A DNA stretch of 64,000 nucleotides from an uncultured SAR202 cluster bacterium (GCA_902620405.1 CACNIC010000002.1:68084-132083), one strand, 5' to 3'; numbered from the stretch's first letter, positions 1 through 64,000 are shown. Translations and numbers: made by a program. Notes: generated from the sequence alone by a model not told the origin.

Positions 1-1
1 A

Positions 2-139
2 ATAAGTGAACTGGATGATAAGTTAAATAAAGAAAATAAAATTTTAAGACACTTAATCACTACTATAAAAACATCTGAAGCTTTAATTGCTGCTGATAAA
101 ATGGATGAAGTTCCTGAAATGAAAAGGAATAAGAGGTAA
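2..139 (+). CDS. rpsF: 30S ribosomal protein S6, C-terminal fragment (5' end lies outside the window)
   Basis: Open frame from the window edge to TAA at 137-139, reading ISELDDKLNKENKILRHLITTIK... It sits directly upstream of ssb-rpsR, as in the conserved rpsF-ssb-rpsR operon. Confidence 0.6.
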   Translation: MSELDDKLNKENKILRHLITTIKTSEALIAADKMDEVPEMKRNKR

Positions 140-140
140 A

Positions 141-569
141 ATGGCTAGTTTAAACAAAGTAATGCTGATTGGAAATGTTGGACAAGACCCCGAACTAAGA
201 TATACACCCGATGGAAATCCTGTTGCAAATTTTAGTATCGCAGTTAATAGAAGAAGAAGGGTTGGGGAAGAATATAAAGATGAAACAGAATGGTTTAATA
301 TTGTTTGTTTTTCAAGAACAGCAGAAAATGTTAATCAATATTTGACCAAGGGGCAGAAAGTATATGTTGAAGGCAGATTTCAAAGTAGCGAGTACGTTGG
401 CCAAGATGGTAATCAAAGAAAATCCTTTGAAGTTATAGCAAATGAAGTCACTTTTTTATCTTCTAGAAACGAAGCAGATTCTGCTAACCAAAACACTATT
501 CAAAGTAACGAAAAATCAGAGTCTATCCAAGCTGACTCAGAAGATGAAGATAAGGATTTGCCATGGTAA
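141..569 (+). CDS. ssb: single-stranded DNA-binding protein
   Basis: OB-fold N-terminus [38 protein letters not shown], a disordered tail, and an acidic tip EDEDKDLPW. Confidence 0.9.
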
Positions 570-1042
570 CTAAGAAACGTGACTCAAAAAGACCTAAATT
601 TAGAGGTAAAAATAATATTCAAAAACCCGACAGACTTGGTTATTGCCCCGAAGATGGTTTTGACTATAAGGCTGTTGGTCTTCTAAAAAAATACATATCT
701 GAGACTGGAAAAATTGATTCAGCAAAAAGAAATGGCCTGTCGGCAAAATGTCAAAGAAATTTGACATCTGCAATTAAACGGGCAAGACATATGGCTTTAC
801 TTCCTTTTTCTAGTAATCATGTTTACGACACTTCTTTGCTAAGCCTTGGTAAAGATAAACTTAATGAAGAGAGTGACCAAGTTAATTCATCTGTTGAAGA
901 TGCACAAGCAAATGTAGATGCATCTGACGAATCTGAAATATCTACAGATGAAGTTATTGAAACTGAACAAGAAAATGATAGTGAACCTTCTGAATCAGAT
1001 GAACAAGATTCTGCAGAAGAGGACACTGAAAAAAAAGATTAA
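563..1042 (+). CDS. rpsR: 30S ribosomal protein S18 with a long acidic C-terminal extension
   Basis: S18 core [49 protein letters not shown], followed by a ~75-aa D/E/S-rich tail. Overlaps ssb by 7 nt. Confidence 0.85.
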
Positions 1043-1063
1043 CATAAATCATAATATGAATTT

Positions 1064-2125
1064 ATGAACGAATCTAATTCAAGAAAAGAAATATTAAGCT
1101 CTATTGATAGAAAGAAGAACTTAAGATCCAAACTTTTTCTAATAGTAATACTTATATTTTTCTTATTTTCTTCAATACCTATAACAAGTTATATAGTAAA
1201 TGTTTGGATGCCTTATCAAAAAATTGCATTAAAAGTTGAAAATACAGAATTTACTAGAAAAGACCTTGTAGAATTTATTAGATTCAATCAAAGACTGTCA
1301 GAAGAACAAGGAAACCAATTTGACTTAGGTTCTTCTCTTTTTCAATCTTTGCAACTTCTTGCTGAAAATGAAATTGCTTACTTATATGCTACCGAATTTG
1401 GATTAACTGTTGATGATTGGGAAATCGATGAAGCATTTTATTTAAAATTAGGGCTTTATAATAATTTCAATTTGGAATCAAAGGAAGATGAAGAATTATT
1501 CAAAGAGAGGAAAATACAATTCTTAAATCAGATTCAAATAGATGAGGATAAATTTAAAGAAATCATACGAAAAAGTCTTTTTAGAGAAAAATTAAGAAGA
1601 GAATTATCTCGTGAAATACCATCATTGCAACAACATAAATATGTTTTTGAAATTGCTCTAGAAGATATTTCAACATCGAATTTAAATAAAATTCAAAAAG
1701 AAATTACATCAACAAATAGTATCTCTGATGTTGTGAAAAAATATTCGATTGACCCTGAAGTTCTAAGAGGATCAGGTGATTTTGGTTGGATTCCTAAGGG
1801 GGTTAAGCCTGACCTTGATTACTTATTTTTTGAAGAAAATGATCAAGCTTTGAAACCAAAAGAACTTTCTGAACCATTTGTGGACCAAGAAAATTCAGTA
1901 TTTAAATTTTATGTAATAAGTGATGTAAGTGAATCATTCGAATTATCCGAAGAGAATTTTGAAATAATTTCAGAAAGTATTTTAACTAATTTTTTTAATG
2001 AAAAAAGTCAGATGGTTGATATGCAGTATGGACTAGACAATGAAACATTTAATTGGATAAATGATAAGGTCCAGGTTGCATCTATATTTAATAATAATAA
2101 TCAATCTAATGTTATTATTGAGTAA
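1064..2125 (+). CDS. membrane-anchored SurA-N/PpiC (parvulin)-like chaperone or peptidyl-prolyl isomerase
   Basis: N-terminal TM helix LFLIVILIFFLFSSIPITSYIV. Degenerate parvulin-like C-terminus KKYSIDPEVLRGSGDFGWIPKG...LKPKELSEPF...FKFYVIS. Confidence 0.5.
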   Translation: MNESNSRKEILSSIDRKKNLRSKLFLIVILIFFLFSSIPITSYIVNVWMPYQKIALKVENTEFTRKDLVEFIRFNQRLSEEQGNQFDLGSSLFQSLQLLAENEIAYLYATEFGLTVDDWEIDEAFYLKLGLYNNFNLESKEDEELFKERKIQFLNQIQIDEDKFKEIIRKSLFREKLRRELSREIPSLQQHKYVFEIALEDISTSNLNKIQKEITSTNSISDVVKKYSIDPEVLRGSGDFGWIPKGVKPDLDYLFFEENDQALKPKELSEPFVDQENSVFKFYVISDVSESFELSEENFEIISESILTNFFNEKSQMVDMQYGLDNETFNWINDKVQVASIFNNNNQSNVIIE

Positions 2126-2144
2126 ATTATAATTAAGGAAAAAA

Positions 2145-3416
2145 TTGAAAATAGGTATTATTGGCATAGGTAATGTAGGCCTGCAGGTCCTCAAAGATAT
2201 CCAACTAAATGAAAAAATAAATAATTTTCTAAGTATTGAAAAAATATTAGTAAGAAACAAAGATAAATATTTTAAAATTTTAGAATCTGAATTTGGATCA
2301 AAGAGTTTGCTTTTAGAAAAATTAACAGATAATTTTAATAATTTTATAAATTCAGATATTGATACGGTTATAGAACTTATCGGTGGAAGTGACCCTGCTA
2401 AAGATTATGTTATATCAGCTTTGAGTTCAGGAAAAAATGTTGTAACTGCAAATAAAGAAATTATTGCAAGTTCCATTGAAGAATTAACTTCACTAGCCCA
2501 TTCAAAAAAAGTAAAAATTAGATTTGAGGCAGCTGTTGGTGCTGGTATTCCATTATTAGAAGTATTAATTGATATGTTGAAACAGAATAATATATCAAAG
2601 ATAACAGGGATAATTAATGGAACATCAAATTATATTTTAAGCTCAATGTATTACAGCAATAAAAGTTTTGATGAAAGCTTAATAGAAGCTCAAAACTTAG
2701 GTTTTGCTGAATCTGACCCAACAAATGATATAGGTGGTTTCGATGCTATGTATAAGGTTTGCATTTTGGGTTCTATAGCATTTGGAGCCAAGGTACCAAT
2801 TGAATCTGTTTCTGTTAAAGGAATAGAGAATTTGTCTCAAAAAGATATTAAATATTCTAGAGAACTTGGATTTGTAATTAAACTCCTTGCTGTAACAGAA
2901 AATAAATCATCTAAAATATATTCAAATGTTGCGCCTTATTTAGTTCCTGAAAATCACCCATTAGCAAAAGTAAGTGATAACTATAATGCTGTTGAAATTA
3001 ATGGCGATCTTATTGGGAATTTATGGCTTCAGGGTCAAGGTGCAGGGAAGTTATCGACAACAAGTGCAGTAATTGGGGATTTGGTTGGGATTGAAAAAAA
3101 TACCAGTGGTAACCTAATGCTTGATCAGAAAAAATTAAATTTTCTTTCAGATGACGAAACAATTGGAAAAAAATATATTAGACTAAACGTTGAGGATAAA
3201 TTTGGAGTTTTAGAAAAAATTGCTGGCATATTCTCAAATAATAAGGTAAGTATTGCATCAGTCATTCAAAAGGAAGTGGATAATAAAGGTTTAGCTGATT
3301 TAGTGATAATGACTCATGAATCCCTTGGAAGTAATTTGAATAATGCTTTGGTTGAAATTGGAAGATTAGAATTTATTCAAGAAAACCCAACAACTTATGA
3401 AATTTATGAATTATGA
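2145..3416 (+). CDS. hom: homoserine dehydrogenase with C-terminal ACT domain
   Basis: MKIGIIGIGNVG Rossmann start, TANKE, RFEAAVGAGIPLL, GIINGTSNYILS, AESDPTNDIGGFDAMYK, and an ACT-like tail. Confidence 0.85.
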   Translation: MKIGIIGIGNVGLQVLKDIQLNEKINNFLSIEKILVRNKDKYFKILESEFGSKSLLLEKLTDNFNNFINSDIDTVIELIGGSDPAKDYVISALSSGKNVVTANKEIIASSIEELTSLAHSKKVKIRFEAAVGAGIPLLEVLIDMLKQNNISKITGIINGTSNYILSSMYYSNKSFDESLIEAQNLGFAESDPTNDIGGFDAMYKVCILGSIAFGAKVPIESVSVKGIENLSQKDIKYSRELGFVIKLLAVTENKSSKIYSNVAPYLVPENHPLAKVSDNYNAVEINGDLIGNLWLQGQGAGKLSTTSAVIGDLVGIEKNTSGNLMLDQKKLNFLSDDETIGKKYIRLNVEDKFGVLEKIAGIFSNNKVSIASVIQKEVDNKGLADLVIMTHESLGSNLNNALVEIGRLEFIQENPTTYEIYEL

Positions 3417-4444
3417 ATGGAATAATTGAAAATTATAAAGAATTTATAGATATTGGAGACGCTAATCCTATTTCAATGGGAGAAGGCTCTACTCCATTAC
3501 TCAATTCTAATTTTTTATCAAAAAAAATTGGAGCTGATGTATTTATAAAGGTCGAAGGTTGCAATCCTAGCGGATCCTTCAAGGATAGAGGTATGGTAGT
3601 AGCAGTTTGCATGGCACTTCATAGAAAAAAAAGAGTTTTAGTTTGTGCTTCAACAGGAAACACTAGTGCTTCAGCTTCAGCCTATGCTGCAAAATTTGGC
3701 TTAGTTTCAGCAATTATTGTTCCAAATGGAAATATTGCCAAAGGGAAATTATCACAAGCAATGGCTTTTGGAGCAAAAATTATTGCAATTAATGGTTCTT
3801 TTGATGATGCGTTGAATATTGTCAGAAAGTTGGAAGACTATGATGAAATTGAAATAGTAAATTCAATTAATCCTTACAGAATAGAAGGGCAAAAGTCAGC
3901 TGCATTTGAAATTTTAGATGATATTGGTGAAATAGATTCATTATGCATACCTGTAGGTAACGCTGGTAATATTACAGCTTACTGGAAAGGTTTCAAAGAA
4001 TATAATAGTAAATTTGGTTTTAAACTGCCAAAAATGTATGGTTTTCAAGCTGAAGGTGCATCTCCAATAGTAAAAAATGAAATTATTGAAAATCCAGAAA
4101 CTATTGCAACTGCAATAAGGATTGGTAATCCTGCTTCATGGGACAAAGCTAATGAAGCAGTAACTTATTCAGATGGTGCGATAAAAGCAGTTTCAGATGA
4201 AGAAATTATCGATTCATATGTAAATCTCGCAAGGCATGATGGAGTCTTTTGTGAACCTGCATCTGCAGCTGGCATTGCGGGTTTGATCAAATACTCAAAA
4301 AATTATAAATTTGATGGTCAAAAAATTGTATGTGTAGTTACTGGAAATGGCCTAAAAGATCCTTCAACTTCTGAAAAGCATGCAAGTTCAAAAATATTTG
4401 AAGTTAATTCAAATCTTGATGATGTCCTTAAAATTATTAATTAG
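3413..4444 (+). CDS. thrC: threonine synthase
   Basis: PLP lysine motif NPSGSFKDRGM, STGNTSASA, and VVTGNGLKDP near the C-terminus. Overlaps hom by 4 nt. Confidence 0.9.
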   Translation: MNGIIENYKEFIDIGDANPISMGEGSTPLLNSNFLSKKIGADVFIKVEGCNPSGSFKDRGMVVAVCMALHRKKRVLVCASTGNTSASASAYAAKFGLVSAIIVPNGNIAKGKLSQAMAFGAKIIAINGSFDDALNIVRKLEDYDEIEIVNSINPYRIEGQKSAAFEILDDIGEIDSLCIPVGNAGNITAYWKGFKEYNSKFGFKLPKMYGFQAEGASPIVKNEIIENPETIATAIRIGNPASWDKANEAVTYSDGAIKAVSDEEIIDSYVNLARHDGVFCEPASAAGIAGLIKYSKNYKFDGQKIVCVVTGNGLKDPSTSEKHASSKIFEVNSNLDDVLKIIN

Positions 4445-4453
4445 TAGGTCCAT

Positions 4454-5407
4454 TTGGCTGTAGAATTTAAAATTTATGATAAATTTGACGATGAGCTTGA
4501 AAGGTTATGGAAATCAATCGATGTTCAAAATGAAAACCCTTTTCAAGATTATGAGATTAATAAAATTTGGTTTGAAATCTTCGGTAAAAGTTCAAAATTA
4601 AAAATTTTTTCAGATAACAAGAATTTTATTGCTCCAATGTATTTTAAAGAACAAGTTGCTTATTTTTGTGGCGGGCAAGATCTTTTTGATTATCATGATT
4701 TAATTTCAAACGAACAGGTAAATAAATATGATATAAAGCAATTGTTCCATGAAATTCTAAATAAAAATAGTTTAATTGAATTAAACTCAATTGCTTCAGG
4801 TTCAAAACTTCATATATTTGCACAAGAATTAGAAAAAGAATTCAAAATTGAATATATTTATGAGGATGTGTGCCCGATAATAAATCTCCCAAATTCATTT
4901 GATAATTATTTATTGCAACTTTCAAAAAAAAATAGGCATGAAATAAGGCGTAAAATTAGAAAATTTGAGAATAATTTAGAATTTGAGATTGTTGAAACTG
5001 ATCCGAGTAATGTTGATGGTAATATATTAGAATTTTTTAGACTAATGAAATTAAATTCTGAAAAAAGAAATTTTTTAAATCAAAGTAGAATTGAATTTAT
5101 GTCTCGAATAATTGAATATGTAATTTTATCCAACAAAGGAAATCTCTCATTTATTAAAATTAACAATGAAATGATAGCAACATCTTTTGTATTTCAGAAT
5201 AAAGATAAATTATTCGTCTATAATTCTGGATATAACGATAATTACTCAGAATATTCTGTTGGATTGTTAAATCATATATATAATATTCGAAATAAAATCT
5301 CAAAATTCAAATTTATTGATTTTCTTAGAGGGTCTGAAGATTACAAATATAGAATTGGTTGCATTAATCAAGAGTTAATAACTATAAAAATAATGGATAG
5401 ATCATGA
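4454..5407 (+). CDS. GNAT-fold acyltransferase, CelD/BioF2-like (FemAB-related) family
   Basis: Length of ~317 aa and the C-terminal motif FIDFLRGSEDYKYRIG, typical of the CelD-like Acetyltransf_6 family. TTG start in the track. Confidence 0.5.
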   Translation: MAVEFKIYDKFDDELERLWKSIDVQNENPFQDYEINKIWFEIFGKSSKLKIFSDNKNFIAPMYFKEQVAYFCGGQDLFDYHDLISNEQVNKYDIKQLFHEILNKNSLIELNSIASGSKLHIFAQELEKEFKIEYIYEDVCPIINLPNSFDNYLLQLSKKNRHEIRRKIRKFENNLEFEIVETDPSNVDGNILEFFRLMKLNSEKRNFLNQSRIEFMSRIIEYVILSNKGNLSFIKINNEMIATSFVFQNKDKLFVYNSGYNDNYSEYSVGLLNHIYNIRNKISKFKFIDFLRGSEDYKYRIGCINQELITIKIMDRS

Positions 5408-6594
5408 GGGTTGCATTAATAAGTGTTCATGGTGACCCTAATTTGCAGGCTGGCGGTAAAGATGCTGGAGGAATGAATATTTACATTAGAGAAGTTGTAG
5501 AAAAACTATCTGTTTATGATGTTGAAGTAGATGTGTTTACAAGAGATCATGATAGAAAGAATGAAATCGAAGCTCATCAGTCAAAGTTAAATGTTAAATA
5601 CATAAAAGCTGGGGACAATTCATTAGATAAAATTGGAATTTATAATCATATAGATGAATTTGTTGAAGGTGTGGATAACTATAAAATTCAAAATAATTTG
5701 AAATATGATTTAATATTTGCTCATTATTGGCTTTCAGGTTCAGCATCATTAAAGCTCAAAAAGATATGGGGTGTTCCGGTAATAACAACATTTCATACTA
5801 TGCAAGAAATAAAACAAGAGGCATTTCCTTACAATATTGATGACCCGCAAAGACAAGCTCAGGAAAAATTAATTTCACAAGAATCCGATGGTGTTGTTGT
5901 TTGGTCAGAACATGAAAAAAATTTTATTCAGAGTAAATATAATGTAATTTCAAAAAATATACACATCATTCCTCCCGGTGTTGATTTAGAATTATTTCAG
6001 CCTACAGATAAAGATCTAGCAAGAAGAGAAATTAATATTGATAAAGATCTGAAAGTTATATTATTTGTTGGGAGACTTGAAAGGCTGAAAGGTTTAGATA
6101 CTCTTCTGGAGGCTCTTTCAATGATAGATCAAGAGGAAATTAATTTGTTAGTTGTAGGAGGACTGTACAATATTTCAGAAGTTTCTAGATTAAAAAAAAT
6201 GTGCAATGAATACAATCTTTCCGAAAAGGTACATTTTATTGGCTCTATCAGCAGGAGTGACCTTAAATATTATTATAATTCTTCTGATATATGTGTTTTA
6301 CCTTCGTATTATGAAAGTTTTGGGTTGTCAGCTTTAGAAGCTGCAGCTTGTGGAGTTCCAGTTGTTGCTTCAAAAAAAGGTGGATTATCATCTATAGTTG
6401 TTGATAAAAAAACTGGTTATCTTTTGCAATGGAGGTGCCCGGGACCTTTTGTTGAAAAATTAGAAATTTTGCTAAAAAGTAAGGATTTAAGAAATTCTAT
6501 GGGGATAAATGCTAGAAAGCATGCTGAAAAACTGAATTGGGATGATTCAATTAACAACTTAAAACAATTATTCAATAAGTTGACCTCAAACTAG
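5404..6594 (+). CDS. GT4 family glycosyltransferase, MshA-like (D-inositol-3-phosphate glycosyltransferase family)
   Basis: MRVALISVHGDP...GGKDAGGMNIYIREV, AHYWLSG, VPVITTFHTMQEIK, PPGVDLELFQP, and SYYESFGLSALEAAACGVPVV (EX7E). By eye it closely parallels actinobacterial MshA. Confidence 0.7.
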   Translation: MRVALISVHGDPNLQAGGKDAGGMNIYIREVVEKLSVYDVEVDVFTRDHDRKNEIEAHQSKLNVKYIKAGDNSLDKIGIYNHIDEFVEGVDNYKIQNNLKYDLIFAHYWLSGSASLKLKKIWGVPVITTFHTMQEIKQEAFPYNIDDPQRQAQEKLISQESDGVVVWSEHEKNFIQSKYNVISKNIHIIPPGVDLELFQPTDKDLARREINIDKDLKVILFVGRLERLKGLDTLLEALSMIDQEEINLLVVGGLYNISEVSRLKKMCNEYNLSEKVHFIGSISRSDLKYYYNSSDICVLPSYYESFGLSALEAAACGVPVVASKKGGLSSIVVDKKTGYLLQWRCPGPFVEKLEILLKSKDLRNSMGINARKHAEKLNWDDSINNLKQLFNKLTSN

Positions 6595-6623
6595 AGCTAT
6601 GCTATTCTCATTTCGTTTAAAAC

Positions 6624-6840
6624 ACATTGAAAGAGAGTAGTAAGAATTAATTAAGTTTTTAGAAAATCGAGGGTTGATGGGACTCGTAACTTAAATTTCT
6701 GAACTCGCTCTGGAGTGGCAAGAATGAACTTAGTAATTCTTGACGTTAGTAACGTAAAACTTAATTGAGAGAGGTAATTTTACTTAATCAAAGGTGGTAC
6801 CGCGGGTTAATCTCGTCCTTTGGGCGAGATATTTTTATTT
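6624..6840 (+). promoter_or_regulatory. T-box riboswitch leader controlling the ilv-leu operon; apparent specifier codon CUC (Leu) at 6704-6706
   Basis: Stem I elements GAAAGAGAGTAGTAAG (6629-6644) and GTAAC...GAA-CTC-G-CTCT (specifier loop context GAA-codon-purine). An exact T-box core GGTGGTACCGCG (6793-6804). A terminator hairpin plus T-run follows immediately, 12 nt before the ilvB ATG. Confidence 0.8.
6811..6840 (+). terminator. intrinsic terminator of the T-box leader
   Basis: TCTCGTCC-TTTG-GGCGAGA hairpin (7 bp with one bulged T), followed by TATTTTTATTT. Confidence 0.6.
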
Positions 6841-6852
6841 AAAGGGTAAAAA

Positions 6853-8550
6853 ATGAAAAAAACGGGAGCTCAAGTTCTTTGTGAAGGTTTAATTCATCAC
6901 GGAGTAGAAAAAATATTTGGAATACCTGGAGGTGCAATACTTCCACTATATGGAACTTTGTCTGAATATCCGGAGCTAGACCATATTTTGGTTAGGCATG
7001 AACAAGGTGCTTCTCACGCAGCAGACGGTTTTTCTAGGATAACAGGTAAAACAGGTGTATGTTTTGCGACTTCGGGCCCCGGTGCAACTAATCTGATAAC
7101 TGGTATGGCAACTGCGATGATGGATTCATCTCCTATGATAGCAATAACTGGGCAAGTATCTAGGCCTGGAATCGGTAAAGATTCTTTTCAGGAAATAGAT
7201 ATTACTGGTGCATCATTACCCGTGACTAAACACAACTATTTGGTGATGAGTGCAGATGAAATTCCAAGAGTTTTGAAAGAGGCTTTCATTATTGCAAATA
7301 CTGGAAGGCCTGGTCCAGTATTAATTGATATTCCTAGGGATGTATTTACTGAGCAGTTTGACTTCGATAATAAATTTTGGGAGGAAGAAATTGAAATTTT
7401 AGGATACAAACCTCCTAAATTTGCTGAAAATTCAAAAATTGATAAAGCTTTGAAATTAATTGAAGAATCAAAGAAACCAGTAATTTTGGCTGGTCACGGA
7501 ATAATCATTTCAAAAGCCTATAATGAGCTAGTGGAATTAGCTGAAAGTGCTCAGATCCCGGTAATTACTACGCTTTTAGGGATAAGTTCATTCCCAGAAA
7601 ATCATGTATTAAGTTTGAGTTTTCCTGGAATGCATGGAGTAGCATGGGCAAGTCTTGCATTAGATCAAGCTGACCTTGTTATTGCGATTGGAAGCAGATT
7701 TGATGACAGAATTACTGGCGATACATCAAGATTTGCAACTAAATCAAAAAAAATTCATATTGATATTGATCCTGCAGAGATAAATAAAAATATCGAAGTT
7801 GATGTTGCTTTAATTGGAAATGCTAAAGATATTATGAAGCAAATGCTTCCAAAGTTAAAAAAGAAAACACATATTGAATGGATTAATCATATTGAAAAAT
7901 TAAAAGAAGAGCACCCTTCATTAAAATTAAAAAAATCTCCAGATTTAACTGGGCAATATGTAATAAAATCTCTTTCTGATGAAACTGAAGGTAAATCAGT
8001 AATTGTTACTGGTGTTGGTCAACATCAAATGTGGGCAGCTCAACATTATTCGTATTGTTCTCAAAATTCATGGATTTCATCTGGAGGACTTGGAACAATG
8101 GGTTTTGAAGTCCCCGCTGCATTAGGTGCTAAAGTTGGGGCTCCAGATAAAAATGTTTGGTCTATTGCAGGTGATGGTGGTTTTCAGATGACATTGTGTG
8201 AACTTGCAACAATTGTTGAAAATAATATTAAAGTTAAGTTTGCATTATTAAATAACAATCACCTTGGAATGATAACTCAATGGCAAGGAATGTTCTTTAA
8301 TGAGGATTATCAAGCAAATGCTTACACAGCAAATCCAGACTTTGTAAAACTTGCAAATGCATATGGAATGAAAGCGCTCAGTGTTGATAATAATGAAGAT
8401 GTAAGGCCTGCAATAAGAGAAGCAAATAGTCATGACGGACCTTTTTTAATTGATTTTAAAATCAAGAAAGAAGAAAATGTCTTCCCGATGATACCTTCTG
8501 GCCAAAGTGTTAATGAGTTGTTAGAGGAGCCTATTGATGGTAGCAACTAA
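6853..8550 (+). CDS. ilvB: acetolactate synthase large subunit (ThDP/FAD)
   Basis: GIPGGAILPLY, VRHEQGASHAADGF, and the ThDP motif GDGGFQMT...LNNNHLGM. Confidence 0.9.
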   Translation: MKKTGAQVLCEGLIHHGVEKIFGIPGGAILPLYGTLSEYPELDHILVRHEQGASHAADGFSRITGKTGVCFATSGPGATNLITGMATAMMDSSPMIAITGQVSRPGIGKDSFQEIDITGASLPVTKHNYLVMSADEIPRVLKEAFIIANTGRPGPVLIDIPRDVFTEQFDFDNKFWEEEIEILGYKPPKFAENSKIDKALKLIEESKKPVILAGHGIIISKAYNELVELAESAQIPVITTLLGISSFPENHVLSLSFPGMHGVAWASLALDQADLVIAIGSRFDDRITGDTSRFATKSKKIHIDIDPAEINKNIEVDVALIGNAKDIMKQMLPKLKKKTHIEWINHIEKLKEEHPSLKLKKSPDLTGQYVIKSLSDETEGKSVIVTGVGQHQMWAAQHYSYCSQNSWISSGGLGTMGFEVPAALGAKVGAPDKNVWSIAGDGGFQMTLCELATIVENNIKVKFALLNNNHLGMITQWQGMFFNEDYQANAYTANPDFVKLANAYGMKALSVDNNEDVRPAIREANSHDGPFLIDFKIKKEENVFPMIPSGQSVNELLEEPIDGSN

Positions 8551-9034
8551 CACAGGCACTAGAACTGTAATAGCATTAGTTGAGAATAAAGCTGGTGTAC
8601 TTGCAAGGATTTGCGGATTATTTAGGAGGCAAGGATTTAATATTGCAAGTTTGGCTGTTGGAAGATCAGAAATTAAGGGGCTTTCTAGGATGACATTTGT
8701 TGTTGAAGGACCTGAAGAAGTTGTAAGGCTTGTTGCTGCAAAACTTGACCGGTTGATTGAAGTTGTTGAGGTAGAGGATATTTCTGATTTAGATCATGTA
8801 TACAGAGAAATGGTATTGATTAAAGTTTCAGCTGACAATGAAAAAAGAGGAGAAATTTTACAATTATCAAATATTTTTAATGTGAAAACAGTTGATGTTG
8901 GATCAGACCAAATGACTATTGAAACTACTGGTGAGTCAAATGAAATTGAATCATTGTTGGAATTGCTTGAGCCGTATGGAATTATTGAAGTAATGAGAAC
9001 AGGAAGAGTTGCAGTATTAAAAAGTAATGAATGA
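8534..9034 (+). CDS. ilvN: acetolactate synthase small (regulatory) subunit
   Basis: ACT domain [34 protein letters not shown]. Size and position after ilvB fit. Confidence 0.85.
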
Positions 9035-9045
9035 AAGGATATAAA

Positions 9046-10041
9046 ATGAAATTATTTTATGAAAAGGACATAAATAAAGATCTAATTGAAGGTAAAAAAA
9101 TTGCTGTATTGGGTTATGGAAGCCAAGGGCATGCACATGCAAGAAATTTAAATGATTCAGGCATGGATGTTGTTGTAGGTCTATATGAAGGCAGTAAAAG
9201 CAAACAAGTTGCAGAAAAAGATGGCTTAAAAGTTCTTTCAAATTCTGAAGCAGTAAAACAATCGGATATAATTATGTTTTGCCTTCCTGACACAATCCAA
9301 GGAAAAGTTTACAAAGAGGATGTTGAAGAAAATTTAACTGAAGGTAAAATGTTAATGTTTTGCCATGGATTTAGTATATTTTACGAGCAAATAAAACCTC
9401 CCGAATTCGTTGATGTCGCAATGATTGCACCAAAAGGACCTGGACACATTGTCAGGAGAGTTTTTGAATCAGGTCAGGGTGTTCCTTGTTTAGTTGCAGT
9501 ATATCAAAATTATTCAAGTAAAGCTCAGGAAATTGCTCTTGGATACGGACTTGGTATTGGTGGAGCTCGTGCTGGGATCCTTGAAACAACTTTTAAAGAG
9601 GAAACCGAAACAGATTTATTTGGAGAGCAAGCAGTTTTATGTGGAGGTGTAACTTCTTTAGTTCAAAGTGCGTTTGAAGTATTAGTTGAAGCTGGCTATC
9701 AGCCTGAATCGGCATATTTTGAAGTTCTGCACGAATTAAAGTTAATTGTTGACTTAATGTACCAAGGTGGTCTTGGAGAAATGAGATATTCGATTTCTGA
9801 CACAGCTGAATATGGTGATTATACTAGAGGGCCAGTGGTTGTTGATCCATCTGTAAAGGAAAATATGAAGAAAGTGCTTGAGCAAATTCAATCTGGTCAA
9901 TTTGCGAAAGAATGGATTGCTGAAAATGACGAGGGATTACATAAGTTTAATAGCCTAAGAGATGAAAACGCTGGACACCCTATTGAAGAAGTTGGAAAAA
10001 AATTGAGAAATATGATGCCTTTCTTGAAAAATCAAAGTTAA
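9046..10041 (+). CDS. ilvC: ketol-acid reductoisomerase
   Basis: [10 protein letters not shown]..., [32 protein letters not shown] chose the internal ATG at 9046 (AAAGGA 8 nt upstream, no overlap with ilvN) over the track start at 9031. Confidence 0.9.
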
Positions 10042-10045
10042 GTTT

Positions 10046-11608
10046 ATGGATAAAGATTCGGTAATAATTTTTGATACTACACTTAGAGATGGTGAACAAT
10101 CTGCTGGTGCAGGTTTAACTGTTGATGAAAAACTTATTATCGCTAAGCAACTGGAAAGTTTAGGGGTTGATGTAATTGAAGCCGGTTTTGCTGTCAGTTC
10201 AACAGGTGATTTTAATGCTGTTAGTTTGATTGCTGAAACAGTAAAAAATTGTAAAGTTGCAAGTTTGGCAAGAGTTGTTGAAAAAGATATTGATAAGGCT
10301 GCTCAAGCTTTAGAAAAAGCAGTTGATCCAAGAATCCACACTTTTGTTTCAAGTTCTGCTATACACATGGAGCATCAAATGCGAAAAGACCCTGAAGAAA
10401 TTATTGAAATGGCTGTTAAAGCCGTCAGTAGGGCAAAAAAATATGTAGATGATGTTGAATTTTCACCTATGGATGCTACTAGAACAGATATGGATTTCCT
10501 TATAACTTTGCTAGAAGAAACAATAAACGCTGGTGCAACTACAATCAATATACCTGATACAGTTGGATATTCCGTTTCCAAAGAATTTGGTGAATCAATC
10601 AAGCTGATTATGAATAATGTTAAGAATATCGACGGAATTATCGTAAGTGTTCATTGTCACAATGATTTAGGATTAGCTGTTTCAAATAGTTTGTCAGCAG
10701 TCGAAAATGGAGCTAGGCAAATTGAAGGCTGCATTAACGGTCTAGGTGAAAGAGCTGGAAACGCAGCTTTAGAAGAAGTAATTATGGGGTTAGAAGTTAG
10801 AAAAGATCATTTTAATCTTAAAACAAGAGTAAATACTTCTGAAATTGGACCTACTAGCAGAATGGTAAGTAATATATTTGGGTTTCCTATGCAAGCAAAT
10901 AAAGCTATTGTTGGGCAAAATGCTTTTAGGCATTCTTCTGGAATCCACCAAGATGCATTTTTAAAGGATAAAAGCACTTTTGAGATAATGGAGCCAGAAA
11001 CAGTGGGCTGGAGAGGAGAGGCTTTAGTTCTTGGAAAATTATCTGGAAGAGCTGGTCTTAAATCTAGATTAAAAGATTTAGGGTATGATTTTGATGAAGA
11101 TCAATTAAACTCGTTATTTATAAAATTTAAAGATTTAGCAGATAGTAAAAAAGAAGTAACTGATATGGATCTTGAATCAATAATTCTTGAACATTCAAGG
11201 TCAGATAAAAATAAACAATTTTTGACTCTTGGAAATATTGAAGTTCAATGCGGCAATAAGAAAGAGCCAAGAGCTTTGATAGAATTAATTGATGAAAATG
11301 GTAAAAATATTAAAACCGAATCAAGTGGCACAGGGCCTGTTGATGCAGTTTGTAAAGCTATAGACAAGGTAATAAGCTTTGTTTCAAAATTAACAGAATT
11401 TAGCGTAAATTCTGTCACAGAAGGGATAGATGCATTGGGAGAGGTTACAATAAGAGTTGAGAATGAAAAGGGTAGAACTTTTACTGGTATTGGTTCTGAT
11501 TCAGACATAGTTGTCGCTTCTGCAAAAGCATATTTAAATGCAATAAACAGGCAAGTACAAATGATGAATGAAGGGTCAGAGTCACCCGGTTCTGGAGCAG
11601 GTAGATGA
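10046..11608 (+). CDS. leuA: 2-isopropylmalate synthase
   Basis: [28 protein letters not shown], and a C-terminal LeuA-dimer regulatory domain. Confidence 0.85.
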
Positions 11609-13002
11609 AAAAAACATTATTTGAAAAAATTTGGAATTCACACGTTGTAGAACAGTTAGACGATGATCTTGCTTTAATTTATATTGATTTACATTTAGTT
11701 CATGAGGTTACTTCGCCCCAAGCTTTTGAAAGTTTAAGAATTAATTCTAGAAAAGTCAGGAGACCTGATTTAACAGTTGCGACAATAGATCATAATGTTC
11801 CTACATTAGACAGATTTAATATTAAAGACCCTATTTCAAAACAACAAATTGAAACTTTGAGAAAGAACTGTGAAGATTTTAATGTTCCTATTTATGATAT
11901 TGATAATGTCAATCAAGGAATAGTGCATGTAATTGGACCAGAGCTTGGTTTAACTCAACCTGGAATGACAATAGTATGCGGAGATAGCCATACATCTACC
12001 CATGGAGCTTTTGGTGCATTAGCATTTGGCATAGGAACTTCAGAAGTTGAGCATGTTCTAGCAACACAAACACTACTTCAAAAAAAGCCAAAAACAATGT
12101 CAATTGAGGCTGTTGGAAATTTGCCCTTTGGAGTAACACCAAAAGACTTAATACTTTCAATTATTGGCAAGATCGGAGTAGATGGGGGTACTGGGCACGC
12201 AATTGAATTTAGGGGAGATGCATTTGAAAATATGTCCATGGAAGGAAGGATGACGGTTTGCAATATGACAATTGAAGGAGGAGGTCGAGCAGGAATGGTT
12301 GCACCTGATGAAAAAACAATAGAATTTGTTCAAGGAAAAAAATTTACACCCAAAGGAAAAAATTTTGATCAGCTTCTAGAAATATGGAAAGAATTAAAAA
12401 CTGATGATGGTGCTAAATTTGATACTGAAATTAAAATTGATTGCTCATCACTTGAGCCACATGTATCTTGGGGAACTAATCCTGGTCAAGTTGTGAGTGT
12501 AAATTCTTCAATACCAGACCCAAATGATTTCGACACGCCTGAGAAAAAATCTAATGCTGAAAGTGCTTTAGAGTATATGGGGCTTGAAGCAGGTCAAAAA
12601 ATTTCTGATGTTAAAATAGATAGAGTATTTATTGGTTCATGCACAAATGGACGTTTAGAAGATTTAAGAGCTGCCGCAAAAATAATTGATGGAAAAAAGG
12701 TAGGTAAAAACGTTAATGCAATGGTTGTTCCAGGATCAGGTATTGTAAAAATGTTAGCTGAAAAAGAAGGTTTAGATAAAGTATTTATTAACTCTGGATT
12801 TGAGTGGAGAGAAGCAGGTTGTTCAATGTGTTTAGCAATGAACCCTGACAAATTAAGCCCTCAAGAAAGATGTGCTTCAACTTCAAATAGAAATTTTGAG
12901 GGAAGGCAAGGTAAAGATGGAAGGACTCATCTTGTAAGTCCAGAAATGGCAGCCGCAGCAGCAATTGAAGGTCACTTTGTTGATGTAAGGAATTGGAAAT
13001 AA
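11605..13002 (+). CDS. leuC: 3-isopropylmalate dehydratase large subunit
   Basis: [35 protein letters not shown], and CSMCLAMN cluster ligands. Confidence 0.9.
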
Positions 13003-13598
13003 TGGATCCATTTATTAATCACAAGGGGATAGTTGCACCATTAGACAGATCAAATGTAGACACAGATCAAATTATTCCAAAGCAATTTTTGAAGAGAATT
13101 GAAAGGACGGGTTTTGGAGAATTTGCTTTTTTTGACTGGAGATATCTTGAGCCAGGAGTTTTAAATCCTGAATTTATTTTGAACGAAGAAAGATATAAGA
13201 ATGCTTCTATTTTAGTATCAGGTACAAATTTTGGTTCAGGCTCATCTAGGGAGCATGCTCCATGGGCACTTCTTGATTATGGCTTTAAAGTCATAATCGC
13301 TCCAAGTTTTGCAGATATTTTTAGAAATAATTGTTTTCAGAATGGAATTCTTTCTATTATTTTAGATAAGAATGAAGTAGATCATATTATGGGTATGTCA
13401 TTATCAACTAAAAACTATGAATTGAATGTTGATTTAGAAAATGAAATTATTTATGACGATTCTGGTTTTAAAACAAGTTTTAAAATAGATCCGTTTAGAA
13501 GAGATTCATTGTTGAAGGGTGAAGATGAGATTGCAAGAACGTTAACATCAAGTGATCAAATAGATAACTATGAAAAAAATAGAATTAAAAGATGGTGA
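13002..13598 (+). CDS. leuD: 3-isopropylmalate dehydratase small subunit
   Basis: VDTDQIIPKQFLK, GTNFGSGSSREHAPWAL. ATG at 13002 overlaps the leuC stop by 1 nt; the track's TTG at 12993 is also possible. Confidence 0.9.
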   Translation: MDPFINHKGIVAPLDRSNVDTDQIIPKQFLKRIERTGFGEFAFFDWRYLEPGVLNPEFILNEERYKNASILVSGTNFGSGSSREHAPWALLDYGFKVIIAPSFADIFRNNCFQNGILSIILDKNEVDHIMGMSLSTKNYELNVDLENEIIYDDSGFKTSFKIDPFRRDSLLKGEDEIARTLTSSDQIDNYEKNRIKRW

Positions 13599-13601
13599 TT
13601 A

Positions 13602-14696
13602 ATGAAATTTAAAATAGCCTTATTGTCAGGAGATGGGATAGGACCTGAAGTTACTGAAGAATCATTAAAGATATTGGATGGAATTTCAAAAAAATATGGT
13701 CATGAATTTGAATTTGATTATCAAGATGTTGGTGGTATCTCAATCGATAAGCATGGGACTGCAATTACAGAAGAGGCATTAAGCAAATGCATGGAAAGTC
13801 AAGCAGTCTTGTTTGGATCAGTAGGTGGCCCAAAATGGGATGACCCAAATAGTGATGTCCGCCCGGAGGATGGAATATTGAAACTAAGAAAAGAATTAGA
13901 CCTTTTTGCAAATATAAGACCAGCAAAAGTTTATCCTGCACTTTCTAATTCAAGTCCATTAAAGAAAGAAATTTTAGAAAATGTTGATTTCATTATTATA
14001 AGGGAATTGACCTCAGGTTTATATTTTGGAGAACCAAAAAAAAGGTGGGTCGAAAATAATAAAAGATATTCAGTAGATACTTTGACTTACAACGAAGATG
14101 AAGTAAGAAGGGTAATCAAAGTAGGTTTTGAGATGGCTATGAAACGAAATAGAAAATTACATTCTTTAGACAAGATGAATGTAATGGCCACTTCAAGGCT
14201 ATGGAGAGAAATCGCAGATGAAGTTTCAAAAGAGTACCCAGAGGTAGAATTAATTCACATGTTGGCTGATAATGCTGCAATGCAAATTATAACTAATCCT
14301 TCTGAATTTGATGTGCTTGTTACAGAAAATACATTTGGTGATATTTTGTCTGACGAAGCTGCAGTAATTGGTGGGTCTATGGGAATGCTGCCTTCGGCAA
14401 GTTTATCATCTATTCCAGGTCAAATTGAGACTGACTCTAAGCCAGCACTCTATGAACCAATACATGGATCTGCTCCAGATATTGCTGGTCAAGGTGTAGC
14501 AAATCCAATAGCTTCAATATTAAGCACATCAATGATGCTAAAGTGGTCATTTGGGCTAGATGAAGAAGCTGAGGAAATTGAAAATGCTGTTAACAGTCTT
14601 ATTGATAAAGGTTTAAGGACTAAGGATTTGTCTGATAATGATTCATATTTGACTACAAGTCAAATGGGTGACGAGATTTATAAACTAATTAATTAA
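13602..14696 (+). CDS. leuB: 3-isopropylmalate dehydrogenase
   Basis: KIALLSGDGIGPEV, LFGSVGGPKWD, IIRELTSGLYFG, NTFGDILSDEAA, HGSAPDIAGQGVANP. Confidence 0.9.
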   Translation: MKFKIALLSGDGIGPEVTEESLKILDGISKKYGHEFEFDYQDVGGISIDKHGTAITEEALSKCMESQAVLFGSVGGPKWDDPNSDVRPEDGILKLRKELDLFANIRPAKVYPALSNSSPLKKEILENVDFIIIRELTSGLYFGEPKKRWVENNKRYSVDTLTYNEDEVRRVIKVGFEMAMKRNRKLHSLDKMNVMATSRLWREIADEVSKEYPEVELIHMLADNAAMQIITNPSEFDVLVTENTFGDILSDEAAVIGGSMGMLPSASLSSIPGQIETDSKPALYEPIHGSAPDIAGQGVANPIASILSTSMMLKWSFGLDEEAEEIENAVNSLIDKGLRTKDLSDNDSYLTTSQMGDEIYKLIN

Positions 14697-14697
14697 A

Positions 14698-15144
14698 ATG
14701 AAGCATCAAAATTTCTTTATACCAAAAAAAATTATTGGAGAGATTATCTCTCATGCATTAAATAATGACCCAAATGAGAGTTGTGGAATTCTACAAGGAA
14801 AAGGAAATACTACCACTAGATTTCATTCATTAAGGAATATTCATGAAGCTCCTCAAAACAGATATACAATTGATCCTATAGAGTTAATGAATACTGAAAA
14901 AATATGTGACGAAGATGGTGAAGAGATAATAGGTATTATGCATTCACATACGCATACACAGGCATACCCATCTGAAACAGACGTAAAAAATGCTCTTACC
15001 TCAGGCTATATTGAGCAAATATACATAATTGTTTCACTGGTTGAAAAAACAAGACCAATTGTAAAAGCATTTGAAATAAATAATCATGGTGAAATAAGTG
15101 AGATATTTATAGATTTTGATGGCCCAAAATATATTAGTCGTTAA
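14698..15144 (+). CDS. JAMM/MPN+ (Mov34) family metalloprotease
   Basis: Complete JAMM motif: NESCG ... HSHTHTQAYPSETD (E, HxH, S, D). ~148 aa. Confidence 0.75.
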   Translation: MKHQNFFIPKKIIGEIISHALNNDPNESCGILQGKGNTTTRFHSLRNIHEAPQNRYTIDPIELMNTEKICDEDGEEIIGIMHSHTHTQAYPSETDVKNALTSGYIEQIYIIVSLVEKTRPIVKAFEINNHGEISEIFIDFDGPKYISR

Positions 15145-16705
15145 TATTTCTTGTTAGCCACCACTCCATTGAATCTGATAGTGCCATCCAGCTAGCCTCA
15201 ATTATATTTGTTGATGCTCCGACAGTAGTCCATACCTCTTTATCGTCAGCAGATTCAATTGATACTCTTACTACAGATTCTGTGGCTTCAGATTCATTTA
15301 CAACTCTAACTTTATAGTCAGTCAATTTCACTTTATCCAGAGATGGATAAAACTTTAGCAATGCTTCTCTTAAAGCTTTATCTAAAGCTGCTACAGGACC
15401 ATTACCAATCGAGGTTTTCTCAATTTCATTTTTATTTATGCTTAGTCTTATAGAAGCTGTGCATTGATTTTCTTTATGTAAGTCAGCGCTTTTGAGTCTT
15501 ATATCGTACTCAATAAGTTTAAAAGGAGATTTTATTAACCTTTTCTCCTTTTTAAGTAATAATTCTAAAGATGCAGAAGCTACTTCATAAGAGAAGCCAT
15601 TATTTTCTTTATCTTTAATAATACTTGTAACATTTTTGATATCATCATTATCAAATTTATCAATTATATTTAATTCTTTTAATCTGGAAATTACATTACT
15701 TCTTCCAGCAAGTTCAGAAACAGTTATATTAGATAAATTACCAACTTTTTCTGGATCCATATGTTGATAAGAATCAACATATTTATTTACTGCAGATGCG
15801 TGCATTCCACCTTTATGTGTGAATGCCATACTTCCAACGTAAGGAGCATAAGGGAATGGAGTTCTATTAACAGTATCAGAAACAAAGTTAGATACTTCTG
15901 TTAAAGATTTCATTTTCTCTTCACTCAACAATGAAATGCCTTTTTTAAAATGTAAATTTGCAATAAGGCTTATTAAATTTGTATTACCACATCTCTCACC
16001 ATAACCATTAACTGTTCCTTGAATGTGAGCAACACCTTCGTTAAATGCTGACAGAGTGCAGGCAACAGCAGTGTCTGTATCATTATGACAATGGATTCCA
16101 AGCTTTGAGGGATCAATATGTTTCTTTACTTCAACCAATACCTTCTCGATGTCTTCAGGAATCATTCCCCCGTTTGTGTCGCATAATGTTACTATGTCTG
16201 CTCCTGATTCATATGCAGTAATAAGTGTTTTGATTGCATAATTTTTATCTGTATAAAATCCATCAAAAAAATGTTCGGCATCATATATAACCCTTCTATC
16301 TCTTTTTGATAAAAAGTTGATAGTTTCTTCAATCATTTTTAAGTTTTCATCAAGAGAAGTTTCTAAAACTTTTAAAACTTGCTTGGAAGAAGATTTACCT
16401 ACAACTGTTAAAACTTCTGCCTCAGAGCCTAAAAGAGCATTAACAATAATATCGCTCTCTATATTCTCATCTGGTTTTCTTGTTGATCCAAAAGCACTTA
16501 TCTTTGAGTTCTTAATATATTCTTTTTGAATTACTCTAAAATATTCATCATCTTTTGGGTTTGAACCTGCATAACCACCTTCAATAGTATCGATTCCTAA
16601 TTCATCAAGCTTTAAAGTTATATTTATTTTATCTTTTAAAGAAAGAGATATGCCTGATTGCTGAGCACCATCTCTTAATGTTGTGTCATATAATTCAATG
16701 TTCAA
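15134..16705 (-). CDS. cimA: citramalate synthase-like LeuA paralogue (CimA family)
   Basis: LYDTTLRDGAQQSGISLSL, HCHNDTDTAVA, ~523 aa with a LeuA-dimer C-terminal domain. A second member of this family in the window. Its 3' end overlaps the JAMM gene by 11 nt. Confidence 0.65.
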   Translation of the reverse strand: MNIELYDTTLRDGAQQSGISLSLKDKINITLKLDELGIDTIEGGYAGSNPKDDEYFRVIQKEYIKNSKISAFGSTRKPDENIESDIIVNALLGSEAEVLTVVGKSSSKQVLKVLETSLDENLKMIEETINFLSKRDRRVIYDAEHFFDGFYTDKNYAIKTLITAYESGADIVTLCDTNGGMIPEDIEKVLVEVKKHIDPSKLGIHCHNDTDTAVACTLSAFNEGVAHIQGTVNGYGERCGNTNLISLIANLHFKKGISLLSEEKMKSLTEVSNFVSDTVNRTPFPYAPYVGSMAFTHKGGMHASAVNKYVDSYQHMDPEKVGNLSNITVSELAGRSNVISRLKELNIIDKFDNDDIKNVTSIIKDKENNGFSYEVASASLELLLKKEKRLIKSPFKLIEYDIRLKSADLHKENQCTASIRLSINKNEIEKTSIGNGPVAALDKALREALLKFYPSLDKVKLTDYKVRVVNESEATESVVRVSIESADDKEVWTTVGASTNIIEASWMALSDSMEWWLTRNIND

Positions 16706-16754
16706 TATTTTTTCCTACTAAATGAAAGATTTAATATATCACGGCAACCAAAGG

Positions 16755-17624
16755 TTAGACGAATTTTTCTGAATCTTCTAAATTCATAATTTTTTTATTT
16801 CCAATTAAAAATTGCCCACTCCAATCATAAATAACTTCACTCAGAGAATCATTGCTTTTATAAATTAATTTTTTAAATGAAGTAAATTCAGAAATAAAAT
16901 TATAGTCTTTGTCTAAATTATGTATTGTTCCTCCTGCCTCTTTAATTATTAATAATCCTGCACCAAAATCCCATATACTTGCTGGACCAAACAAGCCAAA
17001 TTTAATTACCCCTTTTGCAAGTAAAGCCATTTCATATGCAACACTGCCAATAACCCTTTTTTCTCCTTTAATTACTTTATTCCATGGTTTTATATTTCTA
17101 TCTTTGTTTCCGTTAATAGAACTAAAAGAAGAATACGATGAGGCGGCCCCTTCATCTAAACTTTCATTTAGTTTTTCAATTAAATTTAATTTTATTCCAT
17201 TTGAATTGGACCCATTATTTTTTGAAGCTGAGAAAATTAATGATTTTTCATTGTTTGGCCATGGAATCCAAATAGAGCCTGCAATAGGCTCTAAATCTTT
17301 GAGCAAAGCAATTGAAATTGCAAAATTTGGTATACCATTTACAAAGTTTGTTGTTCCATCAATAGGATCAATTACCCAAATATATTCAGAATCTTTTATA
17401 CTTTTTAACTTATCTTCTTCGCCAACAATTGCGTGATTTGAGTATGTTTTATTTATATTTTGAACAATAATTTTTTGAGTATTTAAATCAATTTCTGTCA
17501 CTAAGTTATTTCTTTTGTCCTTAGAATAAATTTCGAATTTTCCTTCAAAATTTTCTAATACATATTTTCCTGCAATTTTAGAAATATTTATGCAGAAATT
17601 TTCATACTCTTTGTAGTTTTCCAT
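16755..17624 (-). CDS. inositol monophosphatase family protein (SuhB/ImpA-like)
   Basis: Motifs GEED..., WVIDPIDGTTNF, WDFGAGLLIIKEAGG. Confidence 0.8.
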   Translation of the reverse strand: MENYKEYENFCINISKIAGKYVLENFEGKFEIYSKDKRNNLVTEIDLNTQKIIVQNINKTYSNHAIVGEEDKLKSIKDSEYIWVIDPIDGTTNFVNGIPNFAISIALLKDLEPIAGSIWIPWPNNEKSLIFSASKNNGSNSNGIKLNLIEKLNESLDEGAASSYSSFSSINGNKDRNIKPWNKVIKGEKRVIGSVAYEMALLAKGVIKFGLFGPASIWDFGAGLLIIKEAGGTIHNLDKDYNFISEFTSFKKLIYKSNDSLSEVIYDWSGQFLIGNKKIMNLEDSEKFV

Positions 17625-17690
17625 AATTTAAATTTATTAAGATTATTAGTAATGAATTAAATATTTAGATAAATGTATTAAAATAATATT

Positions 17691-18584
17691 ATGAAAAAAT
17701 TTAAAAGAGATAAAGAATTAGTTATTAGAATGTACTTCACATGGTTTTTGTTAGGAATACTATATTTCTTTTTCGCAATGCTTCTAAATTCATTTGGTGT
17801 TCAATTTGGCTTTATTGTTGTAATAGTATTAGTTTTTGGATCAATTCAATATTTCATGTCAGACAGAATGGTGTTGTATTCTTCAGGGGCGAAATTAATC
17901 AATAGGTCTGATGATGAGGATCTTTTTCAAATAGTCGACGAATTAAGTTATTTAGCAGGAATAGATCCACCAAAAGTCGCAGTGATGGATTCAAATGTCC
18001 TTAATGCTTTTGCTACTGGCAGGAATACTAAAAATTCATTAATTGCAGTTACAACTGGATTAAGAAAAAATCTAAATCGATCTGAATTAAGAGCTGTTGT
18101 GGCTCATGAAATAGCCCATATAGTTAACGGTGATGTGAAAGTTTTAGCTATTGCAAATTTCTTTGTTATGTTATCAAGTTTTCTTATGCAGATGTTTTTT
18201 TGGAATATGCTTTTTGGCGGGATGGGAAGAAATAGAGAAAACGGTGGGGGTGCAATATTTATGTTATATATCGCGACAATGGTCGTATATTTCATAGGCC
18301 AACTTTTAGTTTTGGCATTAACAAGGTATAGGGAATTTGGCGCAGATTATACTGGTTCAAATTTATGTGGAGAACCAATTGAATTGGCATCTGCCCTAAG
18401 AAAAATAGCAATTTCTTCAATTTCAATTCCTAGTCAGGATTTGAGGCAATTTAAAACAGCAAATGCATTTATGATTATACCTTCACTTTCTGGTGATGAC
18501 ATTTCAAGATTAATGTCTACTCATCCACCTGTTGAGGACAGGATAAGGAGACTTATTGCCTTGCAAAAACAATCAGGAAATTGA
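17691..18584 (+). CDS. htpX: zinc metalloprotease HtpX (M48)
   Basis: HEIAHIVNGD (HExxH), four TM segments, and C-terminal STHPPVEDRIRRL. Confidence 0.85.
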   Translation: MKKFKRDKELVIRMYFTWFLLGILYFFFAMLLNSFGVQFGFIVVIVLVFGSIQYFMSDRMVLYSSGAKLINRSDDEDLFQIVDELSYLAGIDPPKVAVMDSNVLNAFATGRNTKNSLIAVTTGLRKNLNRSELRAVVAHEIAHIVNGDVKVLAIANFFVMLSSFLMQMFFWNMLFGGMGRNRENGGGAIFMLYIATMVVYFIGQLLVLALTRYREFGADYTGSNLCGEPIELASALRKIAISSISIPSQDLRQFKTANAFMIIPSLSGDDISRLMSTHPPVEDRIRRLIALQKQSGN

Positions 18585-18585
18585 T

Positions 18586-19173
18586 TTGAACAACGGTTTT
18601 TTTTCTAAATTCTTTAAAAATGATCCAATTGAAAAACTTTGGAATTTATTATCATCAATTAAATTTCTTAAAAGTGAAAATCTTATAAAAGCAGATAATA
18701 AAGTTGGTGTCATGTGCTGGGAAAAAAATGACCAAATTAAAGAATTTTGTAAAACAAAACTAAAAGATATATTAAATGACGGTGTTGAAAAATCAAATAC
18801 AAATTTCAATTTAATCGATGAAAGTGGAGAAGTAGTTTGGATTGTTCTTGATGACAATGACTTTAATGAATTAATCGCTTCTGCATTCACTGTGGTTAAT
18901 GCATTATCACAAGAAATTAGCAATGAAAGTGTTATGGGATTGATCTTCCCTCTGATTATTGAGAATAAAGACAATTTGAATTACCTGGATCTAGAACAAA
19001 GACTGTATTTAGTATTTAACGAAAATCCTCCAGGTTATTATCCGTTAGTATATCAAAATGAAACTAGGCAGCCGATTGCAGAAATAGAATTATATGATCT
19101 TATAAAAAACTCTGGAATCGGGTTTAATAAGGATCAAAGAAAATGGTTTAGCGTTGATAAGATACCTATTTAA
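18586..19173 (+). CDS. hypothetical protein (htpX-linked)
   Basis: Long ORF with no recognisable motif. The start is uncertain: in-frame TTG at 18586 just after the htpX stop, or TTG at 18556 in the track. Confidence 0.35.
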   Translation: MNNGFFSKFFKNDPIEKLWNLLSSIKFLKSENLIKADNKVGVMCWEKNDQIKEFCKTKLKDILNDGVEKSNTNFNLIDESGEVVWIVLDDNDFNELIASAFTVVNALSQEISNESVMGLIFPLIIENKDNLNYLDLEQRLYLVFNENPPGYYPLVYQNETRQPIAEIELYDLIKNSGIGFNKDQRKWFSVDKIPI

Positions 19174-19174
19174 A

Positions 19175-19735
19175 ATGGAAACCCTTATTTTAAATAGCTC
19201 TGAAAAGATTAACGAAATTATATCAATATTTGATTACTATGGAGTTGATATCAATTTAAAAAACCTTATTCATGTTGAAGAAATTTCTAAAAAAACTACT
19301 GGGATTTTAATCACAGATGAATTTGAATTATCTTTTCTTAAACCAATTTTTGATTATGCCTGCAAAAATAATATTAAAATTTTGGCTGTAGAAAGAGGAT
19401 TGTTATCGTTGATAAATTTAATAAATGGTTCAAGCAAGGAAATTGAAAGACCATTTAAAGGAAATAGTTCTACTTTTATATCATTGGGGTCAAAGCTTGC
19501 TGAAATAATTGGTGGTGCAGGACCCCTAAAAACTAATTTTGAATATAATTTTGAAATACCTATAAAAGCATTACCGCCAAATTATTTACCTTCAAGTATT
19601 AATTTAGAAAGCGGATGTATTGAGGCAATAGAATCAGAAGGCAAGACTAATATCTTAGGAGTTTTGTGGCCAATATTGTCTGGACAAAAAATACCCTCAA
19701 GATTTGAAAATATTTTAAGTTGGATTTCAGATTAA
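19175..19735 (+). CDS. class-I glutamine amidotransferase (peptidase C26)-like protein that appears to lack the catalytic triad
   Basis: By-eye alignment to the C26 pattern: ILAVERGLLSLINLINGS against vLGICRGmQllNva.GG, and CIEAIE...ILGVLWPILSG against iEAie...lGVQWHPE. Start taken at METLIL (19175), right after the upstream stop. Confidence 0.45.
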   Translation: METLILNSSEKINEIISIFDYYGVDINLKNLIHVEEISKKTTGILITDEFELSFLKPIFDYACKNNIKILAVERGLLSLINLINGSSKEIERPFKGNSSTFISLGSKLAEIIGGAGPLKTNFEYNFEIPIKALPPNYLPSSINLESGCIEAIESEGKTNILGVLWPILSGQKIPSRFENILSWISD

Positions 19736-19795
19736 AATAATTGAAATTTATTGGGGAGATTTTTACTATAATTACATTAAATAATTAATAGAAAT

Positions 19796-22519
19796 ATGGT
19801 ACTTCCTGAAAAAGATAATATTAGATTAATTGGCATTGAAGAAGAGATGTCTAATTCATACCTTGATTATGCTATGAGCGTAATTGTTTCAAGGGCACTT
19901 CCGGATGTTAGGGATGGATTAAAACCAGTTCAAAGAAGAATTCTTTACGCAATGTATGACACTGGAATGAGATCAAGTTCCTCGTTCAAAAAGAGCGCAA
20001 GATTAGTTGGTGAAGTGATGGGTAAGTATCATCCTCATGGTGATTCAGCAATTTATGAAGCTATGGTTAGGTTGGCTCAGTCATGGTCAATGAGATACAT
20101 GCTTGTTGAAGGTCAAGGTAATTTTGGTTCCACTGACGGTGATTCAGCAGCAGCAATGAGATATACAGAAGCAAAGTTAAGACCTATTTCAGACACCATG
20201 CTTTCAGACATAGAAAAAGAAACTGTTCCGTGGAATGATAACTTTGATGCTTCTATACAGGAGCCAAGTACGCTACCTGCAACATTGCCAAACCTTTTAG
20301 TTAATGGTGTTCAAGGAATTGCTGTCGGCATGGCAACCAACATGGCACCTCATAATTTAACCGAAGTATGTGATGCCATAGTATTTTTAGTTGATAATCC
20401 TGAATGCTCAGTTGATGAATTAATGGTTCATATTAAAGCGCCAGATTTCCCAACAGGAGCTCATATATGGGGAACTGATGGAGTTAAATCAGCTTACTCT
20501 ACCGGAAGAGGAAGAGTAATGATTCAAGCTAATCACAATGTTGAGTTTATGAATAAACAAGAAGATAGAATTAGATTAGTTTTTGATGAACTTCCATATC
20601 AGGTAAATAAAGCTAATCTAGTGATGAGGATAGCTGAATTGATGAAGCTAAAAAAGATTGACGGTATATCTGAAGTAAGGGATGAGTCTGACAGAAAAGG
20701 AACCAGGTTAGTTGTTGAATTGAAGAGAGGTGCTAGCGAATTTGTTGTTCTCAATAATTTATACAAATTAACACCACTAAGGACATCTTTTTCAATAAAT
20801 ATGGTTGCTTTAGTTGATGGATCCCCAAGAGTATTAAACCTTAAGCAAATTTTAAAATATTATGTTGATTTTAGGGTTGATATTGTTACAAAAAGAGCTG
20901 AATTTGACCTTAAGAAGGCTCAAGCAAGAATTCATATCCTTGAAGGTTTAAGGGTAGCATTGCAAAATATTGATGAAGTTGTTGAAACAATTAAATCTGC
21001 TGGGCCAGTTGAAGAAGCTAGGGAAGCCTTAATGACAAGATTCGATTTGACTGAAATTCAGTCTCAGGCAATCCTTGATATGCAACTTAGAAGAATTGCT
21101 GCTTTAGAAACTGAAAAAATTGAATCTGAATACAATGAATTAAAAGAATTGATAAAAGATCTAAATGATTTGTTATCTAATAAATCAAGGATTTATGATG
21201 TTATAAAAACTGAAACAATTGAACTTAAAGATAAATATGGTGACAAGAGATTAACCAAATTACATAAAGAAGAATTGGGTCAGTGGAATAGAGAGGATGT
21301 TGAACCACACGAAGAATGTGTCGTAACGCTAAGTAGAAATGGTTATTTAAAAAGGATAAAGAGCGATACATTTAGGAGGCAGCATAGAGGTGGTAAAGGT
21401 GTTAAAGGTCAAAAAATGACTAAAGAAGATGACGTTACACCATACATGCAAATTGCAGATACCCACGACACCATATTGTTTTTTACTGACAAGGGTAGAG
21501 TCTTTTCATCAAGAGTATTTGATCTTCCTGCCAATCAAAGTAGAAATAGCAGAGGAACTCCAGTACACAACATTGTTGCTTTAGAACAAAGAGAAAAAGT
21601 TAATGCAATTTTAACTGTTCCTGAAATAAATCAAGAATTAGAATCTTATATTGTTATGGCTACCAAAAATGGTGTTATAAAAACCATGGATATATCTAAA
21701 TTTAAGAATTTAAGAAAATCTGGACTTCATTCTTTCAAGCTCAAACAAGATGATGAGCTTGTTTCAGTTGCACTTGCAATTCCTCCATCAAATATCAGCA
21801 AAAATAACATTATTAAATTAACAGAGAATAAGAAAAATCCAGATAGAGGTATATCTTATCAATTGGACACAATTGTTGAAATTGATGGTCCAATAGAAAT
21901 AGATCCTGAAAACCCAAATCCAAATATCTTAAAAAAAGAAAATGGAAGAAAATATTTTTCAATAGTTGACAACAAAGGAAAAATAATTGGCCAAAAAATA
22001 TATCCAGACATTGTATTGATTTCTGATGCAGGAAAATCAATAAGATTTCCAGTTGAATCTGTAAGACCTCAAGGAAGAATTGCTGGTGGTGTAAGAGGAA
22101 TGAAGATTGAAAATAAAGAAAAGATTGTTGCTATGGTTTTGGCGTATGCTGACAAGGATAGTTATTTGCTTGTTGCTAGTCAAAAGGGTTTTGGTAAATT
22201 ATCCTCAATGGATAATTACAGAACTCAATCCAGAGGAGGTAGGGGTGTCATGACTATGAAAATTACTTCTAAAAATGGAAAAGTATCTGATGCTCAGGCA
22301 GTAAGAATGGATAGAGAAGCAGGAACAGCTGATAGTGTTTACCTACTTACAGAAAAAGCAGTAGTTCAGGAGATTCCTCTTGATGAAATTAGTATTTACG
22401 GAAGAGTAACTCAAGGTTCAACATTAATGAAATTACAATCTGGCGATAAAATTTCGGCAATCAGGGCTGTTTCTGCAGAATCTGCAGAACCTGAAAAATC
22501 TAATAATTCAAAGAAATAA
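19796..22519 (+). CDS. gyrA: DNA gyrase subunit A
   Basis: [17 protein letters not shown], active-site [10 protein letters not shown], GyrA-box [12 protein letters not shown], and beta-pinwheel repeats. No gyrB is adjacent. Confidence 0.95.
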
Positions 22520-22527
22520 GATTTGAT

Positions 22528-22977
22528 TTGGACCCAAAGCGCTTAAAATCAGCTTGGAGATTAATTCCTACAACTGTAGGAATTTTAATTCTTAAAAACA
22601 GCAAGGATAACTATAGCGGAATAACTATTAACAGCTTTTTTTCTGTTTCTATAGACCATTCAATTTTAGCTGTGTCCTTATCAAATAATTCAAACACAAT
22701 GAAGTATATGGATAAGGAAACAGTATTTAGTATTTCTGTTTTAAACTCATCTCAAAAACATTATGCTGATTTTTTTAGCAAAAAGGATAAAGAAATCGTT
22801 CCTAGCAACCTGCTATTTAATACAAGTGATGAGGGGATTAGATCAATAAAAGATGCTTCAATTATTTTTTATTGCAAATGGGATTCATCAAATATAGTTA
22901 AAGATCATACAATAATTTATTCTAAGATCTTTGATGTTGAGTTCAATAATAATGACCCATTAATTTGGAAGTTTTAA
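22528..22977 (+). CDS. flavin reductase-like (FMN-binding split-barrel) domain protein
   Basis: AWRLIPTTVGILIL...GITINSFFSVSIDHSILAVSL resembles the Flavin_Reduct pattern. TTG start. Weak call. Confidence 0.45.
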   Translation: MDPKRLKSAWRLIPTTVGILILKNSKDNYSGITINSFFSVSIDHSILAVSLSNNSNTMKYMDKETVFSISVLNSSQKHYADFFSKKDKEIVPSNLLFNTSDEGIRSIKDASIIFYCKWDSSNIVKDHTIIYSKIFDVEFNNNDPLIWKF

Positions 22978-23004
22978 AAATAGTTAAAATTATTTAAATA
23001 AATA

Positions 23005-23033
23005 TTGACCTACATCAATTAGAAATGTAAAAT
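23005..23033 (+). promoter_or_regulatory. candidate sigma70-type promoter for rplU-rpmA-rpmE
   Basis: TTGACC (23005-23010), a 17-nt spacer, then TAAAAT (23028-23033), 27 nt before the rplU ATG. AT-rich background makes chance matches likely. Confidence 0.35.
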
Positions 23034-23060
23034 TTTCAAGTTAAATTTAATATAAATATT

Positions 23061-23435
23061 ATGGAAGATTACGCAGTAATAAAAACAGGTGGTAAACAGT
23101 ATCTTGTAGAAAAAGGTACTCTTTTAAATATTGAAAAAATTGATGGAAAGCCTGGTGAAAAAGTTTCGTTTGATGATGTTCTACTTACTTCGCTATCTGG
23201 AAAAGTAAATATTGGAAAACCGATTGTAAAAAATTCTAGTGTAATCGGAGAGATAAAAAGTCAATTTAAAGGGCCTAAAGTAAAAGGCATAAGATATAAA
23301 AATAAAACAAGGCATTCAGTTAGAACCGGACATAGACAGCAGTTAACATCTGTTGAAATAATGGATCTCTCAAAATCACCTGCAAAGGCTAAAACTGGAT
23401 CAAAATCAAAAAAGGAAGATAAAGATGGCTCATAA
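23061..23435 (+). CDS. rplU: 50S ribosomal protein L21 (Lys-rich C-terminal extension)
   Basis: [16 protein letters not shown]...[21 protein letters not shown]. Confidence 0.9.
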
Positions 23436-23697
23436 AAAAGGTGGAGGTACTTCAAAAAATGGAAGAGATAGTGCTGGGAAAAGGCTTGGGGTAAAAGTTT
23501 ATGCTGGGACTGAAGTATCAGCTGGGTCAATTTTAGTTAGGCAGCGTGGAACATCTGTGAAGCCAGGAAAAAATGTAGGTGTTGGTAAAGACCACACATT
23601 GTTTGCTTTAATTGATGGTGTAGTTGAATTTGATATGAAACCAAGAGTGCAAAAAGATAAAAAAGAACAAAAAAGGGTAAATGTGGTATCAAAATGA
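23425..23697 (+). CDS. rpmA: 50S ribosomal protein L27
   Basis: [28 protein letters not shown]...ILVRQRGT. No N-terminal propeptide. Confidence 0.95.
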
Positions 23698-23894
23698 AGA
23701 ATGAAATTCATCCAGAATATTTTAATGCTGAAGTAAGTTGTGTTTGCGGACATAAATACAATACTGGTGCAACTCAAAAAGAAATTAAAGTTGAAATTTG
23801 TAGTAAATGCCATCCATTTTACACTGGTGAACAAAGGATTGTGGATACTGAGGGCAGGGTTGAAAGAATGAGAAGAAGATACAGTATTAAATAA
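23694..23894 (+). CDS. rpmE: 50S ribosomal protein L31
   Basis: MKNEIHPEY...[28 protein letters not shown]. Confidence 0.9.
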
Positions 23895-23896
23895 CG

Positions 23897-24778
23897 TTGT
23901 CTGAAAAATCTCAAAATACTTATGGCGGCCAAGCACTCATTGAAGGCGTCATGATTAGAGGTAAGAAAACTGCGGTACTGTCTGTTCGTTCACCCGAAGG
24001 TGAAATAATAAGGAAAGAAGTAAAATTTTCCAGATTTTATAACCCTAAATTACTAAAAATACCTCTAATAAGGGGCATTTTAAATTTAATAGATAGTCTT
24101 ATTGTTGGCACTAAAGCTTTAAATTATTCTGCTGTAGTAGCTGAGGGTAAAGATTACGATGAGAAAAGTAATTCAGGATTTAATTTAGGAATTTTAATTT
24201 TAATTTCACTGACTATAGCAATTGGCCTTTTCTTTGTGACCCCAGCATTAATATCCCAGCTTTTTGAAAAAATAGGATTCAATAAAATAATGATATCCAT
24301 TTCTGAAGGAATTTTGAGATTAATTTTAGTAATTAGTTATATCTTTGTGATTGGATTGTCTAAAGATATTAAGCGAGTTTTTCAGTATCATGGGGCTGAA
24401 CATATGGCTGTTTGGGCTCACGAAGATGGCAAAGAATTAACAAAAGACTCTATTTCAAATTATACCAAAGAGCACCCAAGATGCGGAACTTCATTCATAC
24501 TTATTGTTGTAATGGTCAGCATAGTTGTATTTATGTTTTTTCCTAGAGAAAACATCATATTATTTATAATTTCTCGTATTGTATTGGTTCCCGTGATAGC
24601 TGGTATTAGTTATGAACTACTTAAATTTGGTAGTAAGAGTAGATTTAAATTATTTAAAACGTTATTGAATGGACCCGGGATCTTGATTCAAAAAATAACT
24701 ACCAGGGAACCTGAAGACGACCAGATGGATGTAGCGATAGATAGCATGAATTATGCAATCGAGCTCAATGAAAATTAA
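23897..24778 (+). CDS. DUF1385 family membrane protein
   Basis: YGGQALIEGVMIRG near the N-terminus, YHGAEHM, EHPRCGTSF, and several TM helices. Confidence 0.7.
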   Translation: MSEKSQNTYGGQALIEGVMIRGKKTAVLSVRSPEGEIIRKEVKFSRFYNPKLLKIPLIRGILNLIDSLIVGTKALNYSAVVAEGKDYDEKSNSGFNLGILILISLTIAIGLFFVTPALISQLFEKIGFNKIMISISEGILRLILVISYIFVIGLSKDIKRVFQYHGAEHMAVWAHEDGKELTKDSISNYTKEHPRCGTSFILIVVMVSIVVFMFFPRENIILFIISRIVLVPVIAGISYELLKFGSKSRFKLFKTLLNGPGILIQKITTREPEDDQMDVAIDSMNYAIELNEN

Positions 24779-25383
24779 TGTTTTTTTCTCTTTTCAAATT
24801 CTTTAGAAATATCATTAAAATTTATATTCTTACTTGATATTAAAACCATAAAATGAAATAGTAGGTCGCACGCCTCTTCAACGATCCTTGTGCTGTTTTC
24901 ATTAGTAGAATTATATTCAACAATTAATTCACACAATTCTTCAATTACTTTTTGAGATATTAAATCATTACCATTTGAAAATAATTTTGAAGTATAAGAC
25001 TTAATATCAGGATTAATTTTTTTATTTTCAATAACTTCAAATATTTCGTCGATTATATAAGGGTTTCCAAATTTTAATTCTTCAAGATTTGGGTCGTGGA
25101 AACACATTGTTTCTCCGGTATGACATGTTGGACCTTTTGGGTCTACAGTTATTAGTAAAACATCTTTATCGCAATCAGTGGTAATACTTACTACTTCTAA
25201 ATAATTTTTACTAGTTTCGCCTTTTTCCCATAATCTTTTTTTTGATCTGCTATAAAACCAGACATTAGGTCCTTTGATTGTTCTTTTAAGAGCTTCACCA
25301 TTCATATAGCCCATCATTAAAATATCTTTTGACTTTGAGTCTTGAATTATTGCTGGAATAAGCATTGTTTCTAAATTTTCCAT
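24775..25383 (-). CDS. hisIE: bifunctional phosphoribosyl-AMP cyclohydrolase / phosphoribosyl-ATP pyrophosphatase
   Basis: HisI part: LIPAIIQD...MMGYMN...WFYSRSK.RLWEKGETS...CHTGE. HisE-like helical C-terminus: EELCELIVE...EEACDLLFHFMVL. Confidence 0.85.
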   Translation of the reverse strand: MENLETMLIPAIIQDSKSKDILMMGYMNGEALKRTIKGPNVWFYSRSKKRLWEKGETSKNYLEVVSITTDCDKDVLLITVDPKGPTCHTGETMCFHDPNLEELKFGNPYIIDEIFEVIENKKINPDIKSYTSKLFSNGNDLISQKVIEELCELIVEYNSTNENSTRIVEEACDLLFHFMVLISSKNINFNDISKEFEKRKKH

Positions 25384-25384
25384 A

Positions 25385-26149
25385 TCACAATCTTACAGAA
25401 ACTCCCTTTGAATTTAAAAATTTCTTTACTTGTTGAATAGTTAATTCTTCAAAATGAAAAATACTGGCTGCTAAAACTGCATCAGAATTACCTGCGACAA
25501 GTGCGTCATGAATATGTTGCATAGATCCTGCTCCACCACTTGCAATTACAGGGATATTAACTTCATTTGAAACCCTATTTAACAGATCCAAGTCATATCC
25601 TTCTTTGTTTCCGTCCATATCCATGCTTGTTAGAAGAATTTCACCAGCACCATACTCATTTGCTTTTTTTGCCCACTCAATTACATTTATACCTGTATCT
25701 TTTCTGCCACCATATGTGTATACATTCCAACTCTCATCAGTTTTCTTTGCATCTATAGCTACCACAATACATTGCGACCCAAATTTGCTTGATGATTTTT
25801 TTATAAATTCTGGATTTTCAATTGCAGAAGTATTAATTGATACCTTATCTGCTCCAGCTAATAATAATTCAGAAATATTATCTAAATTTCTTATCCCGCC
25901 TCCTACAGTTAGCGGAATAAATACTTCTGAAGAAACTTTTTCAACAACATCAATTATTGCCTTTCTTTGCTCATGGCTTGCTGTTATATCTAAAAATACT
26001 AATTCATCAGCACCTTCATTATTGTAATGCTTTGATAATTCACTTGGATCTCCAGCATCAACCAAGTTAATAAAACTTTTACCTTTTACAACTCTGCCTT
26101 TATCAATATCAAGACAAGGAATTATTCTCTTACTAAGTTTATTATTCAT
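25385..26149 (-). CDS. hisF: imidazole glycerol phosphate synthase cyclase subunit
   Basis: [44 protein letters not shown]. Confidence 0.95.
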
Positions 26150-26847
26150 AATTCCCTAACATTTATTTTACCTTCGTATAAAGCTTTTCCTACAACTGCT
26201 CCGTGTATATCCAATTCATTTAATTTATTTAAATGTTCTTTCAGTGATATTCCACCAGCTGCAATTATTTTTTCACCAGTTAATTTTTTAAGCTCTCTAT
26301 ACATTTTATAGTTTGGTTCAGTTAATGTTCCATCCTTTTCCACATCTGTAATCATGAATTCCTTAACACCAATACCCTTCATGTTATTTATTAATTCTTT
26401 GTATGTAATATTTGTTTCTTTTGTCCAGCCACTTATCTTAATTTTTTCCTTATAAAGATCTATACCAACAATTACTTTATCATTACCACATTTTGAAATT
26501 GTTTTATAAATTTCATTAGGACTTTTTATTGCTGCGGTACCAAATATTACTTTAGAAATTCCAATATCAAACATATTTTTTGATGTTTCAAAGTTTCTAA
26601 TACCTCCACCAAGTTGAATTTCTAAATCAGTTTCTTTCTTTATCTTTGTTATTGTTGATAAATTTTTTTGATTACCATTCAATGCTCCTTGCAAGTCAAC
26701 AATATGTATTCTGCTTATTCCATGAGCTTTCCATTCATTACATAAATCAATAGGGTCTACATCATATATTTTCTTCTCAGAATAATTACCTTTAAAAAGC
26801 CTAACTACTTCTCCATCAATAAGGTCTATCGCAGGAATAATAATCAT
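26146..26847 (-). CDS. hisA: ProFAR isomerase
   Basis: [47 protein letters not shown]. Confidence 0.9.
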
Positions 26848-27473
26848 ATTTTTAAATAATTGATAAAGTTTTGATAAATTTTTATTCCATCATTCCCGCT
26901 TTTTTCTGGATGAAATTGAGTCGCAAAAATATTTTTATATTCAATTGATGAGCAAATTTTATTCCCATAATAAGTGTATGAAGTAATAATATTTTCATCT
27001 GAAGGCACACATTCATAACTGTGAACATAGTAAAAGAAGGATTTATTTTTAACATTTTTAAATTTATTACTTTTTTTTGGGAAATATGTTTCATTCCATC
27101 CCATATGAGGAATTTTTAAGTCATTAATTTGTTTAATTTTTTTTACTTCACCGTCTATCAACCCGAGCCCATTTTTCTTTCCCTCTTCTGATTTATTAAA
27201 TAACAATTGCATTCCTAAGCAAATTCCAAATATTGGTGCCTTTCTATTATTTGCTTCCAATAATGCATCAGACATGCCTGAATCATTCAAAACTTGCATA
27301 GCGGCATCAAATGCACCAACACCTGGGAGAATAATTGCACTAACTTTATTGAATTCTGATGGATTATTTAGTTCAGTATAGTTGCAGTTAATATACTCTA
27401 AAGCTTTTTTGACGCTATGTATGTTTGCATACCTATGATTAATAATACCTAAGGTTAATGTTTTGCTACTCAC
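26844..27473 (-). CDS. hisH: imidazole glycerol phosphate synthase glutaminase subunit
   Basis: ILPGVGAFD, GICLGMQLL (nucleophile Cys), FYYVHSY, QFHPEKSG. Confidence 0.9.
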   Translation of the reverse strand: MSSKTLTLGIINHRYANIHSVKKALEYINCNYTELNNPSEFNKVSAIILPGVGAFDAAMQVLNDSGMSDALLEANNRKAPIFGICLGMQLLFNKSEEGKKNGLGLIDGEVKKIKQINDLKIPHMGWNETYFPKKSNKFKNVKNKSFFYYVHSYECVPSDENIITSYTYYGNKICSSIEYKNIFATQFHPEKSGNDGIKIYQNFINYLKI

Positions 27474-28024
27474 TATTTTTTTCTTATACCTCTGATTTTT
27501 TTTATTTTTTTTCCTTCATCCTCAAGCCTGCCTAAAACAAATAAAAGGTCACTAATCCTATTTAAATAAACTAATATAAATTTATTAACTTTTTTATTGC
27601 TATTAATGCTGACAACAACCCTTTCTAATCTCCTTGCAACTGTTCTTGAGACATCTATTGCTGCTGAACTTGAACTTGTGCCAGGCATAATGAATTCGTT
27701 ACCTAAATTTACATTCTCAGTAATTGAGTCAATTAATTTTTCAATTTCATTTACGTTTGTTTGAGTTATAACATTAATAATATCTACAGCTTTATCAGAA
27801 TCTGAGGATAATTCTGCTCCAATTTTAAATAATGAATGTTGTAGCATTTCAAGTGTTTTAATTACTTTTGGATTTTCACATAAAGTTTTTGCAAAACCTA
27901 ATGATGAAACCAATTCATCAACAGTCCCAAAAGCTTCGACCCGTACGTCATTTTTTGAAAGTTTTCCGCCTAGAAACAGATTTGTTTCTCCTTTGTCACC
28001 GTTCTTTGTATATATCTTTGTCAT
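27473..28024 (-). CDS. ATP:cob(I)alamin adenosyltransferase, PduO type
   Basis: MTKIYTKNGDKGETNL...RVEAFGTVDEL and a four-helix-bundle-sized protein of 183 aa. Confidence 0.8.
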   Translation of the reverse strand: MTKIYTKNGDKGETNLFLGGKLSKNDVRVEAFGTVDELVSSLGFAKTLCENPKVIKTLEMLQHSLFKIGAELSSDSDKAVDIINVITQTNVNEIEKLIDSITENVNLGNEFIMPGTSSSSAAIDVSRTVARRLERVVVSINSNKKVNKFILVYLNRISDLLFVLGRLEDEGKKIKKIRGIRKK

Positions 28025-28080
28025 ATTTTTCTTAAGTTAATGTAGAGTTATAGAATAATGTATAATAAAATTATATAACA

Positions 28081-28431
28081 ATGGTTAATCAAGTACCCGT
28101 AAATACAATAAAAATTACTGAAAAAGCTGCAAATAAAGTAAAAACTTTTGCTGAGCAAGATGGTAAATCTAATTTTGCACTTAGAGTTGCAGTAAAAGGT
28201 GGCGGTTGTTCTGGGTTAACCTATGATCTTGAAATTACTGATAAAGATGCATCATCGGATGAAAAGATTATTATACAGCATGATGTTGAAGTAAGAGTAC
28301 CAAAAAAATCCTTTATATTTCTTGCCGGAACAACTTTGGATTTTTCGGATGGGTTAAATGGAAAAGGTTTTGTATTTTCAAATCCGAATGCAAAAAAATC
28401 TTGTGGTTGCGGAACTTCTTTCGCAGTTTAA
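28081..28431 (+). CDS. HesB/IscA/ErpA-type iron-sulfur cluster insertion protein
   Basis: LRVAVKGGGCSGLTYDL and C-terminal SCGCGTSF. Confidence 0.8.
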   Translation: MVNQVPVNTIKITEKAANKVKTFAEQDGKSNFALRVAVKGGGCSGLTYDLEITDKDASSDEKIIIQHDVEVRVPKKSFIFLAGTTLDFSDGLNGKGFVFSNPNAKKSCGCGTSFAV

Positions 28432-29249
28432 TGACATTAAAATATTTTTATAAGCCTGACCTACTTAGTTTTTTTTCTTTATCGGGCAAAGACTCAATTG
28501 ACCTCATTAACAGGTTATCAACAAACAATATCAGTGATACTGATAATAAAATAACTAAAACAATTTTTACAAATGAAAATGGTCGCATAATAGATGTTGC
28601 TTCAATTTGGAGAATAAATGATGAAAAACTAATATTAATTTGTAATACTGAAAATAAAAAATCTTTAATTGAATGGATAGATAAATTTACATTTGAAGAA
28701 GATATTCATTTAAAAGAAAGCGATCAGTACCAACTCATTCATGCTTTTAACGACAATAAGACAATTCAGTTTAAAAATTTTGATTTAGTTGATAATAATA
28801 TAAAGCAATTTAACGATGATTTTGAATTTTTTTATATTTCAAAATCGTCATTTTTAAATCAACACGAAACAATAGATTTAATTTTTGATAAAAAATTATC
28901 TGATGAAGTTTATGGCACCTTACTTTCACAAGATTTTAAGGAAATTAATCATGATCAGTTTTCATCCTTTAAAATAAAAAATGTTATTCCTTTTGGTCAT
29001 AACGAAATTAATTTATATTTTAATCCATTAGAATTAAATTTAATTCATTTAATAGATTTTGATAAAGGTTGCTACGTTGGTCAAGAAGTAATTGCAAGAC
29101 TAGATACCTATAATAAAGTCCAAAAAAAACTAATTATGATTAATAAAGTAAATTCTGAAAATTTAATTAATAGTCCTGGCAGCCAAATAACATCTGAGGA
29201 TAAAGATAATTGCATGATTGTGGTGAGAAAAAAATTTCTTGATAATTAA
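28431..29249 (+). CDS. YgfZ/GcvT-like folate-binding protein
   Basis: Signature KGCYVGQEVIARL near the C-terminus. ATG at 28431 overlaps the upstream stop (TAATG). The track's earlier start lies inside the upstream gene. Confidence 0.6.
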   Translation: MTLKYFYKPDLLSFFSLSGKDSIDLINRLSTNNISDTDNKITKTIFTNENGRIIDVASIWRINDEKLILICNTENKKSLIEWIDKFTFEEDIHLKESDQYQLIHAFNDNKTIQFKNFDLVDNNIKQFNDDFEFFYISKSSFLNQHETIDLIFDKKLSDEVYGTLLSQDFKEINHDQFSSFKIKNVIPFGHNEINLYFNPLELNLIHLIDFDKGCYVGQEVIARLDTYNKVQKKLIMINKVNSENLINSPGSQITSEDKDNCMIVVRKKFLDN

Positions 29250-29995
29250 GTTACCAATGATCTTCCGCCATCAATAATTATATTTTGACCTCTTATCATA
29301 TTTGATTCTTCGCTAATTAAAAAATTTACTAAATTGCTTACATCCTTCCCTTCTAGAGGTTTTCCAGCAGGTGTTTTATATAAATCTGATTTATTAACAT
29401 CCGCATCGTCTGGAAATGAATCTAAAGCTCTTGTTTTAATAATGCCTGGAGAAATTGAATTAACTCTTATCCCTTTTTCAGCAAGTTCAATAGCTAAATA
29501 TCTTGTCATAGCCTCTAAAGAAGATTTTGATAATCCAACTGAAAAATAATTTGATAAAACTCTTTGAGAACCAAGACTTGTTATATTAATAATTGAAGAA
29601 CCTCCTGGCATTATTTTGCTTATATTCTTTGATAATATCCAAGGTGATTTTGAATTTGTGCTCATAACCCAATCCCAATGTTTATTAGTTAGCATATTTG
29701 AATTTTTATTTATTCCTGTGGCTGCATTATTCACAAGGTAATCAATATGATCAAAATCACTTATGATGTTATTGCAAAATTTTTCAACCTGTTCTTCTTT
29801 TGATAAATCAACTTTATAAATATAACAATTAGAGCCAGCTTTTTTAATTTCGTCTAAAGTAGTTAATGCACCATCCTTGTCTCTAAGATAAGTAATAATT
29901 ACATCAATATTTTTTTCAGATAATCCTATAGAAATAGACTGCCCAATACCTTTTGAGCCACCAGTAACAATTGCAATTTTTTTCTTATTGCTCAT
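29246..29995 (-). CDS. fabL: enoyl-[acyl-carrier-protein] reductase, FabL type (SDR)
   Basis: IVTGGSKGIG, NNAA, HWDWVMSTN, SLGSQRVLSNYFSVGLSKSSLEAMTRYLAIEL, TPAGK, MIRGQNIIIDGGRSL. By eye it parallels B. subtilis FabL along its whole length. Confidence 0.75.
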   Translation of the reverse strand: MSNKKKIAIVTGGSKGIGQSISIGLSEKNIDVIITYLRDKDGALTTLDEIKKAGSNCYIYKVDLSKEEQVEKFCNNIISDFDHIDYLVNNAATGINKNSNMLTNKHWDWVMSTNSKSPWILSKNISKIMPGGSSIINITSLGSQRVLSNYFSVGLSKSSLEAMTRYLAIELAEKGIRVNSISPGIIKTRALDSFPDDADVNKSDLYKTPAGKPLEGKDVSNLVNFLISEESNMIRGQNIIIDGGRSLVT

Positions 29996-29997
29996 TA

Positions 29998-30741
29998 TTA
30001 AATTGCCATTCCTCCATCAATTCTTACAACTTCTCCTGTCATATATTTTGCTTTATCTGAAGCCATGAAAGCAGCCATTCCAGAAATTTCATCTGGTGTT
30101 CCAAATCTATTCATTGGGATCCATGTCATAATGTGATCTTTTAATTTATCGGACAATACATCTACCGTTGCTGTTTGGATATATCCTGGAGCAATTGCAT
30201 TAACAGTAATTCCTCTTGTTGCTAACTCTTTTGCCAAAGAGTAAGTAAAAGAATGAATCGCTCCCTTAGAGGCTGAATAATTAGATTGCCCAATGTTGCC
30301 TCTTATACCAACAACCGATGTAATATTAATTATTCTACCCCATCTATTTTTGATCATTGAAGGTACGCAAGCTTTAGTACAAAAGTAAGTACCTTTTAAA
30401 TTTGTATTTATCACTTTATCAAAATCTTCATCTTTCATTCTCATTAATAAATTATCTGAAATAATTCCAGCATTATTTACTAGTATTTCAACTGGACCAA
30501 ACTTATTAACTGATTCTTCTATCATTTTACTTACGGATTCTTTATCAGAAACATTCCCTTTTACAACGTGAGCATCTGAACCAAGATCCTTGATCTTTTT
30601 AACAACTTCATCGGCATCTTTTTGGTGAGAATTAAAGTTTACTGATATATTGTGACCTTCCTTAGCAAGATCAATAGCAATAGCTTCTCCAATTCCTCTT
30701 GAAGCCCCAGTAACTAATGCATGTCTCTTTTTATCAGCCAT
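29998..30741 (-). CDS. fabG: 3-oxoacyl-[acyl-carrier-protein] reductase
   Basis: ALVTGASRGIG, LVNNAGI, YSASKGA, RGITVNAIAPGYI, ITGEVVRIDGGMAI-type C-terminus. Confidence 0.85.
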   Translation of the reverse strand: MADKKRHALVTGASRGIGEAIAIDLAKEGHNISVNFNSHQKDADEVVKKIKDLGSDAHVVKGNVSDKESVSKMIEESVNKFGPVEILVNNAGIISDNLLMRMKDEDFDKVINTNLKGTYFCTKACVPSMIKNRWGRIINITSVVGIRGNIGQSNYSASKGAIHSFTYSLAKELATRGITVNAIAPGYIQTATVDVLSDKLKDHIMTWIPMNRFGTPDEISGMAAFMASDKAKYMTGEVVRIDGGMAI

Positions 30742-31717
30742 TTATACTACTCCTTATGCTGGATAATTCTTTAATTGATTGATTTACATAATCTTTTTTT
30801 GTTAACCAAGAAACTGTGGAAATGCCATTAGAAATTGCAGTTGGACTTGAAGATCCATGAGCTACTATCGCAATCCCATTAACACCAAATACTGGACCCC
30901 CGCCAAATTCTCTCATTATGTTAGTTTTTTTTGGAATTAAGTTTATTTTTTCTGATGACTTACTATCAGTAATTTCTTTTTTAAGGAATTGGTATATTAC
31001 ATGCCCAAACCCTTCAATTGCTTTTAATAGTATATTCCCTGTAAACCCATCACACACAACAACATTGACTTTTCCTAATGCAATATCATGACCTTCAATA
31101 TTTCCATGAAAATTAATACTAGATTTTTCAAATAATTTAAAACTCTCTTTAACCAATTTATTTCCTTTATTTGGCTCAGAGCCATTGCTAAGTAAACCCA
31201 CTGTTGGATTTTTTACATCATAAAGTATTTTTGCTTGCGAAACTCCTAGGGCTGCGAAATCTAACATTTGTTCTGGTGTGGACTCTACATTTAATCCAAG
31301 ATCTAAAACTAAAGTTTTAGGTGCAAAACCAAATACTGCACCTCCAACACATGGCTTTGCAAGACCTTCAAACATTCCTAAAATTCCAGCTGAAGAAGCA
31401 AAAGTAGCTCCAGAATTCCCTGCACTAACATAACCATCAATCATTCCCTTTTTTACTAATCCTGAACACACGTTTATAGAGCAATTTGGCCTTCTTTTTA
31501 TAGCTATTCCAGGTTGTTCATCCATTCGGATTGCTTCATCAGAAGGGATAATTTGTAATCTATTTTTATCGTATGAAAAATCTTTTAAATTACTAGTAAG
31601 TTTTTCGGGCTCTCCAACTAAAAAAATTTCTATTTCTGGATCTTCTAAAGATTTAATGGCTCCCTCAATGTTGTTTAGAGGATAATCTCCTCCCATTGCA
31701 TCTACGGCTACTTTCAT
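30734..31717 (-). CDS. plsX: phosphate acyltransferase PlsX
   Basis: MKVAVDAMGGD, VSAGNSGA, VVCDGFTGNILLK, GGGPVFGVNG. Confidence 0.9.
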   Translation of the reverse strand: MKVAVDAMGGDYPLNNIEGAIKSLEDPEIEIFLVGEPEKLTSNLKDFSYDKNRLQIIPSDEAIRMDEQPGIAIKRRPNCSINVCSGLVKKGMIDGYVSAGNSGATFASSAGILGMFEGLAKPCVGGAVFGFAPKTLVLDLGLNVESTPEQMLDFAALGVSQAKILYDVKNPTVGLLSNGSEPNKGNKLVKESFKLFEKSSINFHGNIEGHDIALGKVNVVVCDGFTGNILLKAIEGFGHVIYQFLKKEITDSKSSEKINLIPKKTNIMREFGGGPVFGVNGIAIVAHGSSSPTAISNGISTVSWLTKKDYVNQSIKELSSIRSSING

Positions 31718-31727
31718 TTATATGCTC

Positions 31728-32117
31728 CTATACTAATACTGACGCTATTCCACTAATAAGAATATTGCCATCAACATCATTACACATTACTTCACAAGTA
31801 TACAAAGTTCCATCATTATTTTTATCAATTTTTTTAATTTTTAAATTAGTAATTAACTTTGAATTTACGAATAATGGGCTTCTAAATTTAATTTTTAAAG
31901 AACCTTTTTTATTCCAATTATCATCAAAATTTAAATACATAATTTCATTGATATTTGAAATTAAAAGCATTCCGTGAACAATTTTATTTTTAAATTCTGT
32001 ATTTTTTGCATATTCATCATCAAGATGAATGGGATTAAAATCTCCAGAAACATTTGCATAATTACTAACCATATTTTCTGTGATTAATTTTTCTAATTTT
32101 TCTGTTTTTAGTTTCAT
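31728..32117 (-). CDS. MaoC-like (R)-specific hydratase/dehydratase, catalytic hotdog subunit
   Basis: Hydratase-2 motif YANVSGDFNPIHLDDEYAKNTEFKNKIVHGML. Confidence 0.75.
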   Translation of the reverse strand: MKLKTEKLEKLITENMVSNYANVSGDFNPIHLDDEYAKNTEFKNKIVHGMLLISNINEIMYLNFDDNWNKKGSLKIKFRSPLFVNSKLITNLKIKKIDKNNDGTLYTCEVMCNDVDGNILISGIASVLV

Positions 32118-32503
32118 TTTGTTTTTTTTGGTACTATCAATGTTCCTTCAGAAGAAGCAACTATATCGTTATCAGATAAATAATTTGTTTTAATTTTAAT
32201 AAACAAGGACTCTTTTATTTCCTTGTAATTGGTAATCGTAATTACTCCTTTGAGTAATTCATCCTTTTTTATGCTTTTAAAAATTTCAACCTCTTGAGCT
32301 GTATGGATTGATCCTTCAGGAATCGGAAATTTTTCTAGAAAATGTTTTAAGGATAAAGTTGCAAGCTCAGTTGGATTTACATATTTAGAACTATAATTTT
32401 TTATATCACACGAGTCAGAATAATTTTCAGAATAATCATCATTAATTAATAATGTGAATTCAGATATTTCCTCGTTTAAATTATAATTATCAAGGTAGTT
32501 CAT
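32114..32503 (-). CDS. hotdog-fold protein without the hydratase motif; probable non-catalytic partner of the MaoC subunit (HadA-like)
   Basis: 129 aa. Overlaps the downstream MaoC gene by 4 nt. No D/H motif. Size and arrangement resemble two-subunit dehydratases. Confidence 0.45.
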   Translation of the reverse strand: MNYLDNYNLNEEISEFTLLINDDYSENYSDSCDIKNYSSKYVNPTELATLSLKHFLEKFPIPEGSIHTAQEVEIFKSIKKDELLKGVITITNYKEIKESLFIKIKTNYLSDNDIVASSEGTLIVPKKTK

Positions 32504-33047
32504 TATTTTTTATAGTCTCTTCAATCAAATTTTTTAACTCAACTTCATTAATTGGGCCAATATATTTATTAACTATCTTACCCTTATTGTTAATAAAAAA
32601 CTTTTCTGGCAAAGCTTTTACTCCATATTCAATTGCATATTTGCCATCATTATCCATAAACACATCATATTGAAGCCCATATTTTTCAATAAAGTTTTTT
32701 ATTGAATTTTCGTTATCCCAAAGTGCTACTCCAATAAATTTAACATTTTTATCTTTCCAGTCTTTATAGCCTTCAGCAAGTGTTTCTGCTTCCTGAATAC
32801 ATGGCGGACACCATGATGCCCAAAAATCTAATACGATGGCATCATATTCATCATAAGAGATCTCATTACCATAAATATTATTTTCATAAATTTTATTAAA
32901 TACTTCGAATTTAACTTCCGCAGTTCCTGAAACTTCATTTAAGCCTGGTCTACCTTGGCTACCTTCCCTATCTATTGTTGAAATAATGAGAATAATAAAA
33001 AAGCCTATAGTTATAAATGATAATATTATTGATAAAAATAATTTCAA
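32490..33047 (-). CDS. TlpA/ResA/CcmG-like membrane-anchored thiol:disulfide oxidoreductase
   Basis: N-terminal TM anchor and the thioredoxin motif FWASWCPPC. Confidence 0.8.
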   Translation of the reverse strand: MKLFLSIILSFITIGFFIILIISTIDREGSQGRPGLNEVSGTAEVKFEVFNKIYENNIYGNEISYDEYDAIVLDFWASWCPPCIQEAETLAEGYKDWKDKNVKFIGVALWDNENSIKNFIEKYGLQYDVFMDNDGKYAIEYGVKALPEKFFINNKGKIVNKYIGPINEVELKNLIEETIKNNELP

Positions 33048-33049
33048 AA

Positions 33050-34213
33050 TTACCCTTTAATATTTTTTTTATAATTTTCTCTTAAAATTTCGTATTCTTC
33101 TTTATTGATTTTGTTTTTTTCAAATCTTTCATCAAGATCAATTATTTTATTAATATAAATGTCACTATTTAATTCTAGATTTCTTTTTTTAAAATTCGAT
33201 CTAAAAAAAGTAAATATCAATATAAATATCAATATTAATCCAGTAATACTTCCTACAAAGAATGGAATAGAATTCTTTTCAATAAAATAAGTCATTTTCT
33301 TCCATGTTCCTGGTTTAGAAATATTAACTAAATCAATAATAACAACTTCACCTTTTTTTATGTCCTGTCCTTGCAAAAGTTCATACTTTTTATCATCTAC
33401 TAAAGTTGAGTCTTTTAGGAGATCGTAATCTGTGGTAAGTTCGCTATTTTCTGGAACAAGAATCTTAAATTTTTTCGAACCGAAAGGTAGTCGGATATTA
33501 TATTTAATTGATCCAGTATTTCTTGGCATAGAATAAGAATACAATATTTGATGATCGCCAGGAGGGACTGGATTTGAAAGTGCAAATCCAGTTGGAATTT
33601 GCATTACATTTCCAGGGGGTAAATCACTATCAACAGATAAATTTTCAAAATTTTCAGGCAAACTAAATCTTAATAAATTTAATCCAGTTGTGTTGGGATC
33701 AGATAAATCAGCAAAATATGTTGTATCGCTTATATTGGTAAATGAAATTAATCCTAATACTGAAATAATATCTGATTCGGGAGATATGTGAGGGATCATA
33801 ATTGAATAATCAATTACTTCAATGTCTTCTGGAGTAAAAACTCTGTCATAAACAGTTATAGTTATATTTTTAGGATTTTCTATATCTTCAATGAATACTA
33901 TTGTAGGAATATTTTGATGATTCACTATCAGGAAATATGTAAAAGCTTCGTCAGCATCAATTTTCTTAAAATCAAAATTTTTTTTCGTATTAATAATTTC
34001 AATATCAATCAGTTCGCTAGATGCATTTTGAGTAGCCATTAACTTTATTTCATAAATTGTTTCTTTGTTCGGAGTTGTGCCATTAACTATTTGGCCAGAT
34101 AATTTAATTTCTCCATCGAACTCATCGAGATGATCAGCAGATAAGTTAATTTGACTAGAAATAAATAAAGTAAATATTGAAATAAAAATATAAATTTTGG
34201 AAAGTTTAAACAT
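33050..34213 (-). CDS. exported protein with a C-terminal TM anchor and short cytoplasmic helix; function unknown
   Basis: Signal peptide MFKLSKIYIFISIFTLFISSQINLSA, a ~300-aa beta-rich ectodomain, TM helix IPFFVGSITGLILIFILIFTFF, and tail ...INKEEYEILRENYKKNIKG. Confidence 0.5.
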   Translation of the reverse strand: MFKLSKIYIFISIFTLFISSQINLSADHLDEFDGEIKLSGQIVNGTTPNKETIYEIKLMATQNASSELIDIEIINTKKNFDFKKIDADEAFTYFLIVNHQNIPTIVFIEDIENPKNITITVYDRVFTPEDIEVIDYSIMIPHISPESDIISVLGLISFTNISDTTYFADLSDPNTTGLNLLRFSLPENFENLSVDSDLPPGNVMQIPTGFALSNPVPPGDHQILYSYSMPRNTGSIKYNIRLPFGSKKFKILVPENSELTTDYDLLKDSTLVDDKKYELLQGQDIKKGEVVIIDLVNISKPGTWKKMTYFIEKNSIPFFVGSITGLILIFILIFTFFRSNFKKRNLELNSDIYINKIIDLDERFEKNKINKEEYEILRENYKKNIKG

Positions 34214-34502
34214 CCTGATTTTTCTTGGTTTTAATTATTTCTTCTATAGGATCAATTTCTTCATTATTTGAACTAATTCTTATTGATTCTATTTTAAATA
34301 ATTCTTCTTTTAATTCATTAAATTGACCATTTGTTATTGTTCCGTTTTCAAGTTCACTTGTTAATTCAAATAAGACCTTTTCCTTTCTTATTTCTGAGTA
34401 ACTTTGTTGGTTGTCGTTTCTAAATTCAGTTTTTCTGTAGAAAGGGAATATTAAAAATACTACACAAGCAATTGATATTGATATTAAAATAAATAAATTC
34501 AT
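34206..34502 (-). CDS. small single-TM protein resembling the N-terminal module of CcmI/CycH
   Basis: TM helix MNLFILISISIACVVFLIFPFY, then the helix ...LFELTSELENGTITNGQFNELKEELF. Sits between ccmF and the unknown exported protein, with overlaps at both ends. Confidence 0.4.
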   Translation of the reverse strand: MNLFILISISIACVVFLIFPFYRKTEFRNDNQQSYSEIRKEKVLFELTSELENGTITNGQFNELKEELFKIESIRISSNNEEIDPIEEIIKTKKNQDV

Positions 34503-36451
34503 GATTTATTAAAATTTCTTGGCCATAATGAGATTAGTGTCCCTAAAATAAATATAGGTCCACCAACCCACATCCACCACACTAAAGGATTTATACTAAT
34601 TATAAGTTTCATTGTGTCATTATCTATAAAATCAGACGGTATTATATATAAATCTTCAATTGGACTACTCAATATGCCGGCTCTTATTGATGCCATATTA
34701 AATGTAGGATAAAAGGTATTATTGCCTTCAAGTGTATTAACTATATTTTCATTAGAATCTAAAATAAGAAATGTAGCTACTTTCTCTCTCCTATCATTAA
34801 AATTATTCTCATTTATTTCAGCAATTTCTATTTTGTAATTACCAATTTCAATTCTTTCACCTACAGATACTACTTTATCAATTTTTACTTGATAAAAATT
34901 AATGCCTACCACTCCGAGAGCAATAAGTAATATTGAAATATGAACAATGTACCCACCATATTTTTTTCTATTGTTTGAAATTAATTTAAAGAATGCGTAA
35001 AGCCAATGTGTGCCGTTTTTTATTAAACTTCTTGAACCTCTGAACCATTCAAAGATTATTGTTGACAATACTAATGCAATACTAGAAAGGGCAAGAGAAG
35101 ACATAATAGGTTTATTGGAAGAAAGAAAAAATAAAGTAAAAGTTATAATTGCTATTAATGATGGATATAAAAGATTTGTTTTTAAGTTTGAATTACTCGT
35201 ACCTTTCCAAGATAAATTCGGACCTATGCCCATAATGAATAGTAATAATAATATTACAGGACCATTAACTGCGTTATAGTAGGGCGCTCCTACAGTTACA
35301 GTCTCATTATAAAAGACTTCATTAATTAAAGGGAATATTAATCCCCACAAAGTTACAAAAGTAATAGCAAGTAAAAAGAAATTATTAATTAAAAATGCTG
35401 CCTCTCTAGAAATTACAGATTCGATTTTATTTTCACTATAAATTTTATTGTAATTGGCAATAAATATTAAAGAGCAAAATAAAGCACTGAACACCATGAA
35501 ACCAAGGAATATATATCCTAATGTTGATGCTGCAAATGAGTGAACTGATACTACAGGGCCACCTCTATTAATAAACATACCAAATTGCGCAAGAACGAAC
35601 GCTAGAAAGATAAGTAGAACATTCCATACTCTAAACATTCCTCTCCTTCTTTGAACAATTATAGAATGAATAAATGCGGTCATGACCAGCCAAGGCATTA
35701 GCCCAACGTTTTCAATTGGATCCCAAACCCAATATCCTCCCCAGCCAAGAATAGTGTAAGCCCACCATGAACCAAGTAATAGTCCAACTCCTAAAATAGA
35801 CCATACAATTAAAGATGTTGTTCTTACAAAGTCCAATCCGTTATTTCTGAAAGTGCCAGTCAAAATCATACTTGTAATCAATGAAAATGGTATAGAAATT
35901 GTCGCTAAGCCAGCCATTAATAATGGAGGATGTGAAAACATGCCCGGATGAGCTAATAATGGGTTCATTCCTCTCCCGTCAGAAGGTATATTGGTTTGGA
36001 ATGTATCAAAGGGGTTTGCAAAAAATACCATAACGCCTATAAAAAATAACAAGAATCCGGACATTATTGCTATGAGGTGAGGCTCTGATTCATACATATC
36101 TTTAGGTTTAAATAAAAGAACTAATAATATTGAGAGTGAAATTACAAGAGCAATATATAATAAAGATCCTTCATTTCCTGCGTACATTGCAACCCATGTA
36201 TACGCAGGGTCCATAGACAAATTACTGTGCATAAAAACATACTTAATTGAAAAATCATTTGTTACAAATGCATAGATTAAGCACATTGATGAGATTAAAG
36301 TTGTAAAAAATGTGCAGTAGGCCGCATTTTTTGCACTTAATTTAATTTGAGAATTTCCAAGTCTTATACCAATAATGGATCCTATAATTGAGTAAATACA
36401 CAAATTCATTGTAATCACCAGTAAACTTAAACCAAGATTTGAAATACTCAT
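34499..36451 (-). CDS. ccmF: cytochrome c-type biogenesis protein CcmF (heme lyase)
   Basis: WWAYTILGWGGYWVWDPIEN (WWD-type motif) and ~15 TM helices in 650 aa. Confidence 0.9.
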   Translation of the reverse strand: MSISNLGLSLLVITMNLCIYSIIGSIIGIRLGNSQIKLSAKNAAYCTFFTTLISSMCLIYAFVTNDFSIKYVFMHSNLSMDPAYTWVAMYAGNEGSLLYIALVISLSILLVLLFKPKDMYESEPHLIAIMSGFLLFFIGVMVFFANPFDTFQTNIPSDGRGMNPLLAHPGMFSHPPLLMAGLATISIPFSLITSMILTGTFRNNGLDFVRTTSLIVWSILGVGLLLGSWWAYTILGWGGYWVWDPIENVGLMPWLVMTAFIHSIIVQRRRGMFRVWNVLLIFLAFVLAQFGMFINRGGPVVSVHSFAASTLGYIFLGFMVFSALFCSLIFIANYNKIYSENKIESVISREAAFLINNFFLLAITFVTLWGLIFPLINEVFYNETVTVGAPYYNAVNGPVILLLLFIMGIGPNLSWKGTSNSNLKTNLLYPSLIAIITFTLFFLSSNKPIMSSLALSSIALVLSTIIFEWFRGSRSLIKNGTHWLYAFFKLISNNRKKYGGYIVHISILLIALGVVGINFYQVKIDKVVSVGERIEIGNYKIEIAEINENNFNDRREKVATFLILDSNENIVNTLEGNNTFYPTFNMASIRAGILSSPIEDLYIIPSDFIDNDTMKLIISINPLVWWMWVGGPIFILGTLISLWPRNFNKS

Positions 36452-36840
36452 TATGAATTACCCTTTGCTGATTTTTTTAGCCATACTGAAAAGATAATAA
36501 ATGATAAAGAAATAAGTACTAAAGGAGTTGCCCAAACAATAGTATTTGTACCACTATTTGGAGGAGCTGATAGAATTTCAGTTCCATATCTATCTTCAAA
36601 ATATTTAAGAATTTCATCGTCTGTTTTTCCATCAGAAATGTATACATCAACAATATTTTTCATGTCATTTGCTATTGATGCTTGAGATTCACCTATAGTT
36701 TGACCATCGCAAACAGGGCACATAATTTTTGAATAAAGATCATAATTACGATTATTGTTTTCATCTACATCAGAAATGCAGCCAATTAATATAAATGAAA
36801 ATACAAGAATAAACAGATTTAGTTTGATTTTTTTAAACAT
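36451..36840 (-). CDS. ccmH: cytochrome c-type biogenesis protein CcmH
   Basis: Motif IMCPVCDGQTIGES, N-terminal lipobox-like LIGC, and a C-terminal TM helix. Confidence 0.8.
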   Translation of the reverse strand: MFKKIKLNLFILVFSFILIGCISDVDENNNRNYDLYSKIMCPVCDGQTIGESQASIANDMKNIVDVYISDGKTDDEILKYFEDRYGTEILSAPPNSGTNTIVWATPLVLISLSFIIFSVWLKKSAKGNS

Positions 36841-36874
36841 ATAAAAATATTATATTAAAATTGCAATAATGGGC

Positions 36875-37522
36875 TTATTTTGAATAAGATGCAAGACCGT
36901 TTTCTTCGTCAACTATGTAATTTATTACTTGGTCTCTCTGGTCGTCAGTAAAAACCCATAAGAAGCTAGGCATCGGCCCTAGTCCAACATTACCAGCTTC
37001 CATTTTTAACATATATTCTAGTCTATTCATTGCCTTATCTTTCCCTTGAAGCCTTTGAGATAAATTATGAAGTTGAGGGACAGCTTTATATGCACCCATA
37101 CCTGACCCAGGTACTTCATCAGTTGGAGTAATAGCGTAAAAACTATCTTCGGAGCTTATATGAGGAGCTACAGTACCATCTCCCATTCCCTGTAATCCAT
37201 GACAGAAAGAACAATTTATTCTGTATAACTCAGATCCATATTCAGGGTCATAAACAAAATCAGGATCCATATTTAAAACTGATAATGAATCATTTAATCT
37301 TTCATCTGGAGTGATAAATTTTTGAGATGTTTCAACAGAATCAAGTCTTGGTGGCTCTTGATTTTTGTATGCTTGTGAGTAATGCATTTCTGAAAAAATT
37401 TCTATAGGATAAGTTCCTCTTTGAGTAATTCCACTTTGACATGTTGGGGCTAATAGAATAAATGCAAACATGAAAGCTGTAATAATATGAAATTTATTAA
37501 ATTTAAAATTCTTATTTTTCAC
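36875..37522 (-). CDS. actE: Alternative Complex III monoheme cytochrome c subunit ActE
   Basis: Single CSFCHG heme motif and a distal GPMP methionine. I place the start at GTG 37522, 1 nt after the actD stop (AGGA upstream), not at the track ATG inside actD. Confidence 0.7.
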   Translation of the reverse strand: MKNKNFKFNKFHIITAFMFAFILLAPTCQSGITQRGTYPIEIFSEMHYSQAYKNQEPPRLDSVETSQKFITPDERLNDSLSVLNMDPDFVYDPEYGSELYRINCSFCHGLQGMGDGTVAPHISSEDSFYAITPTDEVPGSGMGAYKAVPQLHNLSQRLQGKDKAMNRLEYMLKMEAGNVGLGPMPSFLWVFTDDQRDQVINYIVDEENGLASYSK

Positions 37523-37523
37523 T

Positions 37524-38036
37524 TTATTTTCCTGATGATTTAATCTCCATTGCACCAGCATCCTTAAGGGCCTTTTCAGCAACATCTTTTTTATCTGTTG
37601 AGCATACTAATGAAACGCCTATCAAACCTTCTGTAATTCTCGTGTCATAAACATTCATAGAAATATCCGGAAGCCTTGACTCAAATAGTATTCCAATCAC
37701 TGTAGTAACAACAGCTGAAAGCATGGTCATTTCATACATAATCACAAGCATTGCAAAAATGGATAATATCGGCTTTCCGCCTGTAATTAATGGGTACACA
37801 ATTTGAGTAGTCGTAGTTAAAAATACACTTAGGGTTAATCCCATAATTGCCCCAAACAATGGAAATCTAAATAATCTGTGCTGAGGAACATGTTCTCCAA
37901 ATGCCCCCTCTGGGTATGGCGTTCCAGTCAATACGTCAAAATCATTCGAATCGAACCCTGATTCATGCAACGCATCTAGCGCATCTGCAGCAGAATCAGG
38001 ATTGTCATATAGACCTAAAATACTTAAATTAGACAT
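37524..38036 (-). CDS. actD: Alternative Complex III subunit ActD (DUF3341)
   Basis: ILGLYDNPDSAADALDAL..., two TM helices, ~170 aa, position after the NrfD-like subunit. Confidence 0.75.
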   Translation of the reverse strand: MSNLSILGLYDNPDSAADALDALHESGFDSNDFDVLTGTPYPEGAFGEHVPQHRLFRFPLFGAIMGLTLSVFLTTTTQIVYPLITGGKPILSIFAMLVIMYEMTMLSAVVTTVIGILFESRLPDISMNVYDTRITEGLIGVSLVCSTDKKDVAEKALKDAGAMEIKSSGK

Positions 38037-38048
38037 GATATACCTCCA

Positions 38049-39422
38049 TCATTCTCTTATTACCATTGGGACAGTTGCCCTCCCAACTTTCATTTCTGTT
38101 GTAAATACTTGGCTTTCTTTAGCTTCAAACAAAGGAACTAAAGGAAAGAATCTAGCAAATAAAAGCATTAAGAAAGATACCCATGCGAATGACCATGTCA
38201 TAATAATCCACTCTACTGGACTAGGCCAGTATCCTTCCCATGTATAAACAAATACTTGTTTTCTAGCTAATCCTGGAACAATTATTAAGAATCTCTCAAG
38301 CCACATTCCCACATTTACTAAGATTGTTGTCCAAAACATTATTGCAATATTGTTTCTGCATCTTTTAAACAACCAGCATCCAACAGGAATGATATATCCA
38401 GTAAGCAAGAAAGTTATAAAAATTAAATTCCATGGCCATGTAAATATTTGAAGTTCTCTTAATGCAATTTCAGGAGCATCTCTACCATATAATGAAAAAA
38501 TTAATTCTAAGAATGTAAACCCAAGCCATGCTGTTGCCACTACAATTAATAGTCTAGCTAGTGCATCAAAATGTTCTGGCCTTATATAATTATTCCATTT
38601 CCACAGCCATCTCATTAGGCACATCATAGTTACAACCGCAGATACTCCAGAATGAACAGCACCAATAACAAAGTAAGGTGCAAAAATTGTTGAATGCCAA
38701 CCCTCAACAGCAGGCGTGACTGCAAAATCCCAACTTACAATAGAATGAACAGAAACAAAGATCGGAAGCATTAATGCTGATAGTAAAATACCTGCAACTA
38801 CTTGAAGTTGCCATTGCCTTGGATTACCTCTCCACCCTAAAGCTAAAACAGTATATATTCCTTTTTTAATTCCAGTAGTCCTATCTCTTAAAATAGCCAA
38901 ATCTGGTATCAAGGCAACAAATAAAAATAATGTGCTACCTGTTAAATAAGTTCCTATCGCAATTGGGTCCCAAAATAAAGGAGATCTCACATTTGGCCAA
39001 ATTCCTCTTGCAAAGTCATAAGGAAGTAACCAGTATGCTATTCTCCAAGGCCGACCAGCATGCATTAAAGGGAAAAAGAGTGCAGTAAGCAAAGAAAATA
39101 CAGTTAGTAATTCAGCTGCTCTTGTTACTGGCCTTCTCCATTCAGCTTGAGTTAACCTCAAAATTGCAGAAATCATAATTCCAGCATGACTAATTCCTAC
39201 CCAAAATACGAATGTTGTTATGAAAAGCCCCCAATAAACTGGCCTTGCTAAACCTGTTACTCCAAGACCTCTATTGAACATATAAAGTATTGTAATGAAA
39301 CCAATAATTACCCCAGTTCCTAATACTCCCATTACAGGAAAATACCATTTTGGTGTTGCTAAGTTACCATTCAGTAGTTCAGCATTTATTTGTTTTTCAC
39401 TTAATATTCTTCTTTGTTGCAT
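38049..39422 (-). CDS. actC: Alternative Complex III NrfD/PsrC-like quinol-interacting membrane subunit (ActC-type)
   Basis: WGLFITTFVFWVGISHAGIMISAILRL...EWRRPVTRAAE, ~10 TM helices. Confidence 0.8.
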   Translation of the reverse strand: MQQRRILSEKQINAELLNGNLATPKWYFPVMGVLGTGVIIGFITILYMFNRGLGVTGLARPVYWGLFITTFVFWVGISHAGIMISAILRLTQAEWRRPVTRAAELLTVFSLLTALFFPLMHAGRPWRIAYWLLPYDFARGIWPNVRSPLFWDPIAIGTYLTGSTLFLFVALIPDLAILRDRTTGIKKGIYTVLALGWRGNPRQWQLQVVAGILLSALMLPIFVSVHSIVSWDFAVTPAVEGWHSTIFAPYFVIGAVHSGVSAVVTMMCLMRWLWKWNNYIRPEHFDALARLLIVVATAWLGFTFLELIFSLYGRDAPEIALRELQIFTWPWNLIFITFLLTGYIIPVGCWLFKRCRNNIAIMFWTTILVNVGMWLERFLIIVPGLARKQVFVYTWEGYWPSPVEWIIMTWSFAWVSFLMLLFARFFPLVPLFEAKESQVFTTEMKVGRATVPMVIRE

Positions 39423-40840
39423 TAATCTGGCTTTCCTACAGCATAAACTTCAGTTCTATGAAACTTAATATGCTTTGTTAATAAAATTGATTGGTGAGTT
39501 TCCCATATTGATACTATTGGCAGTAACCTACTCATTAGCAAAAACATAAATATTCCTAATGATATAAATCCAACAAATAATGTGCCATCAAGCAAAGTTG
39601 GCATTATCATGTTATCTGGAATGTCTTCAGCAGGAATATATCTTAAATGAATAGTGTCTTCGCCGTATACCTGCCATGAAATTACAAATAATCTTATTCT
39701 GTCTAAAATGCAACCAATAAGTGTTATAGTAGCAACAAGAACAAGCATTGGTGGATTTTTTCTAACTGGATTCCATATTATTATCCACCAAGGAACAATG
39801 AAGCTCAATAAAAATGCACCAATAAACACCCACATGTAAGGGCCATTGACTAAAATCTTAATAGTCATTACATTGATTTCTGATTTTCCATACCAGAAAA
39901 TCATAAATGCACAAATAAAAAAGTAAAACCAAAATATGGTTGCAGCAAACATTAATTTTGCAAGACCCCATATCTGATCAATCCTAATGACATCTTCTAG
40001 CTTATAGTATTTCCTGATTAAATATACAGCAATCATAACTGTAGCTATGCCAGATTGGATACCAGTCATGGCATGATACATAGGATATATAGCATCTTTC
40101 CATCCAGCAACAAGTTCCAAATTAAAGTTTATGCTGTAGAGTATGTGCACAAATATTAAAAACATAAAGTAAAAAGTGCTCATCATGCCTATTCTTGCCC
40201 TTAAGCTTATCCATTGTCTCTCAGTCCCAACAAAGCCTCGAGATAATATTTTTGCAAATCTTTGCCTTCTCCCTGTGGAATGATCCCTCATTGCAGCCAG
40301 ATCTGGAATGGATGAAACCCAGAGCATGCCAAGTCCAATTAAAAATAATCCTACGACTGCTAAACCGAAAAATACATGAGGTGTATAAATATTTGCATCA
40401 AACCAAATTGATCTTCTTCTGTAACCTCCAACAACTAAAGGGGGCAGGGCGAATATTAAAGGGAATATCATAATGACACTCGAAAGCCCTGCTGCAGTAA
40501 ACATATTAGCAATCCTGGCTATTGGTCTGTGCCAGTCTGCTTTTGCAATCATTGGGGCAATTGCAACCATTGGAGCTGTACCAAAAACCCCAAAAAGCAA
40601 TGAAACTATTGCAGAATAATATCCCCATGAAGATTTATCATCAAATCCTTGAAAAATTTTAATTAATAAAGATAGTATTCCCATAACAGATAATGCTGCA
40701 AAAATACCAAAAACAATTTTAAATTTTCCACCCATTTCTTCTTTAGTTGTTGATACTAATGAACTGGTGGCAGCATTAAATCTTTCCTGATTGTTTAATT
40801 CTTCACTAATGAGAATCCTCCTTGTGATTACCTTCTCCAT
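39422..40840 (-). CDS. actF: second NrfD-like membrane subunit of Alternative Complex III (ActF-type paralogue)
   Basis: Polytopic protein with the paralogous motif DWHRPIARIANMF. The track start at 40948 would overlap actB2 by 143 nt, so I use the internal ATG at 40840. The start remains uncertain. Confidence 0.65.
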   Translation of the reverse strand: MEKVITRRILISEELNNQERFNAATSSLVSTTKEEMGGKFKIVFGIFAALSVMGILSLLIKIFQGFDDKSSWGYYSAIVSLLFGVFGTAPMVAIAPMIAKADWHRPIARIANMFTAAGLSSVIMIFPLIFALPPLVVGGYRRRSIWFDANIYTPHVFFGLAVVGLFLIGLGMLWVSSIPDLAAMRDHSTGRRQRFAKILSRGFVGTERQWISLRARIGMMSTFYFMFLIFVHILYSINFNLELVAGWKDAIYPMYHAMTGIQSGIATVMIAVYLIRKYYKLEDVIRIDQIWGLAKLMFAATIFWFYFFICAFMIFWYGKSEINVMTIKILVNGPYMWVFIGAFLLSFIVPWWIIIWNPVRKNPPMLVLVATITLIGCILDRIRLFVISWQVYGEDTIHLRYIPAEDIPDNMIMPTLLDGTLFVGFISLGIFMFLLMSRLLPIVSIWETHQSILLTKHIKFHRTEVYAVGKPD

Positions 40841-41576
40841 GATGTTTATCGCCATGATGTGCTTCAATATCTGGGTCAACTTTTGCAAGATACCAAACAT
40901 TATTATTTGTTTTAAGGTGATCAAGTAATGTGTAAGCTCTTTTATCATTTTTCATTTTATTAATCCTACTTTCAGGATCTTTTTGGTTTCCAAATACCAA
41001 TGCATCAGTTGGGCAGGCTTGAACACAAGCTGGTGATATATCACCATCGACAACCTCTCTTTTGTCCTTTTTTGCATCCCTTGTTCCTCTTCTAATTCTT
41101 TGAATGCACATACTGCATTTTTCCATAATTCCTCTACTCCTAACTGTTACGTCAGGGTTCAAGTGATTCTGAAATGATTCTGGCCATTCTGGTTCCCAAT
41201 AATTAAAAAATCTAACTAAATATGGGCAACCATTTGCGCAATATCTGGTTCCAACACATCTGTTATAAATTTGAACATTTAATCCTTCAACTGTATGGTA
41301 ACTTGCGTAAACAGGGCATACTGGTTCACACGGGGCATTATCACAATGCATACATAATATTGGTATGAATTTAGCTTTCACATTTGGAAATTCACCTTCC
41401 CAATACCTCTCAACTCTTATCCATTCAATTCCTCTAGCGTCTTTGAAATTATCCTCTGTATTTATAGGAATATTATTTTCTGATTGGCAAGCAATCACAC
41501 AAGCTTGGCAACCGTTACACGCATCGATATCAACTGCCATTCCCCATTTAAATTTACTTTGTTTTTCAGCTACCAT
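40806..41576 (-). CDS. actB: Alternative Complex III iron-sulfur subunit ActB2 (DmsB/PsrB-like 4-cluster ferredoxin)
   Basis: CNGCQACVIAC, CMHCDNAPCEPVCP, CVGTRYCANGCPY, CSMC, CVQACPTDAL. Confidence 0.85.
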   Translation of the reverse strand: MVAEKQSKFKWGMAVDIDACNGCQACVIACQSENNIPINTEDNFKDARGIEWIRVERYWEGEFPNVKAKFIPILCMHCDNAPCEPVCPVYASYHTVEGLNVQIYNRCVGTRYCANGCPYLVRFFNYWEPEWPESFQNHLNPDVTVRSRGIMEKCSMCIQRIRRGTRDAKKDKREVVDGDISPACVQACPTDALVFGNQKDPESRINKMKNDKRAYTLLDHLKTNNNVWYLAKVDPDIEAHHGDKHHGEGNHKEDSH

Positions 41577-43981
41577 TAATGATCACCTTTCTCATTAGAA
41601 TGTTCATCTCCAAAATGATCCCCAAAAGTATGCTCAAGATGTTCTTCATGAGCCCTATGGAATCCTTCTTCAGCGGTTTCTCCTGGAGCCAAAGTCAATA
41701 TTGGCACACCAGGTTCTACTTGAACTGCAGGGACATTTCCCTCAAATTTGGATATTTTTTTATTTTCTTTAGTTTTAATTATTTGAACAGTTGTTGAATT
41801 CCACATTATGTCTCCATTTTCATTTAGTTTACTAGAGTCAATTAGATCAACAACATTAGCTCCTCTTCCACTTGCATACCTTGTAAAATTATCTTTTCCT
41901 AATCCAATTGGCACTGCAACAGTGTTTGTTGGTACTGCGGGATGTACGTACACAGGAAGTTCTATGGAAGATATTTCAGACTTCACTTCAACAATATCTC
42001 CAGCTTTGATATCAAGCTTTTCAGCAGTTTTATTATTCATTTCTACCCATGTATCCCAAGTAATAGAAGTTAATGGATCAGGTGAACCTAGGGCCCAAGG
42101 ATTAGACAATGAATTGCCATCCCCAAATACATGAGATTTGAAAGGTATTAGGTAGAATTCATTTTTAGATCTTTTAATTGATGCGACAGAATTTATAACA
42201 TTTATTTCTGGATTTTTAGGTTCAACTTTGGGCTGATTAGTATTCCACCAGCCCCCCCTTGCCATTACGCCTCTAAAGAAATCATCTTTACTTGAAGCAA
42301 CAATTGATGAATTTTTATAGGAATCACTTTCATAGATATTATCTGAAAGTTCCATGCAAATATCCATAAACGATAATCCTGAAAGATTACCTTCTAAATC
42401 GTCAAGTAATACATTATTAAAACTTTTAGAATCATAAAGAACCTTTGAACCATCTCTAAGTAAAGGTTTAGTGGCGACTGGTTGACCAAATCCATAGGAT
42501 TGATACCCAGTTTTTGGTTCAGGTATATCAGAGCTCCACGATTGTAAACTTGTATTTGAAGGAAGAATTAAATCACATCTTTCTAATGTGTCATTAACAA
42601 CAATACCAAAACCAATTGAAAGTTTTGCTTTACCAATTGCATCAACTAATCTTTTTTTCCCTGGGATTTCATTAACTAGATCTACATTATTAATCATAAT
42701 GAGGTCTTGACCTCCTGATTCCCAAGTTTCAATTTCCTTTGACCAATCTTCATAAGAATCCCATGAAGAATCTGAAGGCATTTTTATTACTTCACCATTA
42801 ACTAATATGTGTTTAAGTTCATTCTCAGGATTTATTATTATCCCACCCTCCTTATTAACTGAATTTGTAATGTAGTTGAGGCCATATACGAGTGCATTTA
42901 TGCTTCTGGAATTAGAATAACCAGATACACATCCGCCAGATAAAAACATTATTTTTTTATTTTTATCAATTGAATAATTTATTTTTTCAATTAATTTTTC
43001 TATAGCGTGATAATCTATACCTGTTGCTTTTCCAACTGATTTAGGATCCAAACTAACATTAGAATTATTTAATTCATTAATTTCCTGTATGCCTGCAATC
43101 TTCTTAAAATATTCAACATCTTCATTTTTTATTTTTTCATTCTTCAACAATGAGTCAGCAATCAATAATGCAATTAACCCTTCTTTTCCAGGATCGCTAC
43201 ATAACCATTTATCCGCAGCAGCAGCAGTCATAGACATTCTAGGTTCGATTTGATACAAGTAACCTCTATTTTCTTTAATTCTAAATTTACCAAATTGGTA
43301 TTCGTATTCTACCGGCCCCCAAGTTCCAAGAAAGTCTAAACCAAATGAAATAATTAAATCAGAATTTTTGATATCAAAGTAAGGAAGGTCCTTAGTTCCA
43401 AAAACATCCTTAGTAGTTTCGTACATTGAATTATCCCTTAATGAAGCTAAACTCAGATGCTTCATATTTTTTATCGAAGCATATTTCTCAATCAATCCTC
43501 TATTTAAACCTCTTACAGGCTTTGTGATGATTGTTTTAGTTCCTTGTGAAGAAGTTGCGTTATTAATAATTGATTTAGCTTCCTTCCATGTAATTGGCCT
43601 ATGATTACCACTTGAAGTCTTTCTATAAAGTGGACCTGAAATTCTATCTGGGTGGTACATACTTTGTAATTCAGTTTCAGTTACAGTTTTATGCTTTCCT
43701 AAAGTATTTGGAAAATCTGGATTACCTTCGATTTTTTTTGCTCTACCCTGCATGATCCTTACGATTAGACTTTCTCCGTGACTAGATGTATCACTTAATG
43801 TTGCATACCAATCATCTTCGCCTTTTACGTAATCTTCCGGCATATCAACTGGAGCTTGGATAATAAATTCTTGCTCAGGTACTCCACAAGCTTCAAATAT
43901 AAAAGCACCCAATGCAGTTCCACCAACTAGGCCTAAAAATTTTCTTCTTGATAAATTATTCTTATTTTCTAATGATGACAT
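41576..43981 (-). CDS. actB: Alternative Complex III molybdopterin-oxidoreductase-like subunit ActB1 with TAT signal
   Basis: Twin-arginine signal LSRRKFLGLVGGTALGAF. 801 aa with complex-iron-sulfur-molybdoenzyme-like architecture. Stop overlaps the actB2 start. Confidence 0.8.
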   Translation of the reverse strand: MSSLENKNNLSRRKFLGLVGGTALGAFIFEACGVPEQEFIIQAPVDMPEDYVKGEDDWYATLSDTSSHGESLIVRIMQGRAKKIEGNPDFPNTLGKHKTVTETELQSMYHPDRISGPLYRKTSSGNHRPITWKEAKSIINNATSSQGTKTIITKPVRGLNRGLIEKYASIKNMKHLSLASLRDNSMYETTKDVFGTKDLPYFDIKNSDLIISFGLDFLGTWGPVEYEYQFGKFRIKENRGYLYQIEPRMSMTAAAADKWLCSDPGKEGLIALLIADSLLKNEKIKNEDVEYFKKIAGIQEINELNNSNVSLDPKSVGKATGIDYHAIEKLIEKINYSIDKNKKIMFLSGGCVSGYSNSRSINALVYGLNYITNSVNKEGGIIINPENELKHILVNGEVIKMPSDSSWDSYEDWSKEIETWESGGQDLIMINNVDLVNEIPGKKRLVDAIGKAKLSIGFGIVVNDTLERCDLILPSNTSLQSWSSDIPEPKTGYQSYGFGQPVATKPLLRDGSKVLYDSKSFNNVLLDDLEGNLSGLSFMDICMELSDNIYESDSYKNSSIVASSKDDFFRGVMARGGWWNTNQPKVEPKNPEINVINSVASIKRSKNEFYLIPFKSHVFGDGNSLSNPWALGSPDPLTSITWDTWVEMNNKTAEKLDIKAGDIVEVKSEISSIELPVYVHPAVPTNTVAVPIGLGKDNFTRYASGRGANVVDLIDSSKLNENGDIMWNSTTVQIIKTKENKKISKFEGNVPAVQVEPGVPILTLAPGETAEEGFHRAHEEHLEHTFGDHFGDEHSNEKGDH

Positions 43982-44781
43982 GTTTCACATCCTACTGAAG
44001 CTTCATTTGCTCTGTGACAAGCAACGCATTGACCCATTTTTAGAGGTTGAACTTGAGCAACTTGCTCCATACCAGCAACATTCCCATGACATGTCGAACA
44101 TACTTTTGATGCATTAACTGTCCCGTCAGGCAATACTTCAAAATCAACTGGTTTATTTTGTATTGAATCTGGATTTTCGGTTAAATACCATATATGAGGT
44201 GCGTGATTAAATCTTACATGATCGGGCATCCTATGAACTCTTTCCCAGTTAATCGGAGACTTTGTTTCTTCATATAAACCCTTTTGACGCAAATATGTTA
44301 ATTGTTCATTGTCGGAATCACCAATTACTTTATGGCAAGATATACACAATTCAACAGGAGGTACTCCAGACCAGGGCCTTTCAATTACTTGTTTATGGCA
44401 ATATGTACAGTCCATTCCAAGCCCCACCATTGGAGACCCATCATCATTAACTCTCATGTCTCCAGATGGAGAAACATATGGCTGACCTGTTTTTTCGTCA
44501 ATTAAAGGACCCACACCTGCGTGAATAGTATGTGGAAAATGCATAGGTTGTTCTGGGCTTTGGTCAAACCCTAATACTGGTAATGGGTTCCCAAACCATG
44601 CTGTCATAACAAAAGCTTGCAAAAAGCTTAATACAGCAAATATTCCAAGGCCACCTACTGCAAGAACTGGTGCTAATAATTTAAGCCATGTAGGAGTTGT
44701 TTTGTCCTTTTCCTTAATAATCTCTACAATTTCAGCAGCAATATAGAGTGGTGCGTATAGTATGTCTAACAATCTTTTCAA
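43969..44781 (-). CDS. actA: Alternative Complex III pentaheme cytochrome c subunit ActA
   Basis: Five CxxCH motifs (CTYCH, CISCH, CSTCH, CVACH, CETCH), an N-terminal TM anchor, and FPHTIHAG. Confidence 0.85.
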   Translation of the reverse strand: MKRLLDILYAPLYIAAEIVEIIKEKDKTTPTWLKLLAPVLAVGGLGIFAVLSFLQAFVMTAWFGNPLPVLGFDQSPEQPMHFPHTIHAGVGPLIDEKTGQPYVSPSGDMRVNDDGSPMVGLGMDCTYCHKQVIERPWSGVPPVELCISCHKVIGDSDNEQLTYLRQKGLYEETKSPINWERVHRMPDHVRFNHAPHIWYLTENPDSIQNKPVDFEVLPDGTVNASKVCSTCHGNVAGMEQVAQVQPLKMGQCVACHRANEASVGCETCHH

Positions 44782-44792
44782 AACTATCTCAC

Positions 44793-45086
44793 CTACTGCC
44801 AGAAACTTGGGTAAATATCAGAAATAATCCCTTGAGCAAGAGAAAGGGCATATAAAAAAATACCAACATCCAAAATGAAAGCGAAAGTTCCAGTCACGTA
44901 AAGAGGAAGCCTGTACTTATTAAACTTTTTGCTTAGCGTACCAGAATCAACCGCTGATGGTATTACCGCATGGGCTATTACTAAGGAACTAGCTGCTATA
45001 AAAGCCAGAACAAGACACACAAACATTAACCTCAATGCAAGTAACCTTGTTTGCCAGTCCTCAACAGATAAAATTCCTGGATCCAT
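44793..45086 (-). CDS. small membrane protein (2-3 TM) leading the act operon
   Basis: 97-aa ORF, 11 nt upstream of actA. Hydrophobic segments LRLMFVCLVLAFIAASSLVIAHAV and LPLYVTGTFAFILDVGIFLYALSLA. Confidence 0.45.
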   Translation of the reverse strand: MDPGILSVEDWQTRLLALRLMFVCLVLAFIAASSLVIAHAVIPSAVDSGTLSKKFNKYRLPLYVTGTFAFILDVGIFLYALSLAQGIISDIYPSFWQ

Positions 45087-45234
45087 TAATAACCTCTCGA
45101 CTCATTAAAATTCCTAGAAAAAAGATAACATGGAACATATATATTAATCAACATAAATTATACCTAGTAGTTATCAAAAAAAATGATAAAAATCATTACT
45201 ATATTTTTTACCAAATTAGTCAACAATTATATGT

Positions 45235-45262
45235 TTGCATCTTTGAGGTTATGAAATATACT
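45235..45262 (+). promoter_or_regulatory. candidate promoter for the plus-strand 12-gene operon
   Basis: TTGCAT (45235-45240), a 16-nt spacer, then TATACT (45257-45262), ~40 nt before the ATG at 45303. AT-rich context, so low specificity. Confidence 0.25.
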
Positions 45263-45302
45263 TACTTGTATTGTAAATAATAAATAAAAGGTAAAAATAT
45301 TC

Positions 45303-45470
45303 ATGGGATCAAAACATCAAGATAGAAGAGCTTTTTTAAAGAAGTCAGGTATTATTATTGCCTTATTTAGTATAGTGTCTTCCTTTTTAAAGCCGGGAAA
45401 ATACATTTTCCCGAAAGAAGTAGACTCTGATTCTGCATTTATTCCAAGAGATCCAAAAAATAAGTTTTAA
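45303..45470 (+). CDS. 55-aa protein with a consensus twin-arginine (TAT) signal; not in the supplied ORF track
   Basis: My own translation: MGSKHQDRRAFLKKSGIIIALFSIVSSFLKPGKYIFPKEVDSDSAFIPRDPKNKF. DRRAFLK matches S/T-RRxFLK, followed by a hydrophobic h-region. AAAGG lies upstream. The stop is 5 nt before the next ATG. Confidence 0.45.
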   Translation: MGSKHQDRRAFLKKSGIIIALFSIVSSFLKPGKYIFPKEVDSDSAFIPRDPKNKF

Positions 45471-45475
45471 AATTT

Positions 45476-46540
45476 ATGATTAGAGTAGGAATAATTGGTG
45501 CAGGAGGAAATACAATTTCTGCTCATTTGCCAAAATTAATTGAGCAGAGTGGAGTTGAAGTAGTATCAGTAGCTAACAGAACTGTCGCTTCGGGTGAAAA
45601 GGTAGCTAAAAAATTTAACATAAACAAAGTTTATGACGATTGGCAAAACATTATCACCGATGATGATGTAGATGCAGTTTGTATTGGAACATGGCCTTAT
45701 ATGCATTCTACAATTACTGTTGAGGCCTTGGAAGAGGGAAAACATGTATTAACTGAAGCTAGAATGGCAATGAATTCAGAAGAAGCAGAATTAATGCATA
45801 ATATTTCAAAAAGCTATCCAGATCTTGTAACTCAAATTGTACCTGCTCCTCATACTCTTCCTTACGATAACACTATTAAACAGTGGGTGACTGAAGAGAT
45901 GGGTGATTTAATTTTATTCGATGTCAGATCTTCAACTGGAGAATTCATAAATTACGAAAGAGAAATGCATTGGAGGGAAAATAGGGATCTTTCTGGAAAT
46001 AATATAATGCATATGGGCATATTTTATGAAGCAGGTATGCGTTGGCTTGGAACTGCTTCATCGGTTATGGCAACATCAAATGTTAACGTCAAAAAAAGAA
46101 TATCACCAGATACAGGTCAGATTTCAGAAATATCTATTCCAGATCATTTAGAAGCTATTGGAGAAATGAGTATTGGAGGAAATTTTCATATATCACACAG
46201 CACTGTTTTAGGTGGTGCTGAAAAGCTTGAAATATTTATTTATGGAACTAATTCAACTTTAAAAATTACTGAAGATATTAACTGTGCAACACCTCAATCC
46301 TACAATACATTGAAACTTAAACTGGAAACTTTAAATAAAGGTGCAAATAAATGGAAAATTTTAAAGCCAAAAAAAATTAATGTTGGTAAATGGCGAGTTG
46401 AAGAAGAATTTATTCAGGCAATAAAAGGTAAAGAAAAAATTACCCACACAACATTTTCTGATGGAGTGAAATACATGCAATTTACTGATGCGTTAAAGAT
46501 GAGTTCAGAATCTAATAAAAAAGTTTTTTTACCATTTTAA
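45476..46540 (+). CDS. Gfo/Idh/MocA family NAD(P)-dependent oxidoreductase
   Basis: MIRVGIIGAGGNTISAHLPKL Rossmann start, VDAVCIGTWPYMH, GKHVLTEARMA. Confidence 0.85.
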   Translation: MIRVGIIGAGGNTISAHLPKLIEQSGVEVVSVANRTVASGEKVAKKFNINKVYDDWQNIITDDDVDAVCIGTWPYMHSTITVEALEEGKHVLTEARMAMNSEEAELMHNISKSYPDLVTQIVPAPHTLPYDNTIKQWVTEEMGDLILFDVRSSTGEFINYEREMHWRENRDLSGNNIMHMGIFYEAGMRWLGTASSVMATSNVNVKKRISPDTGQISEISIPDHLEAIGEMSIGGNFHISHSTVLGGAEKLEIFIYGTNSTLKITEDINCATPQSYNTLKLKLETLNKGANKWKILKPKKINVGKWRVEEEFIQAIKGKEKITHTTFSDGVKYMQFTDALKMSSESNKKVFLPF

Positions 46541-46541
46541 A

Positions 46542-47303
46542 ATGAATGTGGTCGATTTAAATGCTGATGTCGGTGAGTCTTATGGATTGATGCATTCAGG
46601 TATGGATTCAGAAATTATCCCACATGTAACCTCAGTAAATATTGCAGCAGGATTCCATTCAGGAGATCCAGATACAATTAAAAAAACAGTTGATCTTGCT
46701 ATATCAACTGGAAAATCAATAGGAGCTCACCCTAGCTACCCTGACCTGCAAGGTTTTGGAAGACGAAAAATAGATATGGATTTTGAATCCATTGAGAATT
46801 TAACTAAATACCAAATAGGTGCTTTATTTGGTTTTGCAAAAGAAAGCCTCAATCATATTAAACCGCATGGTGCACTATACAATAATGCTGCTTCTGATAT
46901 GAATATCGCAAATTCAATTTACAATGCTGTTAATGGTTTTGATAGTAAATTAATTCATGTAACTTTGGCCAATTCTGAATGGAGTGAATACTTAAAATCA
47001 AAGAAAGTAAAAGTGGCTAATGAAGGTTTTGCTGACAGAGCATACGATGATAACGGTCACCTTGTTTCAAGATCCATTGAAGGATCTGTTCTACATAATG
47101 AATCTGAAATAATTGATAGAGTTATTGGAATGGCAAAAAATAAAGAAGTTAAGTCGATTACTGGAAAAATTATAAATTTAGATGTTGATACAATTTGCCT
47201 TCATGGTGATAATAAAGATTCAGTTATTTTGGCAAAAAAGTTAAAGAAAGAGTTAATTAATTTTGGCTGTGAAATAAAGAGTTTGCCCACTTTCATCAAA
47301 TAA
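46542..47303 (+). CDS. pxpA: LamB/YcsF family protein (5-oxoprolinase subunit A-like)
   Basis: DLNADVGES, NIAAGFHSGDP, GAHPSYPDLQGFGRR, KPHGALYN, GFADRAY, ICLHGDN. Confidence 0.85.
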   Translation: MNVVDLNADVGESYGLMHSGMDSEIIPHVTSVNIAAGFHSGDPDTIKKTVDLAISTGKSIGAHPSYPDLQGFGRRKIDMDFESIENLTKYQIGALFGFAKESLNHIKPHGALYNNAASDMNIANSIYNAVNGFDSKLIHVTLANSEWSEYLKSKKVKVANEGFADRAYDDNGHLVSRSIEGSVLHNESEIIDRVIGMAKNKEVKSITGKIINLDVDTICLHGDNKDSVILAKKLKKELINFGCEIKSLPTFIK

Positions 47304-47954
47304 ATGAATTATAAATTTTTTGATATATCTGACAGAACGATATCATTTAATTTTTCAGACAATATTGATCAAACCATAAATTCTAAAATAGTTGAAATAT
47401 CCTTTGAAATAGATAAAAAAAGAAGACATTTAGATATTGTGTCATGTTATCCAACTTACAATTCTTTAGTAATTGATTACGATCCAATAAATATTGAAAG
47501 GAATGTAATTATAAATAGAATTTCTGAATTAATAGATAATTTTGAATTTAAAAATTCAAATTCGGATGAATTATTAGAAATCGATGTAAATTACGGAGGG
47601 GGTTATGGTGAAGATTTGAAAAGTGTTTCTGAAATAACTAATCTTTCAGAAAAAGAAGTAATTAAAATCCATTCATCGGTAATTTATCATGTATATATGA
47701 TCGGATTCTCCCCTGGTTTTCCATATTTAGGAGGCCTTAATAAAAAACTAATTTGCCCGCGTCTTGATTCACCTAGGCAAGTTGTACCAGCAGGATCTGT
47801 TGGAATTGCAGATAAGCAGACAGGCATTTACCCTTTTGAGTCTTCTGGAGGATGGCGTTTAATTGGAAGAACAGATGAAAATCTTTTTGATAACAACTTG
47901 GTTTCACCAAGCATACTCAAGCCCGGAATGAAGTTGAAATTCAATGAAATATGA
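47304..47954 (+). CDS. pxpB: KipI/PxpB-type protein (CT_C_D, formerly allophanate hydrolase subunit 1)
   Basis: YHVYMIGFSPGFPYLGGL...PRLDSPRQVVPAGSVGIADKQTGIYPFESSGGWRLIGRT. Confidence 0.8.
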   Translation: MNYKFFDISDRTISFNFSDNIDQTINSKIVEISFEIDKKRRHLDIVSCYPTYNSLVIDYDPINIERNVIINRISELIDNFEFKNSNSDELLEIDVNYGGGYGEDLKSVSEITNLSEKEVIKIHSSVIYHVYMIGFSPGFPYLGGLNKKLICPRLDSPRQVVPAGSVGIADKQTGIYPFESSGGWRLIGRTDENLFDNNLVSPSILKPGMKLKFNEI

Positions 47955-49005
47955 AATTTTAAAGTTAACTAACCAGCCAATTTTTTCAACAATTCAGGAT
48001 GAAGGAAGGTTCGGATTTGAGCAATTTGGTGTTCCTAATTCAGGTTCTGGAGACAAGATATCTTTTAGATTAGGTAATTTGTTAATGAACAATAGCATCT
48101 CAGATGCATCTATAGAAATTTTATACGGAAATACTTCATTTGAATGTCTCAATGATACACAAATTTGCATTACTGGCTCTAACATGGACCCTAGGTTGAA
48201 TGGAATGCCAATAAAAATGTGGCAAACAGTAAATATATACAAAGGAGATAAAATTGAATTAGGCTCATCAAAAAATGGATTAAGATCATATATTTCTGTA
48301 AAAAAAGGTATTGAGATAAATAAAATTTTAGACTCTCGATCAACTCATTCTATATTCAATTTAGGTGGAAAAAAATTAAATATGGGAGATATTATTTCAA
48401 GTTCAAGTGTCCATAAAAAAAATAATTTAAAAAAAATAAATTTTTTAAGAAACATCCCAAATTTTAATGAAACAGAAAAACTATTACATGTCACTAAAGG
48501 CCCGGAATTCAACTTGCTTTCTGAAAAAAGTATAAAAATTATCGAGAACAATAAATTTAAACTTTCAAATAGAATGAGTAGAACTGGTGCTCAGATAGAG
48601 GGTGAAAAATTAGAATTGAAAAATGGTAAATCAGATATAATTTCTGATGGTGTTTCCGCTGGAACAATTCAGTTGCCAAAAGATGGGAATATGTATGTTT
48701 TACTCGAAGATTCACAAAGAATTGGTGGTTATGCAAGAATATTAAATTTTGACACTTTAAGCTTGTGGAAGATTGCGCAATTAAAGCCTGGAGATGAATT
48801 TAAATTAAAAATAATATCAATTGAAGAGGCTCATCAAAGATTAAAAGAAAATAATGATATTTTTTTTAAAAATAATGTTCATACAGAAGAAAAAATAAAT
48901 GAAAACATTTTTTATGTTGAAGGGGAGGAGATAAATGTTAAAATTTTTGGTGAAAACAATGAGCTTATTTATGTTAATAATAAGCCTTTAAAAATAGATT
49001 TTTAA
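47944..49005 (+). CDS. pxpC: KipA/PxpC-type protein (CT_A_B, formerly allophanate hydrolase subunit 2) with a C-terminal extension
   Basis: FSTIQDEGRFGFEQFGVPNSGSGDKISFRLGNLLMNN, ...RTGAQIEG..., GTIQLPKDGNMYVLLEDSQRIGGY. 353 aa. Confidence 0.8.
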   Translation: MKYEILKLTNQPIFSTIQDEGRFGFEQFGVPNSGSGDKISFRLGNLLMNNSISDASIEILYGNTSFECLNDTQICITGSNMDPRLNGMPIKMWQTVNIYKGDKIELGSSKNGLRSYISVKKGIEINKILDSRSTHSIFNLGGKKLNMGDIISSSSVHKKNNLKKINFLRNIPNFNETEKLLHVTKGPEFNLLSEKSIKIIENNKFKLSNRMSRTGAQIEGEKLELKNGKSDIISDGVSAGTIQLPKDGNMYVLLEDSQRIGGYARILNFDTLSLWKIAQLKPGDEFKLKIISIEEAHQRLKENNDIFFKNNVHTEEKINENIFYVEGEEINVKIFGENNELIYVNNKPLKIDF

Positions 49006-49038
49006 TAACAATAGATATAAAGTAGTTTTGAGAAAATT

Positions 49039-49353
49039 ATGGTTTTAGATGGATTATATATGTCCCTTATTGGGTTAGCAGTAGTTTTTATGGTGCTGAT
49101 TTTTCTTTTAATTACAATAAACTTATTAAATTACTTTGATAAAAATCCAAAAAAGAAAAATATTGATACAGATACTCTGATATCTTCAAAAAAATCTGAA
49201 AATAAAATGGAAAACGTTGTAGCTGCAATTGCTTTAAGTTTGGCAATGTCAGAGAACAATCCCAATAAAAATATTATTAAAAAAAATAATATGAGTTCTT
49301 CGAATTGGCTTTCAAACGGCCAGCAAAGATTATTCAGGTCAAGAGAGGTTTAA
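49039..49353 (+). CDS. oadG: OadG-like gamma subunit of a Na+-translocating decarboxylase
   Basis: N-terminal TM helix LYMSLIGLAVVFMVLIFLLITI, then ENVVAAIALSLAM. Small size, directly before the biotin carrier and the beta subunit. Confidence 0.65.
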   Translation: MVLDGLYMSLIGLAVVFMVLIFLLITINLLNYFDKNPKKKNIDTDTLISSKKSENKMENVVAAIALSLAMSENNPNKNIIKKNNMSSSNWLSNGQQRLFRSREV

Positions 49354-49775
49354 TGAAAAAATATGAATTAGTAATTGACGGAAAAAAATATGAAGTTGAA
49401 GTTGATTTAGGCGGTTTAAGCCCAAGCGTTTTGGTTAATGGAAAAAAAATTGATGTCGCTATAGGCAGTTCGGATGCTGCTGAAAAACCAAGAATTGAAA
49501 GAAAAAAGACTAAAAAATCTTCTGATGATAAAAATGATAACGTTGTAGAGACATCTGATGACCCAGGAGACTTAAAAGCTTTAATGCCAGGTAAGGTTAC
49601 TAAAGTACTTGTATCTAGTGGTCAAAAAGTGAAGGTAGGTGAACCTGTCTTACTAATGGAGTCTATGAAAATGGAACAAACTATAGTTGCTACTAAGGAT
49701 GGGAATATATCTGAAATTTTAGTTTCTGAAGGTGATACTGTTGAAGTAGGAAAAATAATGATTAAGATTAATTAA
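49353..49775 (+). CDS. biotin carboxyl carrier protein (biotinyl domain)
   Basis: MKKYELVIDGKKYEVEVD N-terminus, a linker, then PGKV...GEPVLLMESMKMEQTI, with the biotinyl-Lys codon at 49668-49670. ATG overlaps the oadG stop (TAATG) and AGAGAGG lies upstream. The track start at 49305 is inside oadG. Confidence 0.8.
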   Translation: MKKYELVIDGKKYEVEVDLGGLSPSVLVNGKKIDVAIGSSDAAEKPRIERKKTKKSSDDKNDNVVETSDDPGDLKALMPGKVTKVLVSSGQKVKVGEPVLLMESMKMEQTIVATKDGNISEILVSEGDTVEVGKIMIKIN

Positions 49776-49776
49776 A

Positions 49777-50973
49777 ATGGAAACAGATTACATTAATTTA
49801 ATTTTTGAAGGGTTTATTGATATTTATAATAACCCTAGGAATGCAATCATGTGGTTAATTGCTGGCTTTTTAATGTATTTTGGTATTGCTAAGAAAAAAG
49901 AACCGCTTTTATTAGTCCCTATATCTTTTGGTGTTCTTCTTGCAAATTTACCACTTGGAGAACTTGTTAAGCCATCATCAGGTGAAGGTGAACCTATGGG
50001 CTTTTTATTATTTTTTCAAGAAAACGGGCTCCATACTGACCTCTTGCCCCTTTTAGTTTTTCTTGGTCTAGGAGCTCTAACTGATTTCTCTCCAGTAATA
50101 TCTAATCCAAAAACATTGCTATTAGGTGCTGCTGCACAAGCAGGTGTATTTGTCGCTTTAATTGGAACTTTATTATTAAACCCTATATTTGATTTTGGGT
50201 TATTAGAAGCTTCGTCTGTTGGAATAATAGGGGGTGCTGATGGACCGACAACAATTTTTATTGCCTCAAGAATGAAAGAGCTTGGTAATTCACTTGGTGT
50301 TGGCGTGCAGGATATTGTAGGCGCAACAGCTGTAGCAGCATATTCATATATGGCTTTAGTACCGCTAATACAGCCTCCTATAATTAAATTTTTTACTACA
50401 AAAAAAGAAAGACAAATAGTTATGCCTCCACCCAAGCGAGAAGTTTCAAAAAGAGCTAAAATTTTATTTCCAATAATTTGCACTATTGTTATTAGTATTC
50501 TTGTTCCTAAAGCATCTCCGTTAGTTGGAATCTTAATGTTTGGAAACCTGATGAGAGAATGTGGTGTTGTTGAAAGATTAAGTAGTACCGCTCAAAATGA
50601 ATTAATGAATATTGTGGTAATAATTCTTGGATTGGCAGTTGGGTCAACAATGCCTGGTGAAGTATTTTTAAAATTTCAAACAATTGCAATCTTTGTTCTT
50701 GGTTTAGTTGCTTTTATTACAGCAACAATTGCTGGAATTCTTTTAGCAAAACTAATAAACCTAGTTAGTAAAGAAAAAATAAATCCTATGATAGGAGCTG
50801 CAGGTGTATCAGCAGTACCAATGGCAGCAAGAGTTGTACAAGAAATGGCGCAAAAGGAAAAGCCGGGCAATATGTTATTAATGCATGCAATGGGCCCAAA
50901 TATTGCTGGGGTAATTGGTACCGCAACAGTAGCAGGTGTTTTATTAAGTTTAGTTCCTGGGTTAATTGGGTAG
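49777..50973 (+). CDS. oadB: Na+-translocating decarboxylase beta subunit (OadB/GcdB/MmdB family)
   Basis: 398-aa polytopic protein: ...GIAKKKEPLLLVPISFGVLLANLP..., GGADGPTTIF, MGPNIAGVIGTA. Confidence 0.85.
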   Translation: METDYINLIFEGFIDIYNNPRNAIMWLIAGFLMYFGIAKKKEPLLLVPISFGVLLANLPLGELVKPSSGEGEPMGFLLFFQENGLHTDLLPLLVFLGLGALTDFSPVISNPKTLLLGAAAQAGVFVALIGTLLLNPIFDFGLLEASSVGIIGGADGPTTIFIASRMKELGNSLGVGVQDIVGATAVAAYSYMALVPLIQPPIIKFFTTKKERQIVMPPPKREVSKRAKILFPIICTIVISILVPKASPLVGILMFGNLMRECGVVERLSSTAQNELMNIVVIILGLAVGSTMPGEVFLKFQTIAIFVLGLVAFITATIAGILLAKLINLVSKEKINPMIGAAGVSAVPMAARVVQEMAQKEKPGNMLLMHAMGPNIAGVIGTATVAGVLLSLVPGLIG

Positions 50974-50977
50974 GCAA

Positions 50978-51850
50978 ATGAAAGGTGTATTTCCAATTTT
51001 ATCAACACCATTTGATTCAAAAGATAATATTATTTATGAAGATATTCATGCTGAAGTTGAATATGCTATTGAATCTGGAGTTAATGGAGTTGCAATTGCA
51101 CTTGCAAGTGAAGTTTATAAATTAACAGACCAGGAAAGAAATGAATTCCTGAAAAAAGTAGTTGAGTTTGCTGATAAGAGAATAAAAGTATGCATGAATA
51201 CAACGGCAGAATCTACAAAGCTTTGCATTGAATATTCAAAAAAAGCTGAAGAACTTGGTGCTGATGCAGTAATGATAGCCCCTCCATCTTTTGGTGGAGT
51301 TGATTCTTCAGAAATAAAAAAATATTTTATAAAAACTGCAGATAAAATTAATATTCCAATTTTCATGCAAGATGTATTTGATACGCCAATTTCCCCTGAA
51401 ATGGCCGTTGAATTATCGAAGAGCAATGAAAACTTGAAATATTTAAAAGTTGAAGTTGCGCCAACTTTGCCAAGATTTAATAAGTTAAAAGAAATTTCAA
51501 ATGATGGGTTTCCTATACCTTTTGGTGGAATGGGAGGAATATTTATGATTGAAGAAATGAGAAGAGGGTCAGTTGGGACAATGCCAGTCTGTGCATTCCC
51601 AAAGATATTTGTAAAAGCATACAATCTTTGGGTTGAGGGAAAACATCACAAAGCTGAAGAATACTTTCATAAGTATGTACCACTTATAAGAACATTGGGG
51701 CAAGGTTTAGGTATTTGGAATTGGCTTCCAAAATACATTCTTAAAAAGAAGGGTATCTTTTCAAATTCAATTGCAAGAGAACCATCTTTGAAACCAGATA
51801 ATGAACAAATTTATGAACTAGATAGGATGTTTGATAGGTTAGATTTGTGA
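50978..51850 (+). CDS. dihydrodipicolinate synthase/N-acetylneuraminate lyase (DapA) family protein, divergent
   Basis: MKGVFPILSTPF start, TIM-barrel-length protein, and a candidate Schiff-base Lys in NLKYLKVEV. Start taken at ATG 50978, 4 nt after the oadB stop. Confidence 0.7.
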   Translation: MKGVFPILSTPFDSKDNIIYEDIHAEVEYAIESGVNGVAIALASEVYKLTDQERNEFLKKVVEFADKRIKVCMNTTAESTKLCIEYSKKAEELGADAVMIAPPSFGGVDSSEIKKYFIKTADKINIPIFMQDVFDTPISPEMAVELSKSNENLKYLKVEVAPTLPRFNKLKEISNDGFPIPFGGMGGIFMIEEMRRGSVGTMPVCAFPKIFVKAYNLWVEGKHHKAEEYFHKYVPLIRTLGQGLGIWNWLPKYILKKKGIFSNSIAREPSLKPDNEQIYELDRMFDRLDL

Positions 51851-52638
51851 ATGATATAACAACATTAAATATTATTTTTTTAGTTTTTAGTTTACTTATT
51901 TCTGGATACTTTGCAGGGTTAGTAGGAATGCCACTTGGTCCAATACGTATATTTTTTATGCTTTTTTTTGGAGTAAATGCCCTGATTGTTTTTGGTACAA
52001 ATCTTGCTATTAGCTTTGTGATGATGATTCCAACAGTTTGGAATAATCTCAAACATAAAAGAATTGATTTTAAGACAGGAATTTTATTCATAATTTCTGG
52101 CGGGATAATTGGTCCATTTTTTGGAGGCATAATAAGTGAATCTTTTTCACAAGATATTTTACTTTTTATTGTTACAGTCTTAATTATTGTTTCTGGATTA
52201 TTAATAGTTCAAGCAGTACATTTTCCAAGTAAAAAAAACATTAAAGTTAATAAATCAAGAAAAGATCTTATAGCCTCTTTATTAAATGTAATTATAGGTG
52301 CTCTTGGTTCTTCGGTAGGTATGGTTTTAGGGGCTCTTAGATACCCTGTTATGATTAATTTTTTGAGGACAGAAGCAAAATCTGCAGGAGGGATAAACTC
52401 ATTTATAAACTTAATATTTGCTTTTTTTGGATTAATTGGGCATTTACTTGCATCTCAAGAATCAGGCAACAGTCATTTTAATTTTTATTTATTTTTACCA
52501 TTAGCTGTTGCAGGATTTATTGGTTCATATTTCGGTTCTAAACATGTAGCTTATTATTCAAACAAATTTATTCTAGTTATTCTTTATATTATTTTATTTA
52601 TAATGGGTACTTTAATGATACTAAGGGAGTTTATATAA
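51847..52638 (+). CDS. TauE/SafE family anion (sulfite/organosulfonate) permease
   Basis: ~8 TM helices in two repeats with Gly-rich helices (GLVGMPLGPIRI..., IGALGSSVGMVLGALRYP). GTG start overlaps the upstream stop (GTGA). Confidence 0.7.
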   Translation: MNDITTLNIIFLVFSLLISGYFAGLVGMPLGPIRIFFMLFFGVNALIVFGTNLAISFVMMIPTVWNNLKHKRIDFKTGILFIISGGIIGPFFGGIISESFSQDILLFIVTVLIIVSGLLIVQAVHFPSKKNIKVNKSRKDLIASLLNVIIGALGSSVGMVLGALRYPVMINFLRTEAKSAGGINSFINLIFAFFGLIGHLLASQESGNSHFNFYLFLPLAVAGFIGSYFGSKHVAYYSNKFILVILYIILFIMGTLMILREFI

Positions 52639-54321
52639 ATGTCTAAGTTAACCGGTAGTGACTTAATAATTAAATGTTTAAAGATGTATGATGTTGATAC
52701 CATTTTTGGCATTGCTGGCGATCACATTTTGCACTTACTTGATAAATTAATTGATCAAAATTTCAGAATGATAGATGGTCGTCATGAGGCTGCTTCTGTT
52801 CATATGGCTAACGCATATTCAAGAGTCTTAAGGAAACCAGGTGTAGTATTATCAACAACTCCAGGTCATGCAAATGCAGTTGCAGGATTAGCTAACGCAA
52901 TGCATTCTGAAGCTCCTGTAATAAATATTACTGGTTCAGCTGACTCTAGCAATATAGGCAGGGGTGCTATGCAAGAATTTGATCAAGTTGGTATTGCAAA
53001 ACCTGTTACAAAAGGTGCATGGGAAATACCATCTGTTGAAAGGATACCTGAATATATATCATTGGCATTTAGAACTGCAATGGAAGGCAAAAGAGGGCCA
53101 GTGCATTTAACAATTCCTCATGATTTACAAGAACAGACAGTTGATATTGAAGTTTTTCAAAGATACAAAAAAAGTGTTGTTGACGATATTAATAATTGGC
53201 TTACTTACCCAAATTTAAATCAAATTAATAAAAGTTTGGAGATGTTATCAAATGCAAAAAAACCGGTTATTATAGCTGGTCTTGGTGCTGGGGCTACTGT
53301 ATCAAGTAAAGATTTGGATCTATTTCTTAAAAATACTAAAATTCCATTCTTTGGAGTTGATTCTGGAAGGGCGTTGGTTCCTGATTCTCACGAATGTTCT
53401 TTGGGTATTGGTTATTTGCCATTAAATAAGTCTGCCCAAAGGGTTAGTGAATCCGATGTAGTTTTATTGTTGGGTGTAAAACTTGATTACCAGTTAGGTT
53501 TTGGAGGGTCACCTCCATTTAATAAGGACGCGAAAATAATTTGTGTTGATCCTGATATCGAACAACTAAATAGATCAAGAACCGTTTCATTAATTGTTAA
53601 TTCTGATGTAGGACCTTATGTTGAATTAATGAAACAAAGATCAGAAGGAATAAATTGGGATAATCATGAATGGCTAAAATCATTAAAAAATACTAAGAAA
53701 AATTATATAAGCGAAATGAACAAGTTGTCAGATGGCGAATTACCAATGCATCCAATGGATGTAAGCTTGTCCATTCAAGAACATTTAGATGACGATACCT
53801 TTGTTGTATTTGATGGAGGTGATTATTGTCATTTTTCGAGAGCAACAGTGCCAATTGAAAAATATTTAAGATCATTATACGTGAGTAGTTTTGGAATGAT
53901 TGGAGTGGGGCTTCCATATGCTATTGGTGCTAAAGCAGCACTTCCTGACAAAAAAGTAATATTAGTTGTTGGTGATGGTTCTTTAGGTTTTCATGTACCT
54001 GAAATTGATACTTCTGTAAGACACGATTTGCCAGTAACAGTGATAGTTGGCAATAATAGTTTATGGGGGATAGATTATTGGATTCAAAAGGGGCTGTATG
54101 ATAGGGATGTGTGGACAGAATTGGATCAAACAAATTATGAATTAGTTGCAAAAGGTTTTGGTGCACAAGGCATTCTTGTTGATAATCCAGAATTACTAAA
54201 ACAAGAATTAAAAAAATCATTAAATTCAAATAAAATGACAATATTAAATACCATTGTTAGAAAAATACCTAGTCCAGTAGCTGATGCAGCTGTGTCTAGA
54301 AAATTAGGAACACACGGATAA
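52639..54321 (+). CDS. thiamine diphosphate-dependent enzyme of the acetolactate synthase/2-hydroxyacyl-CoA lyase superfamily; substrate unknown
   Basis: Catalytic-Glu region DGRHEAASVHMANAY. ThDP motif VVGDGSLGFHVPE...VIVGNNSLWG. No small regulatory subunit follows. Confidence 0.85.
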   Translation: MSKLTGSDLIIKCLKMYDVDTIFGIAGDHILHLLDKLIDQNFRMIDGRHEAASVHMANAYSRVLRKPGVVLSTTPGHANAVAGLANAMHSEAPVINITGSADSSNIGRGAMQEFDQVGIAKPVTKGAWEIPSVERIPEYISLAFRTAMEGKRGPVHLTIPHDLQEQTVDIEVFQRYKKSVVDDINNWLTYPNLNQINKSLEMLSNAKKPVIIAGLGAGATVSSKDLDLFLKNTKIPFFGVDSGRALVPDSHECSLGIGYLPLNKSAQRVSESDVVLLLGVKLDYQLGFGGSPPFNKDAKIICVDPDIEQLNRSRTVSLIVNSDVGPYVELMKQRSEGINWDNHEWLKSLKNTKKNYISEMNKLSDGELPMHPMDVSLSIQEHLDDDTFVVFDGGDYCHFSRATVPIEKYLRSLYVSSFGMIGVGLPYAIGAKAALPDKKVILVVGDGSLGFHVPEIDTSVRHDLPVTVIVGNNSLWGIDYWIQKGLYDRDVWTELDQTNYELVAKGFGAQGILVDNPELLKQELKKSLNSNKMTILNTIVRKIPSPVADAAVSRKLGTHG

Positions 54322-54650
54322 TGCCAATTTACCATCAAGATAACTTAGAACCTAAAGAAATTCATCCTGGTGTAAATGTTAGAATAATGCATGGTGAAAA
54401 CATAATGATGATGTTGGTGGATATTGCTCCAGGAGCAACAGTCCCAACTCATACTCATGTAAACGAGCAAGCTGGAAGAGTACTTTCTGGCTCTTTTAAA
54501 TTAGTTATTGATGGACATGAACATATATTAAAAGAAGGCGATCATTATTTAATTCCTTCAAATGTACCTCACAGCGCCCATGGCAGTTCATCTAATTCAT
54601 TAGCTTTAGATATTTTTTCACCACCAAGAGAGGATTACAAAAAACTTTAA
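54321..54650 (+). CDS. cupin domain protein (metal-binding type)
   Basis: PGATVPTHTHVNEQAGRVLSG ... GDHYLIPSNVPHSA (cupin motifs 1 and 2). ATG overlaps the upstream stop. Confidence 0.75.
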   Translation: MPIYHQDNLEPKEIHPGVNVRIMHGENIMMMLVDIAPGATVPTHTHVNEQAGRVLSGSFKLVIDGHEHILKEGDHYLIPSNVPHSAHGSSSNSLALDIFSPPREDYKKL

Positions 54651-55082
54651 TTACTTTTTTGTTTCCCAGAAAATATCACCTATTTCTTCAAGAGCAGCTT
54701 GAAATTCCTTAGCTTTGCCTAAATCAACATTCACTTTAACAAAAGATCCTAATTTGCAAGCATTCCAAATTTTCTCATGAAGGTCAGGGTATTTTTCTAG
54801 ATGCTCAGGTTTGAAATAATCTGTCCAAAGAACTAAAACATCATCTTTTGCTTTTTTTGCATGAATTTCTTTAGCATACACATATCTCATCATTGAATTT
54901 GCAAGCGAAGGTGATGGACCACCTGAAACATCAAGTCCTTCCATTAATTCAGTCATCCTTACTACAGTTTTTGCTGCTTGTATTGCATCATTTGGATCAT
55001 ATATTCCGCACGGAATGTCACAATGAGCGTAAGCAGTTAATTCATTTTTTAATAAGTTTTTTATTCTATCGTTATTGAGCAT
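54651..55082 (-). CDS. sodN: nickel superoxide dismutase precursor
   Basis: Propeptide MLNNDRIKNLLKNELTAYA followed by the Ni-hook HCDIPCGIYDP. ~143 aa. Confidence 0.9.
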   Translation of the reverse strand: MLNNDRIKNLLKNELTAYAHCDIPCGIYDPNDAIQAAKTVVRMTELMEGLDVSGGPSPSLANSMMRYVYAKEIHAKKAKDDVLVLWTDYFKPEHLEKYPDLHEKIWNACKLGSFVKVNVDLGKAKEFQAALEEIGDIFWETKK

Positions 55083-55151
55083 AAAAATTTCTCCTGTTAA
55101 ATTATTAATAAGTTAATTATCTGATAAAAATCTTAAATGTAAAGAACATAA

Positions 55152-55550
55152 ATGTTAAAAAATCTATTAAATCAAAGAATAAATATTTTAGAAAAAAGTA
55201 TGGAACCCTCATTAATTCATGGTAGCTCAATAATAATGAGGAAAATTATATTGTTTTACAAGCCAAGGAGATTCGATGTTGTTCATTTTAAAAAAGATGG
55301 AACTAATCTTATTAAAAGGGTAGTGGGTTTGAATAACGAAAGAATTCAAATAAAAAATGGAGAATTAGTAATTAATGGAAATAAAATTTCAGAAAAATAT
55401 ATAAACGACAAATATATTTATGATTTTCCAGAAATGGTTATTGGTAAAGATGAATTATTTTTAATGGGAGATAATAGAAAAATATCTATAGATAGCAGAA
55501 AGTTTGGACCAGTTAAAATTAAAAATATCTTATCTTTTCAAAGACTTTAA
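55152..55550 (+). CDS. sodX: S26 signal-peptidase-like NiSOD maturation protease
   Basis: Ser motif SMEPSL, Lys motif LIKRVVGL, and LMGDNRKISIDSRKFGPV. No TM anchor. Divergent from sodN. Confidence 0.75.
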   Translation: MLKNLLNQRINILEKSMEPSLIHGSSIIMRKIILFYKPRRFDVVHFKKDGTNLIKRVVGLNNERIQIKNGELVINGNKISEKYINDKYIYDFPEMVIGKDELFLMGDNRKISIDSRKFGPVKIKNILSFQRL

Positions 55551-56843
55551 AATCATTTCAGAAGCAAATTTTCCGCTAATAACCGCACCTTCCATTGTAG
55601 ATGGCCATGAAGTGTTTACCCAATCGCCAGAATAAAAAATATTTTTTAGATTTAAAGGAACACTATTTCTAATTAATTCATTTTTGCTATTACATAAAAA
55701 AGTTGCATCTTTTTGCTTTACAATACTAAATTTCTCTAAATTTTTTTGATTTGCTTTTGGGTAAATTAAATTAAGTTCTTTTAAGAAAATCTTTTTAATT
55801 TCTTTCTTGTCCATTTTCATCCATTTGCTTGATGCACTTTGAGAAATGACAATATGGTTTTCATTATTATTATGATTTTTTGAAGCATTAAAGATCCATT
55901 GAATTTCAGAATCAACAGATGCTATATACCTATCATCAGTAATTTTATTTTTAAACCAAAAATGAATTCCCAATATTGGTGAAGTATCCAAATTGTTTTT
56001 TAAATTCAAATCAATATTTGAGTCTCTTAAAATTTTTTGAATAGATGAATATTGCGTTGCAAAAATATAATTTTTTGCAACTAATTTTTTTCCATTGCTT
56101 AGAATAATATTCTCAACTTTGTTTTTATAGATATTAATTTTTTTCACAATAGTTTTTTTCATGATATTTCTTGAATTAATTTTTTCAAATCTATCCCATA
56201 GTGTAGATAAATTAACTTTTGGTAAACCAAGGATTTGAGGATTTTTTGAAAAAAATGTTTCCTTAATAACAAATAAAGCAGATTTAGTTTCTATAGTATC
56301 TATTTCCTCATTTAAAGCAGGTTTTAAAAAAATATCCCAAAAAAATTTTATTGTTGATTCAGATTGATGATTAATTTTAAGCCATTTTTTGAAATTTTTT
56401 TCTTTATTGATATCTGAATCTAAATTAATATATTTTATTTTTAATAACAGCTTTATAAGCAAAACCTTTTCTTTTATGCTCAAGTGTTTATATTGAATAA
56501 GCGAAATTATTAAACCTAATGAGCCTCCAATGAATTTGGATCCAAGAACAGAAACTTTATTATTTTTAATAACTGGAACTTGGTAGTTTTTTATTCTTAT
56601 AAAATTTTCTTCATTATTAGTTTCTTCTAATAAGTTCAAATATTCTTTACATGCCCCAACAATTACATGCTGCCCATTATCAATATAATTTCCTGTTAAA
56701 GGATCTTTGAATGAGAATGCTCTTCCTCCAATGTAAGAGGATTTTTCGATCATCAATACATTTATTCCATTTTTTTTTAAATTTATAAATGCTTTAATGC
56801 CAGAAAGGCCACCGCCTATAATTATTACGTCATAATTTTTCAT
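55530..56843 (-). CDS. hpnE: FAD-dependent amine-oxidase-fold desaturase, HpnE-like (squalene-associated)
   Basis: YDVIIIGGGLSGIKA, IGGRAFSFKDPLTGNYIDNGQHVIVG (the DNGQHV pattern typical of HpnE rather than CrtI). Confidence 0.6.
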   Translation of the reverse strand: MKNYDVIIIGGGLSGIKAFINLKKNGINVLMIEKSSYIGGRAFSFKDPLTGNYIDNGQHVIVGACKEYLNLLEETNNEENFIRIKNYQVPVIKNNKVSVLGSKFIGGSLGLIISLIQYKHLSIKEKVLLIKLLLKIKYINLDSDINKEKNFKKWLKINHQSESTIKFFWDIFLKPALNEEIDTIETKSALFVIKETFFSKNPQILGLPKVNLSTLWDRFEKINSRNIMKKTIVKKINIYKNKVENIILSNGKKLVAKNYIFATQYSSIQKILRDSNIDLNLKNNLDTSPILGIHFWFKNKITDDRYIASVDSEIQWIFNASKNHNNNENHIVISQSASSKWMKMDKKEIKKIFLKELNLIYPKANQKNLEKFSIVKQKDATFLCNSKNELIRNSVPLNLKNIFYSGDWVNTSWPSTMEGAVISGKFASEMILKSLKR

Positions 56844-56855
56844 CTTGTGATTTTA

Positions 56856-57710
56856 TCAAATAAAATTTCTGTAAAATAAATATTTAAAAAGAGTTCTAGT
56901 AACTAATATTGATTTTTCAATTTTATTAACTTTAGGCCTAAATAGCACAGTTTCATAATTTATTTTTTTAATTTTTGATAATACAAGATTTCCACTTTGA
57001 ATAAATAAAGATATAGGGATTTTCTTTGGTCCATTTAAAATCTTGACTAGTGATTTACCATTGTTAATAATTTTGTGAGATCTTTCACATTGCATTTTTA
57101 CCAATTCATTCATTTCAACAGAAGATTTGTTATTTAAAATATCATTTTCGTCAATGTTAAATCTATTTAAATCTTCTATAGGCATGTAAATACGACCCAG
57201 CTTAGAATCCCTGTTGATATCTTGAATGAAATTTATAAGTTGCAAGCCAGTGCAAATGTTATCTGATAGTTTTAAATTTTTTTCATTAAAATCACCAAAT
57301 ATTTTTAACACCAAACTGCCAACTGGATTTGCAGATAATTTGCAGTAATTTAGCAAATCATTAAATGAATCATATCTTGATATCTCTAAATCTTGATAAT
57401 TAGATTTTATTAAATTTTGAAAGTCATCAATTGTCAATTTAAATTTAATTATTGTTTGCATTAAATCAAAAAATTCATCTTTTTCACTGCACATTCCATT
57501 GAAACAATCCTGTAGGGATATTTCTAAATTCCTTAACTCATCCAGTGCATGCTCTTTTTTTAGATCACTTAAATCATCAACTCTTCTACAAAAATAATAT
57601 ATTGATGAAAGATCAGGCATTAAATTTCTTAAATAGAAAGAAGACCATAGAGGAAAATTTTCATATGAGGTCTTTATCAATCTTTGATTATTATGTTTAT
57701 CAATACTCAT
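56856..57710 (-). CDS. hpnC: squalene/phytoene synthase family protein, HpnC-like
   Basis: SYENFPLWS near the N-terminus and two Asp-rich motifs, RRVDDLSD and IQDINRD. 284 aa. Confidence 0.6.
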   Translation of the reverse strand: MSIDKHNNQRLIKTSYENFPLWSSFYLRNLMPDLSSIYYFCRRVDDLSDLKKEHALDELRNLEISLQDCFNGMCSEKDEFFDLMQTIIKFKLTIDDFQNLIKSNYQDLEISRYDSFNDLLNYCKLSANPVGSLVLKIFGDFNEKNLKLSDNICTGLQLINFIQDINRDSKLGRIYMPIEDLNRFNIDENDILNNKSSVEMNELVKMQCERSHKIINNGKSLVKILNGPKKIPISLFIQSGNLVLSKIKKINYETVLFRPKVNKIEKSILVTRTLFKYLFYRNFI

Positions 57711-57713
57711 AAT

Positions 57714-58340
57714 TTAATTTAAATTTTCAAAAAACTTCTTAAGGTTGAAATTTTTTTTTGATGAAGGTCTCCCAGGGCAGATGTTATAAATATCAATATT
57801 TTTTTCATTTGCAAATTTATTACATATAAAAATAAGATTATTATAAGCGTCGAATTTATTGAGATTACTTAGTTCATTTATTATAGTTTTATTAATTATA
57901 TTTGAATCCATGCTTAAAATATTTCCGTAAAAAAAATCTAAATTATTATTGAAAATAACATTTCTAATTTTTTTGTTAAGTGAATTTTTAACCATAATCT
58001 TTTCAATGTATGGGTTATTACCCCATTCTAATGGTAGATCATTCAAGGACGAAACTTCTCTTGGAATAATTAAATGATTTTCTAGCACCTCTTTATTTAT
58101 TGCGTCAACATAATCAAAAAATATTATAGAATTTAAATCAAAATTTAATTTGGCCCATTTTAAAGCAACCATCATTTCGATTTTGGACCCATTGCTCTTA
58201 AAAATAATTACATCATCTTTTAGCGTCACCGAAGTGGCCTTCATAAAATTCATTTCGCCAATCGATTGTAATTTTTCAATATTTTTTACATTTACATGTT
58301 TTTTTAAATTTATTTCACTTGTATGAATTAAAAGAATCAT
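57714..58340 (-). CDS. hypothetical protein, possibly a degenerate PNP/MTAN-fold (HpnG-like) protein
   Basis: Weak by-eye resemblance of FKSNGSKIEMMVALKWAKLNFDLNSIIFFDYVDAIN to the nucleoside phosphorylase G-x-G-K...AG core. Embedded between the prenyl synthase and hpnC-like genes. Confidence 0.3.
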   Translation of the reverse strand: MILLIHTSEINLKKHVNVKNIEKLQSIGEMNFMKATSVTLKDDVIIFKSNGSKIEMMVALKWAKLNFDLNSIIFFDYVDAINKEVLENHLIIPREVSSLNDLPLEWGNNPYIEKIMVKNSLNKKIRNVIFNNNLDFFYGNILSMDSNIINKTIINELSNLNKFDAYNNLIFICNKFANEKNIDIYNICPGRPSSKKNFNLKKFFENLN

Positions 58341-59384
58341 TTAGTTTTCTCTTGAAATAAGAAATTCAGATATTTCATTAAAAATCTTTTTTTGATCTGT
58401 TTCTATGGGTAATTTTTCAATAGTTTTTTCAATATTATATTGATAATTTTTTGAAATTTGTTCACATTTATCCTTAATATTTAATTCATCCATTATGTTC
58501 ATAACATCAAAAACATCATTATCCTCAAGTTCTTGTTTCGACATTATTTTATTAATATTATCAGTTGCAAATTTATTTTTTGAACTTAATGTCAAGATTA
58601 TTGGCAAACTTTTTTTCTTTCTTTTTATATCTGCCCCAACAGGTTTTCCTGTTTTATCTGTTCCCCATACACCTAATAAATCATCCCTTATTTGAAAAAG
58701 TAGACCAATATCCTTCCCGAAATCTGAAACATGATTATAGAGAATATCATCAACTTTTTTTTTCGAAGCTATAGCGCCTAATTTAACCGAACATTCAATA
58801 AGAGCTCCAGTTTTTAGACTTATCATTTTAAGATATTTTTCTAGAGATATATTTTTTTCTTTTTCAAATGAAATATCGAGAAATTGACCTTCCATCATCT
58901 TCAGATAACTTTCAGTTAAAATTTTTTGAGAAATGAATAAATCTTTTTCCGAGGAACCATTTTCAATCATATTATTTAATACCTTATTTCCTAAAACCAA
59001 TATTGAATTACCGGTTATTATTGCTTTAGGAATTCCCCAAATTGTCCACAATGTTGGTTTATGACGTCTAAATTTATCATTATCTTCAATGTCATCATGT
59101 ATTAAGGAAAAATTATGGACAAGTTCAACTGATATTGAGGGTGGGAGAGCCATATCTAATGTTCCTGAAAATGAAGTGCATACAAGAATACATATCGAAG
59201 GCCTAAATGCCTTTCCTGAATAAATATTATTTAAATTATTTAATTTTAATTTATCCCATCCAAAATAATTTTTGATATATTTTGAAGTTTTGCCATTGTA
59301 TGAAGTTACGTATTCATACAAGTAATTTTCCATCTTATCTGCACGATAAGTTAAAAAATTGGGTTTTTTATTAAATTCATTCAT
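58341..59384 (-). CDS. polyprenyl diphosphate synthase (type-I GGPP/FPP synthase-like)
   Basis: First Asp-rich motif LIHDDIEDNDKFRRHKPT (no 2-aa insertion). Second motif FQIRDDLLG. Confidence 0.85.
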   Translation of the reverse strand: MNEFNKKPNFLTYRADKMENYLYEYVTSYNGKTSKYIKNYFGWDKLKLNNLNNIYSGKAFRPSICILVCTSFSGTLDMALPPSISVELVHNFSLIHDDIEDNDKFRRHKPTLWTIWGIPKAIITGNSILVLGNKVLNNMIENGSSEKDLFISQKILTESYLKMMEGQFLDISFEKEKNISLEKYLKMISLKTGALIECSVKLGAIASKKKVDDILYNHVSDFGKDIGLLFQIRDDLLGVWGTDKTGKPVGADIKRKKKSLPIILTLSSKNKFATDNINKIMSKQELEDNDVFDVMNIMDELNIKDKCEQISKNYQYNIEKTIEKLPIETDQKKIFNEISEFLISREN

Positions 59385-59468
59385 TTTTGTGTTTTATTAC
59401 ATTTAATTCTTAGGAGAATGTAAGTATATTAAAAAGTAAATTTATATAATAGTAAAAATAATTTTATG

Positions 59469-59497
59469 TTGACATGAGTTATATCAACTTATAATAT
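59469..59497 (+). promoter_or_regulatory. candidate promoter of clpC
   Basis: TTGACA (59469-59474), then TATAAT at 59490-59495 (15-nt spacer) or TAATAT at 59492-59497 (17-nt spacer), ~75 nt before the ATG. Confidence 0.3.
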
Positions 59498-59571
59498 ATG
59501 TTATGATATAATAATATGTATACATGTTATATAAATAATTATGATCAAATTAATAAAAGGTAATAGTTAAT

Positions 59572-62004
59572 ATGGTTCTGCCAAGAAGAGAAGATTATAC
59601 AAACGAAGCATCAGAAGCTTTAGAAAGAGCTCACGCATGGGCATCTGATATGAGAAATGCTCAATTAGATGCTGAACATCTTGCTTTAGGAATGTTATCA
59701 ATAAAAGATGGCATGGCAGCAAAAATTTTTGAATTTTTAGGTGTTGATCTTTCAGAAATGAAAAAAGATCTTGAATTTTCTTTAAAAAGTTTACCAACTC
59801 TTGGTCAAAGACAATCATCTACCAGAATGATTTATATTGAACCAAGGTTAAAAAAAGTATTAGATGAAGCCCAGGACGAAAGGCTTAGATTAAACGATGA
59901 TTTCATTGCTATTGAACACTTGCTGAAAGGGTTGTTATCTCTTGATGATGGTGAAATAGATAGGCTTCTAAAGCTTAATAACATTACCATGGAGAGAATT
60001 TATCATGCTCTTAAAGAAATAAGGGGTAGTCAGAGAGTTAGTGATCAAGGTGCTGAAAAAAAATATCAAGCATTAGAAAAATATAGTGTTGATTTGACTA
60101 AATTAGCAAGGGCAGGGCAACTTGATCCAGTTGTCGGAAGGGACAGTGAAATACAAAGAGTTGTACAAACTCTTACAAGAAGAACTAAGAACAACCCAGT
60201 TATTATAGGTGATGCTGGAGTTGGTAAAACAGCTTTAGTAGAAGGTTTGGCACAGAGAATTGTTATAGATGATGTTCCTGAATCTTTGAAAAACAGAAAA
60301 TTGTTAAAGTTAGAGATGGCATCATTATTAGCTGGTGCGAAATTTAGGGGAGAATTTGAAGAGAGGTTAACTGCAGTAATGGATGAGATTAGGGCTGCAT
60401 CAGGTGAAATAGTTTTATTTATTGATGAAATACATATTGTTGTTGGTGCTGGAGGCGCTGAAGGTGCCATAGATGCATCAAATATGATGAAACCTGCATT
60501 GGCTAGGGGAGAAATGAGACTAATAGGTGCAACAACTCCCGAGGAATACAGAAAATATATTGAATCTGACAAGGCCCTTGAAAGAAGATTTACACCAGTT
60601 AATGTAAATGAACCGGATCAAGATATTGCGGTAGAAATGTTAAAGTTTTTAAGGCCAAGATATGAAAAACATCACAAAATAGTTATAACTGATTCAGCTC
60701 TTGAAGCTTCTGTTAATTTAAGTGCCCGATACATTACAGATAGATTTTTACCGGACAAAGCCATTGATTTAATTGATGAAGCTGCAGCTAAAGTTAGAAT
60801 TGATTCTGAAGCATTACCGGATGATATTAAAGATTATGACAGTAAAATAAAAAGTTTGATTGATAAAGAGGAAGCAGCAAACGGAAGAAATGATTATGAA
60901 GCTGCTACAAATTTTAAATCTGAAAGATTAAATTTGCATGAAGAAATGACAAATAATGTGAATTCAAATAAAAGCAATGACGAATTAATTGTTGACTCAG
61001 AAAGTATAGCTACATTGATATCAGAAAGAACTGATATACCAGTAACAAGACTTGTAGAAAAAGATAAAGAAAGGTTAATCAATCTTGAAGAGAAACTGCA
61101 CGAAAGGCTTGTTGGGCAAGATGATGCTGTTGTTGCACTTTCAAATGCAATTAGGAGGCAAAGATCAGGGGTTAGTGATCCCAAAAGACCTGTAGGAACA
61201 TTTATTTTTCTAGGACCTACCGGAGTTGGTAAAACTGAATTAGCTAGGGCACTTGCTGAAAGTTTATTTGATGATGAAGACAATTTAGTTAGGATAGATA
61301 TGTCCGAATACATGGATAAAGGGTCTGCTACAAGGCTTATTGGAGCACCTCCAGGATACGTTGGTTATGATGATGCTGGCCAACTAACCGAAGCAGTCAG
61401 GAAAAGACCTTTTAGAGTTATATTATTTGATGAAATTGAAAAAGCTCACCCAGATGTTATGAATTTACTTCTACAACTTCTTGATGATGGCAGATTGACT
61501 GATGGTCATGGAAGAACAGTTAATTTTAGAAATAGTGTAATCATAATGACAAGTAATCTTGGTTCATCTCATATTGCTAAAGAATCTATTGGTTTTTCTG
61601 GAACATCATCTCAGAAAAATTCTAGAAATGTTGCCGTAGAAGAAGCATTGGTTAATCACTTTAGGCCTGAATTTTTAAATAGAATTGACGAGACTATAAT
61701 TTTCGATTCTCTGTCCGTCAAAGAGCTGTCAAATATTGCAGAAATTGTTACTAGTAAATTCATCGCTAGGGTGAATGACTTAGGAATCAATATGAAAATA
61801 ACTAAAAATGGAATTAGCTGGTTGGTTGAGAACGGATTTGACAAAGCATATGGAGCAAGACCACTCAAAAGAGTTGTTCAGAGGAGCCTGGAAAACGAAT
61901 TTGCAAAAAAATTATTATCAGGTGAATTTCAAGATGGTGATTCAGTAGTAGTTACTTCAAAAAATAATAAGCTTGTAATAAATAAATCAAATTCAAAAAA
62001 ATAA
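59572..62004 (+). CDS. clpC: ATP-dependent Clp protease ATP-binding subunit ClpC (class I AAA+)
   Basis: Two Clp-N repeats, Walker A GDAGVGKT and GPTGVGKT, a short UVR-like linker EEAANGRNDYEAATNFKSERL, a ClpP-docking IGF loop (ESIGFSG), and 810 aa. Confidence 0.85.
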   Translation: MVLPRREDYTNEASEALERAHAWASDMRNAQLDAEHLALGMLSIKDGMAAKIFEFLGVDLSEMKKDLEFSLKSLPTLGQRQSSTRMIYIEPRLKKVLDEAQDERLRLNDDFIAIEHLLKGLLSLDDGEIDRLLKLNNITMERIYHALKEIRGSQRVSDQGAEKKYQALEKYSVDLTKLARAGQLDPVVGRDSEIQRVVQTLTRRTKNNPVIIGDAGVGKTALVEGLAQRIVIDDVPESLKNRKLLKLEMASLLAGAKFRGEFEERLTAVMDEIRAASGEIVLFIDEIHIVVGAGGAEGAIDASNMMKPALARGEMRLIGATTPEEYRKYIESDKALERRFTPVNVNEPDQDIAVEMLKFLRPRYEKHHKIVITDSALEASVNLSARYITDRFLPDKAIDLIDEAAAKVRIDSEALPDDIKDYDSKIKSLIDKEEAANGRNDYEAATNFKSERLNLHEEMTNNVNSNKSNDELIVDSESIATLISERTDIPVTRLVEKDKERLINLEEKLHERLVGQDDAVVALSNAIRRQRSGVSDPKRPVGTFIFLGPTGVGKTELARALAESLFDDEDNLVRIDMSEYMDKGSATRLIGAPPGYVGYDDAGQLTEAVRKRPFRVILFDEIEKAHPDVMNLLLQLLDDGRLTDGHGRTVNFRNSVIIMTSNLGSSHIAKESIGFSGTSSQKNSRNVAVEEALVNHFRPEFLNRIDETIIFDSLSVKELSNIAEIVTSKFIARVNDLGINMKITKNGISWLVENGFDKAYGARPLKRVVQRSLENEFAKKLLSGEFQDGDSVVVTSKNNKLVINKSNSKK

Positions 62005-62033
62005 ATTAATTTACCCATTTCAGTCTGATATAA

Positions 62034-63212
62034 TTGATTTTCGTGAATCATAATTTATCAAATAATAGTAAAAATTGTGTTATTTTACTCTGTGCTGGAA
62101 AAAGTAAAAGAATGGGTAAATATGATAAAACAACCTCTGAATTCAATAGCAAACCCCTTTTCCTGCATTCACTTGAAAAATTTTTATCAAATGATCATAT
62201 TGATGAAATAGTAATTGTTGCTTCTAAGCAAAATAAAGAAGCAATTAAAGAAAATTTATCAAATTGTCAGCTAAGTAGGGTTACTATTATCGAAGGATCA
62301 AATGAAAGAAAAGGTTCAGTAAGCAATGCAATAAATTATTTTGCATCCTTTAAACCAAAGAATATTATTATTCACGATTCAGCAAGACCATTTTTTAACC
62401 CACAAATTATTAATGAAGGAATTAAACAACTGAAGAAATACAGTTGCGCTTTTCCAGTTACTAAAGTTGTTGACACAGTCAAGAAAATTGATGATAAAAA
62501 AACTTTATCAACAATTGATAGAAGTAATTTATATTTCTCACAAACCCCTCAGTTTTTTAATTTTTATAAATTAAGTGAACTTGTAACAAAGTATATGAAT
62601 AATTTTGATTATACTGATGAAGTTCAGCTATTTGAGAAGGAAAATTTAAAAGTTGGAATTATTGATGGAAATATCTTAAATCATAAAATTACTTATAAGG
62701 ATGATTTAATTGAACTTGATAATCTTAATTATAAATCAAATTTTACTGGAATATCATCAGATGTTCATAAATTAAAAAAAGGTGAAAAGCTCTATCTTGG
62801 AGGTCTTTTAATTCCATCTGAAAAAGGCCTTCTTGGACATAGTGACGGAGATGTTGTTCTTCATGCAATATGTGATGCCATATTAGGGGCATCATCTAAT
62901 GGTGACCTTGGAAAGTATTACCCTTCATCAAATCAAAAATGGAAAAATGCTTCTTCAAAATTATTTTTAAAAAATACGCTGGAACTTATAAAAAAAGATA
63001 ATAAACAAATTAAAAATATTGATATTCAAATAATCATACAAGAACCAAAACTTGCAGAATATCTTGAATCAATTGAAGGAAATATTGGTAAATTATTGAA
63101 CTTAAACAGTGAAAATATTAATGTAAAAGTTACTACAACTGATAAATTGGGATTAATAGGATCTGGTGACGGCATAGGTACTCTGTGTGCAGTAAACTTA
63201 ATCAAGTTATGA
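62034..63212 (+). CDS. ispDF: bifunctional IspD/IspF (MEP cytidylyltransferase / MEcPP synthase)
   Basis: IspD: ILLCAGKSKRMG, IHDSARPF. IspF: DVHKL..., GHSDGDVVLHAICDAILGA. Confidence 0.9.
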   Translation: MIFVNHNLSNNSKNCVILLCAGKSKRMGKYDKTTSEFNSKPLFLHSLEKFLSNDHIDEIVIVASKQNKEAIKENLSNCQLSRVTIIEGSNERKGSVSNAINYFASFKPKNIIIHDSARPFFNPQIINEGIKQLKKYSCAFPVTKVVDTVKKIDDKKTLSTIDRSNLYFSQTPQFFNFYKLSELVTKYMNNFDYTDEVQLFEKENLKVGIIDGNILNHKITYKDDLIELDNLNYKSNFTGISSDVHKLKKGEKLYLGGLLIPSEKGLLGHSDGDVVLHAICDAILGASSNGDLGKYYPSSNQKWKNASSKLFLKNTLELIKKDNKQIKNIDIQIIIQEPKLAEYLESIEGNIGKLLNLNSENINVKVTTTDKLGLIGSGDGIGTLCAVNLIKL

Positions 63213-64000
63213 TTAAAATATACGATTCATATTCAAAAGATTATAAAGAAGTAATCACAAAATCTATAAATATGTATGTTTGTGGAATAACTACTTCTGA
63301 CTATTGCCATTTAGGTCATGCATTTTCTTCAGTTTCATTTGAAATATTAGATAGATTCCTGACATCAAAAGGATTTAATGTAACTAGAATCCAAAATTTT
63401 ACAGACGTAGACGATAAAATTATTGCTAAATCAATAGAAGAAAAAATTAGTGCGGAAGAAGTTTCAGAAAAATATATTGATGCCTTTTTTCAAGACATGG
63501 ATGAATTAGGAGTAAAAAGAGCAAATCATTACCCTAAGGCAACAGATGAAATTTATAACATTATTGAATTCATTAAAAAATTAGAAGAAAAAAATCTGAC
63601 ATATTCGATAAATGGCAGTATTTATTTTAGAGTTAGCAAATTTGCTAAGTATGGAAAACTTAGTTCAAGAGATATAAATAATTCATTATCTGGAACAAGA
63701 GTTAATGAAAATTTAGACAAAGAGTCAGTTGGAGACTTTGCACTTTGGAAGTCTTCAAAACCTGACGAGCCTTATTGGGACTCTCCATGGGGAAAAGGAA
63801 GGCCTGGGTGGCATATAGAATGTAGTTCAATGGTTTTAAATACTATTGGTGACACAGTAGATATTCATGGAGGTGGCATAGATTTGATTTTTCCTCATCA
63901 TGAAAACGAAATTGCTCAAAGTGAAGCACTGAATGGAAAAAAGTTTGCAAATATTTGGATGCACAATGGAATGGTTAAGATTCAGGGTGAGAAAATGAGT
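63209..64000 (+). CDS. cysS: cysteine--tRNA ligase, N-terminal part (runs off the window)
   Basis: My own translation from ATG 63209 (ATGA overlap with ispDF): MIKIYDSY...MYVCGITTSDYCHLGHAF (HIGH), WDSPWGKGRPGWHIECS, DIHGGGIDLIFPHHENE, and GEKMS (start of KMSKS) at the window edge. Confidence 0.85.
   Translation, partial: MIKIYDSYSKDYKEVITKSINMYVCGITTSDYCHLGHAFSSVSFEILDRFLTSKGFNVTRIQNFTDVDDKIIAKSIEEKISAEEVSEKYIDAFFQDMDELGVKRANHYPKATDEIYNIIEFIKKLEEKNLTYSINGSIYFRVSKFAKYGKLSSRDINNSLSGTRVNENLDKESVGDFALWKSSKPDEPYWDSPWGKGRPGWHIECSSMVLNTIGDTVDIHGGGIDLIFPHHENEIAQSEALNGKKFANIWMHNGMVKIQGEKMS

Follow-up and report, generated by a model that had tools for sequence, protein, structure and literature searches.

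The six genes pxpA, pxpB, pxpC, oadG, BCCP and oadB, found in a 64,000-nt stretch of DNA from an uncultured SAR202 cluster bacterium (the window), point to a biotin enzyme, as yet undescribed, in which amide chemistry is tied to the sodium gradient; no description of such a system was found in the literature searched. We consider it probable that PxpABC, the biotin carrier (BCCP) and OadGB form one integrated system, and put forward more tentatively, with rather more doubt than confidence, an integrated membrane biotin complex whose direction is also specified, carboxybiotin being formed by sodium influx.

Organization and family assignment of the six genes

The earlier note on this DNA had reported six co-directional genes, with coordinates that proved exact to the base. 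The genes and their junctions were as reported, but the co-directional, closely packed run in fact comprises 11 genes (45476–54650), in the order GFO/IDH/MocA, six-gene block, DHDPS-family, TauE, TPP enzyme and cupin.

45476..46540, + strand: GFO/IDH/MocA-family NAD(P) oxidoreductase (Pfam GFO_IDH_MocA, 2.4e-21); pxpA lies 1 nt downstream
46542..47303, + strand: PxpA (LamB/YcsF family), presumed lactam/amide hydrolase subunit
47304..47954, + strand: PxpB, KipI-type (CT_C_D), counterpart of subdomains C and D in the carboxyltransferase domain of urea carboxylase
47944..49005, + strand: PxpC, KipA-type (CT_A_B), 353 aa; 11-nt overlap with pxpB
48898..49002, + strand: C-terminal extension of PxpC, residues 319–353 (NENIFYVEGEEINVKIFGENNELIYVNNKPLKIDF), double beta-hairpin
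49039..49353, + strand: OadG-like subunit (Pfam OAD_gamma)
49353..49775, + strand: biotin carboxyl carrier (BCCP), 140 aa; ATG internal to the 49305 ORF
49777..50973, + strand: OadB/MmdB/GcdB-type Na+-translocating carboxybiotin decarboxylase beta subunit (Pfam OAD_beta, TIGR01109)
50966–51850, + strand: DHDPS-family aldolase-like protein (Pfam)
51847–52638, + strand: TauE/SafE-family permease (Pfam)
52639–54321, + strand: ALS/oxalyl-CoA-decarboxylase-like TPP enzyme (Pfam)
54321–54650, + strand: cupin (assigned from homologous loci)

A distinct biosynthetic ilvB is located elsewhere in the window (6853–8550). Within the block, pxpA directly abuts pxpB, pxpB and pxpC overlap by 11 nt, 33 nt separate pxpC from oadG, oadG overlaps BCCP by 1 nt, and 1 nt lies between BCCP and oadB; at the 1-nt overlap, the final A of the oadG stop codon (TAA, 49351–49353) is common to the BCCP start codon (ATG, 49353–49355). 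This base sharing had been noted before, as had the 140-aa length of the carrier, its SMKME motif and its Lys codon at 49668–49670, and all four hold.

Profile HMM searches, proposed earlier as a check of the families, matched all six assignments in Pfam, both for the pxp genes (LamB_YcsF 2e-84, CT_C_D 1e-62, CT_A_B 3e-66) and for the oad genes (OAD_gamma 4e-10, Biotin_lipoyl 1.7e-17, OAD_beta 5.5e-143). PxpA and PxpB passed the curated NCBIfam cut-offs of NF003814 (299 bits, cut-off 226) and TIGR00370 (195 bits, cut-off 146), respectively, and PxpC fell below those of both an equivalog (169 vs 500) and a domain model (220 vs 230). OadB scored 458 bits against TIGR01109, and BCCP matched the NCBIfam MmdC-like and PRK05641 models. 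Relatives in the PDB were PH0987, KipI, YbgJ and MSMEG_0436 for PxpB, and 9YX5/3MML (MSMEG_0435), 5DUD (YbgK) and 3VA7 (urea carboxylase) for PxpC. Alignment of OadB with 6IVA revealed that all six residues reported to be essential in Salmonella OadB (E40, D203, R304, N311, S382, N412) are kept, and the subunit, with its sodium-site residues intact, appears functional.

Search for canonical partners in the window and related loci

Window ORFs of ≥300 aa included no Carboxyl_trans, PYC_OADA or biotin carboxylase (BC), and HMMs built from canonical proteins detected no canonical OadA-type, MmdA-type or BC protein among all window ORFs of ≥60 aa. The sole HMGL-like proteins of the window were of the LeuA/CimA type, with LeuA_dimer domains. 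Whereas 48 of the 68 canonical, non-Chloroflexota OadB loci had a carboxyltransferase nearby (flanking OadA-type in 34, MmdA-type in 14), no Chloroflexota locus had an OadA-type or MmdA-type carboxyltransferase or a biotin carboxylase within 10 kb. The earlier statement that the operon lacks OadA, MmdA/GcdA and biotin carboxylase holds for the whole 64-kb window and, within 10 kb, for the related Chloroflexota loci.

Conservation of the block among related loci

Contiguous pxpABC-oadG-BCCP-oadB was found in the window and in L001, L003, L006, L013, L014, L016, L019–L021, L023, L024, L029, L100–L102, L118 and L125. These loci belong to marine Dehalococcoidia-type lineages, with GC contents of 0.30–0.63 and identities ranging from 100 to 28% for PxpC and from 100 to 66% for OadB. 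The GFO gene was present in almost every related locus, with 1–3 genes inserted between it and pxpA in L014 and L100 and a downstream position in L104; this oxidoreductase is a conserved neighbour, separable from the six-gene block. Genes downstream of the block (50966..54650) usually travel with it: in most loci DHDPS and TauE lie 3′ of oadB, whereas L016 and L024 have lost or relocated the TPP enzyme and cupin. The TPP enzyme has moved in L024 and L102, and L016 lacks DHDPS as well as the TPP enzyme and cupin. Methylcitrate genes are inserted beside the block in L014 and L100. The pxp–oad adjacency, whose loss in relatives had been named beforehand as grounds for refutation, was thus kept over deep divergence and flank rearrangement.

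Contiguity down to 28% PxpC identity, despite several flank rearrangements, argues against two separate modules placed side by side, namely an ATP-dependent PxpABC lactamase and an oad pump whose MmdA/PccB- or OadA/PycB-like partner is encoded elsewhere, which would share a pathway or ancestry alone. So does L016, in which pxpC overlaps oadG by 8 nt; this overlap, with no terminator found in the 33-nt pxpC–oadG gap of the window, weakens the caveat formerly attached to that gap. We judge the two-module explanation unlikely; several observations nevertheless speak for it. In a 2.75-Mb Dehalococcoidia chromosome (L022, OadB 73% identical), oadG-BCCP-oadB-DHDPS-TauE adjoins the ATP synthase operon and the 10-kb flanks of the triad lack pxpABC, and more distant Chloroflexota (L026–L028) contain orphan oadG-BCCP-oadB triads amid housekeeping genes; because these triads stand without pxpABC, a Chloroflexota triad can work with a partner encoded elsewhere, and a trans-encoded partner would be normal in this phylum. 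The methylcitrate-cycle genes would also be consistent with a propionyl-CoA-forming methylmalonyl-CoA decarboxylase, and the OadB-linked cases represent one evolutionary origin, since all come from a single lineage. Moreover, the thresholds passed by PxpA and PxpB are those for ordinary 5-oxoprolinase subunits, and 5-oxoprolinase is considered to consume ATP directly (PMC13274462).

PxpC tail, carrier anchor and OadG

PDB homologues cover PxpC only to residues ~304–308, and its tail lies outside every solved homologue. The AF2 model of PxpC (mean pLDDT 89.5) placed strands in the tail at residues 312–325, 328–335, 341–344 and 347–349, with pLDDT of 80–90. The tail, found on all PxpC proteins of the clade, aligned in register with the N-terminal anchor of BCCP and shares the motif and spacing of the anchors of decarboxylase biotin carriers. 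An HMM made from carrier anchors alone and searched against 14,273 ORFs detected, at E<0.01, 71 BCCP N-termini and 8 PxpC C-termini and nothing else; it detected the PxpC tails of L101, L102 and L023 (E 2e-4 to 0.04) but not the diverged tail of the window's own PxpC, which was recognised by position and pattern only. We propose that the tail is a docking module of the association-domain or carrier-anchor type, and such a motif on PxpC is a further point against two modules. It is not specific to OadB coupling, since single-hairpin tails occur in L009, L011 and L098, where no biotin gene is nearby.

BCCP consists of a double-hairpin anchor (residues 1–37, nt 49353–49463), a charged linker and a biotinyl domain, in which the biotinyl-Lys AAA codon lies within MESMKME. 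OadG has an N-terminal transmembrane helix, an amphipathic helix (VVAAIALSLAMSE) and a C-terminal SxWxxxGxxRLFxxR segment, the latter two conserved across loci. The OadG tail has been shown to bind the OadA association domain in a 1:2 ratio (PMC7274780).

Linkage of PxpBC to a biotin carrier in other loci

A sister variant (L103/L104) has the order pxpA-pxpB-pxpC(tail)-oadG-BCCP(anchor)-DHDPS, with oadG devoid of its TM helix and oadB absent; PxpC, the cytoplasmic part of OadG and BCCP therefore remain together without the pump. Since BCCP is kept with pxpABC after loss of oadB, a carrier belonging to a different enzyme, as two modules would require, is hard to reconcile with this variant. The PxpBC–BCCP linkage recurs independently, as BC operons and as fusion proteins, which also counts against that explanation. 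Gut-metagenome loci (L156, L158–160, L166) contain Nramp-pxpB-pxpC-BCCP-biotin carboxylase-pxpA operons. In L116 a gene for a CT_A_B+Biotin_lipoyl fusion protein adjoins a biotin carboxylase gene; the fusion protein is 96% identical to one that NCBI names from Faecalispora jeddahensis. Such fusion proteins form at least 12 clusters, and one of them (P0349) joins PxpC, double hairpin, linker and BCCP in one chain. The idea that a membrane biotin enzyme may use PxpB and PxpC as its carboxyltransferase module is thus supported by contiguity, absent partners, the tail motif and recurrent PxpBC–BCCP linkage.

Cryo-EM showed that MSMEG_0435/0436, the PxpC/PxpB homologues, hold the biotin of a BCCP domain, placed so that it could take part in a carboxylation reaction, and its authors interpreted this as biotin sequestration on the mycobacterial acyl-CoA carboxylase (PMC13012033). 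By analogy with that published interpretation, PxpBC could sequester the carrier biotin and throttle the sodium pump, with no catalysis of carboxyl transfer, and a pxpB-pxpC pair standing alone without pxpA does exist (L098). We regard such a regulatory role as very improbable, because PxpA is never missing from the block, the BC operons and fusion proteins resemble complete enzymes, and the pump would still need an unseen carboxyltransferase.

Proposed mechanism and direction

For the favoured integrated complex, we infer the physical assembly, chemistry, direction and substrate as follows. The six gene products would form one membrane-associated, biotin-dependent complex, in which PxpB and PxpC act as a urea-carboxylase-type carboxyltransferase that exchanges a carboxyl group between the biotin on the 140-aa carrier and an amide or lactam nitrogen of a small molecule, PxpA as the ring-opening hydrolase, and OadB, held by OadG, as the sole enzyme present able to form or cleave carboxybiotin. 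Through its cytoplasmic part, OadG would tether two beta-hairpin modules to the pump, namely the PxpC tail and the carrier's N-terminal anchor. Sodium influx through OadB would carboxylate biotin, PxpBC would move the carboxyl onto the nitrogen of the lactam, PxpA would hydrolyse the activated N-carboxy-lactam, and the product carbamate would spontaneously lose CO2, so that the sodium gradient pays for the uphill ring opening. The genes nearby (DHDPS-type, TPP enzyme and oxidoreductase) suggest that the substrate is a modified lactam and not plain 5-oxoproline.

The influx direction is slightly favoured over the pump direction. In BC-linked operons PxpBC can only consume carboxybiotin; therefore, if the chemistry is the same everywhere, OadB would be the carboxybiotin source. 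As a rough estimate, entry of 2 Na+ with exit of 1 H+ in seawater provides ~34 kJ/mol and biotin carboxylation at 2 mM bicarbonate costs ~35 kJ/mol; carboxylation would therefore lie close to equilibrium, and exergonic steps downstream could draw it forward.

The same complex might instead be a sodium-exporting decarboxylase, the first of the two options in the earlier note and a somewhat unlikely reading to which all of the evidence for integration applies equally, as do the intact sodium-site residues of OadB. Here PxpA would open a cyclic ureide- or carbamate-type ring to an N-carboxylated product, PxpBC would pass the carboxyl of that product to biotin, and OadB would decarboxylate the carboxybiotin and export Na+, conserving energy otherwise lost to spontaneous decarboxylation. 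However, it is not evident where a stable N-carboxylated substrate would come from in nature, and PxpA would have to act ahead of the carboxyltransferase, whereas in BC-linked operons it acts after it. The orthologous L103/L104 variant, moreover, lacks OadB but retains PxpABC, the TM-less OadG and BCCP within the same pathway setting, and captured carboxybiotin would have no outlet there. Reversed 5-oxoprolinase (Glu to 5-oxoproline, ~-8 kJ/mol) would yield too little for sodium export, the 5-oxoprolinase equilibrium constant being 0.035 (PMC13274462).

Comparison with known systems

To our knowledge, every carboxyltransferase family so far described occurs both in a BC-coupled carboxylase form and in an OadB-coupled decarboxylase form, a pattern that a urea-carboxylase-type carboxyltransferase with OadB would complete. 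The two forms run in opposite directions, as in oxaloacetate decarboxylase versus pyruvate carboxylase and methylmalonyl-CoA decarboxylase versus propionyl-CoA carboxylase, which argues for the pump direction here. In line with this, all characterised OadB-family complexes work in vivo as decarboxylase pumps (PMC7274780, PMC7145394). In the influx direction, which we slightly favour, the difference from known systems would lie in the energy source: ATP pays for ring opening in ordinary 5-oxoprolinases, urea amidolyase and BC-bearing pxp operons, whereas in the proposed complex the sodium gradient would do so.

Composition of the six-gene block

Re-reading of the sequence reproduced exactly the positions that the earlier note had assigned to six ORFs at 46542–50973, and the Pfam profile search it had proposed recovered all six of the families that it had named:

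46542–47303, + strand: PxpA (LamB_YcsF, 2e-84)
47304–47954, + strand: PxpB, KipI-type (CT_C_D, 1e-62)
47944–49005, + strand: PxpC, KipA-type (CT_A_B, 3e-66)
49039–49353, + strand: OadG-like subunit (OAD_gamma, 4e-10)
from 49353, + strand: BCCP, the 140-aa biotin carrier subunit (Biotin_lipoyl, 1.7e-17; SMKME motif; N-terminal double hairpin)
49777–50973, + strand: OadB (OAD_beta, 5.5e-143)

The junctions are likewise as described: pxpA and pxpB abut (0 nt), pxpB and pxpC overlap by 11 nt, 33 nt separate pxpC from oadG, oadG and BCCP overlap by 1 nt, and 1 nt separates BCCP from oadB. The last base of the oadG stop codon (TAA, 49351–49353) is the first of the BCCP ATG, and the biotinyl-lysine codon within MESMKME occupies 49668–49670. 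The six genes are co-directional, as the note had it, but they form part of a longer run (45476–54650), in which a GFO/IDH/MocA oxidoreductase gene (GFO) ends 1 nt 5' of pxpA and oadB is followed by genes for a DHDPS-family protein, a TauE permease, an ALS-like TPP enzyme and a cupin. A promoter and terminator scan returned counts at the level of shuffled sequence, with no terminator-like site in the 33-nt pxpC–oadG gap of the window; read in the frame of a would-be PxpC–OadG fusion, this gap contains five stop codons.

Comparison with the curated NCBIfam cut-offs for 5-oxoprolinase placed PxpA (299 vs 226) and PxpB (195 vs 146) above and PxpC below them (169 vs 500 for the equivalog, 220 vs 230 for the domain). 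OadB keeps E40, D203, R304, N311, S382 and N412 (Salmonella numbering), including the sodium-site and essential residues. The OadG-like subunit has a hydrophobic N-terminus, and both its VVAAIALSLAMSE helix and its SxWxxxGxxRLFxxR end are conserved. Exact database look-ups of the window PxpC and of another compared protein, P0082, gave no match.

Genomic surroundings

GC content of the window is ~30%, and its nearest database records are marine Chloroflexota/Dehalococcoidia MAGs. Elsewhere it carries ilv/leu genes, gyrA, an alternative complex III cluster, Ni-SOD and isoprenoid genes, among them the following:

10046–11608, + strand: LeuA/CimA-type paralogue 1 (HMGL-like, HCS_D2, LeuA_dimer)
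15134–16705, - strand: LeuA/CimA-type paralogue 2 (HMGL-like, HCS_D2, LeuA_dimer)
34499–36451: CcmF, listed with the alternative complex III-type cluster
38049–39422, - strand: NrfD, alternative complex III-type cluster
41576–43981, - strand: molybdopterin-family subunit, 801 aa, alternative complex III-type cluster
43969–44781, - strand: multihaem cytochrome, alternative complex III-type cluster
54651–55082, - strand: nickel superoxide dismutase (Sod_Ni)
55152–55550: S26-family peptidase, adjoining Sod_Ni

The alternative complex III-type cluster (36875–44781, - strand) is divergent from the operon and syntenic in relatives. Sod_Ni and the S26-family peptidase are presumably a SodN/SodX pair, and the two genes (54651–55550) are kept downstream of the operon in all relatives. 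The LeuA/CimA-type paralogues flank the ilv/leu cluster. Two ALS-like TPP enzymes are encoded in the window, one in the operon (52639–54321) and ilvB (6853–8550); the operon enzyme (560 aa) was rejected as Xsc or biosynthetic ALS, since none of its scores comes near an equivalog cut-off and ilvB is encoded separately.

Search for a canonical carboxyltransferase or biotin carboxylase

The earlier note had reported the operon to be devoid of a canonical carboxyltransferase or biotin carboxylase, and profile searches extended this to the whole 64-kb window, where no Carboxyl_trans, PYC_OADA or biotin carboxylase was found. OadA- and MmdA-type HMMs were additionally built from clustered large ORFs beside OadB in 68 canonical, non-Chloroflexota loci; these ORFs comprised 26 of OadA type (HMGL-like and PYC_OADA, without the carrier domain) and 13 of Carboxyl_trans type. 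The OadA-type HMM matched 34 of the 68 canonical loci and the Carboxyl_trans HMM 14, and neither matched any Chloroflexota locus (window and 10-kb flanks). Within the window they weakly touched two LeuA/CimA paralogues and nothing else; these two HMGL-like proteins were rejected as OadA, as both carry LeuA_dimer and HCS_D2 and lie in the ilv/leu cluster. A biotin carboxylase HMM matched no ORF of the window or of the Chloroflexota loci, and did match in the compared loci L116, L156, L158–160, L166 and L177.

Conservation of the block

Loss of the pxp–oad adjacency in relatives had been named as evidence that would count against a joint function. The block proved to be contiguous down to 28% PxpC identity, over a GC range of 0.30–0.63. 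With PxpC as query, all 353-aa homologues (91–46% identity) have the same arrangement; with OadB, which is far more conserved than PxpC, the order pxpA-pxpB-pxpC-oadG-BCCP-oadB recurred in contexts at 79, 73 and 70% identity. Scanning GTDB with each species represented by one genome gave 12 Chloroflexota OadB loci, seven with the full block; the other five were one contig beginning at oadB, the locus L022 and three distant orphan oadG-BCCP-oadB triads (OadB 58–61% identical). Further block loci were found by PxpC alignment in a metagenome scan of the 80 best of the first 600 pattern matches, a broad, non-random sample of PxpC loci (L101, L102, L109, L118 and L125), and by look-up (L100). In one locus (L016), pxpC and the oadG-like gene overlap by 8 nt.

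The flanks were more variable. RadC and other genes lie between GFO and pxpA in L014 and L100; L016 is without DHDPS, TPP and cupin genes; and the TPP gene is inverted and upstream in L024 and L102. In the high-GC members L014 (13277–16764) and L100 (15337–18801), prpB-like, citrate synthase and prpD genes are inserted directly after TauE, and in several loci E1 alpha/beta and a GBBH-like_N (DUF971) gene stand upstream of GFO. The methylcitrate-cycle insertions and the E1/GBBH-like_N neighbours hint at a pathway ending in propionyl-CoA or 2-oxobutyrate.

The closest PxpC relatives outside the clade (Clostridia, 33–34% identity) belong to plain pxpA-(Nramp)-pxpB-pxpC clusters without oad genes, and none of the 68 canonical loci has Pxp genes near OadB; thus the OadB-linked form looks like a single invention in marine Chloroflexota. 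In L022 (1600–9528; complete Dehalococcoidia chromosome OY282385.1), the order oadG-BCCP-oadB-DHDPS-TauE is divergent from an F-type ATP synthase operon and the 10 kb around the triad hold no pxpABC; the orphan triads L026–L028 sit among housekeeping genes (Sir2, radical SAM protein, YchF, holA, archease–RtcB). These loci indicate that the triad in this phylum can work with a partner encoded elsewhere. They are the main argument for two independent modules lying side by side, a reading to which the single origin and a search scope of window plus locus flanks also lend themselves, and which we regard as improbable. Because OadB is the only enzyme in the locus that makes or breaks carboxybiotin, the six products were taken as one system, and integration of PxpBC, PxpA, the carrier and OadGB is probable.

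The C-terminal tail of PxpC

Solved PxpC homologues, namely MSMEG_0435 (3MML/9YX5), E. coli YbgK (5DUD) and urea carboxylase (3VA7), stop at approximately residue 305. Beyond this point, the clade's PxpC carries ~35–45 further residues whose pattern is kept across the clade: two beta-hairpins of the form [YF]-x-h-x-h-x-G-x-x-[YF]-x-V-x-h ... h-x-V-[ND]-G-x-x-h-x-h, which align in register with the N-terminus of the neighbouring BCCP (MKKYELVIDGKKYEVEVD...VLVNGKKIDVAI). An AlphaFold2 model of PxpC (50-sequence alignment; mean pLDDT 89.5) predicted tail strands at 312–325, 328–335, 341–344 and 347–349 with pLDDT 80–90. Carriers beside OadB in canonical loci bear the same motif as an N-terminal anchor, the Clostridia version having one hairpin and the Bacteroidales version two.

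As a control, an HMM made from 14 carrier anchors only was run against 14,273 ORFs of ≥60 aa from the loci and the window. At E<0.01 it recovered 71 BCCP ORFs, eight PxpC C-termini and no other ORF, and its alignment spanned the whole double hairpin in L101, L102 and L023 (E 2e-4, 0.012 and 0.036). The AT-rich, diverged tail of the window's own PxpC was missed by this HMM, so its assignment follows from position, pattern and homology to the clade tails. A hairpin-motif profile gave chance-level matches to the PDB; the link between the hairpins and the OadA association domain is therefore drawn from architecture and literature. In the oxaloacetate decarboxylase (OAD), the OadA association domain, situated between carboxyltransferase and carrier, is bound by the C-terminal helix of OadG, with two association domains to each gamma tail (PMC7274780), and the carrier GcdC is anchored by ~30 N-terminal residues (PMC7145394). 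By analogy, we infer that the cytoplasmic region of OadG may tether one module of PxpC and one of BCCP.

Single-hairpin tails also occur in many Bacillota PxpC without a biotin gene in view. A spirochaete-labelled pxpB-pxpC pair without pxpA (L098, 8563–10411; P0068) has a PxpC that ends in an OadG-like 'IIAAIAAAME' helix and one hairpin, with no biotin genes within 10 kb.

PxpBC with a biotin carrier in other lineages

Three further PxpC configurations were present among the matches listed in the metagenome scan (best 80 of the first 600 pattern matches). In a sister variant (L103 and L104; GC 0.63), which has DHDPS, GFO, RadC, TPP and cupin neighbours in common with the OadB-linked system, the order is pxpA, pxpB, pxpC with the tail, an OadG-like ORF, and a BCCP with the double-hairpin anchor; no oadB or oadB remnant was found in either locus. 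The OadG-like ORF (L104, 11201–11566; L103, ~1250–1540) has lost its transmembrane helix and keeps two AAIA-type helices and the SQWLAAGRARQM end (SxWxxxGRxRQM), indicating that loss of the pump leaves the cytoplasmic part of OadG together with PxpC and the carrier.

Human gut metagenome loci L156, L158–160 and L166 (GC 0.38) encode Nramp-pxpB-pxpC-BCCP-biotin carboxylase-pxpA. The L158 operon (9263–13599) ends in pxpA-UbiD and amounts to a split urea-carboxylase-like set plus LamB/YcsF. In L116, pxpA-Nramp-pxpB-pxpC is followed by a fusion, a biotin carboxylase and a D-glutamate cyclase fragment; the fusion (10991–12358, + strand) is a 455-aa CT_A_B–Biotin_lipoyl protein, 96% identical to P0241 (NCBI name: Faecalispora jeddahensis). 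In L177, pxpBCA adjoins a Carboxyl_trans–biotin carboxylase–BCCP set.

A search for such fusion proteins revealed at least 12 clusters of PxpC–BCCP fusions of 441–494 aa (P0241–P0245, P0247, P0252, P0276, P0281, P0283, P0341 and P0349), most with an AccB-type carrier. In P0349 a single chain runs from PxpC through a double hairpin, recognised by eye, and a linker to a BCCP of decarboxylase type, which is, as predicted from its sequence, the OadA architecture on a PxpC-type carboxyltransferase. The fusion pattern suggests that some 'PxpABC' systems are biotin-dependent. By cryo-EM, MSMEG_0435/0436, which are homologous to PxpC/PxpB, dock on the mycobacterial acyl-CoA carboxylase and keep the biotin of a BCCP domain 'positioned to participate in a carboxylation reaction' (PMC13012033).

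Proposed mechanism and direction

OadB should handle both carboxybiotin and sodium, since every residue reported to be essential in Salmonella OadB is kept. In an integrated system, PxpBC would exchange a carboxyl group between carrier biotin and an amide nitrogen, PxpA would supply the hydrolysis step, and OadGB would tie the biotin cycle to sodium.

For the direction, we tentatively propose that the integrated complex consumes carboxybiotin. A little more tentative is the full scheme, an ATP-free amidolyase in which OadB carboxylates in vivo, Na+ influx yields carboxybiotin, PxpBC N-carboxylates a lactam and PxpA hydrolyses the product. This direction is favoured because PxpBC can only consume carboxybiotin in the biotin carboxylase operons, because PxpA would act after PxpBC as allophanate hydrolase does after urea carboxylase, and because L103/L104 could keep the same chemistry via a biotin carboxylase in trans. 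Opening of 5-oxoproline is also uphill and needs an energy input (Keq 0.035; PMC13274462). The conserved DHDPS-type aldolase, TPP enzyme and oxidoreductase lead us to speculate that the substrate is a substituted lactam. As a rough estimate, entry of 2 Na+ with exit of 1 H+ in seawater provides ~34 kJ/mol, and carboxylation of biotin at 2 mM bicarbonate costs ~35 kJ/mol; the two would thus nearly balance, and loss of CO2 from the product carbamate could draw the step forward.

The same complex might instead run as a Na+ pump, with PxpA opening a ring to an N-carboxy product, which we consider rather unlikely. Every characterised OadB complex is a decarboxylase, and in other carboxyltransferase families the biotin carboxylase-coupled carboxylase and the OadB-coupled decarboxylase run opposite ways. 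Ring opening to an N-carboxy product is what 5-oxoprolinase performs on 2-oxothiazolidine-4-carboxylate. The pump direction needs a ring whose opening by PxpA leaves such a product, and L103/L104 working as a pump would have no outlet for carboxybiotin. Reversal of 5-oxoprolinase to drive the pump was ruled out by energetics.

Implications

To our knowledge, only three carboxyltransferase types feed Na+-pumping decarboxylases (OadA, MmdA/GcdA and the malonate system). A urea-carboxylase-type carboxyltransferase of KipI/KipA fold, if the integrated reading is true, would be a fourth, and amide/lactam nitrogen chemistry would join keto acids and CoA esters in the reach of this sodium coupling. 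Should the complex run in reverse, biotin carboxylation powered by a sodium gradient instead of ATP would have its first physiological example, bearing on how ocean Chloroflexota (SAR202-like), abundant and energy-limited, balance their energy; confirmation of the sodium-driven direction would make the finding categorically new. A corollary would be that a sizeable subset of annotated PxpABC '5-oxoprolinases', the members equipped with a carrier, biotin carboxylase or fusion of their own, are split urea-amidolyase analogues using carboxylation, not phosphorylation. The PxpBC–BCCP fusions and biotin carboxylase operons offer a testable hypothesis for the mechanism of a very widespread enzyme family, and also bear on mycobacterial Rv0263c/Rv0264c.

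Comparison with known systems

The literature searched contained no description of a PxpABC–OadGB–BCCP system, nothing relevant on SAR202/Dehalococcoidia with oxaloacetate decarboxylase or oxoprolinase or on KipI/KipA with decarboxylase subunits, and no functional study of pxp operons or fusions with biotin carboxylase.

With the OAD Na+ pump (OadA-OadB-OadG; Klebsiella, Vibrio, Salmonella; 6IVA/6IWW), the block shares an OadB-type beta subunit with all essential residues, a gamma subunit with a TM helix and a cytoplasmic amphipathic helix, and biotin on a swinging carrier; PxpC plus its beta-hairpin module parallels the domain order in OadA (carboxyltransferase, association domain, carrier). 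It differs in having no OadA TIM-barrel (HMGL-like plus PYC_OADA) in the searched window and loci, a two-subunit carboxyltransferase candidate of cyclophilin-like KipI/KipA fold, a separate carrier subunit, and a LamB/YcsF hydrolase within the block. The methylmalonyl-CoA and glutaconyl-CoA decarboxylases (MmdABCDE and GcdABCD) share the separate carrier (N-terminal anchor, flexible linker, biotinyl domain) and the gene order gamma/delta-like, carrier, beta, and the double-hairpin anchor is common to the block BCCP and Bacteroidales decarboxylase carriers. Unlike these systems, no Chloroflexota locus has a crotonase-fold Carboxyl_trans alpha subunit within 10 kb, and the operon is without CoA-ester enzymes.

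PxpC aligns to carboxyltransferase subdomains A/B of urea carboxylase/amidolyase (K. lactis; 3VA7, 5I8I), covering 3VA7 residues 488–800 (E 4e-23; NCBIfam urea_carbox, 1.5e-40). PxpB is linked to subdomains C/D by its Pfam CT_C_D match, the direct match to urea carboxylase being weak (E 7e-4, ~44 residues). Subdomains A–D (CT_A_B and CT_C_D) are present here too, split over two polypeptides. Shared as well are the carrier and the proposed logic, amide-N carboxylation followed by hydrolysis by a second enzyme, although the hydrolase here is LamB/YcsF and not allophanate hydrolase, and in the absence of a biotin carboxylase domain OadB is the sole carboxybiotin-handling enzyme present. The proposed general base of the K. 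lactis carboxyltransferase is Lys1605 (PMC5770610). Labels like 'biotin-dependent carboxyltransferase family protein' in the databases stem from homology to urea carboxylase only.

PxpABC 5-oxoprolinase (B. subtilis, C. glutamicum, P. putida PP_4575-7 and PP_2920-2) comprises the same three families in the same order, and its lactamase paralogues act on other lactams (bioRxiv 10.1101/2021.12.09.472016). Characterised PxpABC is without a dedicated biotin carrier and is taken to use ATP directly, whereas the block has its own carrier and a PxpC under the equivalog cut-off with a 35–45-aa tail. Carrier, tail and a different set of neighbours speak for a modified form of this enzyme.

The best PDB sequence match to the window PxpC was MSMEG_0435 (E 7e-33). 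MSMEG_0435/0436 are likewise a stand-alone KipA/KipI-type pair, there with BCCP docked and biotin in the putative active site, but they bind a soluble carboxylase in trans, without PxpA or OadB. Their authors read the pair as regulatory, and no activity was found (PMC13012033); for the block, a purely regulatory, biotin-sequestering role is very improbable, as PxpA is always retained. The Bacillota pxp–biotin carboxylase operons and fusions (L158, L116, P0241, P0349) resemble the block in giving PxpABC its own carrier; their carboxybiotin, in contrast, comes from an ATP-grasp biotin carboxylase and not from OadB, and the systems are soluble.
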